From an uncultured Chloroflexia bacterium (GTDB taxonomy: Bacteria > Chloroflexota > Anaerolineae > Anaerolineales > UBA4823): a stretch of 64,000 bases of DNA. A program made the position numbers and the translations under genes. Under the pieces are notes generated by a model, which made no database searches, was not told the origin of the DNA, and worked only from the letters and a program-made list of their open reading frames with translations. The stretch is taken from NCBI GenBank assembly GCA_963822175.1, contig CAWGGJ010000004.1:107349-171348 (forward strand). Reading direction: 5' to 3'. Position 1 is the first letter of the stretch; each line of letters begins with the position of its first letter. Shown here one piece after another: positions 1 to 64,000 of this stretch.

Positions 1-2254
1 GGGCTTCGAGGAAAGGATTGTGGCAGGTGCAGACACGACCATGCTGGAAGCACGCTGTGAATCCTGTGGTCAGTGTGCTGCATATTGCCCGACTGGGGCC
101 TTAAGTGATAAATTATCCTATGGTTTTGGTCGAGCTCATCAGATACGAAAAGTAACCACGACCTGCTCTTATTGTGGGGTTGGATGCCAATTTGACTTGA
201 ATATAAAGAATGGAAGGGTGATTGGAGTCACCTCCAATCCTGATGCACCTGTGAACGGTATGGCTTTATGCGTCAAGGGAAGGTATGGTTTTGACTACAT
301 CCACCACCCTGATAGATTGTTGAATCCAAGGGTGCGGAAATATCTCCTTGAGGGTGGAAACAGGGAAAGAGGCAGCCGAGGAGATTGGGTGGAAGTAGAT
401 TGGGATACTGCGCTCTCAATCACATCAGAAAAACTAAGAGAAGCTCGTGATAATTATGGTCCTAATAGCGTAGGTGTTTTGACGTCAGCAAAATGCACCA
501 ACGAAGAGAACTACTTGATGAATAAATTTGCCAGGCAGGTGATCGGAACGAATAATATTGACCACTGTGCCCGGCTCTGACACTCCAGTACCGTGGCCGG
601 TCTGGCCACTTCATTTGGTTCAGGAGCCATGTCAAATTCCATGAGCGATGTCGCCAAAGAAGCAAAGGCGATGTTCATTATTGGCTCTAATACCACAGAA
701 CAACACCCGGTTTTTGGAACAATGATTCGCCAGGCAGTTCTTCGTAGAGGCGTTAAGCTGGTTGTAGCAGACCCACGCCGAATCGATATGGTGGATTTTG
801 CTACGCTTCACTTGAGGCACAAACCTGGTACAGATATTGCCTTATTGAATGGATTAATGAATATAATCCTGGAAAAGGGATGGCAGGATAAAACATTCAT
901 TGAAAAGCGTACTGAAGGATTTGAAGAATTCAAGGCTGTGGTTGAAAGCTACACCCCAGAAAAAACCACAGAAATAACGGGTGTCCCAACAGAGCAGTTA
1001 TCTCAGGCAGCAGAAATATTAGCGTTAAATAAACCCATGGCAGTGATGTGGGCAATGGGCATTACCCAACATATTGTTGGCGTGCGGAATGTGATGGACC
1101 TGGCAAACCTGCAGATGCTACTTGGAAATATGGGTGTAGCGGGTGGGGGAGTGAACCCCTTGCGAGGACAAAATAATGTCCAGGGGGCATGCGACATGGG
1201 TGGATTGCCAAATGTCTACCCGGGCTATCAAGCTGTAACGATTGATGCAGTCAGGCAAAAGTTTGAGGAAGCCTGGGGTGTGACCTTAGACAATAAAGTT
1301 GGAATGACGGTCACCGAGATGATCCCCTCTGCAGGTGAGGATAAACTAAAGGCACTCTATATCCTCGGTGAAGACCCAGTGATGAGCGATCCGGATAGTG
1401 CGCATATCCGTCGCTGTCTCAATAGCTGCGGATTTATTGTTCTGCAAGAGATTTTTCCATCAGAGACATCCGTTTATGCGGATGTGCTTTTACCAGGGGT
1501 GAGTTTTGCTGAGAAAACAGGGACCTTCACCAATACAGAGCGCAGGGTGCAGATGGTTCACCAGGCGATTGAACCACTGGGAAATGCCCATCAGGACTGG
1601 TGGATCATCTCAGAGCTGGCGAAACGATTGCTTGTTGAAGGAAAACGAGAAGTGAACGTAGCCAGGTTCTCAAACTGGAATTATACCGATGCTTCACAGA
1701 TAATGGAAGAAGCTGCAGCGCTTACTCCCAGTTACGCAGGAGTAAATTATGAAAGATTGGAAAGAGGCGAGCAATTACATTGGCCAGTTCGAGATTTAAC
1801 CCACCCTGGAACTCCCATCCTGCATACCGGGCAATTTGCACGTGGTTTAGGGAAATTTACCCCTATCGATCATATTCCTCCCGCGGAATTACCAGACGAC
1901 AACTATCCCATGATATTGAGTACCGGAAGGGTGTTATATCACTGGCATGGTGGTGAGATGACCCGCCGATCTAAAGGCTTGCTGGAAGTCTACCCTGAAG
2001 CCCTGGTTGAGCTAAACCCGGATGATGCCACATTTTTGGGTATCGATGGACATAAACGAGTACGGGTGAGCTCCCGCCGTGGTAGTATTGAAGCAGATGC
2101 CTGGATCACCGATAGGGTACCACCAGGAATGGTTTATGCCAATTTCCATTTTCCGGATGCATCAGCAAATGAGCTGACTATCGCTGCACTTGACCCCATA
2201 TCCAAAATCCCGGAATATAAAGTCTGTGCTGTCAAAGTAGAGGTGATCAGGTAA
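1..2254 (+). CDS. fdhA: Formate dehydrogenase alpha subunit (molybdo/tungstopterin oxidoreductase). 5' end lies outside the window. Contains selenocysteine: track ORFs 20..580 and 593..2254 are one reading frame joined by an in-frame UGA at 578-580.
   Basis: Both ORFs are in the same frame (20 and 593 are both 2 mod 3). The junction reads HCARL-UGA-HSSTVAGLATSFGSGAMSNS, the conserved FdhA active-site context where U or C sits. N-terminal Fe-S motifs are CESCGQCAAYCP and TTTCSYCGVGC. A MopB-type body and C-terminal molybdopterin-binding domain follow. Confidence 0.9.
593..609 (+). promoter_or_regulatory. SECIS-like hairpin 13 nt downstream of the UGA-Sec codon
   Basis: GUGGCC-GGUCU-GGCCAC is a perfect 6-bp stem with a 5-nt loop. 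As I recall it, the GGUCU apical loop matches the E. coli fdhF SECIS loop. The position immediately 3' of the UGA is what bacterial SelB-dependent recoding requires. Confidence 0.65.
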
Positions 2255-2270
2255 AGAAGGGAAGGCAATC

Positions 2271-2759
2271 ATGGATATCAGAAAAATATTCGAGTATGCA
2301 TTGAGCCGTGAATATGAAGGTAAACGTTTTTTTGAGGAGAATGCCAAACGGTTGAGTCATGCTGCAGCGGTTAATGCATTCCAGCAGCTGGCGGAAGAAG
2401 AGCAAAAGCATATTAACTTTATCCAAAATCAAATCAGTGTATTTGAAGGAAATGCTGGCGAGAAGGATTATGGTTTAATGCTGGAACAAGCTGGATTTTT
2501 CTCACAAAGGGCACAATCTGAATATATCGATCAGTCGGTTGCTGAGGCCATGGTTCCAGACCTGCCAGTCCTGCGGATGGCATACCTGATCGAACGCGAT
2601 TTTGCTGAGTTCTACGAATCGACAGCCAACCAGGCAGAGGGAGAACCAAAGAAAGTACTCACTATGCTCTCGCATTGGGAACGCGGGCATGAACGATTAT
2701 TTAAGCAGTTTTACGATAAGGCATTTGAGGAGTATTCCAGGATGCCCTGGGGTGGATAA
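2271..2759 (+). CDS. Ferritin-like / rubrerythrin-family diiron protein
   Basis: 162 aa with two E-x-x-H motifs (EEEQKH, WERGHE) in predicted helical repeats. Lies 17 nt downstream of fdhA. Confidence 0.6.
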   Translation: MDIRKIFEYALSREYEGKRFFEENAKRLSHAAAVNAFQQLAEEEQKHINFIQNQISVFEGNAGEKDYGLMLEQAGFFSQRAQSEYIDQSVAEAMVPDLPVLRMAYLIERDFAEFYESTANQAEGEPKKVLTMLSHWERGHERLFKQFYDKAFEEYSRMPWGG

Positions 2760-2861
2760 AGCTTCAATTATCTAAAGCTATACATTGGGTTTTTGTACGG
2801 GATTATGATTCAAGATCCTGTTTACTATTAGTACACTTCACCTTTGGAGATATGAAATTTC

Positions 2862-4133
2862 TTGGCAACCCTGAGCTCCTCGGTCATTGAACAGTATAAG
2901 AAATTCCCATTCAATTTCACAGTGAACGTGATCGATGGTGGTTTCTTCGGGTTAGCCCTGGGATTTGCTTCATTTTCCACAATAATTCCCCTTTTTGTCA
3001 GTACTCTTACGGATTCAGCTATTCTTATTGGACTGATTCCTGCTATTCATGTGGTTGGGTGGCAGCTACCTCAAGTATTTACTTCACACAGGGTGGCACA
3101 GCAAAAAAGATACAAACCGATGGTTATGTTTTTTACTGTTCATGAACGCTGGCCATTTTTAGGCCTGGCTGTAGTGGCATGGTTTGTTCCGCAGATTGGT
3201 CCACAAGTTGCTTTAGTACTGACTTTTTTACTTTTAATTTGCCAGGGGCTTGGTGGAGGTTTAACTGCTACTGCATGGCAAAGTATGATTGGCAAGATAA
3301 TTCCAGCTGAGAGATGGGGTCTATTTTTTGGATTTCAGTCTGGAGCAGCTAACTTGTTGGCCAGTATTGGTGCAGTTATTGCCGGAATGATCCTGGTTGC
3401 GAATGTGTCAAACATTGGTTTTACTAAGTGTTTTCTCATTGCCTGTATCGCATTTACAATTTCGTATATGGCAATTGCTTTGACCAAGGAATTCTCATCA
3501 ACACCAAAAACCAGTATTACTGAACGGCAGGTCTATTGGATGGACTTGCGTGCAATTATGAAACGTGATATCAATTTTCGCTGGTTTGTAATCGTTCGTA
3601 TCCTGGCACAGCTTGGTACGGTAGGTTTTGCATTTTATACAGTATATGTTGTGCATTACTATGGGGTCGATGAGGTGACCGCAGGAATATTGACTGGAGT
3701 ATTGATGGTCATTCAGACTTTGTTCAATCCAATCATGGGGTGGCTAGGGGATAAATGGAGCCATCGCGGTGTGATGGCAGTAGGAATGATCGCTGCAGCA
3801 GTCAGTGCAGGTGTGGCAGTGTGGGCTCCATCTGTAGAATGGTTTTATCTTGTTTATGCATTGGCAGGTATTGCCAATGTGGCAGTATGGACGATTGCCA
3901 TGGCAATGACCCTGGAATTTGGTGAAGAGCATGAGAAACCGGCATATATCGGCCTGGCAAATAGCTTAATTGCCCCGACCGCATTTTTCATCCCTTTATT
4001 TGCTGGGTGGCTGGCTGATAACGCTGGATACAATGCCACATTTATAGCTACATCAGTTGGGGCTATTGCAACGATATTTGTATTATTCTTTTTTATGCAG
4101 GATCATACTAAACATACCGTAGGGGATAATTAA
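2862..4133 (+). CDS. MFS transporter (about 12 TM)
   Basis: 423 aa, hydrophobic throughout with MFS-like periodicity. The track start is TTG, so the start codon is uncertain. Confidence 0.65.
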   Translation: MATLSSSVIEQYKKFPFNFTVNVIDGGFFGLALGFASFSTIIPLFVSTLTDSAILIGLIPAIHVVGWQLPQVFTSHRVAQQKRYKPMVMFFTVHERWPFLGLAVVAWFVPQIGPQVALVLTFLLLICQGLGGGLTATAWQSMIGKIIPAERWGLFFGFQSGAANLLASIGAVIAGMILVANVSNIGFTKCFLIACIAFTISYMAIALTKEFSSTPKTSITERQVYWMDLRAIMKRDINFRWFVIVRILAQLGTVGFAFYTVYVVHYYGVDEVTAGILTGVLMVIQTLFNPIMGWLGDKWSHRGVMAVGMIAAAVSAGVAVWAPSVEWFYLVYALAGIANVAVWTIAMAMTLEFGEEHEKPAYIGLANSLIAPTAFFIPLFAGWLADNAGYNATFIATSVGAIATIFVLFFFMQDHTKHTVGDN

Positions 4134-4137
4134 TTAA

Positions 4138-5550
4138 ATGGAATTAAGCGTGGATTCTCCCCAAAAATGGGGGGTTTTATTGGCAATCGGGGTTGGCACT
4201 TTCATGACAGCGCTTGATACGAGCGTAGCAAATACTGTGTTGCCAGTCATTGGAAAGAGCTTTAGTGAATCCATCGTAAATGTGGAATGGGTGGTAACGA
4301 TATATTTATTGGTCTTGAGCGGATTGTTGCTCAGCTTTGGTAGATTGGGGGATATGCGTGGACATAAGGCGATTTACCTCCTGGGTTTTGGGATTTTTAT
4401 TGCTGGATCATTATTGGCCGGTGTTGCCCCAACTATTGCTCTATTAATTGGCTTTCGCGGACTACAAGCATTGGGTGCGGCGATGTTGGCTGCTAATTCT
4501 CCCGCCATTTTAACAAAGAGTTTTCCTGCACAACAACGTGGCCAGGCGTTGGGTCTACAAGCGACAATGACTTACCTTGGGTTGACTGTTGGACCCTCTC
4601 TTGGAGGCTGGTTGGCCAGTTTATTTGGATGGAGGGTCGTTTTTTATATCAATGTTCCGGTTGGATTGGTATTTTTCTGGCTTGGATCTCGATTTATCCC
4701 AGCAGACACAGTTCTTCATCGAGCAGAGAAATTTGATTACTCAGGAGCGATCACCTTTTTACTAGGCTTAGGCGCTTTATTGCTCGGACTCAACAAAGGG
4801 GGGGAGTGGGGGTGGGCATCTCTTCCCACGATCCTTTTACTGCTTAGTGCTGGTGTACTTTTATCTGCATTTATCTATATTGAAAAGCATGTAAATCATC
4901 CAATGCTGGACCTTAACCTATTTACAAAGCTACCATTTTCACTAACCACTTCCAGCGCAGTTATTAATTACATTGGCGTTTACAGCTGCATTTTTTTGAT
5001 GCCGTACTATTTAATTGAAGGCAGAGGATTCACACCGGCACAAGCTGGGCTCATCCTCACTGCTCAACCGCTGATTATGGCAGTGATTGCCCCCATCAGC
5101 GGGACATTATCCGATCGGATTGGTACACGACTACCGGCTGTTATCGGGATGGTAGTATTATCCTTAGGTCTGTTCTTATTATCGAGGCTTGGTCCAACGA
5201 CTGAGATAAAAACCATAATGGTGGCGTTGGCTGTCGTTGGACTAGGAACAGGGGCATTCATATCACCCAATAACAGTGCATTGATGGGATCTGCACCAAA
5301 AAGCAGGCAGGGAATCGCCGCAGGTATTTTGGCTACCGCGCGTAATTTTGGGATGGTTTTAGGTGTTGGAATTGCTGGGGCGATTTTTACGACCACCATT
5401 GCACATGGCAGCAACAATCTATCCATGCCAGCTGGAATTTCTCAAAATATGGCGATATTTAAGGCGATTCACATCAGCTTCTTGACTGTTTCTTTGATCA
5501 CAATTTTTGGGGTGATCACTTCCTTGGTACGAGAGTCAAAGAACGATTAG
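4138..5550 (+). CDS. MFS transporter, DHA2 (EmrB/QacA-like, about 14 TM) drug:H+ antiporter family
   Basis: 470 aa. N-terminal FMTALDTSVANTVLP and GRLGDMRGHK motifs are typical of the DHA2 family. Starts 4 nt after the previous MFS gene. Confidence 0.75.
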   Translation: MELSVDSPQKWGVLLAIGVGTFMTALDTSVANTVLPVIGKSFSESIVNVEWVVTIYLLVLSGLLLSFGRLGDMRGHKAIYLLGFGIFIAGSLLAGVAPTIALLIGFRGLQALGAAMLAANSPAILTKSFPAQQRGQALGLQATMTYLGLTVGPSLGGWLASLFGWRVVFYINVPVGLVFFWLGSRFIPADTVLHRAEKFDYSGAITFLLGLGALLLGLNKGGEWGWASLPTILLLLSAGVLLSAFIYIEKHVNHPMLDLNLFTKLPFSLTTSSAVINYIGVYSCIFLMPYYLIEGRGFTPAQAGLILTAQPLIMAVIAPISGTLSDRIGTRLPAVIGMVVLSLGLFLLSRLGPTTEIKTIMVALAVVGLGTGAFISPNNSALMGSAPKSRQGIAAGILATARNFGMVLGVGIAGAIFTTTIAHGSNNLSMPAGISQNMAIFKAIHISFLTVSLITIFGVITSLVRESKND

Positions 5551-5647
5551 GTTTTTCCGTGACCTTGTTCTTGATTGGAAAATTATTGGTAAGCAAAGAA
5601 ATAACCCACATAACTGGTCTTAATAGCCATATCTATTAATTGAAAAG

Positions 5648-5719
5648 TACCCCTGGGCAGACTCGAACTGCCGCATTTGGCTCCGGAGGCCAACGCTCTA
5701 TCCTCTGAGCTACAGGGGC
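5648..5719 (-). tRNA. tRNA-Arg (anticodon CCG)
   Basis: The minus strand reads GCCCCTG TA GCTC AGAGGATA GAGC G TTGGC CTCCGGA GCCAA ATGC GGCAG TTCGAGT CTGCC CAGGGGT A. This is a full cloverleaf with anticodon loop CU-CCG-GA. CCA is not encoded. Track ORF 5583..5777 over it is spurious. Confidence 0.9.
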
Positions 5720-5778
5720 ACAGGAATTTTATTTTACCATGATTATTTTGACAAAAATTGTTTGTTGAGATAGACAAT

Positions 5779-6778
5779 TCACGAGATAAATTCAGCGCTC
5801 ATCTTTCCAAGCTCTGTGCGTATTTCATCGATCTCAAACTGATCACAGTGCTGCTCATCTGGGAGTAAAGATTGTTGCTTCTTATAAGCCAATTCTCCGG
5901 TTAATGTATAAAAGCGATTTATCAGGTGATACTTTCCTGAGAACAGGGCATTCATCCGTGAGTATGTTTGTAACCACGCGGAGCATGCTGTCCGATATTG
6001 GGCAGGAGTAATTATCCTGGTGGAAACTTCTTCCTTCAGTTGGGTGACGATCCACTGTTGCTCACGATAAAGCGCCCAAATGACAAATACGGCCATCAGA
6101 AGCCAACCTGACCAGTCAAAAATAAGCCCTGCGGTTAGTCCTTCCCAACCATGTATAGTCATTGATATGGTGTTGTGAATCGAGTGTACAACAATGGCAA
6201 TTCCAAATCCGATCATCGGTACAATTATCTTTAATAAGTTATTTCGGTTGAGGCGTGAGATTGCCAGACCAATGCCAATAAATGCAGTATAGAATGGATG
6301 TTGCCACCCAACTAAAACCACCCGAAGGATGAACAATGATAATATTCCACTCACCCCGCCTTCTTTAAAACCATATGTGTAGATGTAATATGCATTTTCG
6401 GTGGCTGCAAAACCAATCGCAGTTATGGCTGCATATATTATTCCATCCATAATTGAGTCAAACTCGCGGCGAAAATATAAAAAAACAAATAAGACTGCAA
6501 CACCTTTAAGGATTTCTTCAATTACCGGCGCTATGACTGAAGAAGTGGACAGCTCTGAAAATGATTGTGAGCCGGTGAAGAGGTACAGTCCCAATTCCAA
6601 TGGAAGAATTGATAATAAATGCTGCTCCAGCTGCAACGATTGCACCCCAAAGAAATACCCCTCCAAGTAGTGCTTTTGGTTCTTTTTCATACCGGTCTGT
6701 CCAGTAAACAATATAGGCAAATACCAGCATAGGCAGAAAACCGAGCAGAATGGATAGAGTGATACCTACGATTGGCAC
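5779..6778 (-). pseudogene. prsW: PrsW-family intramembrane metalloprotease, split by a frameshift near 6585-6605
   Basis: ORF 6518..6778 carries the PrsW N-terminal signature (YWTDRYEKEP). ORF 5779..6720, in another frame, carries the rest (APVIEEILKG, FAATENAYY, HSIHNT). Homology switches frame around ...FIINSSIGIG | LYLFTGSQSF... Confidence 0.75.
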
Positions 6779-6841
6779 AGCATTACCATTTCATAATAAA
6801 TATCGGTCAGGTTGCATAAAAGGAAATGAGAAGCAAATTAT

Positions 6842-7465
6842 TCAGACTTTAAAAATAATCTTTTTTCGATGGACTCGGGTATCTTCGAATTTTATCCCCA
6901 TCTCATCGAGCACTTCTTCAGGTCTGCCAGTGGCAGATTCCCGTGCAGAAAGTTGGATTTGTAACCAACAAGTACCGCTTTCATCATTCATCAAAGTTAG
7001 GTCTTCGATTAATGGACGAAGGTCATAGGTTTTATTTCGGCGAATTCGAGGGAGGTGCTCGGCAGTCTTGATTTTATTCAACCGCTCATCCAGATCAGGA
7101 ATGTCATCCAGAAAAGTTATCAGGTAGATTGCTGATTTAACCTGTGTCTGTAATGGTGGGGCATGTAAGTCGATTACTTCAATAGCATGGATTTCCAATC
7201 CTGGGGGTATTGTCATCAATATTGACTGCCTGATGTGTTCGAGCGGTAGGATCTGCTCCAACCAGGCATCGAGCTTTTCTGATTCACTTGTGAAACCCAA
7301 TGGCAATGCGCATGCGAGATTTAGGCGTGGCTGGGGATGAAATCCCTGGCTGTAGGCCAGGGGTAAGCCTGAACGACGAAAGGTCCTTTCCCAGGCGCGA
7401 AACAAATCCAGGTGGCCTGTATATCGCATTGCGTTAGTTTTCGAAAAGGAGATGCGTATTCTCAT
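6842..7465 (-). CDS. TIGR03936/DUF2344-type radical-SAM-associated protein
   Basis: 207 aa. The N-terminus (RISFSK...MRYTGHLDLFRAWERTFRRSGLPLAYSQGFHPQPR) is characteristic of this family. It sits directly downstream of the TIGR03960-type radical SAM gene, its usual partner. Confidence 0.75.
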   Translation of the reverse strand: MRIRISFSKTNAMRYTGHLDLFRAWERTFRRSGLPLAYSQGFHPQPRLNLACALPLGFTSESEKLDAWLEQILPLEHIRQSILMTIPPGLEIHAIEVIDLHAPPLQTQVKSAIYLITFLDDIPDLDERLNKIKTAEHLPRIRRNKTYDLRPLIEDLTLMNDESGTCWLQIQLSARESATGRPEEVLDEMGIKFEDTRVHRKKIIFKV

Positions 7466-7490
7466 TGGGCTTTAAACTAAATAATACATA

Positions 7491-9443
7491 CTATGTGGGA
7501 TTGGACACCTTAACATTGGGTGGAGATTTTACTTCGGGGCATGACCAAGAATCCCCGGAATTCGTACGCCTGAGGTCAGCGAAAGTGGGTAAGATTCCAC
7601 AAGCATAACAATGCAGACGGCAATCTATCCGGGTTTGGGATTCCTGGCTTAATCTGTAATCCTGGAGTAAATATTTCTTGCGTACACCGGTGTTTATATG
7701 ATCCCAGGGGAATATTTCATCCAGAGATCGGATTCGGTGGCTATAAAACGCGGGATCGATTTGGGAATCAGCAAATGCTTGGTTCCAGGCTTCGTAATTA
7801 TATTGTTCCTGCCAGGCATCAAACCTGGCACCGTTCTTCCAGGCATTGAAGATTACATCGACTAAGCGTCTATCACCACGCGATAACCATGCTTCCAACA
7901 GCGTGACTTTCGGATCCGTCCAGGTGAGTTTTATATCACGATGGCGAAACTCTTTCTTAAGTAATTCTTGTTTTACCTGTATTCGTTCAACCGAATCACA
8001 AGGTACCCATTGAAATGGTGTATGAGGTTTTGGAATAAAAGTGGAAACTCCAACATTCAATTTAGCGCGTCGTCCGATAACCTTGTGTCCTTCCGCCAGG
8101 ACTGCTTTGCATAACTCCGTAATTGCCTTTACATCTTCCAATGTTTCTTCCGGGTGCCCAATCATAAAGTAAAGTTTGATCGTGGTCCAACCACGGGAAT
8201 AAATCTGTTTAGCAGTATCAAGCAGCTGTTCTGTACTAACCGGTTTATTGATGATATTACGCATATGATCAGTGGCGGCTTCAGGAGCAAGGGTGAAACC
8301 ACCATGCCGTGAATCTTTAAGGGAATCCATCAGATCCACTGAGAAGGAGTCAATGCGCAGGGAAGGAAGAGAGATGCCAAGGTGTTTTCCACAGAATTTA
8401 TCGGTAACAGCTTTTACAAGCTCAGAGATATGCGTATAGTCAGAAGATGATAGTGACAGCAAACCGATCTCTTCGAACCCAGTATTCTTCAGAGCATCAT
8501 CAATCGCTTGAAGGATTTCGTCTACACTCCGTTCACGCACTGGTCGCGAAACCATCCCGGCATGGCAGAAACGACAGCCGCGAGTACATCCACGCATAAT
8601 TTCAATGGGAACCCGGTTGTGAACCGTTTCAATATTGGGAACGATAAAATGGGTGGGGGGAGGGGGAAGCCTGGGAACTATCCTTTTCTGGATGGGTAAA
8701 CAAGCGGTCTCGTTCAGTTTTATAACCTGATCAATTGTATGATCTGGCTTATAAAATACCTGGTATAGGTTGGGGACATATACTCCAGCAATTGAGGATA
8801 AATTGACCAGAAGCTGCTCTCGTGACGACTTTTCTCTTTTACAATTCTGGAATTCATTAATTATGTCATGAATGACCTGCTCACCTTCACCAATAACAAA
8901 AGCATCGATGAATGCATGTATCGGTTCGGGGTTATAGGTTGCATGACCACCAGCAATGATCAGGGGGTGTGATTCACTACGCTCATTACTGAATAATGGG
9001 ATTCCTGCCAGATCCAATGCAGTTAATATATTCGTATAGAGCGTCTCATACGGAAGTGTAAAACCAATGATATCAAAGGCTGACAAGGGGTGAATTGTTT
9101 CCAAAGAATAAAGGGGAATACCAGCCTTCCGCATCGCGGCTTCCATATCAATCCATGGGTTATACGATCGTTCTGCAAGGGCGTCATTACGTTCATTGAT
9201 CAACTCATACAAAATTGCCAATCCAAGGTTAGACATCCCAATATCGTAGATATCGGGAAACACCAGGGCAACACGAGTTTCAATCGCATCCCAATTTTTT
9301 ACCACCTGGTTCAATTCGCCACCAGTATATCGGGCTGGTTTTTGAACGGTTGGTAGGATGCGTTCCAACTTGCTTTTTATCTCATCTATTGTAATCACGA
9401 TGAAAGGCCTCAAAGTCGATAAAATATTGAACATCTTATCCAT
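7491..9443 (-). CDS. B12-binding-domain radical SAM protein (TIGR03960-like)
   Basis: 650 aa. CxxxCxxC cluster motif at RGCTRGCRFCHAG. N-terminal Rossmann-like (B12-binding-like) region. Confidence 0.8.
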   Translation of the reverse strand: MDKMFNILSTLRPFIVITIDEIKSKLERILPTVQKPARYTGGELNQVVKNWDAIETRVALVFPDIYDIGMSNLGLAILYELINERNDALAERSYNPWIDMEAAMRKAGIPLYSLETIHPLSAFDIIGFTLPYETLYTNILTALDLAGIPLFSNERSESHPLIIAGGHATYNPEPIHAFIDAFVIGEGEQVIHDIINEFQNCKREKSSREQLLVNLSSIAGVYVPNLYQVFYKPDHTIDQVIKLNETACLPIQKRIVPRLPPPPTHFIVPNIETVHNRVPIEIMRGCTRGCRFCHAGMVSRPVRERSVDEILQAIDDALKNTGFEEIGLLSLSSSDYTHISELVKAVTDKFCGKHLGISLPSLRIDSFSVDLMDSLKDSRHGGFTLAPEAATDHMRNIINKPVSTEQLLDTAKQIYSRGWTTIKLYFMIGHPEETLEDVKAITELCKAVLAEGHKVIGRRAKLNVGVSTFIPKPHTPFQWVPCDSVERIQVKQELLKKEFRHRDIKLTWTDPKVTLLEAWLSRGDRRLVDVIFNAWKNGARFDAWQEQYNYEAWNQAFADSQIDPAFYSHRIRSLDEIFPWDHINTGVRKKYLLQDYRLSQESQTRIDCRLHCYACGILPTFADLRRTNSGDSWSCPEVKSPPNVKVSNPT

Positions 9444-9568
9444 GAATTTGGCGATTATATCTTAAATTGTTTCGTGTCCCTTTCTGGAGAAAGCTCACGC
9501 TTTCCTCATCAGAATGAGACACGGAACGATACCACTAAATAAAAAAACGGTTTTATTTACTTGGTTAT

Positions 9569-10021
9569 TTAGCTTTCAAACACCCACTGGTCGATAGCTC
9601 GCTCCCAGGACACAAGTTCTTCAGGTTTAAACCACAATGCCACTTCTATGACACCATTCTCAGGTGTATCGGATGCATGGGTCAGGTTACGACCGATCTC
9701 AAGAGCGTAATCGTGGCGAATTGAGCCTGGGGCAGCATCAGTCGGGCGGGTAGCACCCATGGTTTGACGGATTGCATTGACGGCATTTGGACCTTCCCAA
9801 ACCATTGCCATCACAGGAGCAGATGTGATATAGCGAATCAAGCTTTCAAAAAAAGGTTTTCCCCGATGGATGGAGTAATGTGTCTTTGCCAGGTCGTCAC
9901 TTACTTTAATGAATTTTGCACCAACCAAGCGCAATCCTCGCCGTTCCAATCGTAGAATGACTTCACCAATTAAGCCTCTTTGCACAGCATCTGGTTTAAC
10001 CAGTACTAATGACCGTTCCAT
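9569..10021 (-). CDS. ndk: Nucleoside diphosphate kinase
   Basis: 150 aa with MERSLVLVKPDAVQRGLIGEV... and ...NLTHASD, containing the catalytic His context. Confidence 0.92.
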   Translation of the reverse strand: MERSLVLVKPDAVQRGLIGEVILRLERRGLRLVGAKFIKVSDDLAKTHYSIHRGKPFFESLIRYITSAPVMAMVWEGPNAVNAIRQTMGATRPTDAAPGSIRHDYALEIGRNLTHASDTPENGVIEVALWFKPEELVSWERAIDQWVFES

Positions 10022-10104
10022 ATTATCCTCCGCATTATGATGATACGCGCAACGTGAAACGTATATAAATACGTTCCACGTTGATAAATTTTCATGTTAA
10101 ATTT

Positions 10105-13086
10105 CTATCTGACCAAATCTTCGGCCTTGACGTATGCATTCAAGGCTTCCTGTAAATCATCAGTCCGGAAATACGCATCTCCGAGGGTCACCCACAGGTC
10201 TACATCGACTGGAAATCGATAGAGCGCTTCCTGTAAGTCCTTAATCACTTCTTCGAGATGATAATTTTGTTTGATCAATCCTGAATAATACTCAGCGGCT
10301 TGTGAGGGCTGTCCCTGGCTGATCGCATTTCGAGCATCATCGAACGTGATAGTTTCAATTTCTTGCGCTGCGATTTCAGGTACTGACAGTTCTTCTGTTG
10401 AAGTTGGGGTAATTTCTACTTCTCCTGTTACTAATTCTTCTTCAACAGCTGCTTGTTGGATTACTGCCTCGGTTGGTATCACAATAGCTGGTTGAGCGGA
10501 TGTTGGTTCTTCAGCTGCCGATGCTGGTTCTTCTGCTTTAGATTCTGCAAATTTGGCTGCAGCAAGCCCAGCAGCTATGGCTGTTTCTGGTGTCCATTCT
10601 GATTTTGATTCAGCTTGAGGAGCATGCGTATCTACAACCACCCGGGGCACTTCTAATTCGGGTACTCCTTCGGACGGTGGTGTCTCAGTGATCTCTTTGA
10701 GCCATTCTGGTAATTCTTCTTCTTTCCACTCCAAAGCTACAGGAATTTCAGTCTCTCCTGGAACTGTTTCTTGATTTACAGCCAAAATTTCACTTTCTGT
10801 TTCCGGCTCCTCCAGATCATGCAACCATGCGGGCAATCCTTCACCTGGTACTGTCTCGGTCTCGGGTGATGTTACTGATGGATGTTCAGTAGTTGCTTCA
10901 TCTATTTCTGATGTTTCGCCCAATCCTTTGATCCAATCAGGTATACCTTCTGACGTGATCGCTGGTACAACCTCTTGTTCAGGCTTTGTCTCAGGAAATG
11001 TTTCTTCTGAGGTGATAGGCTCGACCTCAAGCTTCACCCATTCTGGAGGAATATCCTTCCGTTCTTCAGAAGGTGTGATCAATTCCTCTTCTTTAGCACC
11101 TTGCTCAGCAGCTAGTTTTTCTAACCATGCGAATGCAGCAACTTCACCAAGAGTTGGAGCGACATCGCCTATTTCATTTGTTTCAGCTGGTCTAGACTGT
11201 ACAGGTTGGGGTTCTTCGGTTGGGGTAGAGGCTTCCTCAACAGCTGTTGCTGCCACGATCACTGCCGTAAATGGCGGTTCTTCGTGAGATCTATCTGCTG
11301 GTTCTTCGCTTGGTATTAATTTATCTGTTTCTGGAATCTCAGATGTCGGTGTTTCCAAAATTGGCTCAAGAGATTGAATTTCTGGTAATTTTTCTTCCGG
11401 AAGTTCTTCTGTGATCGCGGCGATTTCCTCAGGAGGTTTTTCAGAAAGTTCAGTAAGCCAATCGGGCAGCTCCTCAGAAGTATCAGCGGCTGGCTCTGAG
11501 GTAGTAGGAATCTCCGAAGGAGGTGGTATTTCTGCAGCAATCCTCTCAGTTTCAATGATTTGTTCAGCTGGTTTATCCGATGGGATAACCTGAGGCTCTT
11601 CTATCTTCTGCGATCTATTTACCACAGCTTCTGCAACAAAGGCAGCGGGTAGAGCAGATATTGCTGGTGTTTCATCAGCTGTAATTTCTGCTGGTTCTGA
11701 CGCTGATACTGGTAAATCTAGGTCTTTTAGCCAATCAGGGATCTCTTCTTCTATATCAATAGACTCTGCTTCTGAAATACCTGAGGTAGTTGGAATTTCT
11801 GGATTAGTATCTTCCAGCCACTGAATGATTGAATCTGTCGGTCCAGGTGTTCGTTTCTCTAACCAGGGGAGGGTAGTTTCTTTTTCATTGAACTGAGAAC
11901 CAGGTGTTTCATCTTCTAAAACTCCTTCCGGAGCAATCCCTCGCAGCCAGTCCGGAATATCTGCTTTAACAGGACTCTCGTCTTGTGAAGGAATGATAGG
12001 TGTTGGTTCAATTTTCTCTTCAGAAGGTATCTGCGCGGCTTCAGCAGTAGCAGGTTGCCAACCAGCATCCTTCATCCACTCTGGGACATCACTTTCAGGT
12101 TTTGGTCCATCGATAATAATTTTCTCAACCTCCTGGGTATCCCAGATAAAAGGCGAAACACCGGGTTGGGCATCTACAGCAGGTTCAACAGGTTTGGGAG
12201 CTTCTGATCCTTTTAACCAATCTGGTAATTTTTCCTCTTGTGGTTTTCCCAATGAAATTCCTAATGACGCAGCCCATGCCGGTTGAGCCGTTGCTTCACT
12301 CATTTGTATTCCTGATTTCCATTCCAGTTTTTCGATATTAACCGCATTCTCAGCAACCTGGTCTGATGATATTGCGTCTGCACTGGTATACGCGAAATAC
12401 GGATCCATTGCTATTGCTATTTGGCGATAATTATTGCGAGCCTCTGATTTCTCGGATTCTGGTAGGCAAACAGCCAGGATTTGATTCGCCGCCAAACAAA
12501 ATGGTAACTTCTTTAGAATATTTATACATGTCTCCACAGCTTCAACACGTTGAGATGTTTGGAAAAACATCTGAGCAAGTAATAGTTGCAAATCTGGTCG
12601 ATTGGGATCTTCTGTAATTGCACCACGCAGCTCAGCGATCGCCTGGTCAAACAATCCACCCTTGGCATACATTCGTGCCAGGGCGCCACGGGTCAACCTC
12701 ACTTTTGGAGGCTGCAGTCCATCTCTGCGGCCATATAGACGACGTAATTCATCCTGGATGGCAACATTAGATGGCTGGGCTTCATAGGCGAGTTCCATAT
12801 GCCATATTGAAGCGTCTAAATTGTTTTCATCCTCACGAATGATGCTCATACCGACATTAGCGATGAAATCATCTGGGATAGCCGATAGGACCCGTTGAAA
12901 AATATCTGTGGCATCGCTTATGCGTTGTTGTTCAAGATGAGACTTACCTAATAATCGATACGTGGCAATATGCTTTGGAAAAGTAGTCAAGATGTGACGG
13001 CAATGTGCTACAGCTTCGTCTAACTGCCCGTTATCGATTAAGCCTTCTATCTCACGATTGTATGCTCGTAATGGGATAATCGTCAT
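10105..13086 (-). CDS. Large TPR-repeat protein with an acidic, Pro/Glu-rich central region carrying repeated [LIV]P[DE]W[LIVM] motifs
   Basis: 993 aa. TPR-like helices occupy about aa 1-260 and the last about 80 aa. The middle roughly 520-650 aa is low-complexity (E/P/T/A) punctuated by at least 12 PDWL-type motifs. Confidence 0.8.
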   Translation of the reverse strand: MTIIPLRAYNREIEGLIDNGQLDEAVAHCRHILTTFPKHIATYRLLGKSHLEQQRISDATDIFQRVLSAIPDDFIANVGMSIIREDENNLDASIWHMELAYEAQPSNVAIQDELRRLYGRRDGLQPPKVRLTRGALARMYAKGGLFDQAIAELRGAITEDPNRPDLQLLLAQMFFQTSQRVEAVETCINILKKLPFCLAANQILAVCLPESEKSEARNNYRQIAIAMDPYFAYTSADAISSDQVAENAVNIEKLEWKSGIQMSEATAQPAWAASLGISLGKPQEEKLPDWLKGSEAPKPVEPAVDAQPGVSPFIWDTQEVEKIIIDGPKPESDVPEWMKDAGWQPATAEAAQIPSEEKIEPTPIIPSQDESPVKADIPDWLRGIAPEGVLEDETPGSQFNEKETTLPWLEKRTPGPTDSIIQWLEDTNPEIPTTSGISEAESIDIEEEIPDWLKDLDLPVSASEPAEITADETPAISALPAAFVAEAVVNRSQKIEEPQVIPSDKPAEQIIETERIAAEIPPPSEIPTTSEPAADTSEELPDWLTELSEKPPEEIAAITEELPEEKLPEIQSLEPILETPTSEIPETDKLIPSEEPADRSHEEPPFTAVIVAATAVEEASTPTEEPQPVQSRPAETNEIGDVAPTLGEVAAFAWLEKLAAEQGAKEEELITPSEERKDIPPEWVKLEVEPITSEETFPETKPEQEVVPAITSEGIPDWIKGLGETSEIDEATTEHPSVTSPETETVPGEGLPAWLHDLEEPETESEILAVNQETVPGETEIPVALEWKEEELPEWLKEITETPPSEGVPELEVPRVVVDTHAPQAESKSEWTPETAIAAGLAAAKFAESKAEEPASAAEEPTSAQPAIVIPTEAVIQQAAVEEELVTGEVEITPTSTEELSVPEIAAQEIETITFDDARNAISQGQPSQAAEYYSGLIKQNYHLEEVIKDLQEALYRFPVDVDLWVTLGDAYFRTDDLQEALNAYVKAEDLVR
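10650..12230 (-). repeat. Protein-level array of short linear motifs (LPDWLK, VPEWMK, IPDWLR, LPWLEK, IQWLED, IPDWLK, LPDWLT, FAWLEK, PPEWVK, IPDWIK, LPAWLH, LPEWLK) inside the TPR protein
   Basis: Motifs read directly from the translation. The first is at aa 287 (about nt 12228) and the last near aa 805. Spacing is irregular, about 20-70 aa. Confidence 0.7.
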
Positions 13087-13160
13087 AATTCTTCGCTCCG
13101 AACGTTAAGTATGCCTTATTCTAGCAGAAGATGCAAGAGTTTAGCCAATTATAAAAAAAA

Positions 13161-13181
13161 TCCCTCCCAGTTCGGGAGGGA
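13161..13181 (-). terminator. Rho-independent terminator downstream of the pyrophosphatase gene
   Basis: TCCCTCCC-agttc-GGGAGGGA is an 8-bp GC-rich stem. An A8 run on the + strand (13153-13160) gives a U8 tail on the minus transcript. Confidence 0.8.
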
Positions 13182-13197
13182 TCGGAATTACTTGATT

Positions 13198-15582
13198 TTA
13201 AGATTTGATATCCAATGGTTTAGCTGGTTTCTTACTTGTTACTATTGCCCAACCCACAGCAACCAGAAGAAGCAAGCCAACAGCATATGAAACTGTGGTA
13301 TTTTGACTGTACTTGACGATAATGGGGGCAGCAATAAGGCTGACGAGATTCACTACCTTGATCATCGGATTCAGTGCTGGGCCAGCAGTATCCTTCAGTG
13401 GGTCACCAACGGTATCACCAACCACTCCGGCTTTATGTCGCTCGGATCCTTTTCCGGTATTTGCCTGGATATCGCGCGGTTCATCCTCAATGGATTTCTT
13501 GGCATTGTCCCACGCACCACCAGTATTTGCCATGAAGACAGCCAGTAACTGCCCGCTCATAATAATGCCAGCCAAGAAGCCTCCTAAGGCTTCCACCTGG
13601 AGGATAAGTCCCACAGCAAGAGGAAGCAGGACAGAAATTGTTGCCAGGGGGATCAACTCCTTCTGAGCTGCTGTGGTGGAAATGCCTACTACCTGGGCAT
13701 AATCAGGTTGAACCTTGCCTTCCATTAATCCTGGTATCCGGAATTGACGGCGTACTTCTTCGACGATCAAGCCCGCGGCTCGTGTTACAGCTTTAATTGA
13801 AAGTGAACTGAATAACCATGGCAGCGCACCACCCAACAACAATCCAACAAAGACTCGGGTATCCGAAACACGGATGGCATCCATCTTCTCAAATCCCAAC
13901 TGGAGCTGAACGCGGCCAACATCAGTTATAAATGAAGCAAATAAACTCACAGCCGCAATAACAGCAGAAGCAATCGCTACACCTTTGGTAATCGCCTTTG
14001 TGGTATTGCCAACTGCATCCAGATCTGCCATGATCTGGCGTGCTTTTCGTGTTTCTTCATCGTCAAGGTCATGCCATGACATTTCACCGATACCGTTGGC
14101 ATTATCAGAGATTGGGCCATAGGAATCCATAGCGACATTATTTCCAGTGTGACTTAGCATACCGATGCCGATCATAGCAACCGCATAAAGCACATACATG
14201 GTGCCATCCTCATTGTATAGTAATACAGCTAAAATAAAGCTGATCACGATCACAACGAGAGCCCAGACGCTTGATTCCATACCCACAGCTAAACCAGAAA
14301 GTATTGTAGTTGCAGGACCGCCCCGCGTTGATTCTACAATCTCCTTTACTGGTGACTTCTTGGTGGATGTGAAATATGAAGTTAGTGGATTGAACGCAAC
14401 TGCGAGTCCGACACCGATGGCAGTCAGTGCAGCTAATCTCCAGTCATTCGCATACCAGATAGCCAGAATGAAAGCCCAAAAAACTGTATTAATGCTGGAT
14501 ACTTCATAGGAACGGAACATCGATTCTTCAGCATCATGGGCACGCAGGAATTTGATGGGGAACTTTTCCCAAATTGGAACAGTGAAGGTACCGAGAATAG
14601 AGCTGATCACACCGATTGCGCGTATTATGAGTGGATAAACAATCCATTTAAGATCACCTGTCATTGCAACCAGGGCGAGACCAAGGATCAATCCTGAAAC
14701 AATGGTGACTTCATAGCTTTCAAAGATATCAGCTGCCATACCTGCACAGTCACCCACATTATCTCCTACAAGGTCTGCGATTACCGCTGCATTTCGGGGG
14801 TCATCTTCGGGAATATCCTGTTCTACTTTTCCGACCAGGTCAGCACCGACATCTGCTGCCTTGGTATAAATCCCACCACCGACACGCATAAATAATGCAA
14901 TCAGAGTGCCACCAAATCCAAATCCTAAGAGTGCATCGGGAGCAGCACGACCAAATACCATGAAGATGATCGTGCCACCTAATAATCCTAATCCATCCGT
15001 AAGCATTCCAGTGATAGTGCCAGCATAATACGCAATAGAAAGTGCTTCATTGAAACCCCGCCGTGCAGCAGAAGCAGCCCGTACATTCGCCTGGATAGCC
15101 ATGCGCATCCCAAGCTGACCTACCGTAAGAGAGAAAGTGGCTCCCAGGACAAAGGCAAAGGCGCGTGCTACACCAATAATAACCAGGATTTGATTGTAGG
15201 CAGCTGGATTGCTCTCTTGTGTGATTCCTTCGGCGCAGCTGTTTAATTCATCAATATTATGAGCATCTACACCCTGCAGGAAAATACAATGCCACTCTCG
15301 AGCTTCAAGCGATGGAGGTACGATATACACTGACGCAAAGAGTGCCACAGTCAGTACCAGGATCAATGGAAGGATTGAACGCAGCTGCCGACCTAAATAG
15401 CTATTTGCCCCGATACGGATAGCATTCCACACTTCCTGCATTTTCTCAGTACCCTTATCCTTCTTTAATACATTACCTCTTAAGATCCACGCATAAAGAA
15501 GGCTGATGAAGGCAGTAATCACAACACCGATAATTGCATATTGCTCAAAAGTACTTAAGCCATGCTTAGCAAGGATTTCCAT
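13198..15582 (-). CDS. hppA: Membrane-integral H+-translocating pyrophosphatase, K+-independent type
   Basis: Conserved GGIYTKAADVGADLVGKVE, DNVGDCAGMAADIFESY, GNTTKAITKG (the Lys at the A/K position is linked to K+ independence) and VGDTVGDPLKDTAGP. The start is moved to the ATG at 15582, which is preceded by GGAGGAG. The track start at 15660 adds 26 non-conserved residues. Confidence 0.9.
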   Translation of the reverse strand: MEILAKHGLSTFEQYAIIGVVITAFISLLYAWILRGNVLKKDKGTEKMQEVWNAIRIGANSYLGRQLRSILPLILVLTVALFASVYIVPPSLEAREWHCIFLQGVDAHNIDELNSCAEGITQESNPAAYNQILVIIGVARAFAFVLGATFSLTVGQLGMRMAIQANVRAASAARRGFNEALSIAYYAGTITGMLTDGLGLLGGTIIFMVFGRAAPDALLGFGFGGTLIALFMRVGGGIYTKAADVGADLVGKVEQDIPEDDPRNAAVIADLVGDNVGDCAGMAADIFESYEVTIVSGLILGLALVAMTGDLKWIVYPLIIRAIGVISSILGTFTVPIWEKFPIKFLRAHDAEESMFRSYEVSSINTVFWAFILAIWYANDWRLAALTAIGVGLAVAFNPLTSYFTSTKKSPVKEIVESTRGGPATTILSGLAVGMESSVWALVVIVISFILAVLLYNEDGTMYVLYAVAMIGIGMLSHTGNNVAMDSYGPISDNANGIGEMSWHDLDDEETRKARQIMADLDAVGNTTKAITKGVAIASAVIAAVSLFASFITDVGRVQLQLGFEKMDAIRVSDTRVFVGLLLGGALPWLFSSLSIKAVTRAAGLIVEEVRRQFRIPGLMEGKVQPDYAQVVGISTTAAQKELIPLATISVLLPLAVGLILQVEALGGFLAGIIMSGQLLAVFMANTGGAWDNAKKSIEDEPRDIQANTGKGSERHKAGVVGDTVGDPLKDTAGPALNPMIKVVNLVSLIAAPIIVKYSQNTTVSYAVGLLLLVAVGWAIVTSKKPAKPLDIKS

Positions 15583-15898
15583 GATATCTGTTTCTCCTCC
15601 ACTCTGGGAAAAATATACTAAACAAACAAAATTCCCACACGCATTTGCGTCTGGGTGCACGAAAGCGAACTAAACGGTAACTATGCATTTATTAATTGTT
15701 ACGTACTGGTGGCGATATTTTACCTAATCAAATAAAAAAAGTCAATTACATCGATTAAAATGCTATAGATTAGCATTTCATTAGACTTCGATGAACTACT
15801 TGACTTTGCTCCGTTTTTTAATGTATAGTCTTACTCAGTGACTAAAATATCTATAAAAAAAGATTATTCGGACACAATTTTTGAATAATCACATTTAT

Positions 15899-15940
15899 AG
15901 CACAGCCTCCGAGAGTTCGGTTGCCGTGCTTTTTCTTCTT
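15899..15940 (+). terminator. Terminator-like or attenuator-like hairpin plus T-run in the leader of the ABC-2 operon
   Basis: Imperfect hairpin AGCAC..CCGA-gagt-TCGG..GTGCT followed by TTTTTCTTCTT. It ends 18 nt before the ATG at 15958. No + strand gene lies upstream for it to terminate. Confidence 0.3.
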
Positions 15941-15957
15941 ATATACAGGAGAGGTTT

Positions 15958-16911
15958 ATGATTGAAGTGGAAGGATTGACGAAAGATTATGGTCATCGGA
16001 GAGCGATCAATAATCTGACATTCAAAGCCAATTCTGGTGAAATATTAGGATTTCTAGGTCCAAATGGGGCTGGTAAAACGACTACTATGCGTATTCTCGT
16101 TGGATACATGCCCCCGACAATGGGTGTTGCACGAGTTGCAGGTTTTGATGTTGTAGAACAATCGCTTGAAGTAAGGAAACGAGTGGGTTATCTGCCCGAA
16201 ACTGTGCCTTTATATCCTGATCTGACAGTCTTCGATTATTTAAAATTCATGGCAGATTTACGCCATATTAAAAATGCTGAAGACCGTGTGGATGATGTTC
16301 TTGAAATTGTCCATATGGAAGAACGGAGCAATGGATACATCAGCAATCTATCCAAGGGCATGCGTCAAAGGATTGGGCTGGCACAGGCGCTCCTACACGA
16401 GCCAGAGGTGCTTATCCTCGATGAGCCCACCATTGGGTTGGATCCGGCGCAGATCAGGGAAGTGCGTAAACTGATTCGTGAGATAGGACAGCAGCGCACA
16501 GTTCTGCTTTCCACCCATATCCTTTCTGAAGCACAACAAATATGTGACCGGGTGCTAATCATTAACAAAGGTGAAATAGTTGTCGAAGATACTCCAGAAA
16601 GGTTACAGGCAGGGTTAACCGGTGTACAGCGGATAGCAATTAAAGTGCAAGGGGACAGTGATGGATTGGAAAAAATACTCCACGAAATGTCTGGCGTAGG
16701 GAAAGTATCCCACATCGGAGAAGGATCGGTCGAAGTCGAATGTCCACCTGGAAAAGATTTACGCCCAATCATCGCCAGGAACCTGGTGAAGGCTGGATAT
16801 GATTTATTGGAACTCAGATCGATCGACATGAGCCTGGAGGATATTTTCATCCAACTAACCCATGAAGAACCTGAACTGCCCAATACAGATGACTCAGAAG
16901 AACAAGCATAA
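15958..16911 (+). CDS. ABC transporter ATP-binding protein (ABC-2 / GldA-like)
   Basis: Walker A GPNGAGKTT, signature LSKGMRQR, Walker B LILDEPT. Confidence 0.88.
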   Translation: MIEVEGLTKDYGHRRAINNLTFKANSGEILGFLGPNGAGKTTTMRILVGYMPPTMGVARVAGFDVVEQSLEVRKRVGYLPETVPLYPDLTVFDYLKFMADLRHIKNAEDRVDDVLEIVHMEERSNGYISNLSKGMRQRIGLAQALLHEPEVLILDEPTIGLDPAQIREVRKLIREIGQQRTVLLSTHILSEAQQICDRVLIINKGEIVVEDTPERLQAGLTGVQRIAIKVQGDSDGLEKILHEMSGVGKVSHIGEGSVEVECPPGKDLRPIIARNLVKAGYDLLELRSIDMSLEDIFIQLTHEEPELPNTDDSEEQA

Positions 16912-16969
16912 CAACTTGGTATCGGTTAATTTTTCAGTAGTTTTATGACAGAATTAAGGAGGGTTTCGC

Positions 16970-17710
16970 ATGCGAAATATTTGGATAATCGCACGCAGGG
17001 AATATAAATACTATTTTACTAGTCCTGTGGCTTATATTGTAGCCTTCTTTTTTATGCTTATTTTAGGATTGCTTTTCTATATAAATTTACGTGGCGCCAT
17101 ACTTCAATCCATGTATCAAGCTTATGCTCCAGGAGTTCAAATCGCCATAAGCCCAATGGTGACATTGCTAATTTTTGTTTTGCCTGCAGTAACAATGAGA
17201 ACTATAGCAGATGAAACACGTACAGGTACGATGGAGTTATTATTAACTGCACCAGTAAAAGATTGGGAGCTAGTAGTAGGTAAATGGTTTGGAGCATTTT
17301 TATTTATGCTCACTTTACTGGCGATGACTTGGGTTTTTCCGATCATATTAAATTTCCTGGTAAAACCAGGTATAGACCAAGGTATTTTAATAACAGGATA
17401 TTTAGGATTGTTATTGATGGTAGCAAGCTTGCTTGCCATCGGAGTGTTCATTTCATCACTGGTTAATAATCAGCTCGTTGCTTTTTTTATAACCCTGCTC
17501 ATTATCTTGGCCTTATGGTTCATATCGCAGCTGGCATCCATGTCAAGTGGTCTGGGAAGTCAGGTATTGGGATTCTTCGGTTACATCGATCATTTCTATA
17601 GTTTTTATCAAGGAAGTATTGATCTGAGTGATGTTGTTTATTATCTGAGCTTGACAGCCTTAGGACTTTTTCTTGGAACAATATCGGTTGAAATGCGGAG
17701 GTGGCGCTAA
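16970..17710 (+). CDS. ABC-2 family permease (GldF-like)
   Basis: 246 aa with 6 predicted TM segments. Operon position is between the ATPase and the GldG-like gene. Confidence 0.7.
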   Translation: MRNIWIIARREYKYYFTSPVAYIVAFFFMLILGLLFYINLRGAILQSMYQAYAPGVQIAISPMVTLLIFVLPAVTMRTIADETRTGTMELLLTAPVKDWELVVGKWFGAFLFMLTLLAMTWVFPIILNFLVKPGIDQGILITGYLGLLLMVASLLAIGVFISSLVNNQLVAFFITLLIILALWFISQLASMSSGLGSQVLGFFGYIDHFYSFYQGSIDLSDVVYYLSLTALGLFLGTISVEMRRWR

Positions 17711-19284
17711 TGACACCCAACTCTCGTATAATCGCTCGTAGAGTCTGTATTTCAGTATCGCTAGTTGCTTTGGTAATAGCAATTGGATTATATATTGTCC
17801 AACAACAAATATCCTTGGCCGTGCAAATAGGGTTGGGATTGTTTATTATTGGCCTGGTTGCATATATTGCCTTAGATCCAAGCTCAATTCGGTCTGCCTT
17901 GGCTGGCCGCCAGGCAAAATATGGTAGTAATGCACTTGTGTTAGTTATTGCATTTGTAGGCATACTGGTGGTGGTTAATTATCTGGCGTTTAAAAATACC
18001 AAACAGTGGGATTTAACCGAAGATCAATCAAATACATTGGCGAATGAAACTGTGGAAGTACTAAAAAGTGCTCCAGAAACGATCATCGCTAAAGCATTCT
18101 ATTCTTCCGATTCTCAATTAGCAAACGCGAAAGATAGCACTCAAACCCTTCTCGAAAAGTATGTTTATGCTGGAAATGGAAAATTTAAGTATGAATTTAT
18201 AGATCCAAATAAGAATCCCTCTGCAGCACAGGATGCGGGTATCAGTAGCGATGGAACGATCGTGCTTTACATGGGGAATCAAAAACAAACAGTGGCAAGC
18301 ACGACAGAATCTGATATCACCGGAGCGATGGTCAGGCTAATAAATCCTGGTGCAAATGTAGTTTATTTCCTGACGGGTCATGGTGAATTTCCAATCGATG
18401 GAGGTTCGGATCAAAGTTATACTGAACTAAAAACCACGCTGGAGGCTAGAAATTATAAGGTCGAGAGCTTGAACTTACTAATTGCTGGTCAAATTCCACA
18501 AGATGCCAATGTCATTGTCATTGCCGGTCCTGATGAGCCGCTATCCAGTGAAGAAGTCAATCTATTGGATGAGTATCTAAAAAGTGGTGGTTCTCTGGTT
18601 GTTATGGAAAATCCAGGCATAATTACAAATTTTGGGACTGATGATGATCCCTTGGCAGGTTATTTATCTAATACATATGGAGTAATCCTCGGCAATGATG
18701 TGGTTGTTGATGTAACAGGTAATCAGGTGTATCAGAACGCATTTTTTGTCATCGGCACACCATCTGGAGTTCATGAAATCACCAATCCAATCAGCAGTCT
18801 TGTGACTGGATTCAATTACGCCAGAAGTGTATCAACAAACAATTCTATAGGAAATGAATTTACCAAAACAAAACTAGTTTTTACCGCTGATCAATCGTGG
18901 GGTGAAACTGATATGGCATCGCTTCAAGATGGCAGCGCACAATATGATCCGGATGTTGATATGATTGGTCCTGTGGCTCTGGCAGTCTCAGTCCAGGGAA
19001 CTGGCAATGATGAACGCCTGGTTGTGTTTGGGAATTCAGATTTTGCAACAAATGCTGGTTTTGGATGGTACGGCAATGGAGACTTGATCATTAATTCTAT
19101 TGATTGGGCTGCCAAGGCGGAAAATTTGATCAGTCTCACTCCCAAGCAGACTGTAAATCGTACCCTGGTTCAACCTCAAGGCTATACGATGGGGTTGATC
19201 TTATTGGTTTCATTGATAATATTACCAGGAGTAGTGATTGTTGCCGGTGTCAGTGCATGGTTGATCCGTCGTAAACAAGGATAG
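17710..19284 (+). CDS. GldG-like ABC-transporter auxiliary protein (N- and C-terminal TM anchors, large external domain)
   Basis: The ATG at 17710 overlaps the permease stop (TAATG); the track's GTG at 17701 is the alternative start. The architecture (TM, about 450-aa soluble region, TM, ending RRKQG) matches GldG-family proteins. Confidence 0.65.
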   Translation: MTPNSRIIARRVCISVSLVALVIAIGLYIVQQQISLAVQIGLGLFIIGLVAYIALDPSSIRSALAGRQAKYGSNALVLVIAFVGILVVVNYLAFKNTKQWDLTEDQSNTLANETVEVLKSAPETIIAKAFYSSDSQLANAKDSTQTLLEKYVYAGNGKFKYEFIDPNKNPSAAQDAGISSDGTIVLYMGNQKQTVASTTESDITGAMVRLINPGANVVYFLTGHGEFPIDGGSDQSYTELKTTLEARNYKVESLNLLIAGQIPQDANVIVIAGPDEPLSSEEVNLLDEYLKSGGSLVVMENPGIITNFGTDDDPLAGYLSNTYGVILGNDVVVDVTGNQVYQNAFFVIGTPSGVHEITNPISSLVTGFNYARSVSTNNSIGNEFTKTKLVFTADQSWGETDMASLQDGSAQYDPDVDMIGPVALAVSVQGTGNDERLVVFGNSDFATNAGFGWYGNGDLIINSIDWAAKAENLISLTPKQTVNRTLVQPQGYTMGLILLVSLIILPGVVIVAGVSAWLIRRKQG

Positions 19285-19288
19285 AACT

Positions 19289-19912
19289 ATGGTCCGCCGT
19301 TCAACGTTGATCTTGTTGGTCGTATTCGCATTATTAGTAGGAATTGCATGGATATTGCAACGCAACCAAACGAATAAACAGGAAATTGCTGCCACTATGA
19401 CACCAACAACCACTGTCGCTTATCTCTACAACCTTAGTGGCAGACAGGTAGACGATATAAATATTACTGATTCCTATGGAAATCAAGTTGAGGTTTATCT
19501 AGATTCAGCAAGTGGTAACTGGGCAATAAGAAACCTGCCAATTGAGCAAGCTGACTCTATTCAGATCGAATCCATCACTGCACAGCTGTTGGCATTACAG
19601 GCTGTTGAAACATTGATCCAACCACCTCCATTGGATTCGATCGGTTTAGAGGCACCGACATACACCATCAATATAACGACCACTGATGGAGGCCAATTGG
19701 TAGTAAATGTTGGATCAATTACGCCAATCGGTACTGGATATTATGTCAAGGTAGGGTCGGATAGGATCGTGATTGTGGATAAGGTGGTCATGGATGACAT
19801 TGTAAATTCATTATCCAATCCACCTCTCTTGCCAACAGCCACACCTGAAGTGGTTTCTACGGAACCGGTTTCACCGGCTGAAAGCTTATCTACAGGAACT
19901 CCAATGCCATAA
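19289..19912 (+). CDS. Membrane-anchored DUF4340-like protein
   Basis: 207 aa with an N-terminal TM helix. It follows the GldG-like gene by 4 nt, the usual DUF4340 context. The family call is from memory. Confidence 0.45.
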   Translation: MVRRSTLILLVVFALLVGIAWILQRNQTNKQEIAATMTPTTTVAYLYNLSGRQVDDINITDSYGNQVEVYLDSASGNWAIRNLPIEQADSIQIESITAQLLALQAVETLIQPPPLDSIGLEAPTYTINITTTDGGQLVVNVGSITPIGTGYYVKVGSDRIVIVDKVVMDDIVNSLSNPPLLPTATPEVVSTEPVSPAESLSTGTPMP

Positions 19913-20023
19913 GAGTGTTATGGAAGAAAGTCATATGAATTGGCACTTGATTTTCGTTAAAAAAAAGTGTATTCTGAATAAATACAGCAGAAATATATTT
20001 CCCGGGTTTATTCCGGTTCGAGA

Positions 20024-21253
20024 GTGAAAATGATTGATGAAGAGTTAATTAATGCAATAGCAAATCGAGATGATGAGCATCCTGCTCTGGCAAGATTAAT
20101 TGAGCTTGGCAGGCAAAAATCGTTTGTTACTATTGATGATATTCTGAGCTTTTTCCCTGAAGCTGAGCAGGATGTTGATCAGCTGGAGGAAGCCTTCGCT
20201 GCGCTGATCAGTGCAGGGATTCCATATGTCGATGATGTGACTATTGGCACACCGACAGAGGATGAGCTGACTGCAGTTGAGGAAGAGGAAGTTGAAGAGG
20301 AAACTCGTCGGGCAGTCGTTGTTGATGATAATTACCTTGCCAATATAGACACCGATGATACCATCGGTCTATACCTGAAAGAGGTTGGACGAGTTCCCCT
20401 CCTGACTGCTATAGAGGAAGTCCAATTAGCTCAGCGGATCGAACGCGGGAGGTTATCCCGTGAGGAGCTCGCAAAAGGAAATGTGAATTTACGAAGAAGA
20501 GCAGAGCTTCAAATGTTAATTGAAGATGGTTGGTTGGCACGTGAACATCTCATCACTGCTAACTCACGCCTCGTGATCAGTGTTGCCAAGAAATATATGG
20601 GACGTGGTGTACCTTTCCTTGATCTCATTCAAGAAGGAAATATCGGTTTAATCCGGGCGGCAAAGAAATTTGATTATCGGCGCGGTCACAAATTCAGCAC
20701 CTATGCAACTTGGTGGATCAGGCAAGCTGTCACACGCGCCATTGCGGACCAGGGGCGAACAATCCGTGTTCCTGTACATATGGGTGACCAAATCAATAAA
20801 CTACTGCGTGTGCAACACCAGTTAACACAACGCTTAGGCCGGGATCCTTCTGTTGATGAACTGGCTGAAGCATTGGAAGTCACACCTCAAAAAGTAGAGA
20901 ATATGATCCAGGTGGCAAGACGACCATTATCATTGGAGACTCCAACTGATGATGAAGAGGATTCGGTTCTAGGGGATTTTATCCAGGATGAAGAAGTGCC
21001 TGCACCTGACGAGACTGCCACCTATAATCTATTACGCGAACATCTCGATATTGTGCTAAATGGATTACCGCCAAGAGAAGTGCGCATCCTGCAATTACGG
21101 TATGGATTACTGGATGGACAGGCATACACTCTAGAAGAAGTGGGTCGAAAGATGGGCGTTACAAGGGAGCGTGTCAGGCAAATTGAAGCTCAGGCACTCA
21201 GCCGTTTGCGCCATCCTGCCATCCGTCGCAGGTTGCGTGAATACCTGGGTTAA
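20024..21253 (+). CDS. rpoD: Primary RNA polymerase sigma factor (sigma-70 / SigA)
   Basis: Regions 1.2 to 4.2 are present: IGLYLKEVGRVPLL, ANSRLVISVAKKY, DLIQEGNIGLIRAAKKFD, YATWWIRQA, TLEEVGRKMGVTRERVRQIE. Confidence 0.93.
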   Translation: MKMIDEELINAIANRDDEHPALARLIELGRQKSFVTIDDILSFFPEAEQDVDQLEEAFAALISAGIPYVDDVTIGTPTEDELTAVEEEEVEEETRRAVVVDDNYLANIDTDDTIGLYLKEVGRVPLLTAIEEVQLAQRIERGRLSREELAKGNVNLRRRAELQMLIEDGWLAREHLITANSRLVISVAKKYMGRGVPFLDLIQEGNIGLIRAAKKFDYRRGHKFSTYATWWIRQAVTRAIADQGRTIRVPVHMGDQINKLLRVQHQLTQRLGRDPSVDELAEALEVTPQKVENMIQVARRPLSLETPTDDEEDSVLGDFIQDEEVPAPDETATYNLLREHLDIVLNGLPPREVRILQLRYGLLDGQAYTLEEVGRKMGVTRERVRQIEAQALSRLRHPAIRRRLREYLG

Positions 21254-21269
21254 TGTTCATAATATACTA

Positions 21270-21297
21270 CCAGCGAGCAAAGTCTCGCTGGTTTTTT
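21270..21297 (+). terminator. Rho-independent terminator after rpoD
   Basis: CCAGCGAG-caaagt-CTCGCTGG followed by TTTTTT. Confidence 0.8.
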
Positions 21298-21298
21298 A

Positions 21299-22168
21299 TT
21301 GAAAACAATCATGCCTACATCAGTCGATTACTTGATCTCAGCTCAACACGATTCGGGAGGCTGGGGTTACTCCACGGGGAGTAAACCAGTGGTCGAACCA
21401 ACTGCAGTGGCGTTATTGGCATTACAGACGGACCCTGGTGCAGAATTATCGTTTCAAAAAGGCATTTCCTGGTTGTTGGGTGGTCAAAATAAAGATGGTG
21501 GATGGGGAATCAATGAAAATGATCCAGAAAGCGGATGGCAGACAGCCTGGGCAGTCATTGCATTGCGAAAAGTAAAACAGGATAGTGATGCAATTTCCAG
21601 GGGGATGGATTGGCTTACTTGTGTAGGTACCAACCAGGTTTCCCAGGAGGAGTTCAAAAAACAAGATATCCCACTGAATGATGATCCCGGGGCAATTGTT
21701 TGGCCATGGCTACCAGGCCAGGTGTGTTGGATAGAGCCGACTGCAATGGCTGTATTGGGATTAGAGAGTAGAGATTATTCACCATTGGCTTCAAGTCGAA
21801 TAAAAGCTGCTGTGGAATATTTTATCAAATACAGAACTCCGATAGGTGGCTGGGATATTGGCAATGCTGGACCGCTGGACACGAATGTTCTACCACGAGC
21901 ATACCCAACCTCATTAGTGCTGATGGCACTCAACCTGGTGGCACCTCAAGCCATTATTAGCAATGATATATCTGCTCTTAAGCAGGACATGATGTCTGAT
22001 CAAAGTGTGCTTTCACTATCCAGTGGATTGCTAGCGATCCGTTGCTTGGGTGAAAGTGCTGATGAGGTGGAGTTATATATTAAGGACAAGCAAAACGCAA
22101 ATGGCAGCTGGGATAATAATCCATTTTTTACTGGTTGGGCAATGATGGCCATCCGGGGGTATTTGTAA
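21299..22168 (+). CDS. Prenyltransferase / squalene-oxidase (terpene-cyclase-like alpha-alpha toroid) repeat protein
   Basis: Four repeats ending in GGWG/GGWD/GSWD (QHDSGGWGY, NKDGGWG, PIGGWD, ANGSWD). No signal peptide is visible. The likely start is the ATG at 21311, since the TTG at 21299 overlaps the rpoD terminator. Confidence 0.65.
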   Translation: MKTIMPTSVDYLISAQHDSGGWGYSTGSKPVVEPTAVALLALQTDPGAELSFQKGISWLLGGQNKDGGWGINENDPESGWQTAWAVIALRKVKQDSDAISRGMDWLTCVGTNQVSQEEFKKQDIPLNDDPGAIVWPWLPGQVCWIEPTAMAVLGLESRDYSPLASSRIKAAVEYFIKYRTPIGGWDIGNAGPLDTNVLPRAYPTSLVLMALNLVAPQAIISNDISALKQDMMSDQSVLSLSSGLLAIRCLGESADEVELYIKDKQNANGSWDNNPFFTGWAMMAIRGYL

Positions 22169-23185
22169 ATGCCTGTAAGTACCATAAACCGACGAACATT
22201 CATTCGGTTAGCCTTGCTTGGAGGAATCGGTGCTGGTTTGGCTTATATCCAACATCAAACAGCAGGACTGGGAATGTGGAACTTCCTACGGTGGAGTATA
22301 CGAGGGCAATTGAAGAATATCAGCCCCCCAGCGATCGTTGGATTGTAAAAATGCAATTCATATGATGCGGATCTAGGATTCATACTTCACGACTTATGGG
22401 ATCTATCTGCTATGCCAGATGTACGTGGGAAAAGTATCCTGGTCAAACCAAATCTGCTAGATACAATGGAAGATAACCTTGCTACGACCAATCCCAAAAT
22501 TATCGGTGCAGTTTTGGATCTACTTACTGATCTGGGAGCTACCAATATTATTGTAGGCGATGGTTCTGCTTTCCGTCGGGATACCTATTCAGTTGTCAAC
22601 AACTGCGGATTAGCACAAGAATTGAACACACGGGGTATACCGTTTTTAGATTTAAATTATGATGAATTAGTGCCTGTTCGTCCACGCGATGGCTGGATTC
22701 GAAATACTACCACATTATGGCTGCCAAAACACGTCAGCGAAGCTGATTTCATCCTAACCGTCCCAAAACTAAAAACTCACCATTGGGCAGGTGTGACATT
22801 GGGGTTAAAAAACCTGTTGGGGGTAATTCCTGGGTCCCGTTATGGCTGGCCAAAGAATCTGATCCACATGAATGGAATTAATGCCACCATACTTGGGCTA
22901 TATCGGTCGCTTCCAAAGGTAATATCCATTGCCGATGGGATTATTGGTATGGAAGGTAATGGACCGCTGGATGGATCTCCTGTTGAGCACGGATTATTAG
23001 CTGCGGGTAAAGATGCATTGGCAGTGGACATCATATGTGCCCAGCTGATGGGGTTCTCGATTGAATCCATCCCACACCTGAGTGGTGCTGCCTGGACAGG
23101 TGTTGGTCAGGGCAAGCGCATTGAAACGCGCGGCGCCTCGCCAGAAACGCTTCAACAGCATTACCAACCACCACCAACACTATAA
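22169..23185 (+). pseudogene. DUF362-domain protein with an N-terminal twin-arginine signal, interrupted by an in-frame TAA at 22346-22348
   Basis: The ATG at 22169 gives MPVSTINRRTFIRLALLGGIGAGLAY (Tat-like). The same frame continues through ...PAIVGL-TAA-KCNSYDADL... into track ORF 22412..23185 (ILVKPNLL..., KLKTHHWAGVT, MEGNGP). (22346-22169)/3 is an integer, so the stop is in frame. Confidence 0.7.
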
Positions 23186-23192
23186 AATGAAA

Positions 23193-23217
23193 AGCGGGGG
23201 CTGTATCGGCCCCCGCT
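23193..23217. terminator. Bidirectional hairpin between two convergent genes
   Basis: AGCGGGGGC-tgtatcg-GCCCCCGCT is a 9-bp GC-rich stem. It lies between the DUF362 stop (23185) and the stop of the giant repeat protein (23233). Confidence 0.7.
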
Positions 23218-23232
23218 GTAAACAACTAGCAT

Positions 23233-26200
23233 TTACCTCCGGATCAGCGGATTAAATACCTGATAAACATCTCCGATAATAAACCTCGCATAGGGTGAAT
23301 ATGGTCCCAGTCTGCCACTTCGATCCCGGATGGCAACCCGCCAATAGTAAATCCGGTCAGTGGTATAGGACCATGTGGGCGTATATTCGGTATTGATGGT
23401 TTCCATCAATTCATATAATGGATAGAAGGACGGAAAACGGGATACTTCAAACAGGTAGGTTGATGCCCCATCCACGGGATCCCAGTTAAATGTGGGGGTG
23501 TCCGGAACATTCACATTCACCGGGCTGTTCAATATTGTGACGGGATATCGTTTTTCGAAGGTGGCGTAAGGGCTGTAAGCACCCAGCCTGCCACTTCCAT
23601 CGATCATGGCTACCCGCCAATAGTACGGACCATCCTGGTACCCGAAGGTGGGAGTCCAACAATTATTAAATGTTTCGAAGGTCTCGTAAATGTTATTGAA
23701 GCCTGGATCCAGGCTGACCTGCCCACGGTACCTCCAGGCGGTCAATAGCTGTTCGGGATTGCCATCTCCGGTGATATGACCAGTCACAGAATCCCAACAG
23801 AAAGTGGGGGTATACGTGACAGCCTCATTATTGGGGACTAGATTCTCAGGCACTGGCATGGTCACGGTGAAAACCATCGTTTCAGATTGGTCATTGCCAA
23901 TATTACCCCAGCGATTGACGCGCACCCGCCAGTAATATGTTCCATCTGCAAGCGAGTCTTGAGGGGTGAACGAGTTCATCGGTGTGGTCTGGTTAATGGC
24001 AAGCGAGCCAAAATTTTCATCATCATCAACCTGCAGCCAGTAGGTGCTGGCGCCTTCGGCCATATCCCAGTGGAACGTCGGTGTTGAAATATTCACATCG
24101 GCAAAAAGGTTTTGCGCGGTGAAACCAATTCTATGGAAGCTCCATCCACTTGCCCAGGCACTATTTGCTGCTGGTTTATCTAATCTTGCATATCTTGATT
24201 GGATACGCCAATAATAAATATTATCTCCAATAAGATCATAGGAAAACGTGCCGTGGTTCGTACTAAAGTGCTGTGTATTTGAACTCAATCCGAATGAAGC
24301 TACTTGATTTGTATATATAGCGTCCAAATGTACTTCGAGTAGTGCGCCAATGATCGGATTTGACGCTGAGCTGCCTGTTTGCCAATCCCAAAAGAACGGG
24401 AGGAGAGATGGTATTGTTGATGGATCTCCAGAAACCGTACTCGGTGGAGAAATTAAATTCATTCGGTCAGTAACAGAGGTAAACCGGCTGAGAATGGCAT
24501 CACCAGGTACGGAGGGATCGTCTGGAACTGAATCTTCAATGGTATTTGTTCCTGTATTGATACTAACCAGCATGATCGAGGCACTTCCAGTTACCTGTTC
24601 CATCCCGATAGCACCATTGGGGATTTGTAATTCCACATAGTCATTTTGAGCGAATACTGCTCCATTACTTATCTCACTAAATCTTTGCCCGAATTCCCAA
24701 AATTCATTAATGGAATTCCATTTAAATACCCATGTTTGTTCTGAACTAATACTACCATTGGTCATATCCACATAGATCGCATATTCAGGCTGATGAGCAG
24801 GTATTGTTGAGACTGGAAATTCTCGCTCTGGAGGGGTGGTCGCACCTGAGCCGTCAACGTGATCCAAATCAATATAAATAAGGTAGCTCATGTTCTCCGT
24901 AGTAGTCAATGGCGCGTTGAAACCGATGTACCATAGGCCATCGGCTTGTGAAGCATATAGCTTTGTAAGATCATATGGAGCTACAGCATCATTCGATAAA
25001 TCAAAACCGATTTGCAACTGGTTATCTGAACTTCCAAGTACTCGAGTTTCACGCCACTCGCTTTGAGAAGCTATTTGAAATCTCCACGGTAAACACCAAT
25101 CCCCCCAGTTGTTGTCCACGAAGGCCCTAACCCTCCAATAAAAAGTTCCAAAATTAAGGCGATTTAAAAATCTTTGAGCAATGCTTGTGTCTGGTGCATA
25201 TGCTGGTATATCGGTTAGTACTGACATAATCGAGTCATTAAAATTATCATCCCGACTTATCTCAAATTCATATTGTGTAGCTCCTTCGACAGGCCACCAT
25301 TCGTACAATGGGGTTGCCTCTACAAATTCTTGGGAGTAATTCGGTCGTAACAATACAGGAGGTGCCGCTCCATTCGTCGGTGAAAGTGCAAGGTCGCTAT
25401 CGAAACGGGCTCTCCAGATTTGACTCCAACCATCGGCATTATGTAAAGTAACAATACAATTACCATTAATCGCATCAAGATTACAAACACGCCAGTAGTA
25501 ATCCTGTCCAGGAATTGGATAAAAAGGGTTCTCAGTAGTAGGGGTGGCAATAGTATTTTCTGTATCATACTCCCAGGATAATGGTGGCTCGAAATAAGGA
25601 TTTGTATCCACTTGAATACGGTACGCAACAGAAAATGTTCCACCGACTGGTGCTGGATTCATTACTCTATGCCACATGAAAATCGGGTAGGCAACCGTCC
25701 GATCCTCATAAGGATTCATCTCATAATTACCATAGTTATTGGGAACATAATAATAAAGAGGATAGATCAGGATTGGAGTTATGGAATCATAGAGACTTTG
25801 ATATTCCGCAACATTACTAGTTAATCCCTTCTTTCCACCACCGTCGTAGGGGGTAACACGCCAATAATAATACTTAGTACCATAATATAATGATTGATGT
25901 GTATAGGTTGTGTTTGCTGTATTTGCTTGATCAACAATCTGAATAAAACTAGGATCCTCGGCTATCTGAATATGGTAGTAGGCTGCACCAGGTACGGGTG
26001 TCCAGCTATATAATGGGTATAAGGCAGTCTGGTATAGATTTGTTGGAGTTAGAAGCACAGGCTGCAGGTACCACCTTTTTTGGAAGTGCCAGGTAGCGCT
26101 CCAATCACCCACTGCAGGACTTGATTCCACCCTCACCCGCCAGCAATAGCGAAAATCATTTGGGAATGTATCTGTTGGGACATAGGATGTTTGCCGTACC

Positions 26201-27072
26201 ACTAAACTTGTCCCGACGCTGAAGTCACAGGTTTCATCTGAGGTGTACTCCAGGCGATAATTCTGCGCCCCTTCCACGGCAGTCCAATGGAAGGTGGGGG
26301 TAAAAACCGGGAATGACTCATCAACCGGAGAGAGTAAGGTTGGTACCATATCACCCGTGCCGTACACCATGTCAAAGTAGCGCACGACACTTGAGGCTCC
26401 CAGGTGATCCACTGTATCCATGGGGATTACGCGCCAGTAATAACGACCATTCACCATCCTATTATTTGGTTGCGTAGTAGTGGAAAGTGTTTCGACAGCA
26501 TAAACTATCGTTGAAAACCCTGGATCTGATGCAATCTGAAAGCGATATTTTGCAGCACCTGTCACCCGGGTCCAGGTAAAATTCGGATCGTTAAAGAATG
26601 TCAGGGCAGCTCCATCAATAGGATCCAATAAGTAAGGTTTATTATCATTCGAAGCCCATACTTTGGTAAAACGCATATCCGAACTCCACTCACCCATGGG
26701 TTCTTCCACCCGCACACGCCAATACCATTCACCATCAGCGAATAAATTCCCTCCCGACATGGGAGTGAACGAGGCATTTCGGGAGGTGATATCCAGTGTG
26801 ATTGGCTGGTTAAATCCAGCATCACTATCCACCTGCAGGCGGTATGTGATCGCTCCAGGAACTGCTGACCACTCGAACGAAGGAATGCCTAATGGAGGGT
26901 CGCTGACTGGATTCGTTTCCTGATAATTTGCTGGGTATAACGGTATTGGGGCAACGAGTACTTCACCAGGATTGGCTGTCACAGGGGTAAAAAAACTAAC
27001 GATCATCATGGCGCTAATGATTATTGAAAATATTCGCCAGGATTTAAGGGACAAATCATGCATATTTGACAT
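23233..27072 (-). CDS. 1279-aa secreted protein with about 10 tandem ~95-aa Fn3/Ig-like modules around a central non-repeat domain
   Basis: Signal peptide MSNMHDLSLKSWRIFSIIISAMMIVSFFTPVTA|NPG. Modules share F-x-W-x-x-V-x-G-A-x-x-Y-x-(L/F)-(Q/E)-(V/I)...F...(T/S)-x-(Y/F)-T-P...(Y/W)YWRV(R). The last two modules are near-duplicates (GSGRLGAYSPYATF and RSGRLGPYSPYARF). No C-terminal TM or sortase motif was seen. Confidence 0.8.
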   Translation of the reverse strand: MSNMHDLSLKSWRIFSIIISAMMIVSFFTPVTANPGEVLVAPIPLYPANYQETNPVSDPPLGIPSFEWSAVPGAITYRLQVDSDAGFNQPITLDITSRNASFTPMSGGNLFADGEWYWRVRVEEPMGEWSSDMRFTKVWASNDNKPYLLDPIDGAALTFFNDPNFTWTRVTGAAKYRFQIASDPGFSTIVYAVETLSTTTQPNNRMVNGRYYWRVIPMDTVDHLGASSVVRYFDMVYGTGDMVPTLLSPVDESFPVFTPTFHWTAVEGAQNYRLEYTSDETCDFSVGTSLVVRQTSYVPTDTFPNDFRYCWRVRVESSPAVGDWSATWHFQKRWYLQPVLLTPTNLYQTALYPLYSWTPVPGAAYYHIQIAEDPSFIQIVDQANTANTTYTHQSLYYGTKYYYWRVTPYDGGGKKGLTSNVAEYQSLYDSITPILIYPLYYYVPNNYGNYEMNPYEDRTVAYPIFMWHRVMNPAPVGGTFSVAYRIQVDTNPYFEPPLSWEYDTENTIATPTTENPFYPIPGQDYYWRVCNLDAINGNCIVTLHNADGWSQIWRARFDSDLALSPTNGAAPPVLLRPNYSQEFVEATPLYEWWPVEGATQYEFEISRDDNFNDSIMSVLTDIPAYAPDTSIAQRFLNRLNFGTFYWRVRAFVDNNWGDWCLPWRFQIASQSEWRETRVLGSSDNQLQIGFDLSNDAVAPYDLTKLYASQADGLWYIGFNAPLTTTENMSYLIYIDLDHVDGSGATTPPEREFPVSTIPAHQPEYAIYVDMTNGSISSEQTWVFKWNSINEFWEFGQRFSEISNGAVFAQNDYVELQIPNGAIGMEQVTGSASIMLVSINTGTNTIEDSVPDDPSVPGDAILSRFTSVTDRMNLISPPSTVSGDPSTIPSLLPFFWDWQTGSSASNPIIGALLEVHLDAIYTNQVASFGLSSNTQHFSTNHGTFSYDLIGDNIYYWRIQSRYARLDKPAANSAWASGWSFHRIGFTAQNLFADVNISTPTFHWDMAEGASTYWLQVDDDENFGSLAINQTTPMNSFTPQDSLADGTYYWRVRVNRWGNIGNDQSETMVFTVTMPVPENLVPNNEAVTYTPTFCWDSVTGHITGDGNPEQLLTAWRYRGQVSLDPGFNNIYETFETFNNCWTPTFGYQDGPYYWRVAMIDGSGRLGAYSPYATFEKRYPVTILNSPVNVNVPDTPTFNWDPVDGASTYLFEVSRFPSFYPLYELMETINTEYTPTWSYTTDRIYYWRVAIRDRSGRLGPYSPYARFIIGDVYQVFNPLIRR

Positions 27073-27160
27073 TTCTTCCTCCGTAGGGTTCCTTGATCTA
27101 AAGAAACCACATTAATCATATCTTATAATACGATTAATAAAAAGTGAGATATGAAAATCC

Positions 27161-28441
27161 TTGCAATTTTGTAAATCAATAGATCCTGCATGGTATACTC
27201 GAAATATCCATGGAGCTAAATTGAATCAATCACGTTCCCTTGGTACTATTATAGTAGTCATCCTATCAATAGTGCTCCTATTCGGCCTGGGGTGGGGGGT
27301 TTATCGCTTTGCTGAGAAGAAAATCGGTGGGGAAGGGTTTCGGATCCAATGGATCGGTATTCGCTCACTCGTCACCAGCGGGGAAAGTCCGTATAGTGAT
27401 CCGGTTACTACTCAGATACAGGAAACCATAAAATTCGAACATAGCTTTGCGCAGGGAAATCCTCCCCGATATACAGCTCCATTTTACTCAGCGATCCTGG
27501 TATTTCCTTTTACGGTCATCGAAAATCGGACGATGGCTCATGCCATGTGGTTAACTGCACAGCTAGTGGCTGTTTTCTTGTCCCTACTTATCGGTCTAAA
27601 GATTACTTCCTGGAAACCCCCTTGGTATATATTCCTAATATTTTCATTATTCACCGTATTCAGTTATCATGTCATCATACCCTGGTTGGATGGAAGCCTT
27701 GCAATTTGGGCATCATTATTTGTGATATTAGCATTATTAGCGATTCGCAACGATTGGAATGAGGGTGGGGGCATTCTTTTAGCCTGTTCTACCATCCAAC
27801 CACAAATGACTATCGTCCTTGTAGTTTTTATCTTATTTTGGGCGGCATCTCATCGGAAGAGATCGTTGATCATCTGGTTTTTTATGACATTGATGATCAT
27901 ATCCATTATAGGCCTGTTTCTTGTACCTGATTGGATCGTGCAATACCTTAGATTATTATATAACTTCTCAGCAAATTACCCTCCGGGGAGTCCTGCGATG
28001 CTTTTTCGAAGTTTATGGCCGGGATTGGGAAAACAGCTTGGCTGGTTAATCACCGGATTGTCTATAATTCTCTTGCTTGTTGAATGGTGGTTAGCAATGA
28101 AGAAGGAATTTCGATGGTTTCTGTGGACAGCTTGTTTGACCATCATCCTTAGTCAATGGATCGGAATTCCAACCATTCCTGGTAATTATTTTATTATGAT
28201 CATGCCGCTTATCTTAGTATCTGCAATGCTTGCTGAACGTTGGCCTCATGGTGGGCAGTGGGTTGCTGTGCTAATTACAGCACTGTTGTTCATATGGGAA
28301 TGGGCATTATATTATTATGATTTAACCAGTAATACACCAACGATGCAATTAAAATCTGATCATTCCTCTCCCCCTGATTTTATTACTAGGTCTTTATTGG
28401 GTGCGCTGGTGGGCGATCAAACCCAAACGGTTATTAATTGA
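27161..28441 (+). CDS. Polytopic membrane protein, DUF2029/GT87-like GT-C glycosyltransferase (paralog A1). The 3' end is probably frameshifted.
   Basis: About 10 TM. Carries the family loop motif (STIQPQM, against FKPQ/YKPQ/IKPQ in the paralogs). After the A4 run at 28351-28354 the +1 frame encodes a convincing terminal TM plus basic tail (NLIIPLPLILLLGLYWVRWWAIKPKRLL..), ending at 28469 and overlapping the next gene. The start codon is uncertain (TTG). Confidence 0.6.
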   Translation: MQFCKSIDPAWYTRNIHGAKLNQSRSLGTIIVVILSIVLLFGLGWGVYRFAEKKIGGEGFRIQWIGIRSLVTSGESPYSDPVTTQIQETIKFEHSFAQGNPPRYTAPFYSAILVFPFTVIENRTMAHAMWLTAQLVAVFLSLLIGLKITSWKPPWYIFLIFSLFTVFSYHVIIPWLDGSLAIWASLFVILALLAIRNDWNEGGGILLACSTIQPQMTIVLVVFILFWAASHRKRSLIIWFFMTLMIISIIGLFLVPDWIVQYLRLLYNFSANYPPGSPAMLFRSLWPGLGKQLGWLITGLSIILLLVEWWLAMKKEFRWFLWTACLTIILSQWIGIPTIPGNYFIMIMPLILVSAMLAERWPHGGQWVAVLITALLFIWEWALYYYDLTSNTPTMQLKSDHSSPPDFITRSLLGALVGDQTQTVIN

Positions 28442-28455
28442 GGAGTTAAGGCTTA

Positions 28456-29958
28456 GTGAGACCCGTTAAATTTCACTTCACAATTGAACACTTATGGGGA
28501 TTGATAGCCTTGGTGGGGATTTTTATATTTGTCAATACCCATCCCATCCGCCCTCACGATTTCTGGTGGCATATCGCGGTTGGTAAGGAAATATTATCCA
28601 CCCATCAAATACCGACTACAGATATTTATTCATTTACAGCCAAAGGTCAACCATATCCTTCCTACCAGATGTTCTGGTTGATGGAAATAATCCTGTACGG
28701 AATATATAAAATGGGTGGTCTTGCGTCTGTGATTTTTGTGCACAGCCTTTTTATTACCTCTGCATACATAATCGTATTTTGGATAAGCAAACAAACCTCC
28801 CAAAGTTGGCGGATTGCCGCATTTGCCGTATTATTTGCAGCAGCGCTGGGGTTAAATGATTGGAATGTGCGCCCACAAGGGATCACTTTCTTATTAGGAA
28901 GCTTATTTTTGTTAGCCATCTACCAGTACCAAAAGGAACACCACTGGAAGTGGTTAATTATCTTTCCATTAGGCATGCTGGTTTGGGTTAACAGTCATGG
29001 AACTTTTTTTATCGGACTAGTCCTGATCGGAATCTGGTTCGGACAGGTCCTGTGGGATGCATTAAGGTTGCGACTTGCTGAAAAACAGACGAATGTTGAG
29101 AAAATACTTTTGGCACCGGGAATCAGCCTCGGAATAACCGTATTAGTATGTCTGATAAATCCCCGCGGTCTGGGAATAATTAATTACGTCAACACACTTA
29201 CCAGTAATAGTGTGGTCCAAAATTTGGTTGTAGAATGGGCTGCGCCAACTTTTAATACTATGATGGGGACAATCTTCCTGATCGGATTTGTTATAAGCGC
29301 AGTTGTTCTGGCACTTTCACCCAAACGACCAAATTTCTTTCAACTAACGACTTTTCTTTTTTTCGGTATATTGGGATTGAAGACCTCCCGAGGCAGTGTT
29401 TGGTTCGGATTGGTAATGGCCCCTATCCTGGCTGAGCATGTTTCTTTGATTGTGCATCAATATAAAAAGCCCATAGGCAAACCCGTAAAAGCTGAAGGCT
29501 CAAGAGTATTAAATAATGTATTTCTGGTCACCATCGTCATTATGGGGTTTTTATCTCTACCCTGGTTTAAAAGTATATTGCCTTTGCCTAGTGCAAAAGC
29601 AGGATTGGTGTCCACGGAGACTCCCATCCTGGCAACTGAAGCTTTACTAGAGAAACACCCTGGTGGACAATTATTTAATGCGATATCCTTTGGAAGTTAT
29701 CTCATCTGGGCAGCTTATCCGAAATATCAAGTCTTTGTGGATTCGCGGATTGAGCTATTCCCAGAAAAAGTATGGACAGACTACCTTACAATAAGTAATG
29801 CAGGTGATAATTGGGAGGAATTATTAAAGGAATACGGGGTTAACACGCTGATGCTCAGACCGATTGAACAGGCTGGCTTGGTTGAGGCTGTTCAGGCATC
29901 AGAAGATTGGAAATTGGTTTATGAAGACGCCTCAGCAATTATCTTTGAACGGAAGTAG
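28456..29958 (+). CDS. 500-aa polytopic membrane protein with a C-terminal extracytoplasmic domain (family B, GT-C-like; paralog B1)
   Basis: First-loop motif RPHDFWWHIAVGKEI. About 11 TM, then a soluble tail (FNAISFGSYLIWAAYPKYQVFVDSRIELFP...). Clear paralog of 33669..35203. Confidence 0.6.
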   Translation: MRPVKFHFTIEHLWGLIALVGIFIFVNTHPIRPHDFWWHIAVGKEILSTHQIPTTDIYSFTAKGQPYPSYQMFWLMEIILYGIYKMGGLASVIFVHSLFITSAYIIVFWISKQTSQSWRIAAFAVLFAAALGLNDWNVRPQGITFLLGSLFLLAIYQYQKEHHWKWLIIFPLGMLVWVNSHGTFFIGLVLIGIWFGQVLWDALRLRLAEKQTNVEKILLAPGISLGITVLVCLINPRGLGIINYVNTLTSNSVVQNLVVEWAAPTFNTMMGTIFLIGFVISAVVLALSPKRPNFFQLTTFLFFGILGLKTSRGSVWFGLVMAPILAEHVSLIVHQYKKPIGKPVKAEGSRVLNNVFLVTIVIMGFLSLPWFKSILPLPSAKAGLVSTETPILATEALLEKHPGGQLFNAISFGSYLIWAAYPKYQVFVDSRIELFPEKVWTDYLTISNAGDNWEELLKEYGVNTLMLRPIEQAGLVEAVQASEDWKLVYEDASAIIFERK

Positions 29959-31192
29959 ACCAGAAGGAGAAAGAGAAGAAGTAGAACGGGGAGCAGCCCA
30001 GGTAGGGCGATTTTAATCGGGTAGCCGATCAGGGGGAGGAAAAGCACACTTACATAAAATACCACAGCCAGGGATTTGATTGGTTGAGTGAGGTCTTGGT
30101 AATTCACCAATAGGATAAATGCTGGTACCAAGATGAGCAAGTCATATATTAGCGTATGGGGTGCGATGAGCAAGGGCAAGAGGAGCGCCATTGCCAGGGT
30201 AAAATATCTCTGGCCCAGAGGAACTTTTCGTGCCTTTATGGCGATGTAGGATAATAATGCAAGCATGCTGATCCCCAGTACGACCAACAGGAACTAAATC
30301 ACTAGCGCATAGGATGGTGGCAGAAGGGTTGACACTAGTGCATAGGGGGTTGCCATGATGGAAACTGGAAAGCTGTCCTTGGCATAGGGTAGGTATAGGA
30401 GCAATTGTGAAAAAAAAAGTAGTCGAGGTACGGAGAGGTACTGTTGGATAATAGGACTGGTAGTTGCCAAAGCAGGGTGATCACAGTAAAACTTAGAAAA
30501 CATTTATCGCATCTCCAGGCTACCCAATAGACGGGAAATCCAACAATGAATAGAGGTTTATAGGTGAGGATGGATACAAGGAGACCAGCGATCACCCACT
30601 TTTCTTTCTTCATCGCGGAAATAATACCAGTGCACAATAAAAGGGTGATTCCGTGGCTTTGCCCGGCAAGAAATCCTATTATGAAGGCGAATGACGAATA
30701 GATAATGACTGATAATTGAAGAGTGGAAAGGCCATCTTTTCACAGCTACGCAGGGAAGATAAATCTGGAAAACAGGTAGACGCTGATCAACACGCATACC
30801 AGGTTCAGGATCTTCCACCCGATAAAGGCAACCTGCAGGGTATCTGCGCGATCCAACTCATTACGAGAGCGACACATGGCGGGCTGATGAAAGGTGAAAA
30901 ACCTGATGACTGGTTAGGTACAATGAGTGTGGTTTGGCGTGCTTGTTGTGCCGCGGGATCGTAAAGCAGGTTGATATCGGTGAGATATAAGGAGCCGCTG
31001 GATTAATTGCTGATGAAAACACCGCCGATCATGATCCCGGTTAATCCCCCTATCCAGCCACGATGTAAAAGGAGGTTTAAGATAAGGACAGACCAGCTTG
31101 CTAATAAAAAAAAAGCTGATAATCCCGAAGCCGTTGGAATTAAGAAATTGCTGGATTTTTGTCATCAATTCCCTTTGATGAAACTTTTCCAT
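29919..31192 (-). pseudogene. Degenerate DUF2029/GT87-like paralog (A2) broken into at least 4 frames
   Basis: Family-homologous pieces lie in different frames. One frame near 30830-30990 gives ..LYLTDINLLYDPAAQQARQTT..FSPFISPP, which I translated myself. ORF 30335..30637 gives LLVSILTYKPLFIVG (KPQ-loop equivalent). ORF 29919..30287 gives APHTLIYDLLILVPAFILL (C-terminal family motif). Confidence 0.7.
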
Positions 31193-32375
31193 AAGCTGTC
31201 AGGTAAATCAGAAAAAGAATAGGAATACTAATTTGGATCGCAATAGGAATGAACTTTAGCTGGATATAGGTAAGCGGACCGCTAATAAAGGTAGCAATCC
31301 ATATCGAGGCAAATAAAGGTTTCCAAAGATTTCGCATTTCGGGATGTGTCTGCCAGAGAAGAACTGCTGGGATAAGCAAGATTGACCAGTCATAAATCAT
31401 GGCATGCGGACTGATCCATATTGTCAGGCAGATTGCAGTAGCAAACAACGTGTCCGGTAATTTACGATTTCTCCGCCAAAAGTAGAAAAAAGCTACTATT
31501 CCAGCTATGGAGAGAATCAGTGATATTCCTTCCGCAAGAGATACATGCCCAGGGAGTAATAAAAGCCAAAACCCTCTTAAGGAGTGTAGGTGCCATATAG
31601 GAAATTGCTCCGAGGAAATTAATCGGGGTAAGAATTCACGTGCAAGCTCGAGATACGCCCTGCTTGCACCGGGCATCAGCCAAAAGCTTAATCCAGCAAG
31701 GGTAACTCCACCAATGAATAGCCCAAGTAAGGTTTTCCAGTTTTTACGGAATTCGAATAACCATAAGATACCAATTCCTAATAGCATCTGGGGTTTAAAC
31801 AACAATAGACTACTTGCTAAACCAGCTGCAAGTAGTTTATCTTTTCGCCATAAGTAGTATGTGAAGCTGAATAAGAAAACAGTTAGCAGGCTATTTTGCC
31901 CGAAGCTGATAGATGCAAAAATCGGGAACCATGTGAGTGACCAAAAGAAGCTTTTCGTCGGTTGTTCAGCCGATAGCAGTTTAAAACTTGCGAAAAGGAA
32001 ACAGAGTCCTAATAAGCTCCATATAACAAAGCTGGGAATATAGGGTACAACAGAAAAGGGAACAAAAAGCCAGGCCAGGAACGGAGGTGTAATGAATGCG
32101 TGGAAGCTGGTTAATTCTGGCCCAGCAACAGCCTGTTCAAGCTGGCTTTGATACGCAAAATCATACAGATATTTATCATTACCATGTAAGATGGTGGCAC
32201 CTGATGCGTAGAATTGTATATAATCGGTTCCGATAACCTGTCCAGCCAGATCCATTTTTCCTGGACCGAGTACGATACTGATTAACCAGGTAACCCATAA
32301 CACTGCCCCGGTGATCCATGGGTAGATCATCCGCTTTGGAGTTAGTATTGAATTAAACTTCATCCACCAACTCAA
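31140..32375 (-). CDS. DUF2029/GT87-like GT-C membrane glycosyltransferase (paralog A3)
   Basis: 411 aa, polytopic. First loop GQVIGTDYIQFYASG, then LLLFKPQMLLG and ISPHAMIYDWSILLIPA. Confidence 0.65.
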   Translation of the reverse strand: MSWWMKFNSILTPKRMIYPWITGAVLWVTWLISIVLGPGKMDLAGQVIGTDYIQFYASGATILHGNDKYLYDFAYQSQLEQAVAGPELTSFHAFITPPFLAWLFVPFSVVPYIPSFVIWSLLGLCFLFASFKLLSAEQPTKSFFWSLTWFPIFASISFGQNSLLTVFLFSFTYYLWRKDKLLAAGLASSLLLFKPQMLLGIGILWLFEFRKNWKTLLGLFIGGVTLAGLSFWLMPGASRAYLELAREFLPRLISSEQFPIWHLHSLRGFWLLLLPGHVSLAEGISLILSIAGIVAFFYFWRRNRKLPDTLFATAICLTIWISPHAMIYDWSILLIPAVLLWQTHPEMRNLWKPLFASIWIATFISGPLTYIQLKFIPIAIQISIPILFLIYLTAYGKVSSKGIDDKNPAIS

Positions 32376-32376
32376 C

Positions 32377-33603
32377 TTAATTACTCCTCAGGAGCCGATT
32401 TCTATTGGTAATTATCCACATGACAAGGATGATTACCAGGTAGATAATTAAAAATGGGAGCCATGCAAATTTCGTTAATGCACCAGTTAAGGTCAATACA
32501 AATGTACCTAAATAGGTTAGTATCGCCGAATACAGGAGGAACCTCGAGGGTGAATACCGTGCCCAAACGATGAAACCTGGAATCAGGATTACCAAATCAT
32601 GCAATAAGACATAAGGTGTTGTTAGAATTGGAAAAAGTAAAGCTGCAACCATGACCGGTGTCCGCTCTTCAATCGGATGTTTTCGTAGTTTATATGCCAA
32701 CCACGCCAGGCACACTCCGCATGTGATAAATAGTAATTGGGTCACTAAATAAACAGCCGGTTGTTGGTTCATTGGATAAATACTAGTAAGTAATCCATAG
32801 AAAGTTGTCAGTAAATAATTAGGCCAGCCTTCTATATAGGGTAAAAACATAAATGCCTGACTCTGCTGGCTATAAGTTTTGAACAATCCCATACCATTAA
32901 TGAGGACAAATATACCTACCCAGGCGATAGCGACGATAGCAAACGAGAGCAAGGCTTTATAATTTCTCCATATCAGCCATATAATCAGATAACCGATTAC
33001 GAGTTGAGGTTTGTATAACAGAAGAGCAGCCAAAATCCCCGATAAATACCATCGCTCTTTTAACATGGCTATGAAGATGCCAGTTGTGAGCATAAGTGAC
33101 AGCCAATGATTTTGTCCTGCGAGTAAACCTTCAATGAAAGGAAAGAATGATAATGTTATTATTACCAGCTGCTTATAGGTGAGTCCAAATTCAAGTAGAT
33201 TACGTTTTACAAGCGTATTTAGCCCATAACAAGTAATAAAACAGGATGATATTGCGATAATCGACCAGATAGAAAATGCCACTGGTAAGGAAATATAAGT
33301 AAGAAGACCAAACAACGGTGCAACAATTGGTGGATTCTGAAAAGGATTATTACTTGGGATTGTTGATGGACTAACGATTGATTTTTGGACTAAATCTTGG
33401 GTAGCATAATCATAGATCAAAGAAGGATCTGAGCGGTAAATTAATCCAGTTTTATAAAACACAATAAAATCACCACCAATTACCTGGCCGAATGCACCAT
33501 TCCAGCCTCGGTGGAACAGTAAGTTAATTCCCAGGATCATCCAGATAGAGATCAGCATTAATCTTGGATAATCCCGCAAGCGCCTGGTATTAAGAAAAGC
33601 CAC
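32377..33603 (-). CDS. DUF2029/GT87-like GT-C membrane glycosyltransferase (paralog A4)
   Basis: 408 aa. GQVIGGDFIVFYKTG, LLLYKPQLVIG, TTPYVLLHDLVILIPG. Its stop is 1 nt from the next start. Confidence 0.65.
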   Translation of the reverse strand: MAFLNTRRLRDYPRLMLISIWMILGINLLFHRGWNGAFGQVIGGDFIVFYKTGLIYRSDPSLIYDYATQDLVQKSIVSPSTIPSNNPFQNPPIVAPLFGLLTYISLPVAFSIWSIIAISSCFITCYGLNTLVKRNLLEFGLTYKQLVIITLSFFPFIEGLLAGQNHWLSLMLTTGIFIAMLKERWYLSGILAALLLYKPQLVIGYLIIWLIWRNYKALLSFAIVAIAWVGIFVLINGMGLFKTYSQQSQAFMFLPYIEGWPNYLLTTFYGLLTSIYPMNQQPAVYLVTQLLFITCGVCLAWLAYKLRKHPIEERTPVMVAALLFPILTTPYVLLHDLVILIPGFIVWARYSPSRFLLYSAILTYLGTFVLTLTGALTKFAWLPFLIIYLVIILVMWIITNRNRLLRSN

Positions 33604-33668
33604 ATTTCACCTGGTATATTGAGTGGAGTACATTAGCTTGATAACTAATAAATCCATGAGTAAGCGTT

Positions 33669-35203
33669 TCATGGAGGGGTGACCTGGTTCCAGATTTGTG
33701 CATACTGGTCATCATATTCAAGCTTCCAGGTTGGGTCTCGTAATAACGAAGACGCAAGTTCAGGCTGCAGATTTTTGTCCAAAAGTATCCTATCCACTCC
33801 ATACTTCTGTAGAAGCTCATTGTAATTTGTGGCATTGTTGATATGAACATAATCCATCCATTGGTCAATGGGGAAAAGCTCAACCCTGGTGTCGACAAAC
33901 ACACCCTGTTCTGGAACTGACCAGATGAGATAGCTACCATAGCCCATTTCATTAAATAAATTCCCCCCGGGGTGAGTCTTCAAATACTCGGATACCGCCA
34001 CAGGTGTGTTGATACTGATCAATTCTCCACCTGGTGTTTTTCGTAAAACCTGCTTCCAGTAGGTGTCGGGTAATGGAAGACGCTCAACAAACCAGGGTTG
34101 TACTAAAATTACAGGGATAATTAATATAATTACCAGGACTAAATTTAATAAATTCTTCTGAGCAATTAATGTCGGTGTTTTTATTGGAAGATCTCGAATA
34201 AGACGAGCCAGGATTGGTGTGGATATAATTCCATACCAGACGACATAACGTTGACCTGACCAAGCTAGCCATAAAAATCCAGCATAAAGCAATATTTCTG
34301 TTATGGTAAGACGATATTTCGAAAAAGCCAAAATGATTATAAAAATGATAATACTTATATAGAAACTTATATTCGCAAGACCTTGCGGGGTCGGTGATTG
34401 CCATTCTTCAATAAGTTGTTGACTGGCGGGATCAGTAAGCAGTTTAAGCGTGTAACTGATAACTCCAGTGAAACGAGGATTAACCAGCACCGCCAGGGTG
34501 GAAAATATGCCGATACCGCCAACCCAGCCAATCTCACGCCACGGTAATGCATCAGAATGTTTAAATAGAAGTCTAAGCCTTCACCCAGGAAAAATCCTCC
34601 GATCAAGATCAAACCAAGAATGTAGCTTCCGTGAACATTGACCCAAAATATCATCATCAATGGACAAATTATTAGCCAACGATGATTAATTACCCCCTCC
34701 GAAAATCTTTTTAAAATAATATATGTCACAATAAAAGGTATCCACGCCCACATTTGTGTACGAACAGGCAAATTATTCGTGATCATTACGCACAGGAATG
34801 CAATCGCCACTGCTGCAATCCGCCAGGAATTGCTCCGGCGTTTGGATTCTGATGTTATAAGCCAGATGGAGATCCCAATTAATACTGTCCTGGTCGTGGT
34901 GATGAGAGCAAGTCCGCCCAAGCGATACAAGATATAAAACAGTAATTCAGCAAGCCAGGTTGCATAATAAAATGGCTGATTTTCTGGCAAGGTCCACGCG
35001 TACATATTCGTGGTGGGTATCGAATGGTTAGAATATATATATTCACCAATCTTCAGGTGCCACCAAAAATCATTGGGTGGAAGAGGAATCAATGATGTAA
35101 AAAAAAGGAAACCCAAAACTATCACTAAAGCCCACAGGATATCAAGGCTTATTCCATATTTACTAGTTGTTTTATTAGTCTGATGTGAATTTTCTAGGGT
35201 CAT
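33669..35203 (-). pseudogene. Family-B membrane protein (paralog B2 of 28456..29958), split by a frameshift at about 34540-34580
   Basis: ORF 34367..35203 is the N-terminal half (PPNDFWWHLKIGEYI, WRIAAVAIAF, FWVNVHGSY). ORF 33669..34490 is the C-terminal half (LVNPRF.., FNEMGYGSYLIWSVPEQGVFVDTRVELFP). Extending the second frame upstream gives ..SDALPWREIGWVGGIGIFSTLAVLVNPRF, which aligns to B1. Confidence 0.75.
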
Positions 35204-35206
35204 AGT

Positions 35207-36442
35207 TTAGTTGAATTCTAAAACCGGTGTAGTATCAACGCTCTTTGCGGCTGAATGCTTCCTTCGGATTAATAAGAACCAGATCAGTAATGCAGGAGCC
35301 ATCCAGATAAACCAGAAATCACTTAGTTTCATATGTAGAACCAGATCTAGGATATTAATTATCAGGAATATACCAACGAAGATGAGTGTGGACCAATGCT
35401 TCCAATCCTGAGTCAACCAGATGGAGGCCAATATTATTGCTGGAATTAAGATGACCTGATCGTAAGTATAGGTATACGGTGCTGTAACTTGAGAAACGAA
35501 TAGTATAAGAGGAATTGCTACTAGCCAGCTCCAAGAATCATGATGCTTATTCCAATAATATAAAAACCATATTCCACCGAAGATAGGGGCGATAAATTGA
35601 AGCCAGAATTTATCAGTACCAAGCCAGAAAAAGCGTAAATACGATCCAATAGTCGGGGTAGCTAACTCAGGGAGATAACCAGTTTGCATCATAACTATAT
35701 ATTGATTGATGATATGCGGGTTAAATACCATCGCAATCAATGTCAATAGGAGAATGGTCAAAGCGAAGCTTACCAGAATCCACCACCTGCGCTTTTGAAT
35801 CACCCAAAACAATAATGCTATCCAGAAAATAAAGATGGATTGGGGCTTGATAGAAACGATCGCTAATGATGCACCTGCTGCCCAGTCATTTTTCTGGAGG
35901 CAGGTGAAATATAAAAAGCCTGTAACTCCAAGCAAGAGCCAGGCAGAAATTTGTCCAACTTCCAGAACAGAGATCGTTGGTGCAAAGAGGATAACCATAA
36001 TCCAAGCTATCCAGCGTTGACCAGGATGACCTTTGTAAAAACGCCAGAGTAATTGTGCAGAAACGACAATAAACGCAATCGATGATAAAAGCCAGACTAA
36101 TCTACTGGTCGGGTAATCAAGGAGACCAAATGGCATCACCATCGCAACTGCCCAGGGAGGGTTTAGCATGATGGAGATCGGATAGGTATTTGATGGATGC
36201 CCACTTTCTTCGATGAGAAGGCTTTCCTTTTTTTGGGCATCATAGGGATTTTCGCCGGTTAGATTTAGCTTGCCCGCAGCCCAATATGGAAAAAAATCAT
36301 CAGTGGCATAATATTGAGGTCTGGTGATGACTGGAGCCAGTCTAGCTAATACCAATAGGCTTATTATCAAAATAATCCATAGAATGATGCGATAAACTCT
36401 TTTGTTGTTTTTTATGAACATATACTTATTAGGTACTACCAA
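35207..36442 (-). CDS. DUF2029/GT87-like GT-C membrane glycosyltransferase (paralog A5)
   Basis: 411 aa. YATDDFFPYWAAGKLNLTGENPYD, IVSIKPQSIFI, TAPYTYTYDQVILIPA. Overlaps the upstream gene by 14 nt (alternative ATG at 36421). Confidence 0.65.
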   Translation of the reverse strand: MVVPNKYMFIKNNKRVYRIILWIILIISLLVLARLAPVITRPQYYATDDFFPYWAAGKLNLTGENPYDAQKKESLLIEESGHPSNTYPISIMLNPPWAVAMVMPFGLLDYPTSRLVWLLSSIAFIVVSAQLLWRFYKGHPGQRWIAWIMVILFAPTISVLEVGQISAWLLLGVTGFLYFTCLQKNDWAAGASLAIVSIKPQSIFIFWIALLFWVIQKRRWWILVSFALTILLLTLIAMVFNPHIINQYIVMMQTGYLPELATPTIGSYLRFFWLGTDKFWLQFIAPIFGGIWFLYYWNKHHDSWSWLVAIPLILFVSQVTAPYTYTYDQVILIPAIILASIWLTQDWKHWSTLIFVGIFLIINILDLVLHMKLSDFWFIWMAPALLIWFLLIRRKHSAAKSVDTTPVLEFN

Positions 36443-37643
36443 GAGCTGTTAAATTATTTCTAACTTGATTTTGTAAGAATAAATGCTTATAAGAGAGAAG
36501 ATACCAGAACAATAAGAAAACTGGATACCACCAGAACCAGTTTTGGTTTACTCGTAGAAAAGCGACCGATAAGTTGACAAACCAATAGGTGCTAAAAATA
36601 AGTCCCTTTTTTATTGTCCAATGAGTAAAATCGAATAGGGCGGTAATGTGGATAATGCAACACAGACTAACTATTGAGTCCAATGTCCAGGCATATGGTG
36701 TCGTGGCAATGGATACTAAAATAAACAGGGGAAAACTTGTCGTCCATTGAAATGATTTATGGAATTTGTTCCAATATATCAGGAACCAGCTAAGACCAAT
36801 AACAAGCGGAAAAAATTGTAAATAAAACTTCTCTGGTCCAAGAATTGAACGCAAAAAAGTACCTAATGTTGAAGTCATCCAAATTTGAACCGGATAAGAC
36901 TTGACCATAACCAGATACTGAGAAACCAGGTGTGGATTGAAAATCATTGATATCATCAACGACACTGTCAATCCAATAAACAAGCCAATTAAGATGGTGT
37001 ACTTAAGGTGGCTGATCGACCAGAATAGGATCGCAATAATTAATATATATAGTAGCTGCGGCTTGATCATTATCAAACTAGCAGAGATTCCTGCCCAAAA
37101 ATAAGATTTCTTATTTTGAAAATATAGAAATCCGACACTACCTAGAAGAATTAAAACAGTTGCCTGACCAGATTTGAGTGCATGCAAAACAGGAGCAAAG
37201 GAAATTGCTGCAATCAATGATATCCACTCATTGCTTTTATTCCCATAATAAATTCTCCAAAGCAGGATTGCGCACAAGCAAATGATGATGAGTTGGATGA
37301 TGAAACATATAAACCTGCTAACGGGGTAGCTAAATACACCCAATAACATTGCATATGCTAACGTCCAAGGGGGATTTAACATCATGAGTGCATCACTTCC
37401 AGTCCACCCTGCAGATTGTTCGATTGTCTGCATTTGGAAAGGATCATATGGATTTCCTCCGCTGAGGTTTATCCTACCCGATGCCCAATATTCAATAAAA
37501 TCATCCTTTGGAAAAATAGTTGTTCTTGAATAGATAGTCCATAAAATGGAAAAAAGAATAGCTATAATAATTAGCAGGAATGGATTTTTTAATAATCTTC
37601 CATAAGATTTGAACCATTCACTCACTCCAGTTTTTAAGGCCAT
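36429..37643 (-). CDS. DUF2029/GT87-like GT-C membrane glycosyltransferase (paralog A6)
   Basis: 404 aa. FPKDDFIEYWASGRINLSGGNPYD, LIMIKPQLLYI, TTPYAWTLDSIV. Confidence 0.65.
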   Translation of the reverse strand: MALKTGVSEWFKSYGRLLKNPFLLIIIAILFSILWTIYSRTTIFPKDDFIEYWASGRINLSGGNPYDPFQMQTIEQSAGWTGSDALMMLNPPWTLAYAMLLGVFSYPVSRFICFIIQLIIICLCAILLWRIYYGNKSNEWISLIAAISFAPVLHALKSGQATVLILLGSVGFLYFQNKKSYFWAGISASLIMIKPQLLYILIIAILFWSISHLKYTILIGLFIGLTVSLMISMIFNPHLVSQYLVMVKSYPVQIWMTSTLGTFLRSILGPEKFYLQFFPLVIGLSWFLIYWNKFHKSFQWTTSFPLFILVSIATTPYAWTLDSIVSLCCIIHITALFDFTHWTIKKGLIFSTYWFVNLSVAFLRVNQNWFWWYPVFLLFWYLLSYKHLFLQNQVRNNLTALGST

Positions 37644-37649
37644 TAAAGA

Positions 37650-38348
37650 TCACCTAGAATCGAAAAAGCGGCATCGAAGTAAAGTGTAAATTGCTTCATA
37701 CCCATCGACCCAGGATATTTTCTTGCCTGCTTGAACCGTCCTTGGATGATAGGAAATTGGTACTTCCATGATGTGATAGCCTTTCCTTAGAAATTTTGCA
37801 GTAATTTCTGGTTCAAAATCAAAGCGGACACATCGTAATCGGATGCCTATAAATGTTTCTCGGTAAAACATCTTATAAGCAGTTTCCATATCGGTGAGAT
37901 GACTTCCGAAAAGGAAATTTGTTAGGAAGGTTAAAAAACGATTTGCAAGTCGTGAAGTTCTTTGTAATTCTACATTCGAATCTAGAAACCTTGACCCATA
38001 TACGATCTTTGTTTCACTTTTAAGTAATGGGGAGAGTAGCTTGGGATAATCAGTGGGATCCAATTCAAGGTCAGCATCCTGAATGGTGATGATATCTCCA
38101 CACGATAATGAAATACCCAGACGTACTGCTGCACCTTTACCCAAATTTATTGGTGAATGGTAGGATATCAAATCTGGGTACTTTATTCTGAGATTTTGTA
38201 TGACTTCACCAGTTCGATCCGATGATCCATCGTTTGAGATAATAATTTCTTTTTCAATAGTGCCAAAATCAACGGAATACACACGGTCAACGATCGCTTC
38301 CAGTGATTCTTCTTCGTTATAGACCGGAATAATTATGCTGAGCTTCAT
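37650..38348 (-). CDS. GT2-family polyprenyl-phosphate glycosyltransferase (Dpm1/Ppm1/GtrB/ArnC-like), soluble form
   Basis: 232 aa. LSIIIPVYNEEESL, ISNDGSSDRT, D-x-D as IQDADLE. No C-terminal TM helices. Confidence 0.8.
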   Translation of the reverse strand: MKLSIIIPVYNEEESLEAIVDRVYSVDFGTIEKEIIISNDGSSDRTGEVIQNLRIKYPDLISYHSPINLGKGAAVRLGISLSCGDIITIQDADLELDPTDYPKLLSPLLKSETKIVYGSRFLDSNVELQRTSRLANRFLTFLTNFLFGSHLTDMETAYKMFYRETFIGIRLRCVRFDFEPEITAKFLRKGYHIMEVPISYHPRTVQAGKKISWVDGYEAIYTLLRCRFFDSR

Positions 38349-38375
38349 CGTCTCCTCAATAAAACAATGTTTACT

Positions 38376-39554
38376 TTAAGGTACCCATGTATTTAATACA
38401 TACATACCCAATAAAAAAGACATCCCTGCCGCGCTTAAAGCGATGATAAGAAGTCTCATCCAAGGTTTTTCAAATATCCCAGCTAAACCGATAAAAATTG
38501 GAAAAGCGAGAAGTAAATGACGGGGCAACCCCATATATGGATGAATTGGTCCTGTATAATAGCTAAAACTGATCAAGGTGATGAGAGCGCAATAAATGCG
38601 ATAACTCATGCGCATTTTCCTCCACGATATGTATAACAAAATCAGGAAGAAAAACCCAGATATGATATTTACCCAAATATCTAAATCAGGGTCTGTAATC
38701 AACTTCATTATTGACAAATACATTGCCTGCCAAGGCCATAAAAACTGTTGAATCTGGACTACCTGTGTTGCACTTGGTGATATTAAAAAAGAATAAATAA
38801 ATTGCTGAAAATCGCCTAACTTAGCTTGCAAGTCGAATAAGAAAATTGCTCTAAAAATTAGCCATATCCCATATCCCATCGGAATTAAAATGAGAGAGAG
38901 CCAATTCTTCCAATGGCTTAGGATTGATTTTTGATTATGGTTCTCATTCTCCCACAATTCCCAGGCAACTGGTAGAAGTAAAAATATACCTTGCTGGCGG
39001 GTCAGGACTGCCAATCCACCCATCAGAGAAGATAGCCACCACGATTTTTTACGAGCAAAATAGAGACACAGAACTGCAAATAAAATGAATAACGCCTCTG
39101 GATATGGAGCAAATAGAACAAATGCAGGAGGTGCCAATACCAACAAAATTGTAGCAAAGAATGCATCATTGGGCTGGAGATCAAGGAGGGCTAATTTATA
39201 GAAGAAAAAAAACAGGACTATGCATGCCAGTGAGCTGATGATTAGTAAGCTAAATGTTGGTGATATTCCGACCCGTGCAAGTGGAGTGGCTAACCAAGGA
39301 TATAAAGGATGAAATTGTGAAGTTCCATCAGTAGCTGAGTAACCTTGAGTGACAATTCGTTGATACCATTCTGCATCCCAACGCAACCATGGCGATAAAA
39401 ATGAACGCTCCAACCAAGGAAATATTGGCCCAAATGGCGGAAATAGAGGGATACTCATTTCTATCGGTGTCATGGGTTTTAGTGAAGATACAATACCAGC
39501 AAAGGTACTGGTTAAAATGCGAAGAAGAATCCAAAGTATGAGTAAGTTAATCAT
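38376..39554 (-). CDS. PIG-V-like (GT76-type) membrane mannosyltransferase-family protein
   Basis: 392 aa, polytopic. The first-loop signature WLRWDAEWYQRIVTQGY....QFHPLYPW matches the W-D-x-x-W-Y..GY...FFPLYP pattern of bacterial PIG-V homologs. The call is from memory. Confidence 0.6.
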   Translation of the reverse strand: MINLLILWILLRILTSTFAGIVSSLKPMTPIEMSIPLFPPFGPIFPWLERSFLSPWLRWDAEWYQRIVTQGYSATDGTSQFHPLYPWLATPLARVGISPTFSLLIISSLACIVLFFFFYKLALLDLQPNDAFFATILLVLAPPAFVLFAPYPEALFILFAVLCLYFARKKSWWLSSLMGGLAVLTRQQGIFLLLPVAWELWENENHNQKSILSHWKNWLSLILIPMGYGIWLIFRAIFLFDLQAKLGDFQQFIYSFLISPSATQVVQIQQFLWPWQAMYLSIMKLITDPDLDIWVNIISGFFFLILLYISWRKMRMSYRIYCALITLISFSYYTGPIHPYMGLPRHLLLAFPIFIGLAGIFEKPWMRLLIIALSAAGMSFLLGMYVLNTWVP

Positions 39555-39566
39555 CGTAAAGTTTAC

Positions 39567-41078
39567 TCATTCATTTGGAGTGAGTATTATTACCTCTGGC
39601 AAAATTTCCATCTGATAATTCTCTCTAAGTGCTTCAGCTAGGGGTGGAACCCAACAACATGCTTTATTAATCGTGTCGCCTCCGATTACCACCAAAGGAA
39701 AGTCCTGCTGGTTTATTCGTTCAGAAAAATCGGATGGATCCCATAAACCTGCCTGGTATAACTGACCATACTCGAATGGTTGGTAATAAATGTCCTGACC
39801 GGAGAGAACAACCATATCTAAATAATCATCAGACAAAACAATACCCTCTCTCGTTGATGCTTTAATCTGTTGAAACAACCTATCATAAATCGGAAGGTTT
39901 TCCATGCGACTGGTGATAACCGTTTGAGTAATCGGAATCGATCCAATTAACACCCAAATGAGCTGGATCATTATTAATCCGGAAATCACCCACCTGGTTG
40001 GTTTATTTTGATCTATGATCATCTTTAATCCAATTGAAAACCAGATAGAACATACCGCCATCAGCTCAAGAAAGTAATTGATGTCTGAACCAACTTTTCC
40101 AACAGTTATGGCAGTGATAAGTGCACCCAATGAGTACGGACATAAACCAAACAACAAAAAAGGATCAAATTTGTCATGGTCAGGGTAGGTCTGTTTTCTA
40201 ATTAAACTTTCTCGAATAATAAGTATTATGACTGCTGCACTGCCGACCAGGATGACCGGCCAAATTACGAATAATTGTTTCAACATCATCATAGTTCTTG
40301 AAAAATCATATATATTAATATTTGCAACCACAATATTGGTAAAAAAGCCACCATTGGTTAGTGCATTAATCATTCCAAAAATCAGCAGAGTTGAAAAACC
40401 CATAATTATTAAATAAACAATTGCTCGACGACGGTTCAGGTGCCAAAGCCAAACAAATCCAGCCAATGGACCTGCAAGGATATATGTCTGCCGAGTATAG
40501 GCAGAAGCTAAAAAACATATACATGCCAAACATATCCATCCAAGTGCATCTCTTCTTACAAACAATATGAACAGCCCAAGCAGGCTAAATGCCAATGCCA
40601 TCATATCGACCCGTGCCAGTGATGACCAGGTCATGACGTAAGGATTGCCCAAGAATATGATTGAAGCTGTGGCACCAAGAAGTTGATTATTAGTCAAACG
40701 GTAGCTGAATACACCGATTAAAGCTGAGCAAATTAAAGAAAAAAATAATGAAATTATCCGTCCGGTTTGAAATAGTGGGATTTTTGTGACCGAATTAATT
40801 GAAGCAACCAGCAGGGTATACAGCGGTGGATAGTTTGCCACTACATATGGTTCAATATTGAAGTCTGATTTATAAATAGTTTCATGTTGCATAATCCGTC
40901 GTGCCTGATCCATCAGGGGGGCTTCGCCATAATCCATGCCATATCGAAAACGAATTATGTTAAAAGTTGTCCAAGTAAACAGGATTAAAATTATCAATAT
41001 ATATATCTGGTAGAATGATTTTTCCAACCTGGGAAGCAATGCGTTTGATGATTTTTTATCCACATAAGCATTATACAT
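39567..41078 (-). CDS. ArnT/PMT-like (GT39/GT83-type) GT-C membrane glycosyltransferase; first gene of the minus-strand operon
   Basis: 503 aa with about 12 TM and a C-terminal soluble domain. The first loop YGMDYGEAPLMDQARRI...NYPPLY is typical of ArnT-like enzymes. Confidence 0.6.
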   Translation of the reverse strand: MYNAYVDKKSSNALLPRLEKSFYQIYILIILILFTWTTFNIIRFRYGMDYGEAPLMDQARRIMQHETIYKSDFNIEPYVVANYPPLYTLLVASINSVTKIPLFQTGRIISLFFSLICSALIGVFSYRLTNNQLLGATASIIFLGNPYVMTWSSLARVDMMALAFSLLGLFILFVRRDALGWICLACICFLASAYTRQTYILAGPLAGFVWLWHLNRRRAIVYLIIMGFSTLLIFGMINALTNGGFFTNIVVANINIYDFSRTMMMLKQLFVIWPVILVGSAAVIILIIRESLIRKQTYPDHDKFDPFLLFGLCPYSLGALITAITVGKVGSDINYFLELMAVCSIWFSIGLKMIIDQNKPTRWVISGLIMIQLIWVLIGSIPITQTVITSRMENLPIYDRLFQQIKASTREGIVLSDDYLDMVVLSGQDIYYQPFEYGQLYQAGLWDPSDFSERINQQDFPLVVIGGDTINKACCWVPPLAEALRENYQMEILPEVIILTPNE

Positions 41079-41123
41079 GAGGCTGATTTTTTTCTTATTA
41101 TTAGAATTGTCAGGTGATGGTAG

Positions 41124-41152
41124 TTGCTGCGTATGTTTACATGTGCTATACT
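41124..41152 (+). promoter_or_regulatory. Candidate sigma-70 promoter for the histidine kinase gene
   Basis: TTGCTG, 17 nt, TATACT. The -10 element ends about 48 nt upstream of the ATG at 41201. Confidence 0.35.
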
Positions 41153-41200
41153 CGAAGAAGACATAAATATGAGAGTTAATAAGGGTGAGGAGCCGGTATT

Positions 41201-42274
41201 ATGAATTTGCCAGATAAATCCATGACCGAAGAAGATCTTTCGACCTGGGAGAAGCTTAAACTGGATTGTCGAAATGAATTGGAGCAAGCACAAAAAGAAT
41301 TAAAAGAAATTCTCATGTTGATTGAGCAAAGTCAGCTTGAAACATCCAGGCTACAGCAAAGAAATGCATCAATTTCTGCCCACCTACAACAGATTCAATC
41401 ACAAATTGATTCGATACCTAAGGCTGATATTCGCATGGCTTACGATGCTGCTTTGGACGCCCAGCAAAGATTGTTTGTAATGCGGGGGCAAATTGAAAAA
41501 TTACAAAGTGACCATTCGCATATTGAACATTATCTTTCAATTTTGGAGCGCGTCAATGAGGCCTTAGAAATTGGCCAGATTGATATGGGTGGATCACCGA
41601 AGGATCAAACCACGCTCGCAAAGACGGTGGAAATGATCATTCAGGCTCAGGAAGCGGAAAGAGGACGCCTTGCTCGCCAGATGCATGATGGACCTGCACA
41701 AGCGCTTTCAAATTTCATTTTACAAACAGAAATTGCGATGCGGCTTTTTGAAATTGATCAGGTAAAGGCGAAAGAAGAACTTGCAGGTATTAAGTCATCT
41801 GCATCATCAACTTTCCAAAAAGTAAGAGATTTTATTTTTGATTTACGTCCAATGATGCTAGATGATTTGGGTTTGGTGCCCACATTAACTCGTTATATCG
41901 AGACATTTAAAGAACAATTGGGAATTGAGGTTCGATTTATATCAACTGGAATGGAGCAGCGATTTGAACCGTATAAAGAAGTGATGGTTTTTCGCGCGAT
42001 CCAGGAACTACTTGCAAACATTGCTCGGCATAGCCAGGCTACACAGGTAATTATCCAAATGGATACTTCATCAACTGCGTTCCGAGTGAGTATCGAGGAT
42101 AATGGGAAGGGTTTTGATCCTGATAAAATGCACGAAAAGGGTGGAATGGGGCTAAAAGTCATCCGTGACCGGGTTCAAATGCTTGGGGGAACTGTGGAGA
42201 TAAACAGCTCAATCGGTCATGGTGCACACATTTTAATTCAAATACCAACAACGAGTGCGGATGCCTTTGCATGA
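41201..42274 (+). CDS. Cytoplasmic (no TM) HisKA_3-type sensor histidine kinase, DegS-like, with an N-terminal coiled coil
   Basis: 357 aa. H-box EAERGRLARQMHDGPAQALSN. HATPase N/G boxes IQELLANIARHS, DNGKGFD, GGMGLKVIRDRV. No hydrophobic segment and no cognate NarL-type regulator adjacent. Confidence 0.8.
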   Translation: MNLPDKSMTEEDLSTWEKLKLDCRNELEQAQKELKEILMLIEQSQLETSRLQQRNASISAHLQQIQSQIDSIPKADIRMAYDAALDAQQRLFVMRGQIEKLQSDHSHIEHYLSILERVNEALEIGQIDMGGSPKDQTTLAKTVEMIIQAQEAERGRLARQMHDGPAQALSNFILQTEIAMRLFEIDQVKAKEELAGIKSSASSTFQKVRDFIFDLRPMMLDDLGLVPTLTRYIETFKEQLGIEVRFISTGMEQRFEPYKEVMVFRAIQELLANIARHSQATQVIIQMDTSSTAFRVSIEDNGKGFDPDKMHEKGGMGLKVIRDRVQMLGGTVEINSSIGHGAHILIQIPTTSADAFA

Positions 42275-42331
42275 TCGTTAGGTAACCTATTGCATTTTCA
42301 TATTGATTTTTTTCCGAGTATTGCATATAAT
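42266..42331 (+). promoter_or_regulatory. flp-1 promoter (TTGATT, 17 nt, TATAAT) with conserved upstream box TTTGCATGATCGTTAGG
   Basis: -35 at 42303-42308 and -10 at 42326-42331. The box at 42266-42282 lies exactly 20 nt upstream of the -35. The box overlaps the stop codon of the kinase gene. Confidence 0.6.
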
Positions 42332-42386
42332 TATGCACACTTCGGTTTACTACCGAAGAATCCATAATGGAAAGGAGGTGAACGCG

Positions 42387-42539
42387 ATGTTGTTCTCACC
42401 TAAGGAAAAGGGTCAGGGCATGGTTGAATATGCGTTAATTATTGTATTGATCGCAATTGTTGTCATTGTTATACTCACCGTACTCGGCACCCAAATCTCA
42501 ACAGTGTTTAGCCAGATTTCTTCAGCACTCAGAACCTAA
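42387..42539 (+). CDS. flp: Flp/Fap-family type IVb (Tad) prepilin, copy 1
   Basis: 50 aa: MLFSPKEKGQG|MVEYALIIVLIAIVVIVILTVLGTQISTVFSQISSALRT. Has the G-x-x-x-x-EY processing motif and a hydrophobic helix. SD is AAAGGAGGTGA. The track ORF starts further upstream. Confidence 0.85.
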   Translation: MLFSPKEKGQGMVEYALIIVLIAIVVIVILTVLGTQISTVFSQISSALRT

Positions 42540-42560
42540 ATATAATATTTTCACAAATTA

Positions 42561-42582
42561 GGACCCGGTGAAAGCTGGGTCC
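42561..42582 (+). terminator. Hairpin after flp-1 (weak T tract)
   Basis: GGACCCGG-tgaaag-CTGGGTCC. Shares the GGACCCG/CGGGTCC core with the hairpins after flp-2 and flp-3. Confidence 0.45.
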
Positions 42583-42786
42583 TAATGATTTAATTCTGTT
42601 GATTTTCAGAAAAATAATTATAGAAAGTGTTGTGATATGTATTAAAAAATGCATGGAATAAAATTCCTGGCTGGAATGGTTGAGCATCAAGTGGGGGAAT
42701 CATGGGAGATCGGAATATGAAAGTTTATATATATTCATTCCAATTCGCACATTATATTTCATTGAACCATTGGATATACAGTTTAG

Positions 42787-42851
42787 TTTGCATAATTGTT
42801 AGGGATTATTAAGCGTTTCTATATTGATTTTTCCTTTTTTTTTTATATAAT
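42787..42851 (+). promoter_or_regulatory. flp-2 promoter (TTGATT, 16 nt, TATAAT) with upstream box TTTGCATAATTGTTAGG
   Basis: -35 at 42824-42829 and -10 at 42846-42851. The box at 42787-42803 is again 20 nt upstream of the -35. Confidence 0.6.
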
Positions 42852-42907
42852 GTATCAAACATTTGGTATTTTATTTCTAAAATCATAATGGAAAGGAGGT
42901 GAATCCA

Positions 42908-43060
42908 ATGTTGTTCTCGCCTAAGGAAAAGGGTCAGGGTATGGTCGAATATGCATTGATTATTGTTTTGATAGCGATTGTTGTCATTATTATTCTTACC
43001 GTCCTCGGAACCCAGATTTCAACAGTCTTCAGCCAGATTTCTTCAGCACTTCGTACCTAA
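42908..43060 (+). CDS. flp: Flp-family prepilin, copy 2 (absent from the supplied ORF track because it is under 60 aa)
   Basis: The ATG at 42908, preceded by GGAAAGGAGGTGAATCCA, gives MLFSPKEKGQGMVEYALIIVLIAIVVIIILTVLGTQISTVFSQISSALRT, ending at TAA 43058-43060. It differs from copy 1 by one residue. Confidence 0.85.
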   Translation: MLFSPKEKGQGMVEYALIIVLIAIVVIIILTVLGTQISTVFSQISSALRT

Positions 43061-43081
43061 AGACAATACCTACTATGACGT

Positions 43082-43111
43082 GGACCCGGCCAATGCCGGG
43101 TCCAATTTTTT
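43082..43111 (+). terminator. Rho-independent terminator after flp-2
   Basis: GGACCCGGC-caat-GCCGGGTCC (9 bp) followed by AATTTTTT. Confidence 0.75.
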
Positions 43112-43304
43112 AATCAAGACCATTATTCGAATGATTGGTGGGAAATGCAATTGGATCAGCACCAGAATTGGCTTGTTGGTATGCTTAACCGGCAATTGGA
43201 TTAATATGTAAAATACATGAATCGACGACCACATACCAAGGAAAAATTATTTTATTTATCAGCTACATGTGGAATTACAATTCAAAGTGATAAATACAGT
43301 TGGG

Positions 43305-43370
43305 TTTGCATATTTGTTAGGGGCTGTTAAGCAAAAATATATTGATTAATTTATCAATATTTCATATAAT
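43305..43370 (+). promoter_or_regulatory. flp-3 promoter (TTGATT, 17 nt, TATAAT) with upstream box TTTGCATATTTGTTAGG
   Basis: -35 at 43342-43347 and -10 at 43365-43370. The box at 43305-43321 is 20 nt upstream of the -35. Confidence 0.6.
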
Positions 43371-43426
43371 GATGCAGAAATTAGATAAATCAATTGATGA
43401 TACAAAATGGAAAGGAGGTGAATCCA

Positions 43427-43579
43427 ATGTTGTTCTCGCCGAAGGAAAAGGGTCAGGGTATGGTCGAATATGCATTGATTATTGTTTTGATAGCGATTGT
43501 TGTCATTATTATTCTAACCGTTCTCGGAACCCAGATTTCGACAGTCTTTAGCCAGATATCGTCTGCTCTGGCGACCTAG
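43427..43579 (+). CDS. flp: Flp-family prepilin, copy 3
   Basis: MLFSPKEKGQGMVEYALIIVLIAIVVIIILTVLGTQISTVFSQISSALAT. Same SD as copy 2. The last two residues are AT rather than RT. Confidence 0.85.
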   Translation: MLFSPKEKGQGMVEYALIIVLIAIVVIIILTVLGTQISTVFSQISSALAT

Positions 43580-43600
43580 TTGACCAGTTTTTCATATATT

Positions 43601-43631
43601 GGACCCGTGAATTTCCGGGTCCATTTTTTTT
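43601..43631 (+). terminator. Rho-independent terminator after flp-3
   Basis: GGACCCG-tgaatttc-CGGGTCC followed by ATTTTTTTT. Confidence 0.75.
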
Positions 43632-43795
43632 GATTAATATGGTATAAATCTTGCAGCCTATGGGTGGTAAAGTTTAATGATTTCAGGTAGACTTATATGA
43701 ATTGGGGACGAGGTCCCTTGAACTTGACTTTTGACATAATGGTCGTATGATTAATCGATTGGCATTTCTGAAAAACCTGAGCATGGGAGGTTGAT

Positions 43796-44965
43796 ATGCG
43801 CCGTGGAAGAATTTTTTTTCTGTTAGCATTAATCATTGTGGTTGGACTAGCTTTAGTATATGTAGTCTACAGTAGAGGATTGTTGTTTCCGAACCCATCC
43901 GGATCCGGCGAAGAAATAACTGCTCCAGTTGCTACAGCAACACCGATTGCCACAACTAAGGTGGTAGTTAATACCCAACGGATACAGCGCGGTGAAACCA
44001 TAACTGCAGATAAGCTGGATATGCAAGAGTATCAGGCAGATCTAGTTTTACCGATCATGTATACGGACATGAATCTGGTCGTTGGGAAGATGGCTCGGTA
44101 CTCAATGGATCCATATACCGTGATGACTTCTGCAGTGGTCACGGATTCACCAGACACCGAACAGGGATCTGATGATGCATTGTTTATATCCCCGGGTATG
44201 GTTGCTGTTTCAATTCCAATAACAAGGTTATCTAGTGTATCTTATGCCCCACAAAGGGGAGATCATGTAAATGTAATTGTCACTATGTTATTTGTTGACC
44301 TGGATCCTTCCTGGCAGACAATTCTTCCGAATTGGACTGGTAATGTGATTGCTCCAGCTGGCGGTGGAATAGCAGAAGGCGCTGGTGCCCTACCCTCGGA
44401 AGGCCTTACTACATTATTTGCCCAGCCATTCCGTGGGGTTTCCGAGCAAGGACGTCCCGAAAATGATCCACTCCTGGACCAAACTTTTTATATCCTGCCA
44501 TCCGAGGCTCAACGTCCACGCCTGGTGAGTCAAACTTTGATTCAAAATGTGATTGTGCTTCAGATGGGAAACTTCTTGACCCCAGCTGAAAAAGCAGCGT
44601 TGGAGGCGACACAACCTGCTGCGACTGCCACACCTGAACCTGGTTCAGAACAAGCACAGCAAGAACAAGGTGCTGCAACACCCACCCCAAAACCAGCTCC
44701 TCCCGATGTGATTACACTAATTGTAAATCCACAAGATGCAGTTACATTAAATTATCTGATTTATGGTGGCGCACAATTAACCCTTGTTTTACGGAATCCT
44801 CGAGATGTTGAGGTTCCGGCAACCGAGGCTGTAACTCTTTCATATCTGCTTGATCAGTACAATATACCAATTCCAGTCAAGTTACCGTATGGTTTTCAAC
44901 CCGCAGTACAGGAATTGATCTCACCATCGCTCCCAAATGATCTAACTCCGACACCAGAGCAATAA
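43796..44965 (+). CDS. cpaB: Flp pilus assembly protein CpaB/RcpC-like (N-terminal TM, SAF-like domain, Pro/Thr/Ala-rich insert)
   Basis: 389 aa. N-terminus MRRGRIFFLLALIIVVGLALVYVV. The region ...QRIQRGETITADKL.. is SAF-like. Position is first in the tad assembly operon. Confidence 0.7.
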   Translation: MRRGRIFFLLALIIVVGLALVYVVYSRGLLFPNPSGSGEEITAPVATATPIATTKVVVNTQRIQRGETITADKLDMQEYQADLVLPIMYTDMNLVVGKMARYSMDPYTVMTSAVVTDSPDTEQGSDDALFISPGMVAVSIPITRLSSVSYAPQRGDHVNVIVTMLFVDLDPSWQTILPNWTGNVIAPAGGGIAEGAGALPSEGLTTLFAQPFRGVSEQGRPENDPLLDQTFYILPSEAQRPRLVSQTLIQNVIVLQMGNFLTPAEKAALEATQPAATATPEPGSEQAQQEQGAATPTPKPAPPDVITLIVNPQDAVTLNYLIYGGAQLTLVLRNPRDVEVPATEAVTLSYLLDQYNIPIPVKLPYGFQPAVQELISPSLPNDLTPTPEQ

Positions 44966-44991
44966 CAAGAATTCATCATAGGAGTTAATGC

Positions 44992-46245
44992 ATGGTAGAT
45001 TCTGAGAAAATTCGGGTAGTAATAGTTGATGATATTGCTGAAACGCGTGAGAATATCAGGAAGTTATTACAATTCGAACCTGATGTAGAAGTTGTAGGGA
45101 TTGCAAGGACAGGAAGAGAAGCTATTGATATAGCCAAAGATGTCAAGCCAGATGTCCTTTTGATGGATATTAATATGCCTGACATGGATGGTATTGCTGC
45201 AACCGAAATCATCCAAAAAACGGTTCCGTTTACTCAAATAGTGATCCTGTCTATTCAAAATGACCCCAACTACATGCGGCGTGCATTAATCGCAGGTGCT
45301 CGTGATTTTCTTACAAAACCTCCAACTATTGATGAATTGAACTCAGCGATAAGGCGGGCGGGTAGTAGGGCTCGTGAAGAGCGAGCTAAGGTTCCTCAGG
45401 TAAGTGGGGTTCAAACAGCACGGTCCGCTGGGGTACATACAAGTGGAACCTCCGGAGCAGGTGGTCGGGTAATAACGTTTTATAGCCCAAAAGGAGGTTC
45501 TGGTTGTACAACTCTGGCAACAAATCTGGCTGTTTGCCTGAACAACGAGAACACTTCAGTTGTAATTGTGGATGGGAATTTACAGTTTGGAGATGTAGCA
45601 GTATTTCTAAATGAGCAAGGGAAATTTAGTATCTTAGATTTAACACCTCGTGCTGATGAATTGGATCCGGATATTATTGATAACGTAACCATCAAACACG
45701 CACAATCTGGTATAAAAATCCTGGCAGCACCGATGAAACCTGAACAGGCTGATTCCGTCACGGCGGAGCAGTTTTCAAAAGTAATTAGATATCTACACGA
45801 GATTTTTTCCTACGTGATAATTGATACAGCTTCCTTACTGACGAATATCACAGCAACTGCTATTGATAATAGCGATCTCCTTATATTGCTTACCACTCAA
45901 GATATACCATCTATAAAGAATTCGCGATTATTCTTGGATGAGATCGATGCTTTAGGTTTTGACCGGAAGAGAATCATCTTTGTGATGAATAAATATGATA
46001 AGCGTATCGGGATTACCCCAGAGAAAGTTAGTGAAAACCTTAAGCAGGAGATAACTTCTGTAATTCCGTTTGAAGAGAGGGTGATCGTGTCTGTTAATCG
46101 TGGTATTCCTTTTTTACTGGTCGATAAATCTCGGCCATTGTCACGTTCGATTCTATCTCTTGCTGAAACAGTAAGACAGCGAATTTCTGAGCTGGAATCT
46201 CAAACTGATCTTCAAGTACCTGGTAAAGTTAGCGGTAAAAAATAA
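44992..46245 (+). CDS. tadZ: TadZ/CpaE-like ParA/MinD-family ATPase fused to an apparently canonical response-regulator receiver domain
   Basis: The receiver has the acidic pair (VIVDD), phospho-acceptor context (VLLMDINMPDMDG), ILS and TKP. After a linker comes the deviant Walker A, FYSPKGGSGCTTLATNLA. Confidence 0.8.
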   Translation: MVDSEKIRVVIVDDIAETRENIRKLLQFEPDVEVVGIARTGREAIDIAKDVKPDVLLMDINMPDMDGIAATEIIQKTVPFTQIVILSIQNDPNYMRRALIAGARDFLTKPPTIDELNSAIRRAGSRAREERAKVPQVSGVQTARSAGVHTSGTSGAGGRVITFYSPKGGSGCTTLATNLAVCLNNENTSVVIVDGNLQFGDVAVFLNEQGKFSILDLTPRADELDPDIIDNVTIKHAQSGIKILAAPMKPEQADSVTAEQFSKVIRYLHEIFSYVIIDTASLLTNITATAIDNSDLLILLTTQDIPSIKNSRLFLDEIDALGFDRKRIIFVMNKYDKRIGITPEKVSENLKQEITSVIPFEERVIVSVNRGIPFLLVDKSRPLSRSILSLAETVRQRISELESQTDLQVPGKVSGKK

Positions 46246-46274
46246 GTGTGATATATTGAATTGGAGTAATCAAA

Positions 46275-47681
46275 ATGTCTCTCCTAAAACGAATTGAACA
46301 AGGCAAAACCAGTCCACCAACATCCGGGCAGACTTCTGGCGGACTCGGACAGCCAAGTCTGATAAATACGCAAGCACGCAGAGTTGTTCCGCCTGGTGTG
46401 AGCGGGCAAAAAGATACCTATACCGATCTGAAGACCAGAGTTCAAAATCGGTTGTTATCAGAGCTAGATCCATCAATGGATATTACCCGGATAACAGAAG
46501 TACGAAGTACTATCCAGGATCTTTTTGAACAAGTGCTCGCTGAAGAAAACATCGTTCTATCACGTCCTGAAAGACAACGTCTGTTTGAGCAAATCAGTGC
46601 AGAAATACTGGGATTTGGTCCTCTGCAACCACTTCTTGAAGATGAGACCATTACAGAAGTGATGGTCAATGGGGCAAAAAATATCTATATTGAGCGTGCG
46701 GGGAAGATCATCAGGATTCCGGTAGCTTTTGAAAGTGATGAACATGTTATGCGTATTATTGATCGTATCGTGGCTCCCCTTGGCCGGCGTATTGATGAAT
46801 CCAGTCCTTATGTAGATGCACGATTACCTGATGGCTCCCGCGTTAATGCCGTTATTCCACCCATTTCCTTAGTTGGCCCAGTACTAACAGTACGAAAGTT
46901 TGCTAAAAATCCCATCACTCTGGAGCAATTGATACAGTATGGGACAATCACCCCAGAGGCACTTCAATTCCTGAAAGCGTGTGTAGAATCCAGGCTAAAT
47001 ATGATCATTTCTGGTGGGACTGGCTCTGGAAAAACCACGCTGCTGAATATTCTTTCCCAATTTATTCCAGCAGATGAACGTATAGTCACGGTAGAAAACG
47101 CAGCTGAGTTGCAACTTAGGCAAGAACATGTCGTTACATTGGAGTCACGGCCGCCAAATATTGAAGGTCGTGGAGAGGTAACGATACGTCAGTTGGTCAT
47201 CAACTGCTTGCGTATGCGACCTGATAGAATCATTGTTGGTGAAATCCGAGACGAAGCTGCATTGGACATGTTACAAGCGATGAATACTGGACATGATGGT
47301 TCAATGACAACAGCCCACTCAAATAGTCCAAGAGATACACTCGCACGTTTAGAGACAATGGTGATGATGGCAGGAATGGAATTGCCGGTTCGTGCAATTC
47401 GGGAACAAGTTTCATCTGCTATTGACTTGATTATTCACCAGGAACGAATGAGAGACGGTACCCGCAAGGTTGTTAATATCACCGAAGTCTCAGGAATGGA
47501 AGGTGATGTTATAACAATGACTGATATTTTTGTCTTCGAACAATCAGGATTCGAAGGTGGAAAAATTATTGGTAGATTGCGTCCGACAGGCTTACGTCCG
47601 AAGTTTATGGAAAAGATTGAGTCTTCAGGTATTCATCTGCCTCCATCGATATTTGGCATTGGAGAACGCAGGCGTTATTAG
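46275..47681 (+). CDS. cpaF: CpaF/TadA secretion ATPase (type II/IV secretion NTPase family)
   Basis: Walker A ISGGTGSGKTTLLN, Walker B DRIIVGEIRD, His box TGHDGSMTTAHSN. Confidence 0.9.
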   Translation: MSLLKRIEQGKTSPPTSGQTSGGLGQPSLINTQARRVVPPGVSGQKDTYTDLKTRVQNRLLSELDPSMDITRITEVRSTIQDLFEQVLAEENIVLSRPERQRLFEQISAEILGFGPLQPLLEDETITEVMVNGAKNIYIERAGKIIRIPVAFESDEHVMRIIDRIVAPLGRRIDESSPYVDARLPDGSRVNAVIPPISLVGPVLTVRKFAKNPITLEQLIQYGTITPEALQFLKACVESRLNMIISGGTGSGKTTLLNILSQFIPADERIVTVENAAELQLRQEHVVTLESRPPNIEGRGEVTIRQLVINCLRMRPDRIIVGEIRDEAALDMLQAMNTGHDGSMTTAHSNSPRDTLARLETMVMMAGMELPVRAIREQVSSAIDLIIHQERMRDGTRKVVNITEVSGMEGDVITMTDIFVFEQSGFEGGKIIGRLRPTGLRPKFMEKIESSGIHLPPSIFGIGERRRY

Positions 47682-47711
47682 ACCCTTTCTTTGGTGTTGC
47701 TGAGGTAGATC

Positions 47712-48707
47712 ATGGGTCCTACAACAATTCTCATCATTGGTGGTGTCATTGCATTAATCCTATTGGTAATCGGGTTGATCATTACAGCCACTGAAGAGCG
47801 TTCTTTAGTTGACAAACGCCTTGAATATCTGGAAGAACAAGGGGTCCCTGTAGTTAATAAAAAGGCTGTGCTCGGTGAATGGGTTGGAAAACAAGCCACC
47901 CAATATACCTGGGGGCAATCACTCACTCGGTCGTTGGCACGTGCCGATATAAAGATGAAAACTGGGGAATTTATTCTCCTGGTTGCTGTGTTAACAATTA
48001 TTGGTGGAATAATCGGCTGGTTTCTTGGGGGTGGTTCAAGTCTTGGTGAAGGGCGATCGACTGGAGAATTACTAGCGAATGTCCCAGGGATTTTAATCGG
48101 TGCTGCAGTAGGTTTTCTTGCACCTACAATATACTTGAGACGTCAACAAGGAAAGAGGTTAATAAAATTTGATAACCAACTTGCTGACATGCTGAGTTTA
48201 ATGGTCAATGGTCTTCGTGCAGGTTATTCTATTATGCAAGCCATGGAAGCAGTCAGTAAAGAACTGCCTCCACCAATTTCTGATGAGTTTCGCCGTGTTG
48301 TTCAAGAAATGCAATTGGGAATTCCAATGAATGTTGCATTGGAAAATCTGACACGGCGCATCCCAAGTAGAGATCTCGATCTATTGGTCACTGCAATTAC
48401 TGTACAACGAGAGGTTGGAGGTAATTTGGCAGAAATTCTGGATACCATCTCGCATACGATCCGTGAGCGTGTCCGGGTTAAAGGTGAAATCCGTATCCTG
48501 ACGACTCAGGTAATGACATCAGGCAGGTTTCTGGCGATAATGCCTCTTGCAGTTATCATTATCATGTACTTTATTAATCGACCATATATGATGCGTTTCT
48601 TTAACCCTGCTACCCGTATGTTTGGGATTCCTGCATTAATAATTGGTGCAAGTATGATCTTAATTGGATATTACTTAATGACGAAAATTGCTACGATAGA
48701 GGTTTAG
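47712..48707 (+). CDS. tadB: TadB-like type II secretion system F-family inner-membrane platform protein
   Basis: 331 aa. T2SS-F domain (LADMLSLMVNGLRAGYSIMQAME...) flanked by TM helices. Confidence 0.8.
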   Translation: MGPTTILIIGGVIALILLVIGLIITATEERSLVDKRLEYLEEQGVPVVNKKAVLGEWVGKQATQYTWGQSLTRSLARADIKMKTGEFILLVAVLTIIGGIIGWFLGGGSSLGEGRSTGELLANVPGILIGAAVGFLAPTIYLRRQQGKRLIKFDNQLADMLSLMVNGLRAGYSIMQAMEAVSKELPPPISDEFRRVVQEMQLGIPMNVALENLTRRIPSRDLDLLVTAITVQREVGGNLAEILDTISHTIRERVRVKGEIRILTTQVMTSGRFLAIMPLAVIIIMYFINRPYMMRFFNPATRMFGIPALIIGASMILIGYYLMTKIATIEV

Positions 48708-48731
48708 TGTATCTATCATAGGAGATAGAGA

Positions 48732-49682
48732 ATGGTACCATTACCCCTAATTATTATTGGTGTGGTGTTGATTTTTGGAGCGATTATCCTGGTAATTGTA
48801 GGAATTCGTTCGCCTCAAGGGATTGACCCATTAGAGGACAGGCTGGCAGAATATGCCGCTCGAGGAGAAACTGTATCCCTCGAGGAAATAGAGTTATCAC
48901 AACCATTCTCACAAAGGATTATTGTACCTATAGCCAAACGCATGGGTGAATTTGTGATGCGTTTTACCCCTCAAAATGCGATTACATCCATGTCTAAGAA
49001 ACTAGAACTAGCCGGAAATCCTGGCAACATGGATCCAGCGGTAATATTTGCATTACGGTTCCTTGGTATCCCCCTTGGAATGATATTTATCATTCTCGAT
49101 CGAGTTGCAGCACCCGGCAGTTTTATTGATGGAAAAGGTTTATTTCTTGCTCTTCCTGCTGCTATTCTTGGCTTTTATTTACCCGATCTATATTTACAAT
49201 CAAAAATAGATAAGCGTCAAAAAGAAATTCGAAAAGCAATGCCAGATGGATTAGACTTATTAACAATCTGCGTAGAAGCAGGACTCGGATTTGATGCTGC
49301 TATGTCTAAACTATATGAAAAGTGGGACAATGAACTTGGGCGTGCATTTGGACGGGTTGTGCGTGAAATTCAATTAGGTAAATTACGCCGCGAGGCATTA
49401 AGAGATATGGCTGATCGGCTTGGTGTTAGCGAAATGTCCAGTTTTGTTGCCGCGGTCATCCAGAGCGAGCAGTTAGGTGTGAGTATGGCGCACGTTCTAC
49501 GCATCCAAGCAGATCAGATGCGTATTCGGAGGCGGCAAATGGCAGAAGAAGAAGCTCACAAAGCACCAATCAAAATGCTGCTACCAATGGCACTCTTCAT
49601 CTTTCCAGCTTTATGTATTGTCCTCATGACCCCAGCTTTCTTAATCCTGATTGAGCAGGGAGCTGGCCCACTCGGTGGATGA
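48732..49682 (+). CDS. tadC: TadC-like type II secretion system F-family platform protein
   Basis: 316 aa. PDGLDLLTICVEAGLGFDAAM... is a T2SS-F domain. Paired with tadB. Confidence 0.8.
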   Translation: MVPLPLIIIGVVLIFGAIILVIVGIRSPQGIDPLEDRLAEYAARGETVSLEEIELSQPFSQRIIVPIAKRMGEFVMRFTPQNAITSMSKKLELAGNPGNMDPAVIFALRFLGIPLGMIFIILDRVAAPGSFIDGKGLFLALPAAILGFYLPDLYLQSKIDKRQKEIRKAMPDGLDLLTICVEAGLGFDAAMSKLYEKWDNELGRAFGRVVREIQLGKLRREALRDMADRLGVSEMSSFVAAVIQSEQLGVSMAHVLRIQADQMRIRRRQMAEEEAHKAPIKMLLPMALFIFPALCIVLMTPAFLILIEQGAGPLGG

Positions 49683-49725
49683 TTGAAGCGAAAACATTAA
49701 AAAATAACTCATTATTTAAATATAT

Positions 49726-50475
49726 ATGGACCATATGCCAGTAAACCTGGCTTATAGGGTTTATCAATTACTGTGGGAGGCACTGGATTGGTTATATCCT
49801 CCGAATTGTGGAGGCTGTGGTTCTCCAGGAGTAAGGTGGTGTAAAAACTGCACACAAACGACCAGGGAAATTAATCCCCCTATTTGCCCAATCTGTGGAA
49901 ATCCAAATATAAATAATCAACCTTGTAAGAGATGCAAGTTATTAAGACCCAGATATACTTCGCTTCGCTCATATACTGAATTTAATGGATCTATTCGGGA
50001 GGCAATACATCGTCTCAAATATAAACGCGATATAGGATTGGGTGAAGCACTCTCTCGTCCGATGATAACCAGCATTCAAAAGCTTAATTGGTCATTAAAC
50101 ATTATTACATCAGTACCCTTAGGTCTTGTCCGTTTGAATGAGCGTGGATATAATCAGGCGACTTTGCTTGCAAGACCAATAGCGCTTTACTTGAATATCC
50201 CATTTTCATCAAAGGTATTGTTCCGAACGAAGGAAACAAGAACCCAAGTTGGTTTAACGGTGACGGAACGGCAGGAGAATATGGAAGGTGCATTTATAGC
50301 AAGACATGAATTGGTAAACGGGAAAAATGTATTAGTTGTGGATGACGTTGCCACGTCGGGGGCAACTTTAAATGCTTGTGCTAAAGCATTAATGGATGAA
50401 GGTGCATCCAATGTTTACGGTTTTACTCTTGCCCGGGCTGTCTTCTTACCAAGTGGAGATATAGATTTATCTTAA
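49726..50475 (+). CDS. comF: ComF-family protein (zinc-finger N-terminus plus phosphoribosyltransferase domain)
   Basis: CGGCG..CKNC..CPICG..CKRC Zn-finger. PRTase motif VLVVDDVATSGATL. Confidence 0.8.
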   Translation: MDHMPVNLAYRVYQLLWEALDWLYPPNCGGCGSPGVRWCKNCTQTTREINPPICPICGNPNINNQPCKRCKLLRPRYTSLRSYTEFNGSIREAIHRLKYKRDIGLGEALSRPMITSIQKLNWSLNIITSVPLGLVRLNERGYNQATLLARPIALYLNIPFSSKVLFRTKETRTQVGLTVTERQENMEGAFIARHELVNGKNVLVVDDVATSGATLNACAKALMDEGASNVYGFTLARAVFLPSGDIDLS

Positions 50476-50571
50476 TTTATTATAAGTAAGTTGGTGTATT
50501 GGTTATATTATACGGATGAATAATTATGATTAATAGCAGTTGGTTAAATCACATATATAGGAGATTATCTT

Positions 50572-51135
50572 ATGGCACTCGAAGTACAAGTATACGGACG
50601 CAATCTTGAAGTAACTGAAAGAATATTAGATTATACGACGAAGAAGGTGTCGAAATTAGATCGATACTTAAGTGATATTGATGAAGCAAGGGTCGATTTT
50701 GCTTATATAAAGTCAGCACGCAGTGCGACGGATCGACAAGTCGCACAAATCACCGTTCGCGGAAAAGGGTATATATTACGGGCAGAGGAACGCTCTGATG
50801 ACGTCTATACAGCGCTTGATTCTGCCTTAGAAAAATTACAAAGGCAAATGGAAAGGTATAAAGGAAAACGTCAGAAAGGTCGAGGAGATGGCAAACCTGC
50901 CTCAGAGGTTATTCCGACACCAGCAGAAGAAGAGGGTGAGGAGGATCGGTCACTGATCGTACGAAGAAAAAAGTTTGCTCTCACACCGATGGACGAAGTT
51001 GAAGCTCTCGAGCAGATGAAACTCCTTGGACATGAAGACTTTTTTGTCTTTTTTAATTCGGTCACAAATTCAGTCAATGTCTTATATCTACGACGAGATG
51101 GTTTGTATGGATTAATAGAAACGGAGATACGGTAA
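50572..51135 (+). CDS. hpf: Ribosome hibernation-promoting factor, long form
   Basis: 187 aa. N-terminal S30AE/YfiA fold ([22 protein letters not shown]) and a C-terminal dimerisation domain ([24 protein letters not shown]). Confidence 0.88.
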
Positions 51136-51196
51136 GGAGGAATTGTTTTTTATTTACTACTTAGGTTTGTTGTATGAAAATCAGATAGGAGTCGAT

Positions 51197-51835
51197 ATGG
51201 CAGGTGACCAAAATAATTCTACTGAAATTATGGATGAGATGTACCCATCTAAAGACATGGATTTATTAGCGATACAAAACGCAGTAATGCAGATGTTGAT
51301 TGCTTTTGGGGAAAACCCAGCTCGCAAAGGTTTATTACGTACACCTGAGCGTGTTGCCCGTATGTATACTGAATTATTGGCAGGTTATCGCGTAGATCCC
51401 AATAAAATTATAAATGATGCACTTTTCGAAGTGAATTATGATGAAATGGTAATCGTGCGTGATATTGAGTTTTATAGCATGTGCGAACATCACATGCTAC
51501 CTTTTATGGGCCGGGCTCACGTTGCATATTTACCCGATGGACGGGTAATCGGTCTTTCGAAGATACCACGAATTGTCGATGTTTTTGCCCACCGTTTGCA
51601 AGTTCAAGAGCGTATGACGCGTCAAATCGCTGATTTTATCAATGAAGCGCTAATGCCTAAAGGTGTAGCTGTGGTTGTTGAAGCTCTGCACTTGTGCACA
51701 ATGATGCGCGGTGTAAAGAAGCAAAATGCACGGATGACTACATCAGCTGTTCATGGCGCATTCAGGAAGAATTTAGGTACACGGCAGGAATTTTTGGATA
51801 ACATATCACGCGGTTCTGAACCAATGCGCTTTTAA
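51197..51835 (+). CDS. folE: GTP cyclohydrolase I
   Basis: [42 protein letters not shown]. The start is set to the ATG at 51197, which follows TAGGAG. The track start at 51143 adds a non-conserved extension. Confidence 0.9.
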
Positions 51836-52195
51836 TTACGGTAAATTGCGACTGCGTTCTATCTCCACCCCGACTGATTCTGAAAAACGCACTGCTCCGG
51901 GTTTCTCAACCCGGACAGTTGTTTTTAAAACCCTAATATCTTCCAGACATGCCTGTGCTATATCTTCTGCTAATGCTTCAAGAGTGAGCCTTTTTGCATT
52001 TTCCGCAATGTAAATCACCTTCTTCGTCATGATACTATAATCGACACAGTAATCGATATCATCAGGTGTTTCTGCTTGACGAATACTGGTTAATAGCTCT
52101 AGGTTAATCAAAATATCCTGTTTTTTTTCACGTTCCCATTCATGAATACCTATGATTCCACGGGCGAGAATATTTTTAATGATGACTTTGTCCAT
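51836..52195 (-). CDS. folB: Dihydroneopterin aldolase
   Basis: 119 aa. IGIHEWEREKKQDILINLEL matches the FolB pattern. Its stop abuts the folE stop, so the two are convergent with 0-nt spacing. Confidence 0.8.
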   Translation of the reverse strand: MDKVIIKNILARGIIGIHEWEREKKQDILINLELLTSIRQAETPDDIDYCVDYSIMTKKVIYIAENAKRLTLEALAEDIAQACLEDIRVLKTTVRVEKPGAVRFSESVGVEIERSRNLP

Positions 52196-52250
52196 AATTC
52201 CCTCAGCTGTGATTGATAACTTTGAGTATACCCCAGGAAATAAAGAAATT

Positions 52251-52283
52251 CACAGTGTGGATGTTATTTGTATCCACACTGTG
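52251..52283 (-). terminator. Perfect 12-bp hairpin downstream of the PPIase gene
   Basis: CACAGTGTGGAT-gttatttgt-ATCCACACTGTG. On the minus strand it is followed by a U-rich stretch (AAUUUCUUUAUUUCC). Confidence 0.65.
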
Positions 52284-52331
52284 AATTATGCTTAGACTTA
52301 TGATTTTTATTCTAGATCCGATGTTTGGAAA

Positions 52332-53648
52332 TCACTGCCCAGTTTGCGTAGGTGGTATCGTTGGCTTTGTAGGTACCCTGGTCTTCCAAATATCAAAAGT
52401 TTGTACATTTTCTGCTGATTTCTGTTCATCCAACCAATTCTGGAATTGTGTTTGCTTTAGTTGATCAAATTCTGAGTCGGATAATGTTTTTACTTCATGA
52501 CCTAAAACTTGATATATTTCCCATCCACTTGCAGTTTGGATCGGCTCGCTTATTTGACCAATTTGCATATTGAACACGTTTTTTTCAGCAGCTTGGTCCA
52601 ATGTTCCAGCTCCAAACCAACCTAAGTCGATGGTGTCTGCTGTACCAGTGCCGGAATAAACTTCGGTTGCAACAGTCTCAAAGTCTTCTCCATTGATTAA
52701 ACGGTCATAAATTGATTGTGCCTGAGCCTGATCACTGGCAACAATGTGTCTGGCCCATACCTGATCCTGTTCCCTTGATGTGTCTGCGGTTACAGCATCA
52801 AATAGTTTTTGGCGTAAAAGCTGCATTTTAAAGACCCAACGAAAATCGGCTTCATTAAGTTCTGCAAACGAATTAATATTCGTCATGTAGGTCTGGAAGT
52901 CTTTTTCGTATGAATCCAATGTGTAGGGAGTAGGAGTTGGGAGGGCGGTACTCGTTGGAGCAGGGGTAGTTGGCGTAATGACGATCGTGGGTGTGGGACT
53001 CGTAATCTCTTGTGTGACAGTGATCACCGGAGTAGGTGTATTGGTTGCAGTTGGTATAGCTGTCGCAGTTGGAGGAATCAAAGAAATCTGTGTTGGATTT
53101 AACGTCGAGGTTGGTACCAGAACACTTGTTGGAGCTGTTGTTGGAGTACCGTCAGGAAAATACCCAAAGTAATTTTGCAATGCTTTATTAATTTCCTCAT
53201 CCGATACTGTTATTCCTCGTTTTTCTGCTTCCTTTTCAATCAGTCGGTCAGCTATTAAATAATCCAAGGTGCTTTGACCAAGGTTGGTTGGTTCAAGCTG
53301 ATAATTGATCTGAGCCAAATACTGTTGAATGTAATTCATGCTATTCTGATCACTACCAAAGTATTGTGCAAACTGCTGGTACTGCTGATATTGATTGATC
53401 AATTGCAGACGTTCATAACGAGCAAATGTCTCAAATTCTTTTGTTGTTATTGATTGATTTGCCACCTTCGCTACTGGTTGTTGAGGGGTGATAATGTATT
53501 GTTGAACAATGCCATAACCAATTAATCCCACCACAATAACAATGACGGCAATACTGGCAATCAGAATGTATCGGTTTTGAAGCCGTTCACGTTCCTGACG
53601 AGCCAGGTGTTTTTTAGTGACAAGTTGACCTTTTTGTCCTTTTGCCAT
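52332..53648 (-). CDS. Membrane-anchored SurA/PrsA-like parvulin peptidyl-prolyl isomerase with a Thr/Pro-rich linker
   Basis: 438 aa. N-terminal TM (YILIASIAVIVIVVGLIGYGIV), a SurA-N-like region, a PT-rich segment and a C-terminal PpiC rotamase (VWARHIV...DLGWFGAG...GWEIYQV). Confidence 0.8.
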   Translation of the reverse strand: MAKGQKGQLVTKKHLARQERERLQNRYILIASIAVIVIVVGLIGYGIVQQYIITPQQPVAKVANQSITTKEFETFARYERLQLINQYQQYQQFAQYFGSDQNSMNYIQQYLAQINYQLEPTNLGQSTLDYLIADRLIEKEAEKRGITVSDEEINKALQNYFGYFPDGTPTTAPTSVLVPTSTLNPTQISLIPPTATAIPTATNTPTPVITVTQEITSPTPTIVITPTTPAPTSTALPTPTPYTLDSYEKDFQTYMTNINSFAELNEADFRWVFKMQLLRQKLFDAVTADTSREQDQVWARHIVASDQAQAQSIYDRLINGEDFETVATEVYSGTGTADTIDLGWFGAGTLDQAAEKNVFNMQIGQISEPIQTASGWEIYQVLGHEVKTLSDSEFDQLKQTQFQNWLDEQKSAENVQTFDIWKTRVPTKPTIPPTQTGQ

Positions 53649-53713
53649 AAATTGACCTCATGAAATTCCGGGCTTTGAATGGTATCACGCCCTAATTAAT
53701 ACTCCAGCGTTGA

Positions 53714-53983
53714 TTATCGCAGGACTTCTCCCGTGAACGGTAACAATGCCAGGTGACGAGCGCGTTTGATCGCACGGGCTAACTCACGTTGGTGCTTTGC
53801 GCATGCACCAGACTGACGACGAGGTCGAATCTTGCCACTTTCAGTGACGTATCGGCGTAAGGTCTCAGTTTGCTTATAATCTATTTTTGCGCTTCTGTCG
53901 GTGCAAAATTGGCAGACACGAGGTTGAGAATAAAATCGCCTCGCACCACCACGTGCATCGGGTGTAAATTCATTTGTATCCAC
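53714..53983 (-). CDS. rpsR: 30S ribosomal protein S18
   Basis: CQFC...[48 protein letters not shown]. Confidence 0.92.
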
Positions 53984-54038
53984 TAGATCTGACTCCTTTT
54001 ATTTATTCGGGACCATTTATATATTTTCCACTTAACTA

Positions 54039-54434
54039 TTAGAATGGAAATTCTTCCTCTTCGGATGATTCTGATTCAGAGGTTCCTTCTCCAGATTCAC
54101 GACGCTCGCTAAGAATGATCATTTCGTTGGCGACGATTTCTACCGAAGTATGTTTATTACCTTCCTGGTCATCCCAATGACGGGTCTGCAAACGACCTTC
54201 AATATATACCTGCTGACCTTTGGTGAGATACTGTTTACAAATCTCAGCTAGACTACTCCACGCAACGACATTGAACCATTCAGTTTCTTCACGTTTTTCA
54301 CCATCCGAAGTACTCCAAGTTCGACTTGTCGCCACACTGAAAGTTGTTACAGGTTTACCAGAAGGTGTATACCTCATCTCTGGATCACGACCAAGATTAC
54401 CAATTATCATTACTTTATTTAGTCCGCGACTCAT
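54039..54434 (-). CDS. ssb: Single-stranded DNA-binding protein
   Basis: LNKVMIIGNLGRDPEMRYT (OB fold) and an acidic tail ending EEEFPF. Confidence 0.92.
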   Translation of the reverse strand: MSRGLNKVMIIGNLGRDPEMRYTPSGKPVTTFSVATSRTWSTSDGEKREETEWFNVVAWSSLAEICKQYLTKGQQVYIEGRLQTRHWDDQEGNKHTSVEIVANEMIILSERRESGEGTSESESSEEEEFPF

Positions 54435-54455
54435 TTTTGGACTCCTTGTAGAACT

Positions 54456-54740
54456 TTATTCAATACTTGTAAGTAAGAACCGCATTACTGGTTCCAGGAA
54501 GCGTAAATTTCGCTCGAGGGTTGCGCCAAAAGCGGGATCCATCTGGGTCTTAAATAGTACATATTGACCTTCTTTTTGTTTACGTATCGAATATGCCAAT
54601 TTTCGTTTGCCCCAAAGGTCAACCTTGGTAACTTCGCCACCAGCTTCTGTGATCCAACCCTTAACTTTTTCTACAACATCTTTAAGCGCAGAATCATCCA
54701 GATCGGGGTGGACAATAAAAACCAATTCATATTCACGCAT
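54456..54740 (-). CDS. rpsF: 30S ribosomal protein S6
   Basis: MREYELVFIVHPDLD... Start is the ATG at 54740, preceded by GGAAAGGAGG. The track start at 54809 is an upstream in-frame extension. Confidence 0.9.
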   Translation of the reverse strand: MREYELVFIVHPDLDDSALKDVVEKVKGWITEAGGEVTKVDLWGKRKLAYSIRKQKEGQYVLFKTQMDPAFGATLERNLRFLEPVMRFLLTSIE

Positions 54741-54895
54741 GGGAAAATCCTCCTTTCCTCGGGATAGCTCCTGTATCTTACCGGGCGGTTCACCAGGGGC
54801 GGAAAGCAAGCCATTCTTAATGGCTAGACACAGCCGCTAAATATAGCACAAAGAATGATATTTGCAAAGGGGAAGATTCTACTTGAGTAGTAATG

Positions 54896-54945
54896 TTGAT
54901 TGTATAGTAAACTGATTTATAATGATACCTACTATCAAGTGATAA
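54896..54945 (+). promoter_or_regulatory. Candidate promoter (TTGATT, 16 nt, TATAAT) with an overlapping Fur-family-like operator
   Basis: -35 at 54896-54901 and -10 at 54918-54923. TGATA-cctac-TATCA-ag-TGATAA (54923-54945) overlaps the -10 and the likely start site. Only the half-sites resemble Fur/Zur boxes; the spacing is atypical. Confidence 0.3.
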
Positions 54946-54967
54946 ATTGTTTCAATAACGAGGGTCT

Positions 54968-55429
54968 ATGCCTGACAGAACTAATTCCATAACCAACGAT
55001 TGGCTCGCAAAATTCAAAAAAAGTGGGTATAGGCTCACAGGACCACGTTATTTTGTCGTAGAAATACTCGCCCAGTCGGATAAAGCACTTACTGCACAGG
55101 AAATCTTTTCTCTGGCTCAACCGGCATATCCATCGCTTGGTTTGGTTAGTGTGTATAGAACCCTTGAAAAATTGGAGCTGCTGGGTATGATCCAAAGGGT
55201 GCACCGGAGAAATAATTGTCATGCATTTATTGCTGCTCCTGGTGGTCATGAACATTTACTGGTGTGTGGTGAATGTGGAAGAGTGAGTTTCTTTCAAGGA
55301 GATGATTTACAAACACTCGTAGATGGAGTGGAACAATTATCAGGGTATCGAGTGCAGGAACATTGGCTCCAACTGATTGGAATTTGTGCAAGTTGCCAGA
55401 ATGAGAAAACTGATGAATATCCGAGGTAA
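54968..55429 (+). CDS. Fur-family metalloregulator (Zur/Mur-like)
   Basis: 153 aa. Winged-helix N-terminus (RLTGPRYFVVEILAQS), metal site H-x-H..CGECG...C..C. Sits directly upstream of the metal ABC importer. Confidence 0.8.
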   Translation: MPDRTNSITNDWLAKFKKSGYRLTGPRYFVVEILAQSDKALTAQEIFSLAQPAYPSLGLVSVYRTLEKLELLGMIQRVHRRNNCHAFIAAPGGHEHLLVCGECGRVSFFQGDDLQTLVDGVEQLSGYRVQEHWLQLIGICASCQNEKTDEYPR

Positions 55430-55435
55430 AGTCAT

Positions 55436-57238
55436 ATGTGGATCCGAAGCAAAATATATATAATCAATATATATTATCCAATCCTTGTGTTACTGATTTG
55501 CATGTCATTGAGTATTAGCTCCTGCCAAAAGCAATCAACAACACCACAGGATACTCGTTTGAAAGTTGTAGCAACTACCAGCCTGGTAGGTGATGTTGTT
55601 TCACAAGTCGGTGGTGATAAAATTTCATTGGAAATTCTCTTACCCTTGGGGACCGATCCACACAGTTTCTCACCTACACCGATGGATGCATCTACGGTCA
55701 CAGATGCTTCTACTGTATTTGCCAATGGTGTCGGTTTAGAGGAATTCCTTAAACCATTGATGGAAAGCACGGGTGGTTCTTCTAAAATAGTCAATGTTTC
55801 TGATGGAATTGTGTACCGTAGTATAGTTGATGAGGATTCGCGCAACAATCAACCGGTTGATGATCCGCACACTTGGATGGATCCGAATAACATCATCATC
55901 TGGGTAGATAATATTGCGAAAGAGTTATCTGTTAAGGATCCAAAAAATGCTGGGTATTATTTGGAAAATGCCCAGAAATATCAAGCGAAGTTACAGGAAT
56001 TGGATAAATGGATAGTTTCAGAGGTATCGGTGGTACCAGAACAAAATCGGAAATTAGTCACTGAACATATGGTATTTGGGTATTTTGCAGATCGTTATGG
56101 CTTTACGCAGGTGGGAGCGATAATTCCAGGTTTTAGCTCTTTATCTGAACCATCTGCACAGGATATTGCACAAATTGAAGATGAAATTCGTTCGATGGGT
56201 GTAAAAGCAATTTTCATCGGAATAGGGATGAATTCGAGTCTTGCCCAACGAATCGCAGACGATACGGGTACCCAGCTGGTTCCCCTTTATATGCATTCGT
56301 TATCTGAAATGGGGGGAAAGGCAGAAAACTATTTAGATTTTATGCGCTATGATGTCACAACGATCGTTGACGCATTAAATGAGGACTATAAGATCATGAG
56401 TATATTTAAGGAATCAAATTACCTGGTACATCACTTCCCTGCGCACGAGGTTGGAACACCGACATTAAGAGTATCCAACCTAGGTTATCGATTTGGAAAT
56501 ATCGAAGCTTTATCAGGAATTTCATTTCAAGTCGGTGTCGGTGAGAGGCTTGCTGTGGTTGGTCCTAACGGCGCAGGGAAGAGCACCTTATTTAAAATAA
56601 TTGCAGGTGTATTAAAACCAACCCAAGGATTAGTTCAAATTTATGGATTCGAGCCAAAGGGACATATTTGCATTGCCTATGTGCCACAACGGAACCTTGT
56701 GGATTGGTCCTTTCCGGTGGATGTTGCAGATGTTGTGATGATGGGAAGGGTGAGTAAACTTGGTCCAATACGCTGGCCATCCTCCAAGGACTGGGATATC
56801 GTCCATCGTTCTCTGACACTCGTGGAAATGGACGGATTTTCAAAGCGTCAAATCAATGAATTATCTGGAGGTCAACAGCAAAGAATATTTATCGCCCAAG
56901 CATTGGCTCAGGAAGCCGAGTTAATCTTGATGGACGAGCCATTAACTGGACTGGATCTCAACACACAGCAAGAAATATTTCGTATATTAGATATGCTCCA
57001 ACACATAAAGGTGACTGTTATGATCGCCATGCATGATTTAAAGATGGCATCAGAAAAATTTGATAAAGTATTGTTGATCAATAGGAAAATGATTGGTATC
57101 GGGATTCCAGAAGAAGTGTTCGTACCTGAGAAATTAGCAATTGCATATGGGAGTCACCTGCGGATGTTAACGACAAAAGATGGTATGTTGGTGATTGAAG
57201 ACACATGCTGTGAGGAAGGAGATCATCAACATGCTTGA
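55436..57238 (+). CDS. Single 600-aa ORF joining a cluster-9 (TroA/ZnuA-like) metal-binding lipoprotein to a ZnuC/MntB-like ABC ATPase with no intervening stop
   Basis: Residues 1 to about 320 give a lipobox-like LICMSLSISSC, DPHSF, DDPHTWMDP and a typical family C-terminus, YLDFMRYDVTTIVDAL. An internal ATG at 56396, preceded by GAGGA, opens the ATPase part (GPNGAGKSTL, LSGGQQQR, LILMDEP). Confidence 0.75.
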   Translation: MWIRSKIYIINIYYPILVLLICMSLSISSCQKQSTTPQDTRLKVVATTSLVGDVVSQVGGDKISLEILLPLGTDPHSFSPTPMDASTVTDASTVFANGVGLEEFLKPLMESTGGSSKIVNVSDGIVYRSIVDEDSRNNQPVDDPHTWMDPNNIIIWVDNIAKELSVKDPKNAGYYLENAQKYQAKLQELDKWIVSEVSVVPEQNRKLVTEHMVFGYFADRYGFTQVGAIIPGFSSLSEPSAQDIAQIEDEIRSMGVKAIFIGIGMNSSLAQRIADDTGTQLVPLYMHSLSEMGGKAENYLDFMRYDVTTIVDALNEDYKIMSIFKESNYLVHHFPAHEVGTPTLRVSNLGYRFGNIEALSGISFQVGVGERLAVVGPNGAGKSTLFKIIAGVLKPTQGLVQIYGFEPKGHICIAYVPQRNLVDWSFPVDVADVVMMGRVSKLGPIRWPSSKDWDIVHRSLTLVEMDGFSKRQINELSGGQQQRIFIAQALAQEAELILMDEPLTGLDLNTQQEIFRILDMLQHIKVTVMIAMHDLKMASEKFDKVLLINRKMIGIGIPEEVFVPEKLAIAYGSHLRMLTTKDGMLVIEDTCCEEGDHQHA

Positions 57239-58100
57239 TTGGTTATTACTTCCCTGGCATTATCCATTTATGGTTCGTGCACTGGTTGGTTCGATATTGG
57301 TGGGATCGCTCTGTGCTGTGGTTGGCACCTATGTAGTCCTGCGTGGAATGGCGTTTTTTGGTGACGCCCTGGCTCATGCGATCCTGCCTGGGGTAGCCAT
57401 TGGATATCTTGTTGGCGATGGAGCGCGACAACCATTGTTTTGGTGGGCAATGATTGCTGCCATTATAAGTGCCCTTGGAATCGGTGCCATCGGTAAAAGT
57501 ATAAAATTACGTGAGGATACTGCAATCGGGATAATTTTCGCGGGGATGTTCGCTTTAGGGATCGCGTTAATTTCTAGTGTGCAGAACTATACCATCGATC
57601 TTTCGCATTTTCTCTTTGGTGATGTGTTGGGAATCAATCCTTCTGATCTGGGAAGAATAAGCATATTTGGTGGACTGATCATTTTGGTCATATTCATCTT
57701 TTATAAGGAATTCATGGTGATTTCTTTTGACCCAATCCTGGCGATGACACTACGATTACCTGTCAAGGGATTGGATTATCTCCTTATGATCTTAATCGCC
57801 ATCACCATTGTCGTCTCGCTACAAACGGTTGGGATTGCATTGATGGTTGCAATGCTGATCACACCAGCAGCTACTGCATATCTCCTGACTCGCCGATTGC
57901 CTACCATGATGATCGTGGCGAGTGTTATTGCTTCAATTTCCGGTCTGATCGGATTATACTTTTCGTATTATGCAAATATCGCTTCTGGGGCTGCCATCGT
58001 GCTCTCCGCAACAATGATTTTTCTTATCGTTTGGGGGTTAAAAACTGTAAACAAATCCATCCATCAACACAAACAATTGCCAGCAGAGGATCAGGTTTAA
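57231..58100 (+). CDS. ABC-3 family metal (Zn/Mn) importer permease
   Basis: Starts MLDWLLLPWHYPFMVRAL... The ATG at 57231 overlaps the ATPase stop (ATGCTTGA). About 8-9 TM. Confidence 0.85.
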   Translation: MLDWLLLPWHYPFMVRALVGSILVGSLCAVVGTYVVLRGMAFFGDALAHAILPGVAIGYLVGDGARQPLFWWAMIAAIISALGIGAIGKSIKLREDTAIGIIFAGMFALGIALISSVQNYTIDLSHFLFGDVLGINPSDLGRISIFGGLIILVIFIFYKEFMVISFDPILAMTLRLPVKGLDYLLMILIAITIVVSLQTVGIALMVAMLITPAATAYLLTRRLPTMMIVASVIASISGLIGLYFSYYANIASGAAIVLSATMIFLIVWGLKTVNKSIHQHKQLPAEDQV

Positions 58101-58117
58101 AAATATAATTCGACTAT

Positions 58118-59094
58118 CTATGGATTTATGGTAATTGATTCTAATAATCTTCGATAGAATACATAATTATCATAAGTTACATCCTCACGCACTCTTCCAT
58201 CTGCCAGGGGGATATAACCGCCATCACTTATTAATGAAGGAACCATCTTCATCACAGCCAGGTAGATTTCCTGTTGGTTTTGCCGTAGACTATCCGAGTC
58301 AATTCCACCAATAAGTCGTAGGTCCTTACCATATTCCCGTCTGATATCTAAATAATCCATCGCTACAGGATCACTCTCACAAGCCCATAGGCAGTTAAAA
58401 CCTGCTTTTACAACAGATGGTAATAATGCCCGGGTATTGGCATAGGTACGGTAAATTATCGTTTTTACGCCATAGCGGCGTAGAACCTCCAGGATTGGTT
58501 GATAGCTATTCAAGATGATCGATGAATACATTTTAGGTGAGATAAGTGGACCATGGTTTCCTCCAATTGGTTCGCTAAATATCACTGCGTCCACATCAAC
58601 ATCACTTAGAATCCTTTCAGCAATACAGATCGAGAATTCTGAATAAATATTCATCCATGTTTCAACCAGGACAGGATCATCCATCAGTAATTGAATGGCT
58701 TCTGAAAACCGACGCCACCCATGCACACCTAAGGTTAAAAAAATCCCCGGTGAATGCGTAAGATCAGTGGGCAGTCACACGTTTTCCATTCTTCTAATTT
58801 CTCAGACCACCCATCAGGAAGCCGTCTGGAGTTGGTGGGGTCCAGCCTATCCGCCAATTTCCTTAATCCTGCAATGGTTGTTGGCCATCGTGTTGGAGCT
58901 GGGATGGGTTCAAGATTCGGTTCAATTTCAATTCGCTGGTCGAATATGAATTTTGAATCAAGGTTATCTGTTTTCCCCAGACCTTCAGCATGCCATTTTC
59001 GAATTACCTCCTTGCGTATGCCATCGTCAAAAAGGGGAGGACGATCTACTGCTTCGAGATTTATCACATTAATGAACCGAGTTTTACCATTCAT
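58118..59094 (-). pseudogene. Uroporphyrinogen-decarboxylase (URO-D/MtaA-like) family protein, split by a 1-nt frameshift in a homopolymer
   Basis: ORF 58735..59094 ends ..LILRIHRGFF*. The other frame continues ..LTLGVHGWRRFSEAIQ.. into ORF 58118..58726. The junction lies in the A7 run at 58737-58743 (T7 on the coding strand). One extra T would restore GFFLTLGVHGW. Confidence 0.7.
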
Positions 59095-59219
59095 CGATCT
59101 TTCCTATATATCGTTATATGATAAGTATACAATGGATTAAATTGACATACGAGATAGGGCGGTATAGAATTATGAAGGCAATCATCTGTCCTTCAATATA
59201 ATTTTATAAAAACAATACT

Positions 59220-59678
59220 ATGCTGGATGCATTAGCTAAAAAGCTGCGAGGTAAAAGAACAGTTATCCTTGGTGTAGGGAATTTGCTCCAGGGTGATGAT
59301 GCTGTTGGTCCGATACTAGTCGACCTTCTCCATGGCAGAGTTGATGCGACATTAATCAATGCAGGTGAGGTCCCAGAAAACTACCTGAGCTCAATTAGGG
59401 CGGTGCAACCTGAGGTCGTTTTGATCATCGTAGCGATTGAATTGGGAGCTGAACCAGGTTGTATGGCAGTATTGGACGCTGATCGGTTAAGGGCAATCGG
59501 TAATTTTACGCGTAATCCTGGGTTATCATTTTTAGCGGTCATGATTTAAGATGGAACTGGAGCGGAAGTATTAATGGTGGGTGTTCAGCCAGAGTCGACA
59601 ACATTTGCTTCTGAATTGTCAATCCCGGTACACAAAACGATGCAGACACTTGAAGAATTATTAGTCAATGCTTTATAA
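59220..59678 (+). pseudogene. Hydrogenase maturation endopeptidase (HycI/HybD-like) remnant with an in-frame TAA at 59547-59549
   Basis: The N-terminal motif is intact (VILGVGNLLQGDDAVGP). The expected D of the (I/V)DA motif reads IIVAIELG, and the expected His reads FTRNPGLSF. The same frame continues after the TAA as DGTGAEVLMVGVQPES..., ending at 59678. No hydrogenase genes lie nearby. Confidence 0.55.
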
Positions 59679-59934
59679 AAAGGTTTGGCACTCAGTCAAT
59701 TGTCAGATTCACAAACATCTACCTGAAGAAATAAATCCAGTTCCTAATCTCATTCTTGTAATGATCTATATCTCGTAAAATCGATAAAAAAGCCCAGAGA
59801 TTAGAATAAATCAAGAACCTGATGCAACAATTGCCTGGCTCGAAATCATGTTACGCACGATTAGTAAATGAGATCGTTTATATATTTTCCCATTCATCGC
59901 GCATCTTTTCCACACTATCAAGTGTGTCTTAGCT

Positions 59935-60497
59935 TTATCTCAGATCAGGGCTGTCTAGGGAAGAAGAGGCTGCAAGCAAATCCTGATGGGATAGCCCAGC
60001 TGACGCCAGGAAGTCGTCACCCAGCGCGAGCATGCGATCGAGATAATCCAGCAAAGCCAGGCGGGTTTCGTAAGGCAGTGTAGCCGCGTCGAGTTTACTA
60101 CGCAAGCCCTCAACCTTCTGGATAAGCTCGAGGGTGGGGTTGACCTCGCTTACCAGGGCTGCCTCCAGGTAGAGGCGTAAGCTGCGCTGGGCAGCGAAAT
60201 GGCTGTTTTCAGGCTGTCCTTGCAAGCTATACACCTCAGATTCCTCACGGTAAATATCTGCCACCACCAGTAATCGATCCATATCAACGTTTTCCTTGGA
60301 AAGTAGAGCATTTCGAGTAGTAGGCTGTCGTCAAGCTGTTTGGCCAGGTGTGCGTCCAGTCCGAGGAGGCTTCCCAACGCCTGGTCATAAGTTTGGAGCG
60401 CTTCATTGTATTGGCCGGATTTCTTCAGCCCCAAGGCGATCAATAAAACCGCCAATGCCTGGTTGATCAACCGCATGATGTAATCTTCAGTCAGCAT
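59935..60497 (-). pseudogene. Conserved hypothetical (DUF6483-like, from memory) split by a frameshift at about 60285-60331
   Basis: ORF 60150..60497 (MLTEDYIMRLINQALAVLL...DDSLLLEML) and ORF 59935..60282 (..DRLLVVADIYREESE...) overlap in different frames. The second frame reads ..LLSKENVDMDRLLVV immediately after a TGA at 60331-60333. Local GC looks higher than in the flanks. Confidence 0.5.
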
Positions 60498-60991
60498 ATA
60501 TCTCCAAAAACATGGCTTACCTTACGCCAACTTAGTTTGATCCTGTAAATCTGTGATTTACTCAGGCAGATTTTGGATCGCTTGGCTGGTACACGTGTAG
60601 TTTCCATTTTTCATCCGATTTTGGATTAATCCAAGAGCGTAATTTCAGATTGCAAGTTTATCACGCTCATGGTTGTTTGATAACAGCTTAGTCGACTGAG
60701 AATATCCTGTATGGTCTTCCATCTTCTGGATACATTCGTGAAGATTGGGATATTTTTGACCAACTCCTGTTGGTTGATAGTACGGCTTGTTTGATTGTTC
60801 GAGCTGGTCAGGACTGACCAGCATTTGTTACACGATCTCATCGATTTCCACATGAATGCAATTATCCCTAATAGTTGAGGTGGTACTGCTTTGATTTCAT
60901 CCTCGTTATTATTAGCGTGAATGGTAATCCTCAAGTTTACTAATAAAGTAAATATTCAGGTCGCCTGGAAGCTAGCATTAGCATCACTATT

Positions 60992-61504
60992 TTAATTTTT
61001 GGCTATAAAGCTCTCGATATCCATGATAAATTTCAAGGTTGCCTTCTCTATTTGTTTTGTTAATGCATTTAGATCACTAAAGTCAATATTGTCAGTGATA
61101 ACGTTTTCAACGATAGAATCAACGCCTTTCGTCGTCGAAGCGACATGGTATTTATTCCAATCACTTTCTTTGAACAATTGCCAATATTTTTGTTGAACCT
61201 GTTTGTTAGATCCTGCTAACCAAACCTCAAATCTACATGATTCATGGATAAACACAATAGCAATTTTCAAATCTCGATCTTTTATCGATTTTGGATAAAA
61301 GGAAAAATATGTCATATCCATATATCCATAATAAATACCCGATACGAAATAATCTGGATATTGGTTTTTAAGGTATGTCCGCAAATTCATGAGATAGTCC
61401 ATCAATCCTCTGTATGCCTTTGTAATTTCTCCCTTAGCAATTTGCTTTTTATATTCAACCATATAGCTTTGAAATGATTTCATAATATTTTCCTTCATTT
61501 CCAA
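60992..61504 (-). CDS. Hypothetical protein (resembles the DUF7000 family as I remember it), AT-rich
   Basis: 170 aa with a coherent globular-looking sequence (KAYRGLMDYLMNLRTYLKNQYPDYFVSGIYYGYMDMTYFSFYP...FEVWLAG). Flanked by long noncoding DNA on both sides. Confidence 0.5.
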   Translation of the reverse strand: MEMKENIMKSFQSYMVEYKKQIAKGEITKAYRGLMDYLMNLRTYLKNQYPDYFVSGIYYGYMDMTYFSFYPKSIKDRDLKIAIVFIHESCRFEVWLAGSNKQVQQKYWQLFKESDWNKYHVASTTKGVDSIVENVITDNIDFSDLNALTKQIEKATLKFIMDIESFIAKN

Positions 61505-61757
61505 ATCCTAATTCTAATTAATGTAACCGTTAGTATGCCTCATCTGGTAAGGGACTGGGTGATGCACTCTCTGTACCAAGTGTAACCCAGGTTGCATAAA
61601 AAATGCATATTCGGCTGGCCTTTTCTTCTATTTTCATTAGGCCGGTCATAATTTTTGACCGGTGATGAAACCTGATCCAAATAAAGAGCACACTGCTTGT
61701 ATACGTAACCGGCCTCCAGAGTGATTTGGAGGTCGGTCTAATTTTTAGTCGATAAAT

Positions 61758-61850
61758 TGGCGCCCCCGGCGGGGCTACCTGTCGTGTTCTTCGACGGATT
61801 CGAACCGACAACCGTCTTATCCGAAGTCTTAGGACTGGCGTTCTACACCT
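61758..61850 (-). other. tRNA-like remnant (degenerate; not a functional tRNA as far as I can fold it)
   Basis: The minus strand reads ..GGTGTAGAACGCC.. (D-arm-like) ..GACGGTT GTCGG TTCGAAT CCGTC GAAGAAC A.. This is a consensus T-loop GGTTCGAATCC with an apparent 7-nt tandem duplication (GACGGTT/GTCGGTT). No 5' acceptor strand or proper anticodon stem is present. Confidence 0.25.
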
Positions 61851-62392
61851 TATATATTGTGTTTTATTGTCCATAGAATACAATATTATGGCGCTAAATT
61901 TCTCCATCATGTCTTCTGAATCCACTGCTTAACAGCCCATCTGCATCACATCTGCATCATTTTGAGATGAGTGATTAGAACCGTTATTACTAATTATCAA
62001 CGAGGGAAGGCAGCTTGCAGACCTGTCCAAAGGGGGAAAAAACACTTGATCCGCAGTAAATAAAACAAGGATTAAATAGTTATCCATTAATTACAGCACC
62101 TATGTTTAGTCGTATTATGAACAAAAATGCGATTAAATAGGGAATGGTAATTACCATTACATCCATGATTTCCATACTGTTGCAGGATATCTGCACCACA
62201 GCATGATGCAACGATAGGCGATCCCATCGGTAGAGATTCTGGTAAGCCCATGCTCCTTACTGGCTGGGTGATGGAGAACAGCATTCTCCATCTATCGTTG
62301 TATACCCTAGACTTCACCTAATCCCAATTCAGAGTCCTCTGTATTGAAATCGTAGCGACCAATTAGAACCATTTCTGGTAACAATAAATCGC

Positions 62393-64000
62393 CTATGGAG
62401 TTAGTTTCCGCCTTATCCACTTCTCGATCTCAATAACCACAAATGCCACCAGACTCACCCCTAAAACATCTAACCATAGCCACCAGGGGATGCTGGCACT
62501 GCCAAACAAGGTGTTCATAAACGGTGCGTAGGTGAAAAGCATCTGCAACAGAACCATCAGGATAGCTCCGCCAATTGCCCATGGATTCGAGAAGAAACCC
62601 AATTGAAATGGGGAACGTGTTAGCGAACGGGCATTGAATAAATATAGAATTTCGACAAATACAACAACATTCACGGCTACTGTGCGGGCTTGTTCAATCG
62701 ACGCTCCACGCATTAGCTCATACTCAAACAGGCCAAACGCGCCCGCCAGAATGATCAGGCTGACCATCACGATACGCCAGATAATCGTGGGTGTGAGTAT
62801 GGGTGCTCCTGGATCACGCGGTTTCCGTAGCATAATATCCGGCTCTTTCGGCTCCACCGCCAGTGTTGTACCCAAAAGTGCTGCGGTGACCATGTTGATC
62901 CACAAAATCTGGATCGGCAGGATGGGTAGGATTGCACCGGTAACAATTGCGGCCAACAACACCAATCCTTCTCCAAGGTTGGTGGGCAATGTCCAGGAAA
63001 TGAACTTGGTCAGGTTGTCGAAAACGCTCCGCCCTTCCTCAACAGCCACCTCGATGGTGGCAAAATTGTCATCTGTCAAAACCATGTCGGCAGCTTCTTT
63101 TGCGACATCGGTACCAGTGATGCCCATGGCTATACCAATATTTGCTTGTTTAAGCGCTGGCGCATCGTTGACACCATCGCCTGTCATGGCGACTATATCT
63201 CCATGAGCTTGCAGAGCTTCCACCAGTCTAAGCTTTTGTTCCGGTGCAACGCGGGCAAAGACATTGATCTGTTGAACCTTCTGGACCAGATCTAAATCTG
63301 ATAGTTCAACCAGCTCTGCCCCCGTAAGCACCGAGTCACAATCCGATGAGCATAAACCGATCTGATTTCCTATTGCTGCAGCGGTCAATGCATGATCGCC
63401 AGTGATCATCTTCACCTGGATCCCTGCTTGTTGGCAGGCGTAAACTGCGGTAACGGCTTCAGGTCGTGGAGGGTCGATCATTCCCTGAAGACCAAGCATT
63501 GTGAGCTGGGTGATATCAGCATGGCTAATTCTTTGTCTGTCTGGCAGTTCCAGGCGGGCAAAGGCCAGTATGCGCATGCCACGGGCTGCCATTTCCTCCA
63601 TCATCACTCGAAATTCAGAGCTTGCGCAATTGGTGGTTTCTCCTAATGGTGCCAGGGTTTGAGAGCATCTTTCTAAAAGAATTTCGGCTGCGCCTTTGAT
63701 GTACACCACGCCATCTGCGTGTAGGGTAGCCATATATTGGTGCTGAGAATCAAAAGGAATTGCATCCAACCTAGCAGGATAGGCTGATAAATCAGGAGGA
63801 AGCCCTCCCTTTCGGGCTGCAGCAATCAAAGCGCCTTCGGTCGGATCCCCCTGTACCACCCATCGGCCATCCACTTCCACCAGCTGACTGTCATTACACA
63901 ATAAGCCTGCCTTAAGGGTTTCACGTACAGCAGCATCGTTCTGCCAATCGCCGGAAATTTCACCTGTTGGAACGTATCCAGTGCCATTCAGGGCATAATC
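62393..64000 (-). CDS. Cation-transporting P-type ATPase (type II, Ca2+/Mg2+-like), C-terminal part; the 5' end lies beyond the window
   Basis: MITGDHALTA, VFARVAPEQK, AMTGDGVNDAPALKQANIGIAMG. The frame stays open upstream of the first Met to nt 64000 (..GYVPTGEISGDW..). Confidence 0.88.
   Translation of the reverse strand, partial: DYALNGTGYVPTGEISGDWQNDAAVRETLKAGLLCNDSQLVEVDGRWVVQGDPTEGALIAAARKGGLPPDLSAYPARLDAIPFDSQHQYMATLHADGVVYIKGAAEILLERCSQTLAPLGETTNCASSEFRVMMEEMAARGMRILAFARLELPDRQRISHADITQLTMLGLQGMIDPPRPEAVTAVYACQQAGIQVKMITGDHALTAAAIGNQIGLCSSDCDSVLTGAELVELSDLDLVQKVQQINVFARVAPEQKLRLVEALQAHGDIVAMTGDGVNDAPALKQANIGIAMGITGTDVAKEAADMVLTDDNFATIEVAVEEGRSVFDNLTKFISWTLPTNLGEGLVLLAAIVTGAILPILPIQILWINMVTAALLGTTLAVEPKEPDIMLRKPRDPGAPILTPTIIWRIVMVSLIILAGAFGLFEYELMRGASIEQARTVAVNVVVFVEILYLFNARSLTRSPFQLGFFSNPWAIGGAILMVLLQMLFTYAPFMNTLFGSASIPWWLWLDVLGVSLVAFVVIEIEKWIRRKLTP

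Follow-up and report, generated by a model that had tools for sequence, protein, structure and literature searches.

Three near-identical Flp pilin genes, lying directly upstream of a set of tad assembly genes in the 64-kb stretch of DNA from an uncultured Anaerolineae bacterium analysed here (henceforth the window), are organized as tandem cassettes, whose upstream regions share a previously undescribed composite cis-element of about 30 bp, YTTGCATAATTGTWAGG-N4-ATTAAGCG, located 20 bp from the -35 hexamer. Judging from its pattern of conservation in about 50 related genomes of Anaerolineae, the box at the heart of this element is very probably where a regulator binds. We consider it fairly probable that the cassettes are independent pilin units and that the composite element is the operator of a single factor, most likely acting in the manner of a class I activator.

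Organization and origin of the pilin cassettes

The first-pass annotation had reported three 153-nt genes for 50-aa Flp prepilins differing at 1-2 residues, and both their coordinates (Table 1) and the matches of all three products to Pfam Flp_Fap (PF04964; E 3e-12 to 4e-12, score 46 bits, cut-off 32.2) bear this out. The substitution V28I separates flp-1 from flp-2 and flp-3, while R49A is particular to flp-3. For comparison we used 51 related loci from uncultured Anaerolineae, with CpaB proteins 69-98% identical, in which 57 flp genes were called; all of these, like the three copies in the window, display the prepilin-peptidase motif G/XXXXEY preceding a hydrophobic helix (KGQG/MVEYALIIVLIAIVVI). 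The tad-locus context expected of the Flp/Fap pilins of Tad (type IVc) pili is supplied by the Pfam matches of the downstream assembly genes. A Peptidase_A24 prepilin peptidase (TadV/CpaA) was absent among the scanned ORFs of the window (120 aa or longer), and its gene may lie elsewhere on the 178-kb contig.

Table 1. Coordinates of the pilin cassettes and neighbouring features in the window
Feature	Position	Strand	Remarks
Soluble DegS-like histidine kinase (HisKA_3 + HATPase_c)	41201..42274	+	Pfam; last codons and stop in box 1
Box 1, TTTGCATGATCGTTAGG	42266..42282	+	Dyad core TTGCA-N4-CGTTA; kinase stop TGA at 42272-42274 inside
Expected site of ATTAAGCG in flp-1	42287..42294	+	Degenerate CTATTGCA, within partial repeat of box left half (CCTATTGCAT)
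flp-1 promoter, TTGATT-17-TATAAT	42303..42331	+	Predicted start ~42338; conserved in relatives
flp-1 leader hairpin, CTTCGG-TTTACTA-CCGAAG	42340..42358	+	5'-proximal; ~-9.6 kcal/mol
Shine-Dalgarno block, GGAAAGGAGGTGAA	42369..42382	+	Recurs at 42890-42903 and 43409-43422
flp-1	42387..42539	+	153 nt, 50-aa Flp prepilin; G/MVEYAL processing motif
flp-1 terminator hairpin	42557..42586	+	T-tract poor/interrupted
Kinase 3' coding-end relic, TTCGCACATTATATTTCATTGAACCA	42743..42768	+	Moderately conserved in distal copies of relatives
Box 2, TTTGCATAATTGTTAGG, 4-nt linker and second element ATTAAGCG (42808-42815)	42787..42815	+	PWM 45.8 bits
flp-2 promoter, TTGATT-16-TATAAT	42824..42851	+	Predicted start ~42858
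flp-2	42908..43060	+	153 nt, 50-aa product
flp-2 terminator	43081..43104	+	10-bp stem, then ATTTTTT
Weaker kinase 3'-end relic	43262-43287	+	Upstream of flp-3
Box 3, TTTGCATATTTGTTAGG, linker and second element GTTAAGCA (43326-43333)	43305..43333	+	Second element 6/8 match; PWM 36.0 bits
flp-3 promoter, TTGATT-17-TATAAT	43342..43370	+	Predicted start ~43377
flp-3	43427..43579	+	153 nt, 50-aa product
flp-3 terminator	43600..43631	+	Hairpin 43600-43623, T8 tract; strongest of the three
Assembly-operon control region	43640..43754	+	Highly conserved; separate from flp cassettes
Assembly genes rcpC/cpaB, REC-cpaE/tadZ, cpaF, tadB, tadC	43796..49682	+	Pfam

Each cassette carries, as first proposed, a TTGATT-16/17-TATAAT promoter, a strong Shine-Dalgarno block and a GGACCCG/CGGGTCC hairpin. 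The core promoters fit the primary-sigma (sigma-70-type) consensus at 10 of 12 positions, and TATAAT is exact in 46 of the 49 upstream regions of relatives. At the other end, a hairpin occurs at a fixed distance 3' of nearly every flp in the relatives and is conserved with compensatory variants in 50 of them; the T-tract is strong in flp-2 and flp-3 but interrupted in flp-1, an interruption that recurs in the non-last flp copies of the relatives. Each cassette would produce its own short pilin transcript of about 250 nt, with the intrinsic terminators, about 21 nt past the stop codons, uncoupling pilin supply from the assembly genes. These have a control region of their own, comprising a sigma-54-like TGG-N8-TTGCA (43640-43655), a GGGG..CCC hairpin and a TTGACT-16-TATGAT promoter-like sequence (43724-43751). 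An RNA contig from one related locus (L041:1287-1523; 243 nt, depth 2.3) begins 6-12 nt past the -10 and ends inside the terminator, and there is no coverage upstream or downstream of it. In the window itself, metatranscriptome contigs cover the flp coding regions alone, the leaders being without RNA. The earlier proposal that the pilins are transcribed separately, each with a regulator site held in phase upstream, hence draws support from this contig, as well as from the conservation and flp specificity described below, with the transcription starts themselves being predicted ones.

The history of the array can be read from the gene that precedes it. The first box spans the stop codon of the histidine kinase gene, as had been noticed earlier, and in 27 of the related loci a kinase orthologue (68-83% identical) immediately precedes the first flp, with the kinase stop codon usually falling within the first box. 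A relic of the kinase 3' end is still recognizable upstream of flp-2, showing that the duplicated unit started inside the kinase gene; the three cassettes would have arisen when this stretch of about 520 bp, from the kinase 3' end to the flp terminator, was duplicated in tandem. This arrangement is no obvious assembly artefact, since the unique cassette flanks are reproduced by independent metagenome contigs with 0-4 mismatches. Within a genome the coding regions are 91% and the promoters 60% identical, as against 86% and 65% respectively for cassettes of the same type between genomes. Hence, the flp coding regions look homogenised within genomes, while the promoters appear to keep paralog-specific signatures, providing a clean example of paralogues with coding regions evolving in concert and distinct regulatory regions.

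The copies are not equivalent: they differ in a stem-loop of the kinase-proximal leader, in the weaker U-tracts of the internal terminators and in the missing second element of flp-1. The leader hairpin, initially described for flp-1 alone, appears to be a general feature of the kinase-proximal copies, the distal ones being mostly without it (mean -5.35 versus -2.3 kcal/mol). In the proximal copies 87.6% of the hairpin cells are paired, compared to at most 63% with slid partners; seven cells show compensatory double changes, albeit deriving from few independent events, and the observed score was reached by none of 500 shuffles. RNAalifold predicted no leader hairpin. Stem-loops at the 5' terminus of the type found in E. 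coli ompA and B. subtilis aprE are features of very highly expressed mRNAs for surface or secreted proteins. The hairpin here resembles these leader stabilisers in being short and within 2-4 nt of the predicted 5' end, but it is confined to the kinase-proximal paralogue; from its position and conservation we infer that it stabilises the mRNA.

A conserved and phased composite element

The box TTTGCAT-N4-GTTAGG was found at precisely the three positions first listed for it, and every cassette has exactly 20 nt between it and TTGATT. The box sequence TTTGCATNNNNGTTAGG is exact at 42266, 42787 and 43305 and has no other exact copy in the window, where the single match with 2 mismatches (at 1835) is at chance level. 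In a three-way alignment of the cassettes 14 of the 17 box columns are invariant, as opposed to 20% of the remaining non-coding columns (binomial P ~6e-8). While the sequence and positions thus stand, the extent of the box had been underestimated: it is a contiguous imperfect dyad, YTTGCATAATTGTWAGG. Likewise, its N4 is of the length first given but not free sequence, with A A T T being conserved in the relatives. A second conserved element, ATTAAGCG, located 4 nt 3' of the dyad, is absent from the earlier description. It is degenerate in flp-1, where the sequence of the region is corroborated by independent contigs; that site has the lowest PWM score of all (16.4 bits, the remaining sites of the training set scoring 22-47).

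The comparison with relatives speaks to whether the box is merely a part of the duplicated DNA. The first-pass annotation had offered as a refutation that it might be no more conserved than its surroundings in related genomes; in the 51 loci, comparison of the kinase-proximal with the distal paralog type gives 83% identity for the box and 82% for ATTAAGCG, the linker, flanks and spacers reaching only 34-40%. Peaks of the information profile fall at TTGCA, TGTWAGG, ATTAAGCG, TATTGAT and TATAAT, and positions T0, T1, C3, A4, G10 and A13 of the box are invariant. The box recurs upstream of flp in the related genomes, with a -35/-10 spacer of 17 nt; of 49 full upstream regions, about 40 have 20 nt between box and -35. 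Several related loci have the perfect palindromes TTGCA-N4-TGCAA and TTACA-N4-TGTAA, and the overall dyad consensus, TTRCA-N4-TGYWA, placed upstream of the -35 in a fixed helical phase, has the geometry of a class I activator site. Across 365 kb searched on both strands, all PWM matches of at least 12 bits lie about 120 nt upstream of an flp ATG, at a frameshifted flp or in a decayed cassette, and these flp-specific matches include sites outside the PWM training set. This conservation as islands and base-exact spacing, amid near-random flanks, argue for a function of the box. They render its interpretation as a functionless by-product of recent duplication or gene conversion the least credible of all the readings: the cassettes are indeed duplicates with coding regions undergoing homogenisation, but conversion tracts would keep contiguous DNA rather than islands, and the loci are not near-clonal, the island pattern holding between old paralog types and among genomes with CpaB 69-83% identical.

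The dyad is imperfect in most copies, and G14, G15 and ATTAAGCG are asymmetric; accordingly, the architecture could also be a direct repeat (OmpR/PhoB-like) or a site for two proteins. Some cassettes without flp still retain the box, hinting at a role beyond the flp promoter.

Candidate modes of regulation

Under the preferred reading, the putative operator would occupy about -72 to -45, with the imperfect 14-16-bp dyad YTTGCATAATTGTWAGG followed 4 bp on by ATTAAGCG, and we infer that one sequence-specific, probably dimeric, factor co-regulates every pilin copy. Some 32 bp, equal to three helical turns, separate the dyad centre from the centre of the -35. A class-I-like activator is favoured by this fixed helix face relative to the promoter and by the location of the site wholly upstream of the -35. 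The classic class I site, that of CRP at lac, is centred at -61.5. The present site shares with it the dyad wholly upstream of the -35 and on a fixed helix face, and the A/T-rich stretch between box and -35 could seat the alpha C-terminal domain; it differs in being centred at about -65 from the predicted start, in having a core promoter that is not weak and in a motif that is not the CRP/FNR consensus. Against this reading, the core promoters are already near consensus, as is commoner where promoters are repressed than where they are activated. Apart from Fur, the window encodes no obvious candidate for the factor, whether a DNA-binding response regulator, a Crp/Fnr-type protein or another.

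The conserved neighbour of the cassettes suggests one possible, if doubtful, identity for the factor, namely an unlinked response regulator of the NarL/LuxR type, which is partnered with the orphan DegS-like HisKA_3 kinase and binds the box in a 7-2-7-like inverted fashion. The usual partners of HisKA_3 kinases are regulators of the NarL family, whose target dyads have such half-site spacing. The adjacency of kinase and flp in the 27 loci, with the kinase stop usually inside the first box, agrees with such a partnership, for which the PprAB system beside the tad locus of P. aeruginosa offers a precedent (PMC6821963). However, neither the window nor the locus flanks encode such a regulator, the sole receiver domain in the vicinity belongs to the CpaE/TadZ-like ATPase, which would be an equally good phosphorylation target, and the PprB site as reported, GGCTAATAC, does not resemble the box.

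The strength of the promoters raises the contrary notion that the composite element is an operator at which a dimeric repressor silences constitutive pilin promoters until a signal is received, possibly in cooperation with a relic element some 42 bp farther upstream (CACATnATTAATTnCAT) or with the neighbouring cassettes. With 10 of 12 consensus positions and spacers of 16-17 nt, these promoters would probably be active unaided; a moderately conserved second block does occur upstream in the distal copies; and sites upstream of pilA in Caulobacter both induce and repress the pilin promoter (PMC11264516). Nevertheless, we regard repression as rather unlikely, for the site overlaps neither the core promoter nor the start, its single-base phasing with the -35 suits contact with RNA polymerase better than occlusion, and the upstream block may be a mere relic of kinase coding sequence. 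Similarly speculative is a broader scheme, wherein the orphan kinase would coordinate pilin supply, through the box and an unlinked regulator, with assembly, through the CpaE/TadZ receiver, while gene conversion keeps the copies identical and differences in leader, terminator and operator from copy to copy set their outputs apart. If true, it would amount to a 'gene-dosage rheostat' for pilin, a device so far undescribed in Tad pili, within a clade of wetland and sediment Anaerolineae that is widespread and transcriptionally active.

A very improbable option is that the box serves primarily as an upstream activating sequence for an enhancer-binding protein at the sigma-54-like promoter before cpaB, with its link to flp being secondary. 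The sequence TGG-N8-TTGC(A/T), TGGTATAAATCTTGCA in the window, is indeed conserved as TGGYYYAAAWCTTGCAGC after the last flp terminator in nearly all loci, and the boxes that persist in flp-less cassettes lie about 245 nt upstream of it. But in intact cassettes the box is at least ~335 nt away with a terminator in between, and its invariant spacing is to the sigma-70-type -35 (20 nt), rather than to this element. Neither rpoN nor an enhancer-binding protein was found in the window, and only a part of the Chloroflexi possess sigma-54 (PMC3162934). Nor is there a sigma-54 promoter at the flp box itself, the triplet 11 nt upstream of TTGCA being TGC, ATC or TAC, never TGG. Hardly any more can be said for a second promoter in tandem, lying further upstream, with the right half of the box (TTGTTA) as its -35 and a -10, TATATT, that overlaps the downstream -35: the promoter scan did return TTGTTA-18-TATATT at 42796 and 43314, but this -10 is not conserved (CATATT in flp-1; CTATTG, GTATTG, ACATTG and CCATTG in relatives), and TTGCAT, AGG and ATTAAGCG would be left unexplained.

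Parallels in other Tad systems

The regulation of Tad/Flp pili, which drive adhesion and surface behaviour, is to our knowledge essentially uncharted in Chloroflexota. The class-I-like operator proposed here finds partial parallels elsewhere. First, in Caulobacter crescentus the type IVc pilin gene pilA is likewise transcribed alone, from a promoter tuned by multiple upstream factor sites, apart from the cpa genes (PMC11264516); the differences lie in a single pilin gene rather than tandem cassettes and in the alphaproteobacterial CtrA, whose sites (TTAA-N7-TTAAC) are unlike the box. The nearest approach to a CtrA box, TTAG-N6-TTAAG, has the wrong spacing. Second, the kinase gene of P. aeruginosa PprAB also adjoins a tad/flp locus and the pilin promoter there is a dedicated regulatory target, but PprB is encoded in the locus and is reported to recognize the unrelated GGCTAATAC, whereas here the kinase is an orphan with the nearby receiver only on CpaE/TadZ. 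The PprB site itself is absent here. Third, several flp paralogues at or near one tad locus are also seen in Haemophilus ducreyi, where flp1-flp2-flp3 form one operon with the tad genes (PMC3201912), and in Bdellovibrio, whose flp1-3 are differentially regulated (PMC5430801). Unlike in H. ducreyi, every near-identical copy here has its own promoter, putative operator and terminator, with coding regions homogenised within a genome and distinct regulatory regions.

The motif is newly described but of a familiar kind, and the logic of promoter, upstream operator and terminator is conventional; control of the tandem pilins by such a cis-element, which the sequence comparisons support well, would be an ordinary kind of gene control. 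The window and its relatives together furnish a natural allelic series, made up of perfect dyads, a second element that has been lost and relic boxes no longer followed by a gene. Together with a precisely defined element validated by its conservation and a conserved kinase neighbour, this series should make the regulator findable even in an uncultured lineage, the flp mRNAs of which are abundant in sediment and soil metatranscriptomes.

Three pilin cassettes and their neighborhood

The first-pass annotation had described three 153-nt prepilin genes (flp-1, flp-2 and flp-3, numbered from the kinase side), each with its own upstream box, a 20-nt gap, a promoter, an SD sequence and a terminator-like hairpin, the first box lying across the kinase stop codon; the region reads exactly so (see the table). 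All three products match the Pfam Flp_Fap model (E about 3e-12; 46 bits, cut-off 32.2), carry the processing motif KGQG/MVEYAL and differ from one another by V28I and R49A, and by nothing else. The box, TTTGCATNNNNGTTAGG, has no other exact occurrence in the 64-kb window, and allowing two mismatches adds a single further match, which is at chance level. Its end lies exactly 20 nt from TTGATT in all three cassettes, the spacers from TTGATT to TATAAT are of 17, 16 and 17 nt in flp-1, flp-2 and flp-3, and the SD block GGAAAGGAGGTGAA stands ahead of each ATG. When the three cassettes are aligned, the box, -35, -10, SD, coding region and terminator stems emerge as conserved islands in otherwise diverged non-coding DNA, with 14 of the 17 box columns invariant, compared with 20% of non-coding columns elsewhere (binomial P about 6e-8). 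The unique cassette flanks were recovered, with 0-4 mismatches, in short contigs from four unrelated metagenomes; these contigs confirm the local sequence, and none of them holds an informative joint for copy number. An Rfam scan of 42000-44000 (E up to 1) returned only a chance sRNA match (19.6 bits vs a gathering score of 37).

Features of the flp region and of compared loci (window coordinates unless a related locus is named)
Feature	Position	Remark
Glycosyltransferase region	31140-41078 (- strand)	directly upstream of kinase
Histidine kinase	41201..42274	soluble, DegS-like, HisKA_3; upstream of flp-1; stop codon (42272-42274) within box 1
Direct repeat, flp-1 promoter	42264-42295	two CCT(T/A)TTGCAT copies 22 nt apart
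Boxes 1, 2 and 3	42266, 42787, 43305	exact matches
Leader hairpin	42340-42358	flp-1 leader; CTTCGG-7-CCGAAG
flp-1	42387..42539	153-nt ORF, 50-aa product
Terminator-like hairpin after flp-1	42557-42586	T-tract interrupted
Kinase 3'-coding-end relics	42743-42768, 43262-43287	upstream of boxes 2 and 3
flp-2	42908..43060	153-nt ORF, 50-aa product
Terminator-like hairpin after flp-2	43081-43104	
flp-3	43427..43579	153-nt ORF, 50-aa product
Terminator-like hairpin after flp-3	43600-43623	
Sigma-54-like element TGGTATAAATCTTGCA	within 43640-43754	TGG-N8-TTGCA (-24/-12 arrangement); between flp-3 terminator and cpaB
CpaE/TadZ-like ATPase	44992-46245	canonical receiver domain (Response_reg, E 6e-27)
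Relic cassettes	L002:5608, L003:5620, L005:5614, L007:5527, L037:1824	24-38 PWM bits

Downstream of the pilin genes, Pfam identifies rcpC/cpaB, the CpaE/TadZ-like ATPase with its receiver domain, cpaF, tadB and tadC. A Pfam search of nearly all window ORFs of 120 aa or longer (a few short or overlapping ones were set aside as spurious) brought up Fur, a primary sigma factor and the REC-CpaE protein as the only regulator candidates, the remainder being metabolic or envelope genes; no DNA-binding response regulator, Crp/Fnr-type protein, enhancer-binding protein or A24 prepilin peptidase was found among these ORFs. The receiver of the ATPase could be phosphorylated by the adjacent orphan kinase, and is the window's only candidate for this. 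The window itself is part of a 178.7-kb contig.

Conservation of the box in related loci

An alignment of CpaB homologues led to 51 related loci, 12 from species-representative genomes and 39 from metagenomes, whose CpaB is 69-98% identical to that of the window; the best CpaB matches come from uncultured Anaerolineae/Chloroflexota MAGs of wetlands and sediments. They hold 57 flp genes, at 1-3 copies per locus, and several short-read contigs end just upstream of the cpaB-nearest flp, as expected of a repeat. The box is found in nearly all of the right-aligned flp upstream regions, and in about 40 of the 49 full-length ones the 20-nt gap to the -35 is kept exactly, with 17 nt between -35 and -10 and a perfect TATAAT; between the -10 and the ATG, the length varies from 46 to 58 nt.

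Two old paralog types can be told apart among these upstream regions: a kinase-proximal type, in which the box overlaps the last codons of the kinase, and a distal type, in which a decayed remnant of the 3' end of the kinase gene persists, indicating that the duplicated unit began within the kinase gene. Between the two types, identity is 83% in the box, 82% in a second element, ATTAAGCG, 4 nt downstream of it, and 76% in the -35 block, as opposed to 34-40% in the linker, flanks and spacers, which is about random for such A+T-rich DNA. The information profile of the upstream regions shows the same peaks. The suggestion that the box was simply carried along by duplication therefore fails, since it has far outlasted the duplicated DNA around it, and we regard such hitch-hiking as poorly supported and the least probable of all the readings. 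A scan of 365 kb on both strands with a 31-nt position weight matrix (PWM) of the composite of box and second element (threshold 12 bits) matched only sites about 120 nt upstream of flp start codons, one frameshifted flp (in locus L010) and five gene-less decayed cassettes; the matches include sites outside the PWM training set, at 24-45 bits. The relic cassettes keep the box, ATTAAG(T/C)G and remnants of the -35 region, have lost the -10, leader, flp gene and terminator, and sit some 245 nt ahead of the sigma-54-like element; their boxes might have been retained either through slow decay or through a second role of the box.

Anatomy and candidate function of a probable composite operator

The box had been written as TTTGCAT-N4-GTTAGG. 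Its 'N4' positions are themselves conserved (A33, A28, T23 and T34 of 35 non-redundant sequences), and the box is thus a contiguous 16-17-mer, YTTGCATAATTGTWAGG, with T0, T1, C3, A4, G10 and A13 invariant. The invariant positions are dyad-symmetric (TTnCA-N4-TGnnA), with perfect palindromes in some relatives (TTGCA-N4-TGCAA in L025, L031 and L032; TTACA-N4-TGTAA in L006, L007 and L012), and this dyad points to a dimeric DNA-binding protein as the probable ligand. G14, G15 and ATTAAGCG are asymmetric, and the composite could also be read as a direct repeat, TGTTAG-N5-ATTAAG, or as the site of two proteins; an 11-bp period such as that of the repeat is typical of OmpR/PhoB-type regulators. If transcription starts 7 nt after the -10, as predicted, the center of the dyad is near -65, some 32 bp (three helical turns) away from that of the -35, and ATTAAGCG occupies about -52 to -45, followed by an A/T tract.

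The window flp-1 site stands apart from all others compared (PWM 16.4 bits vs 22-47 for the other PWM-building sites), its second element having given way to CCTATTGCAT, which partly repeats the left half of the box. In the direct repeat of this promoter the second copy stands in place of ATTAAGCG, which is present in flp-2, flp-3 and almost all relatives; independent metagenome contigs confirm the repeat sequence. The third flp copy of the related locus L039 has a decayed box and an intact core promoter, and together with window flp-1 it offers a natural variant usable for testing. The kinase-end relics upstream of boxes 2 and 3 (the ...HILIQIP segment) have counterparts in the distal copies of relatives, where a CACATnATTAATTnCAT block, lying about 42 bp ahead of the box, is moderately conserved and could be a second operator or simply be decaying slowly.

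Taken together, the box is very probably a functional protein site. We favor, with somewhat better than even confidence, a model in which the pilin genes would be independent transcription units, co-regulated via a composite operator to which a probably dimeric factor would bind. Class-I-like activation is favored by the location of the site, which lies entirely on the upstream side of the -35, and by a phasing kept to the base pair. That the factor is an activator, taken on its own, is a tentative proposal falling a little short of an even chance. It might be a NarL-type partner of the adjacent kinase, by analogy with PprAB of Pseudomonas aeruginosa, a two-component system beside the tad locus that controls flp (PMC6821963); however, no such gene lies nearby and the PprB site is unrelated to the box, making this identity doubtful. 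The near-consensus core promoter would instead suit a repressor operator, which we consider unlikely. The notions that the box is a UAS for the sigma-54-like element before cpaB and that it belongs to an upstream tandem promoter are both poorly supported, the former being very improbable and the latter marginally more so; the tandem promoter, TTGTTA-18-TATATT, is rejected as its -10 is not conserved. The box as a sigma-54 promoter in its own right is ruled out by the lack of a GG at the required distance, and the CtrA, PprB, RcsAB, ArcA, PhoP, FNR and PrfA consensus sites bear only a superficial likeness to it at non-conserved positions, and none is claimed.

Systems of this kind are familiar: dedicated upstream CtrA sites occur at the Flp-type pilin promoter of Caulobacter pilA (PMC11264516), and multi-copy or differentially regulated flp genes in H. 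ducreyi (PMC3201912) and Bdellovibrio (PMC5430801). Our literature searches found no paper on flp promoters or regulation in Chloroflexota; newly described here are the motif, the design in which every copy has a promoter, putative operator and terminator of its own, and the hairpin of the proximal copies. Before cpaB, the sigma-54-like element is kept as TGGYYYAAAWCTTGCAGC in nearly all related loci and is followed by conserved GGGYGGYAA and TAGACTTAG, and then by a GGGG-N5-7-CCCC hairpin with compensatory changes, while a sigma-70-like promoter in the same interval has a likewise invariant spacer (CTTGACTTTTGACATAATGGTCGTATGATTAA). As both kinds of element are conserved, the assembly operon may be under dual or complex control; neither rpoN nor an enhancer-binding protein gene was found among the window ORFs searched.

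Transcripts, leader hairpins and cassette turnover

A GACCCGG...CCGGGTC hairpin with compensatory variants lies about 21 nt after the stop of almost every flp, its U-tract being clean (U5-8) in last copies and interrupted (AUUGUGUUUA-like) in internal ones, which suggests partial read-through of the latter. In the window, coverage by related metatranscriptome contigs is confined to the three flp coding regions, with no 5' ends and no RNA for the leaders, and depth over the promoters and inter-cassette spacers is zero. A flp word depth of up to about 640 in one sediment metatranscriptome run indicates that flp mRNAs of the clade are abundant and the pilins highly expressed in situ; its Flp coding sequences turn up in numerous metatranscriptomes of soil, sediment and freshwater (runs X25-X46). 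In the related locus L041, a 243-nt metatranscriptome contig lies on 1287-1523 (depth 2.3, one mismatch). As the -10 occupies 1270-1275 and the terminator hairpin about 1505-1528, this contig covers the roughly 250-nt monocistronic transcript predicted there without extending past it, providing weak but direct support for the predicted transcription unit. RNA searches on two further relatives (L040 and L029) gave no match outside coding regions.

Read from the predicted start, kinase-proximal leaders begin with AAC and carry at +3 a hairpin of 5-8 bp whose stem, CTTCGG/CCGAAG in the window, appears elsewhere as CTTTGG/CCAAAG, CTCTGG/CCAGAG or CTGGAG/CTCCAG. Across an alignment of 27 leaders, 87.6% of cells are paired vs at most 63% with slid partners, seven cells at two positions are double changes, and the observed score was reached in none of 500 shuffles. 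Mean stability is -5.35 kcal/mol in kinase-proximal leaders (window -9.6) vs -2.3 in distal ones. RNAalifold predicted no consensus structure for the leaders, and the case is built on explicit pair counts; given this and the few independent events, the support is moderate. From its position, the hairpin may act as a 5'-terminal stabilizer. An RNA-level role fits with L040:2033-2425, where a promoterless second flp lies 81 nt after the first, with the same hairpin, extended to a perfect 12 bp, between them. At L001:5383-5902 another promoterless second flp follows a terminator and continues as a 90-aa ORF beyond the usual end of the other copies, which may reflect a pseudogene or an error in the long reads.

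Identity between the proximal and distal copies of one genome is 91% for coding sequence and 60% for the promoter module; for same-type copies taken from different genomes, the respective values are 86% and 65%. Along with the Flp C-terminal tails, which are the same within genomes and different between them, these values imply that the duplication is old. Most simply, the coding regions would have been homogenized by gene conversion, and the regulatory regions evolve separately save at functional islands. The copy number of 1-3 and the relic cassettes indicate an ongoing birth and death of cassettes. The variable tails, comprising the last 3-6 residues, are often Ser/Thr/Ala/Gly-rich, and directly upstream of the kinase lie four GT87-type membrane glycosyltransferases, further membrane proteins without a family match and a GT2, of which the GT2 and one unassigned membrane protein are syntenic in relatives; the combination may reflect pilin glycosylation.
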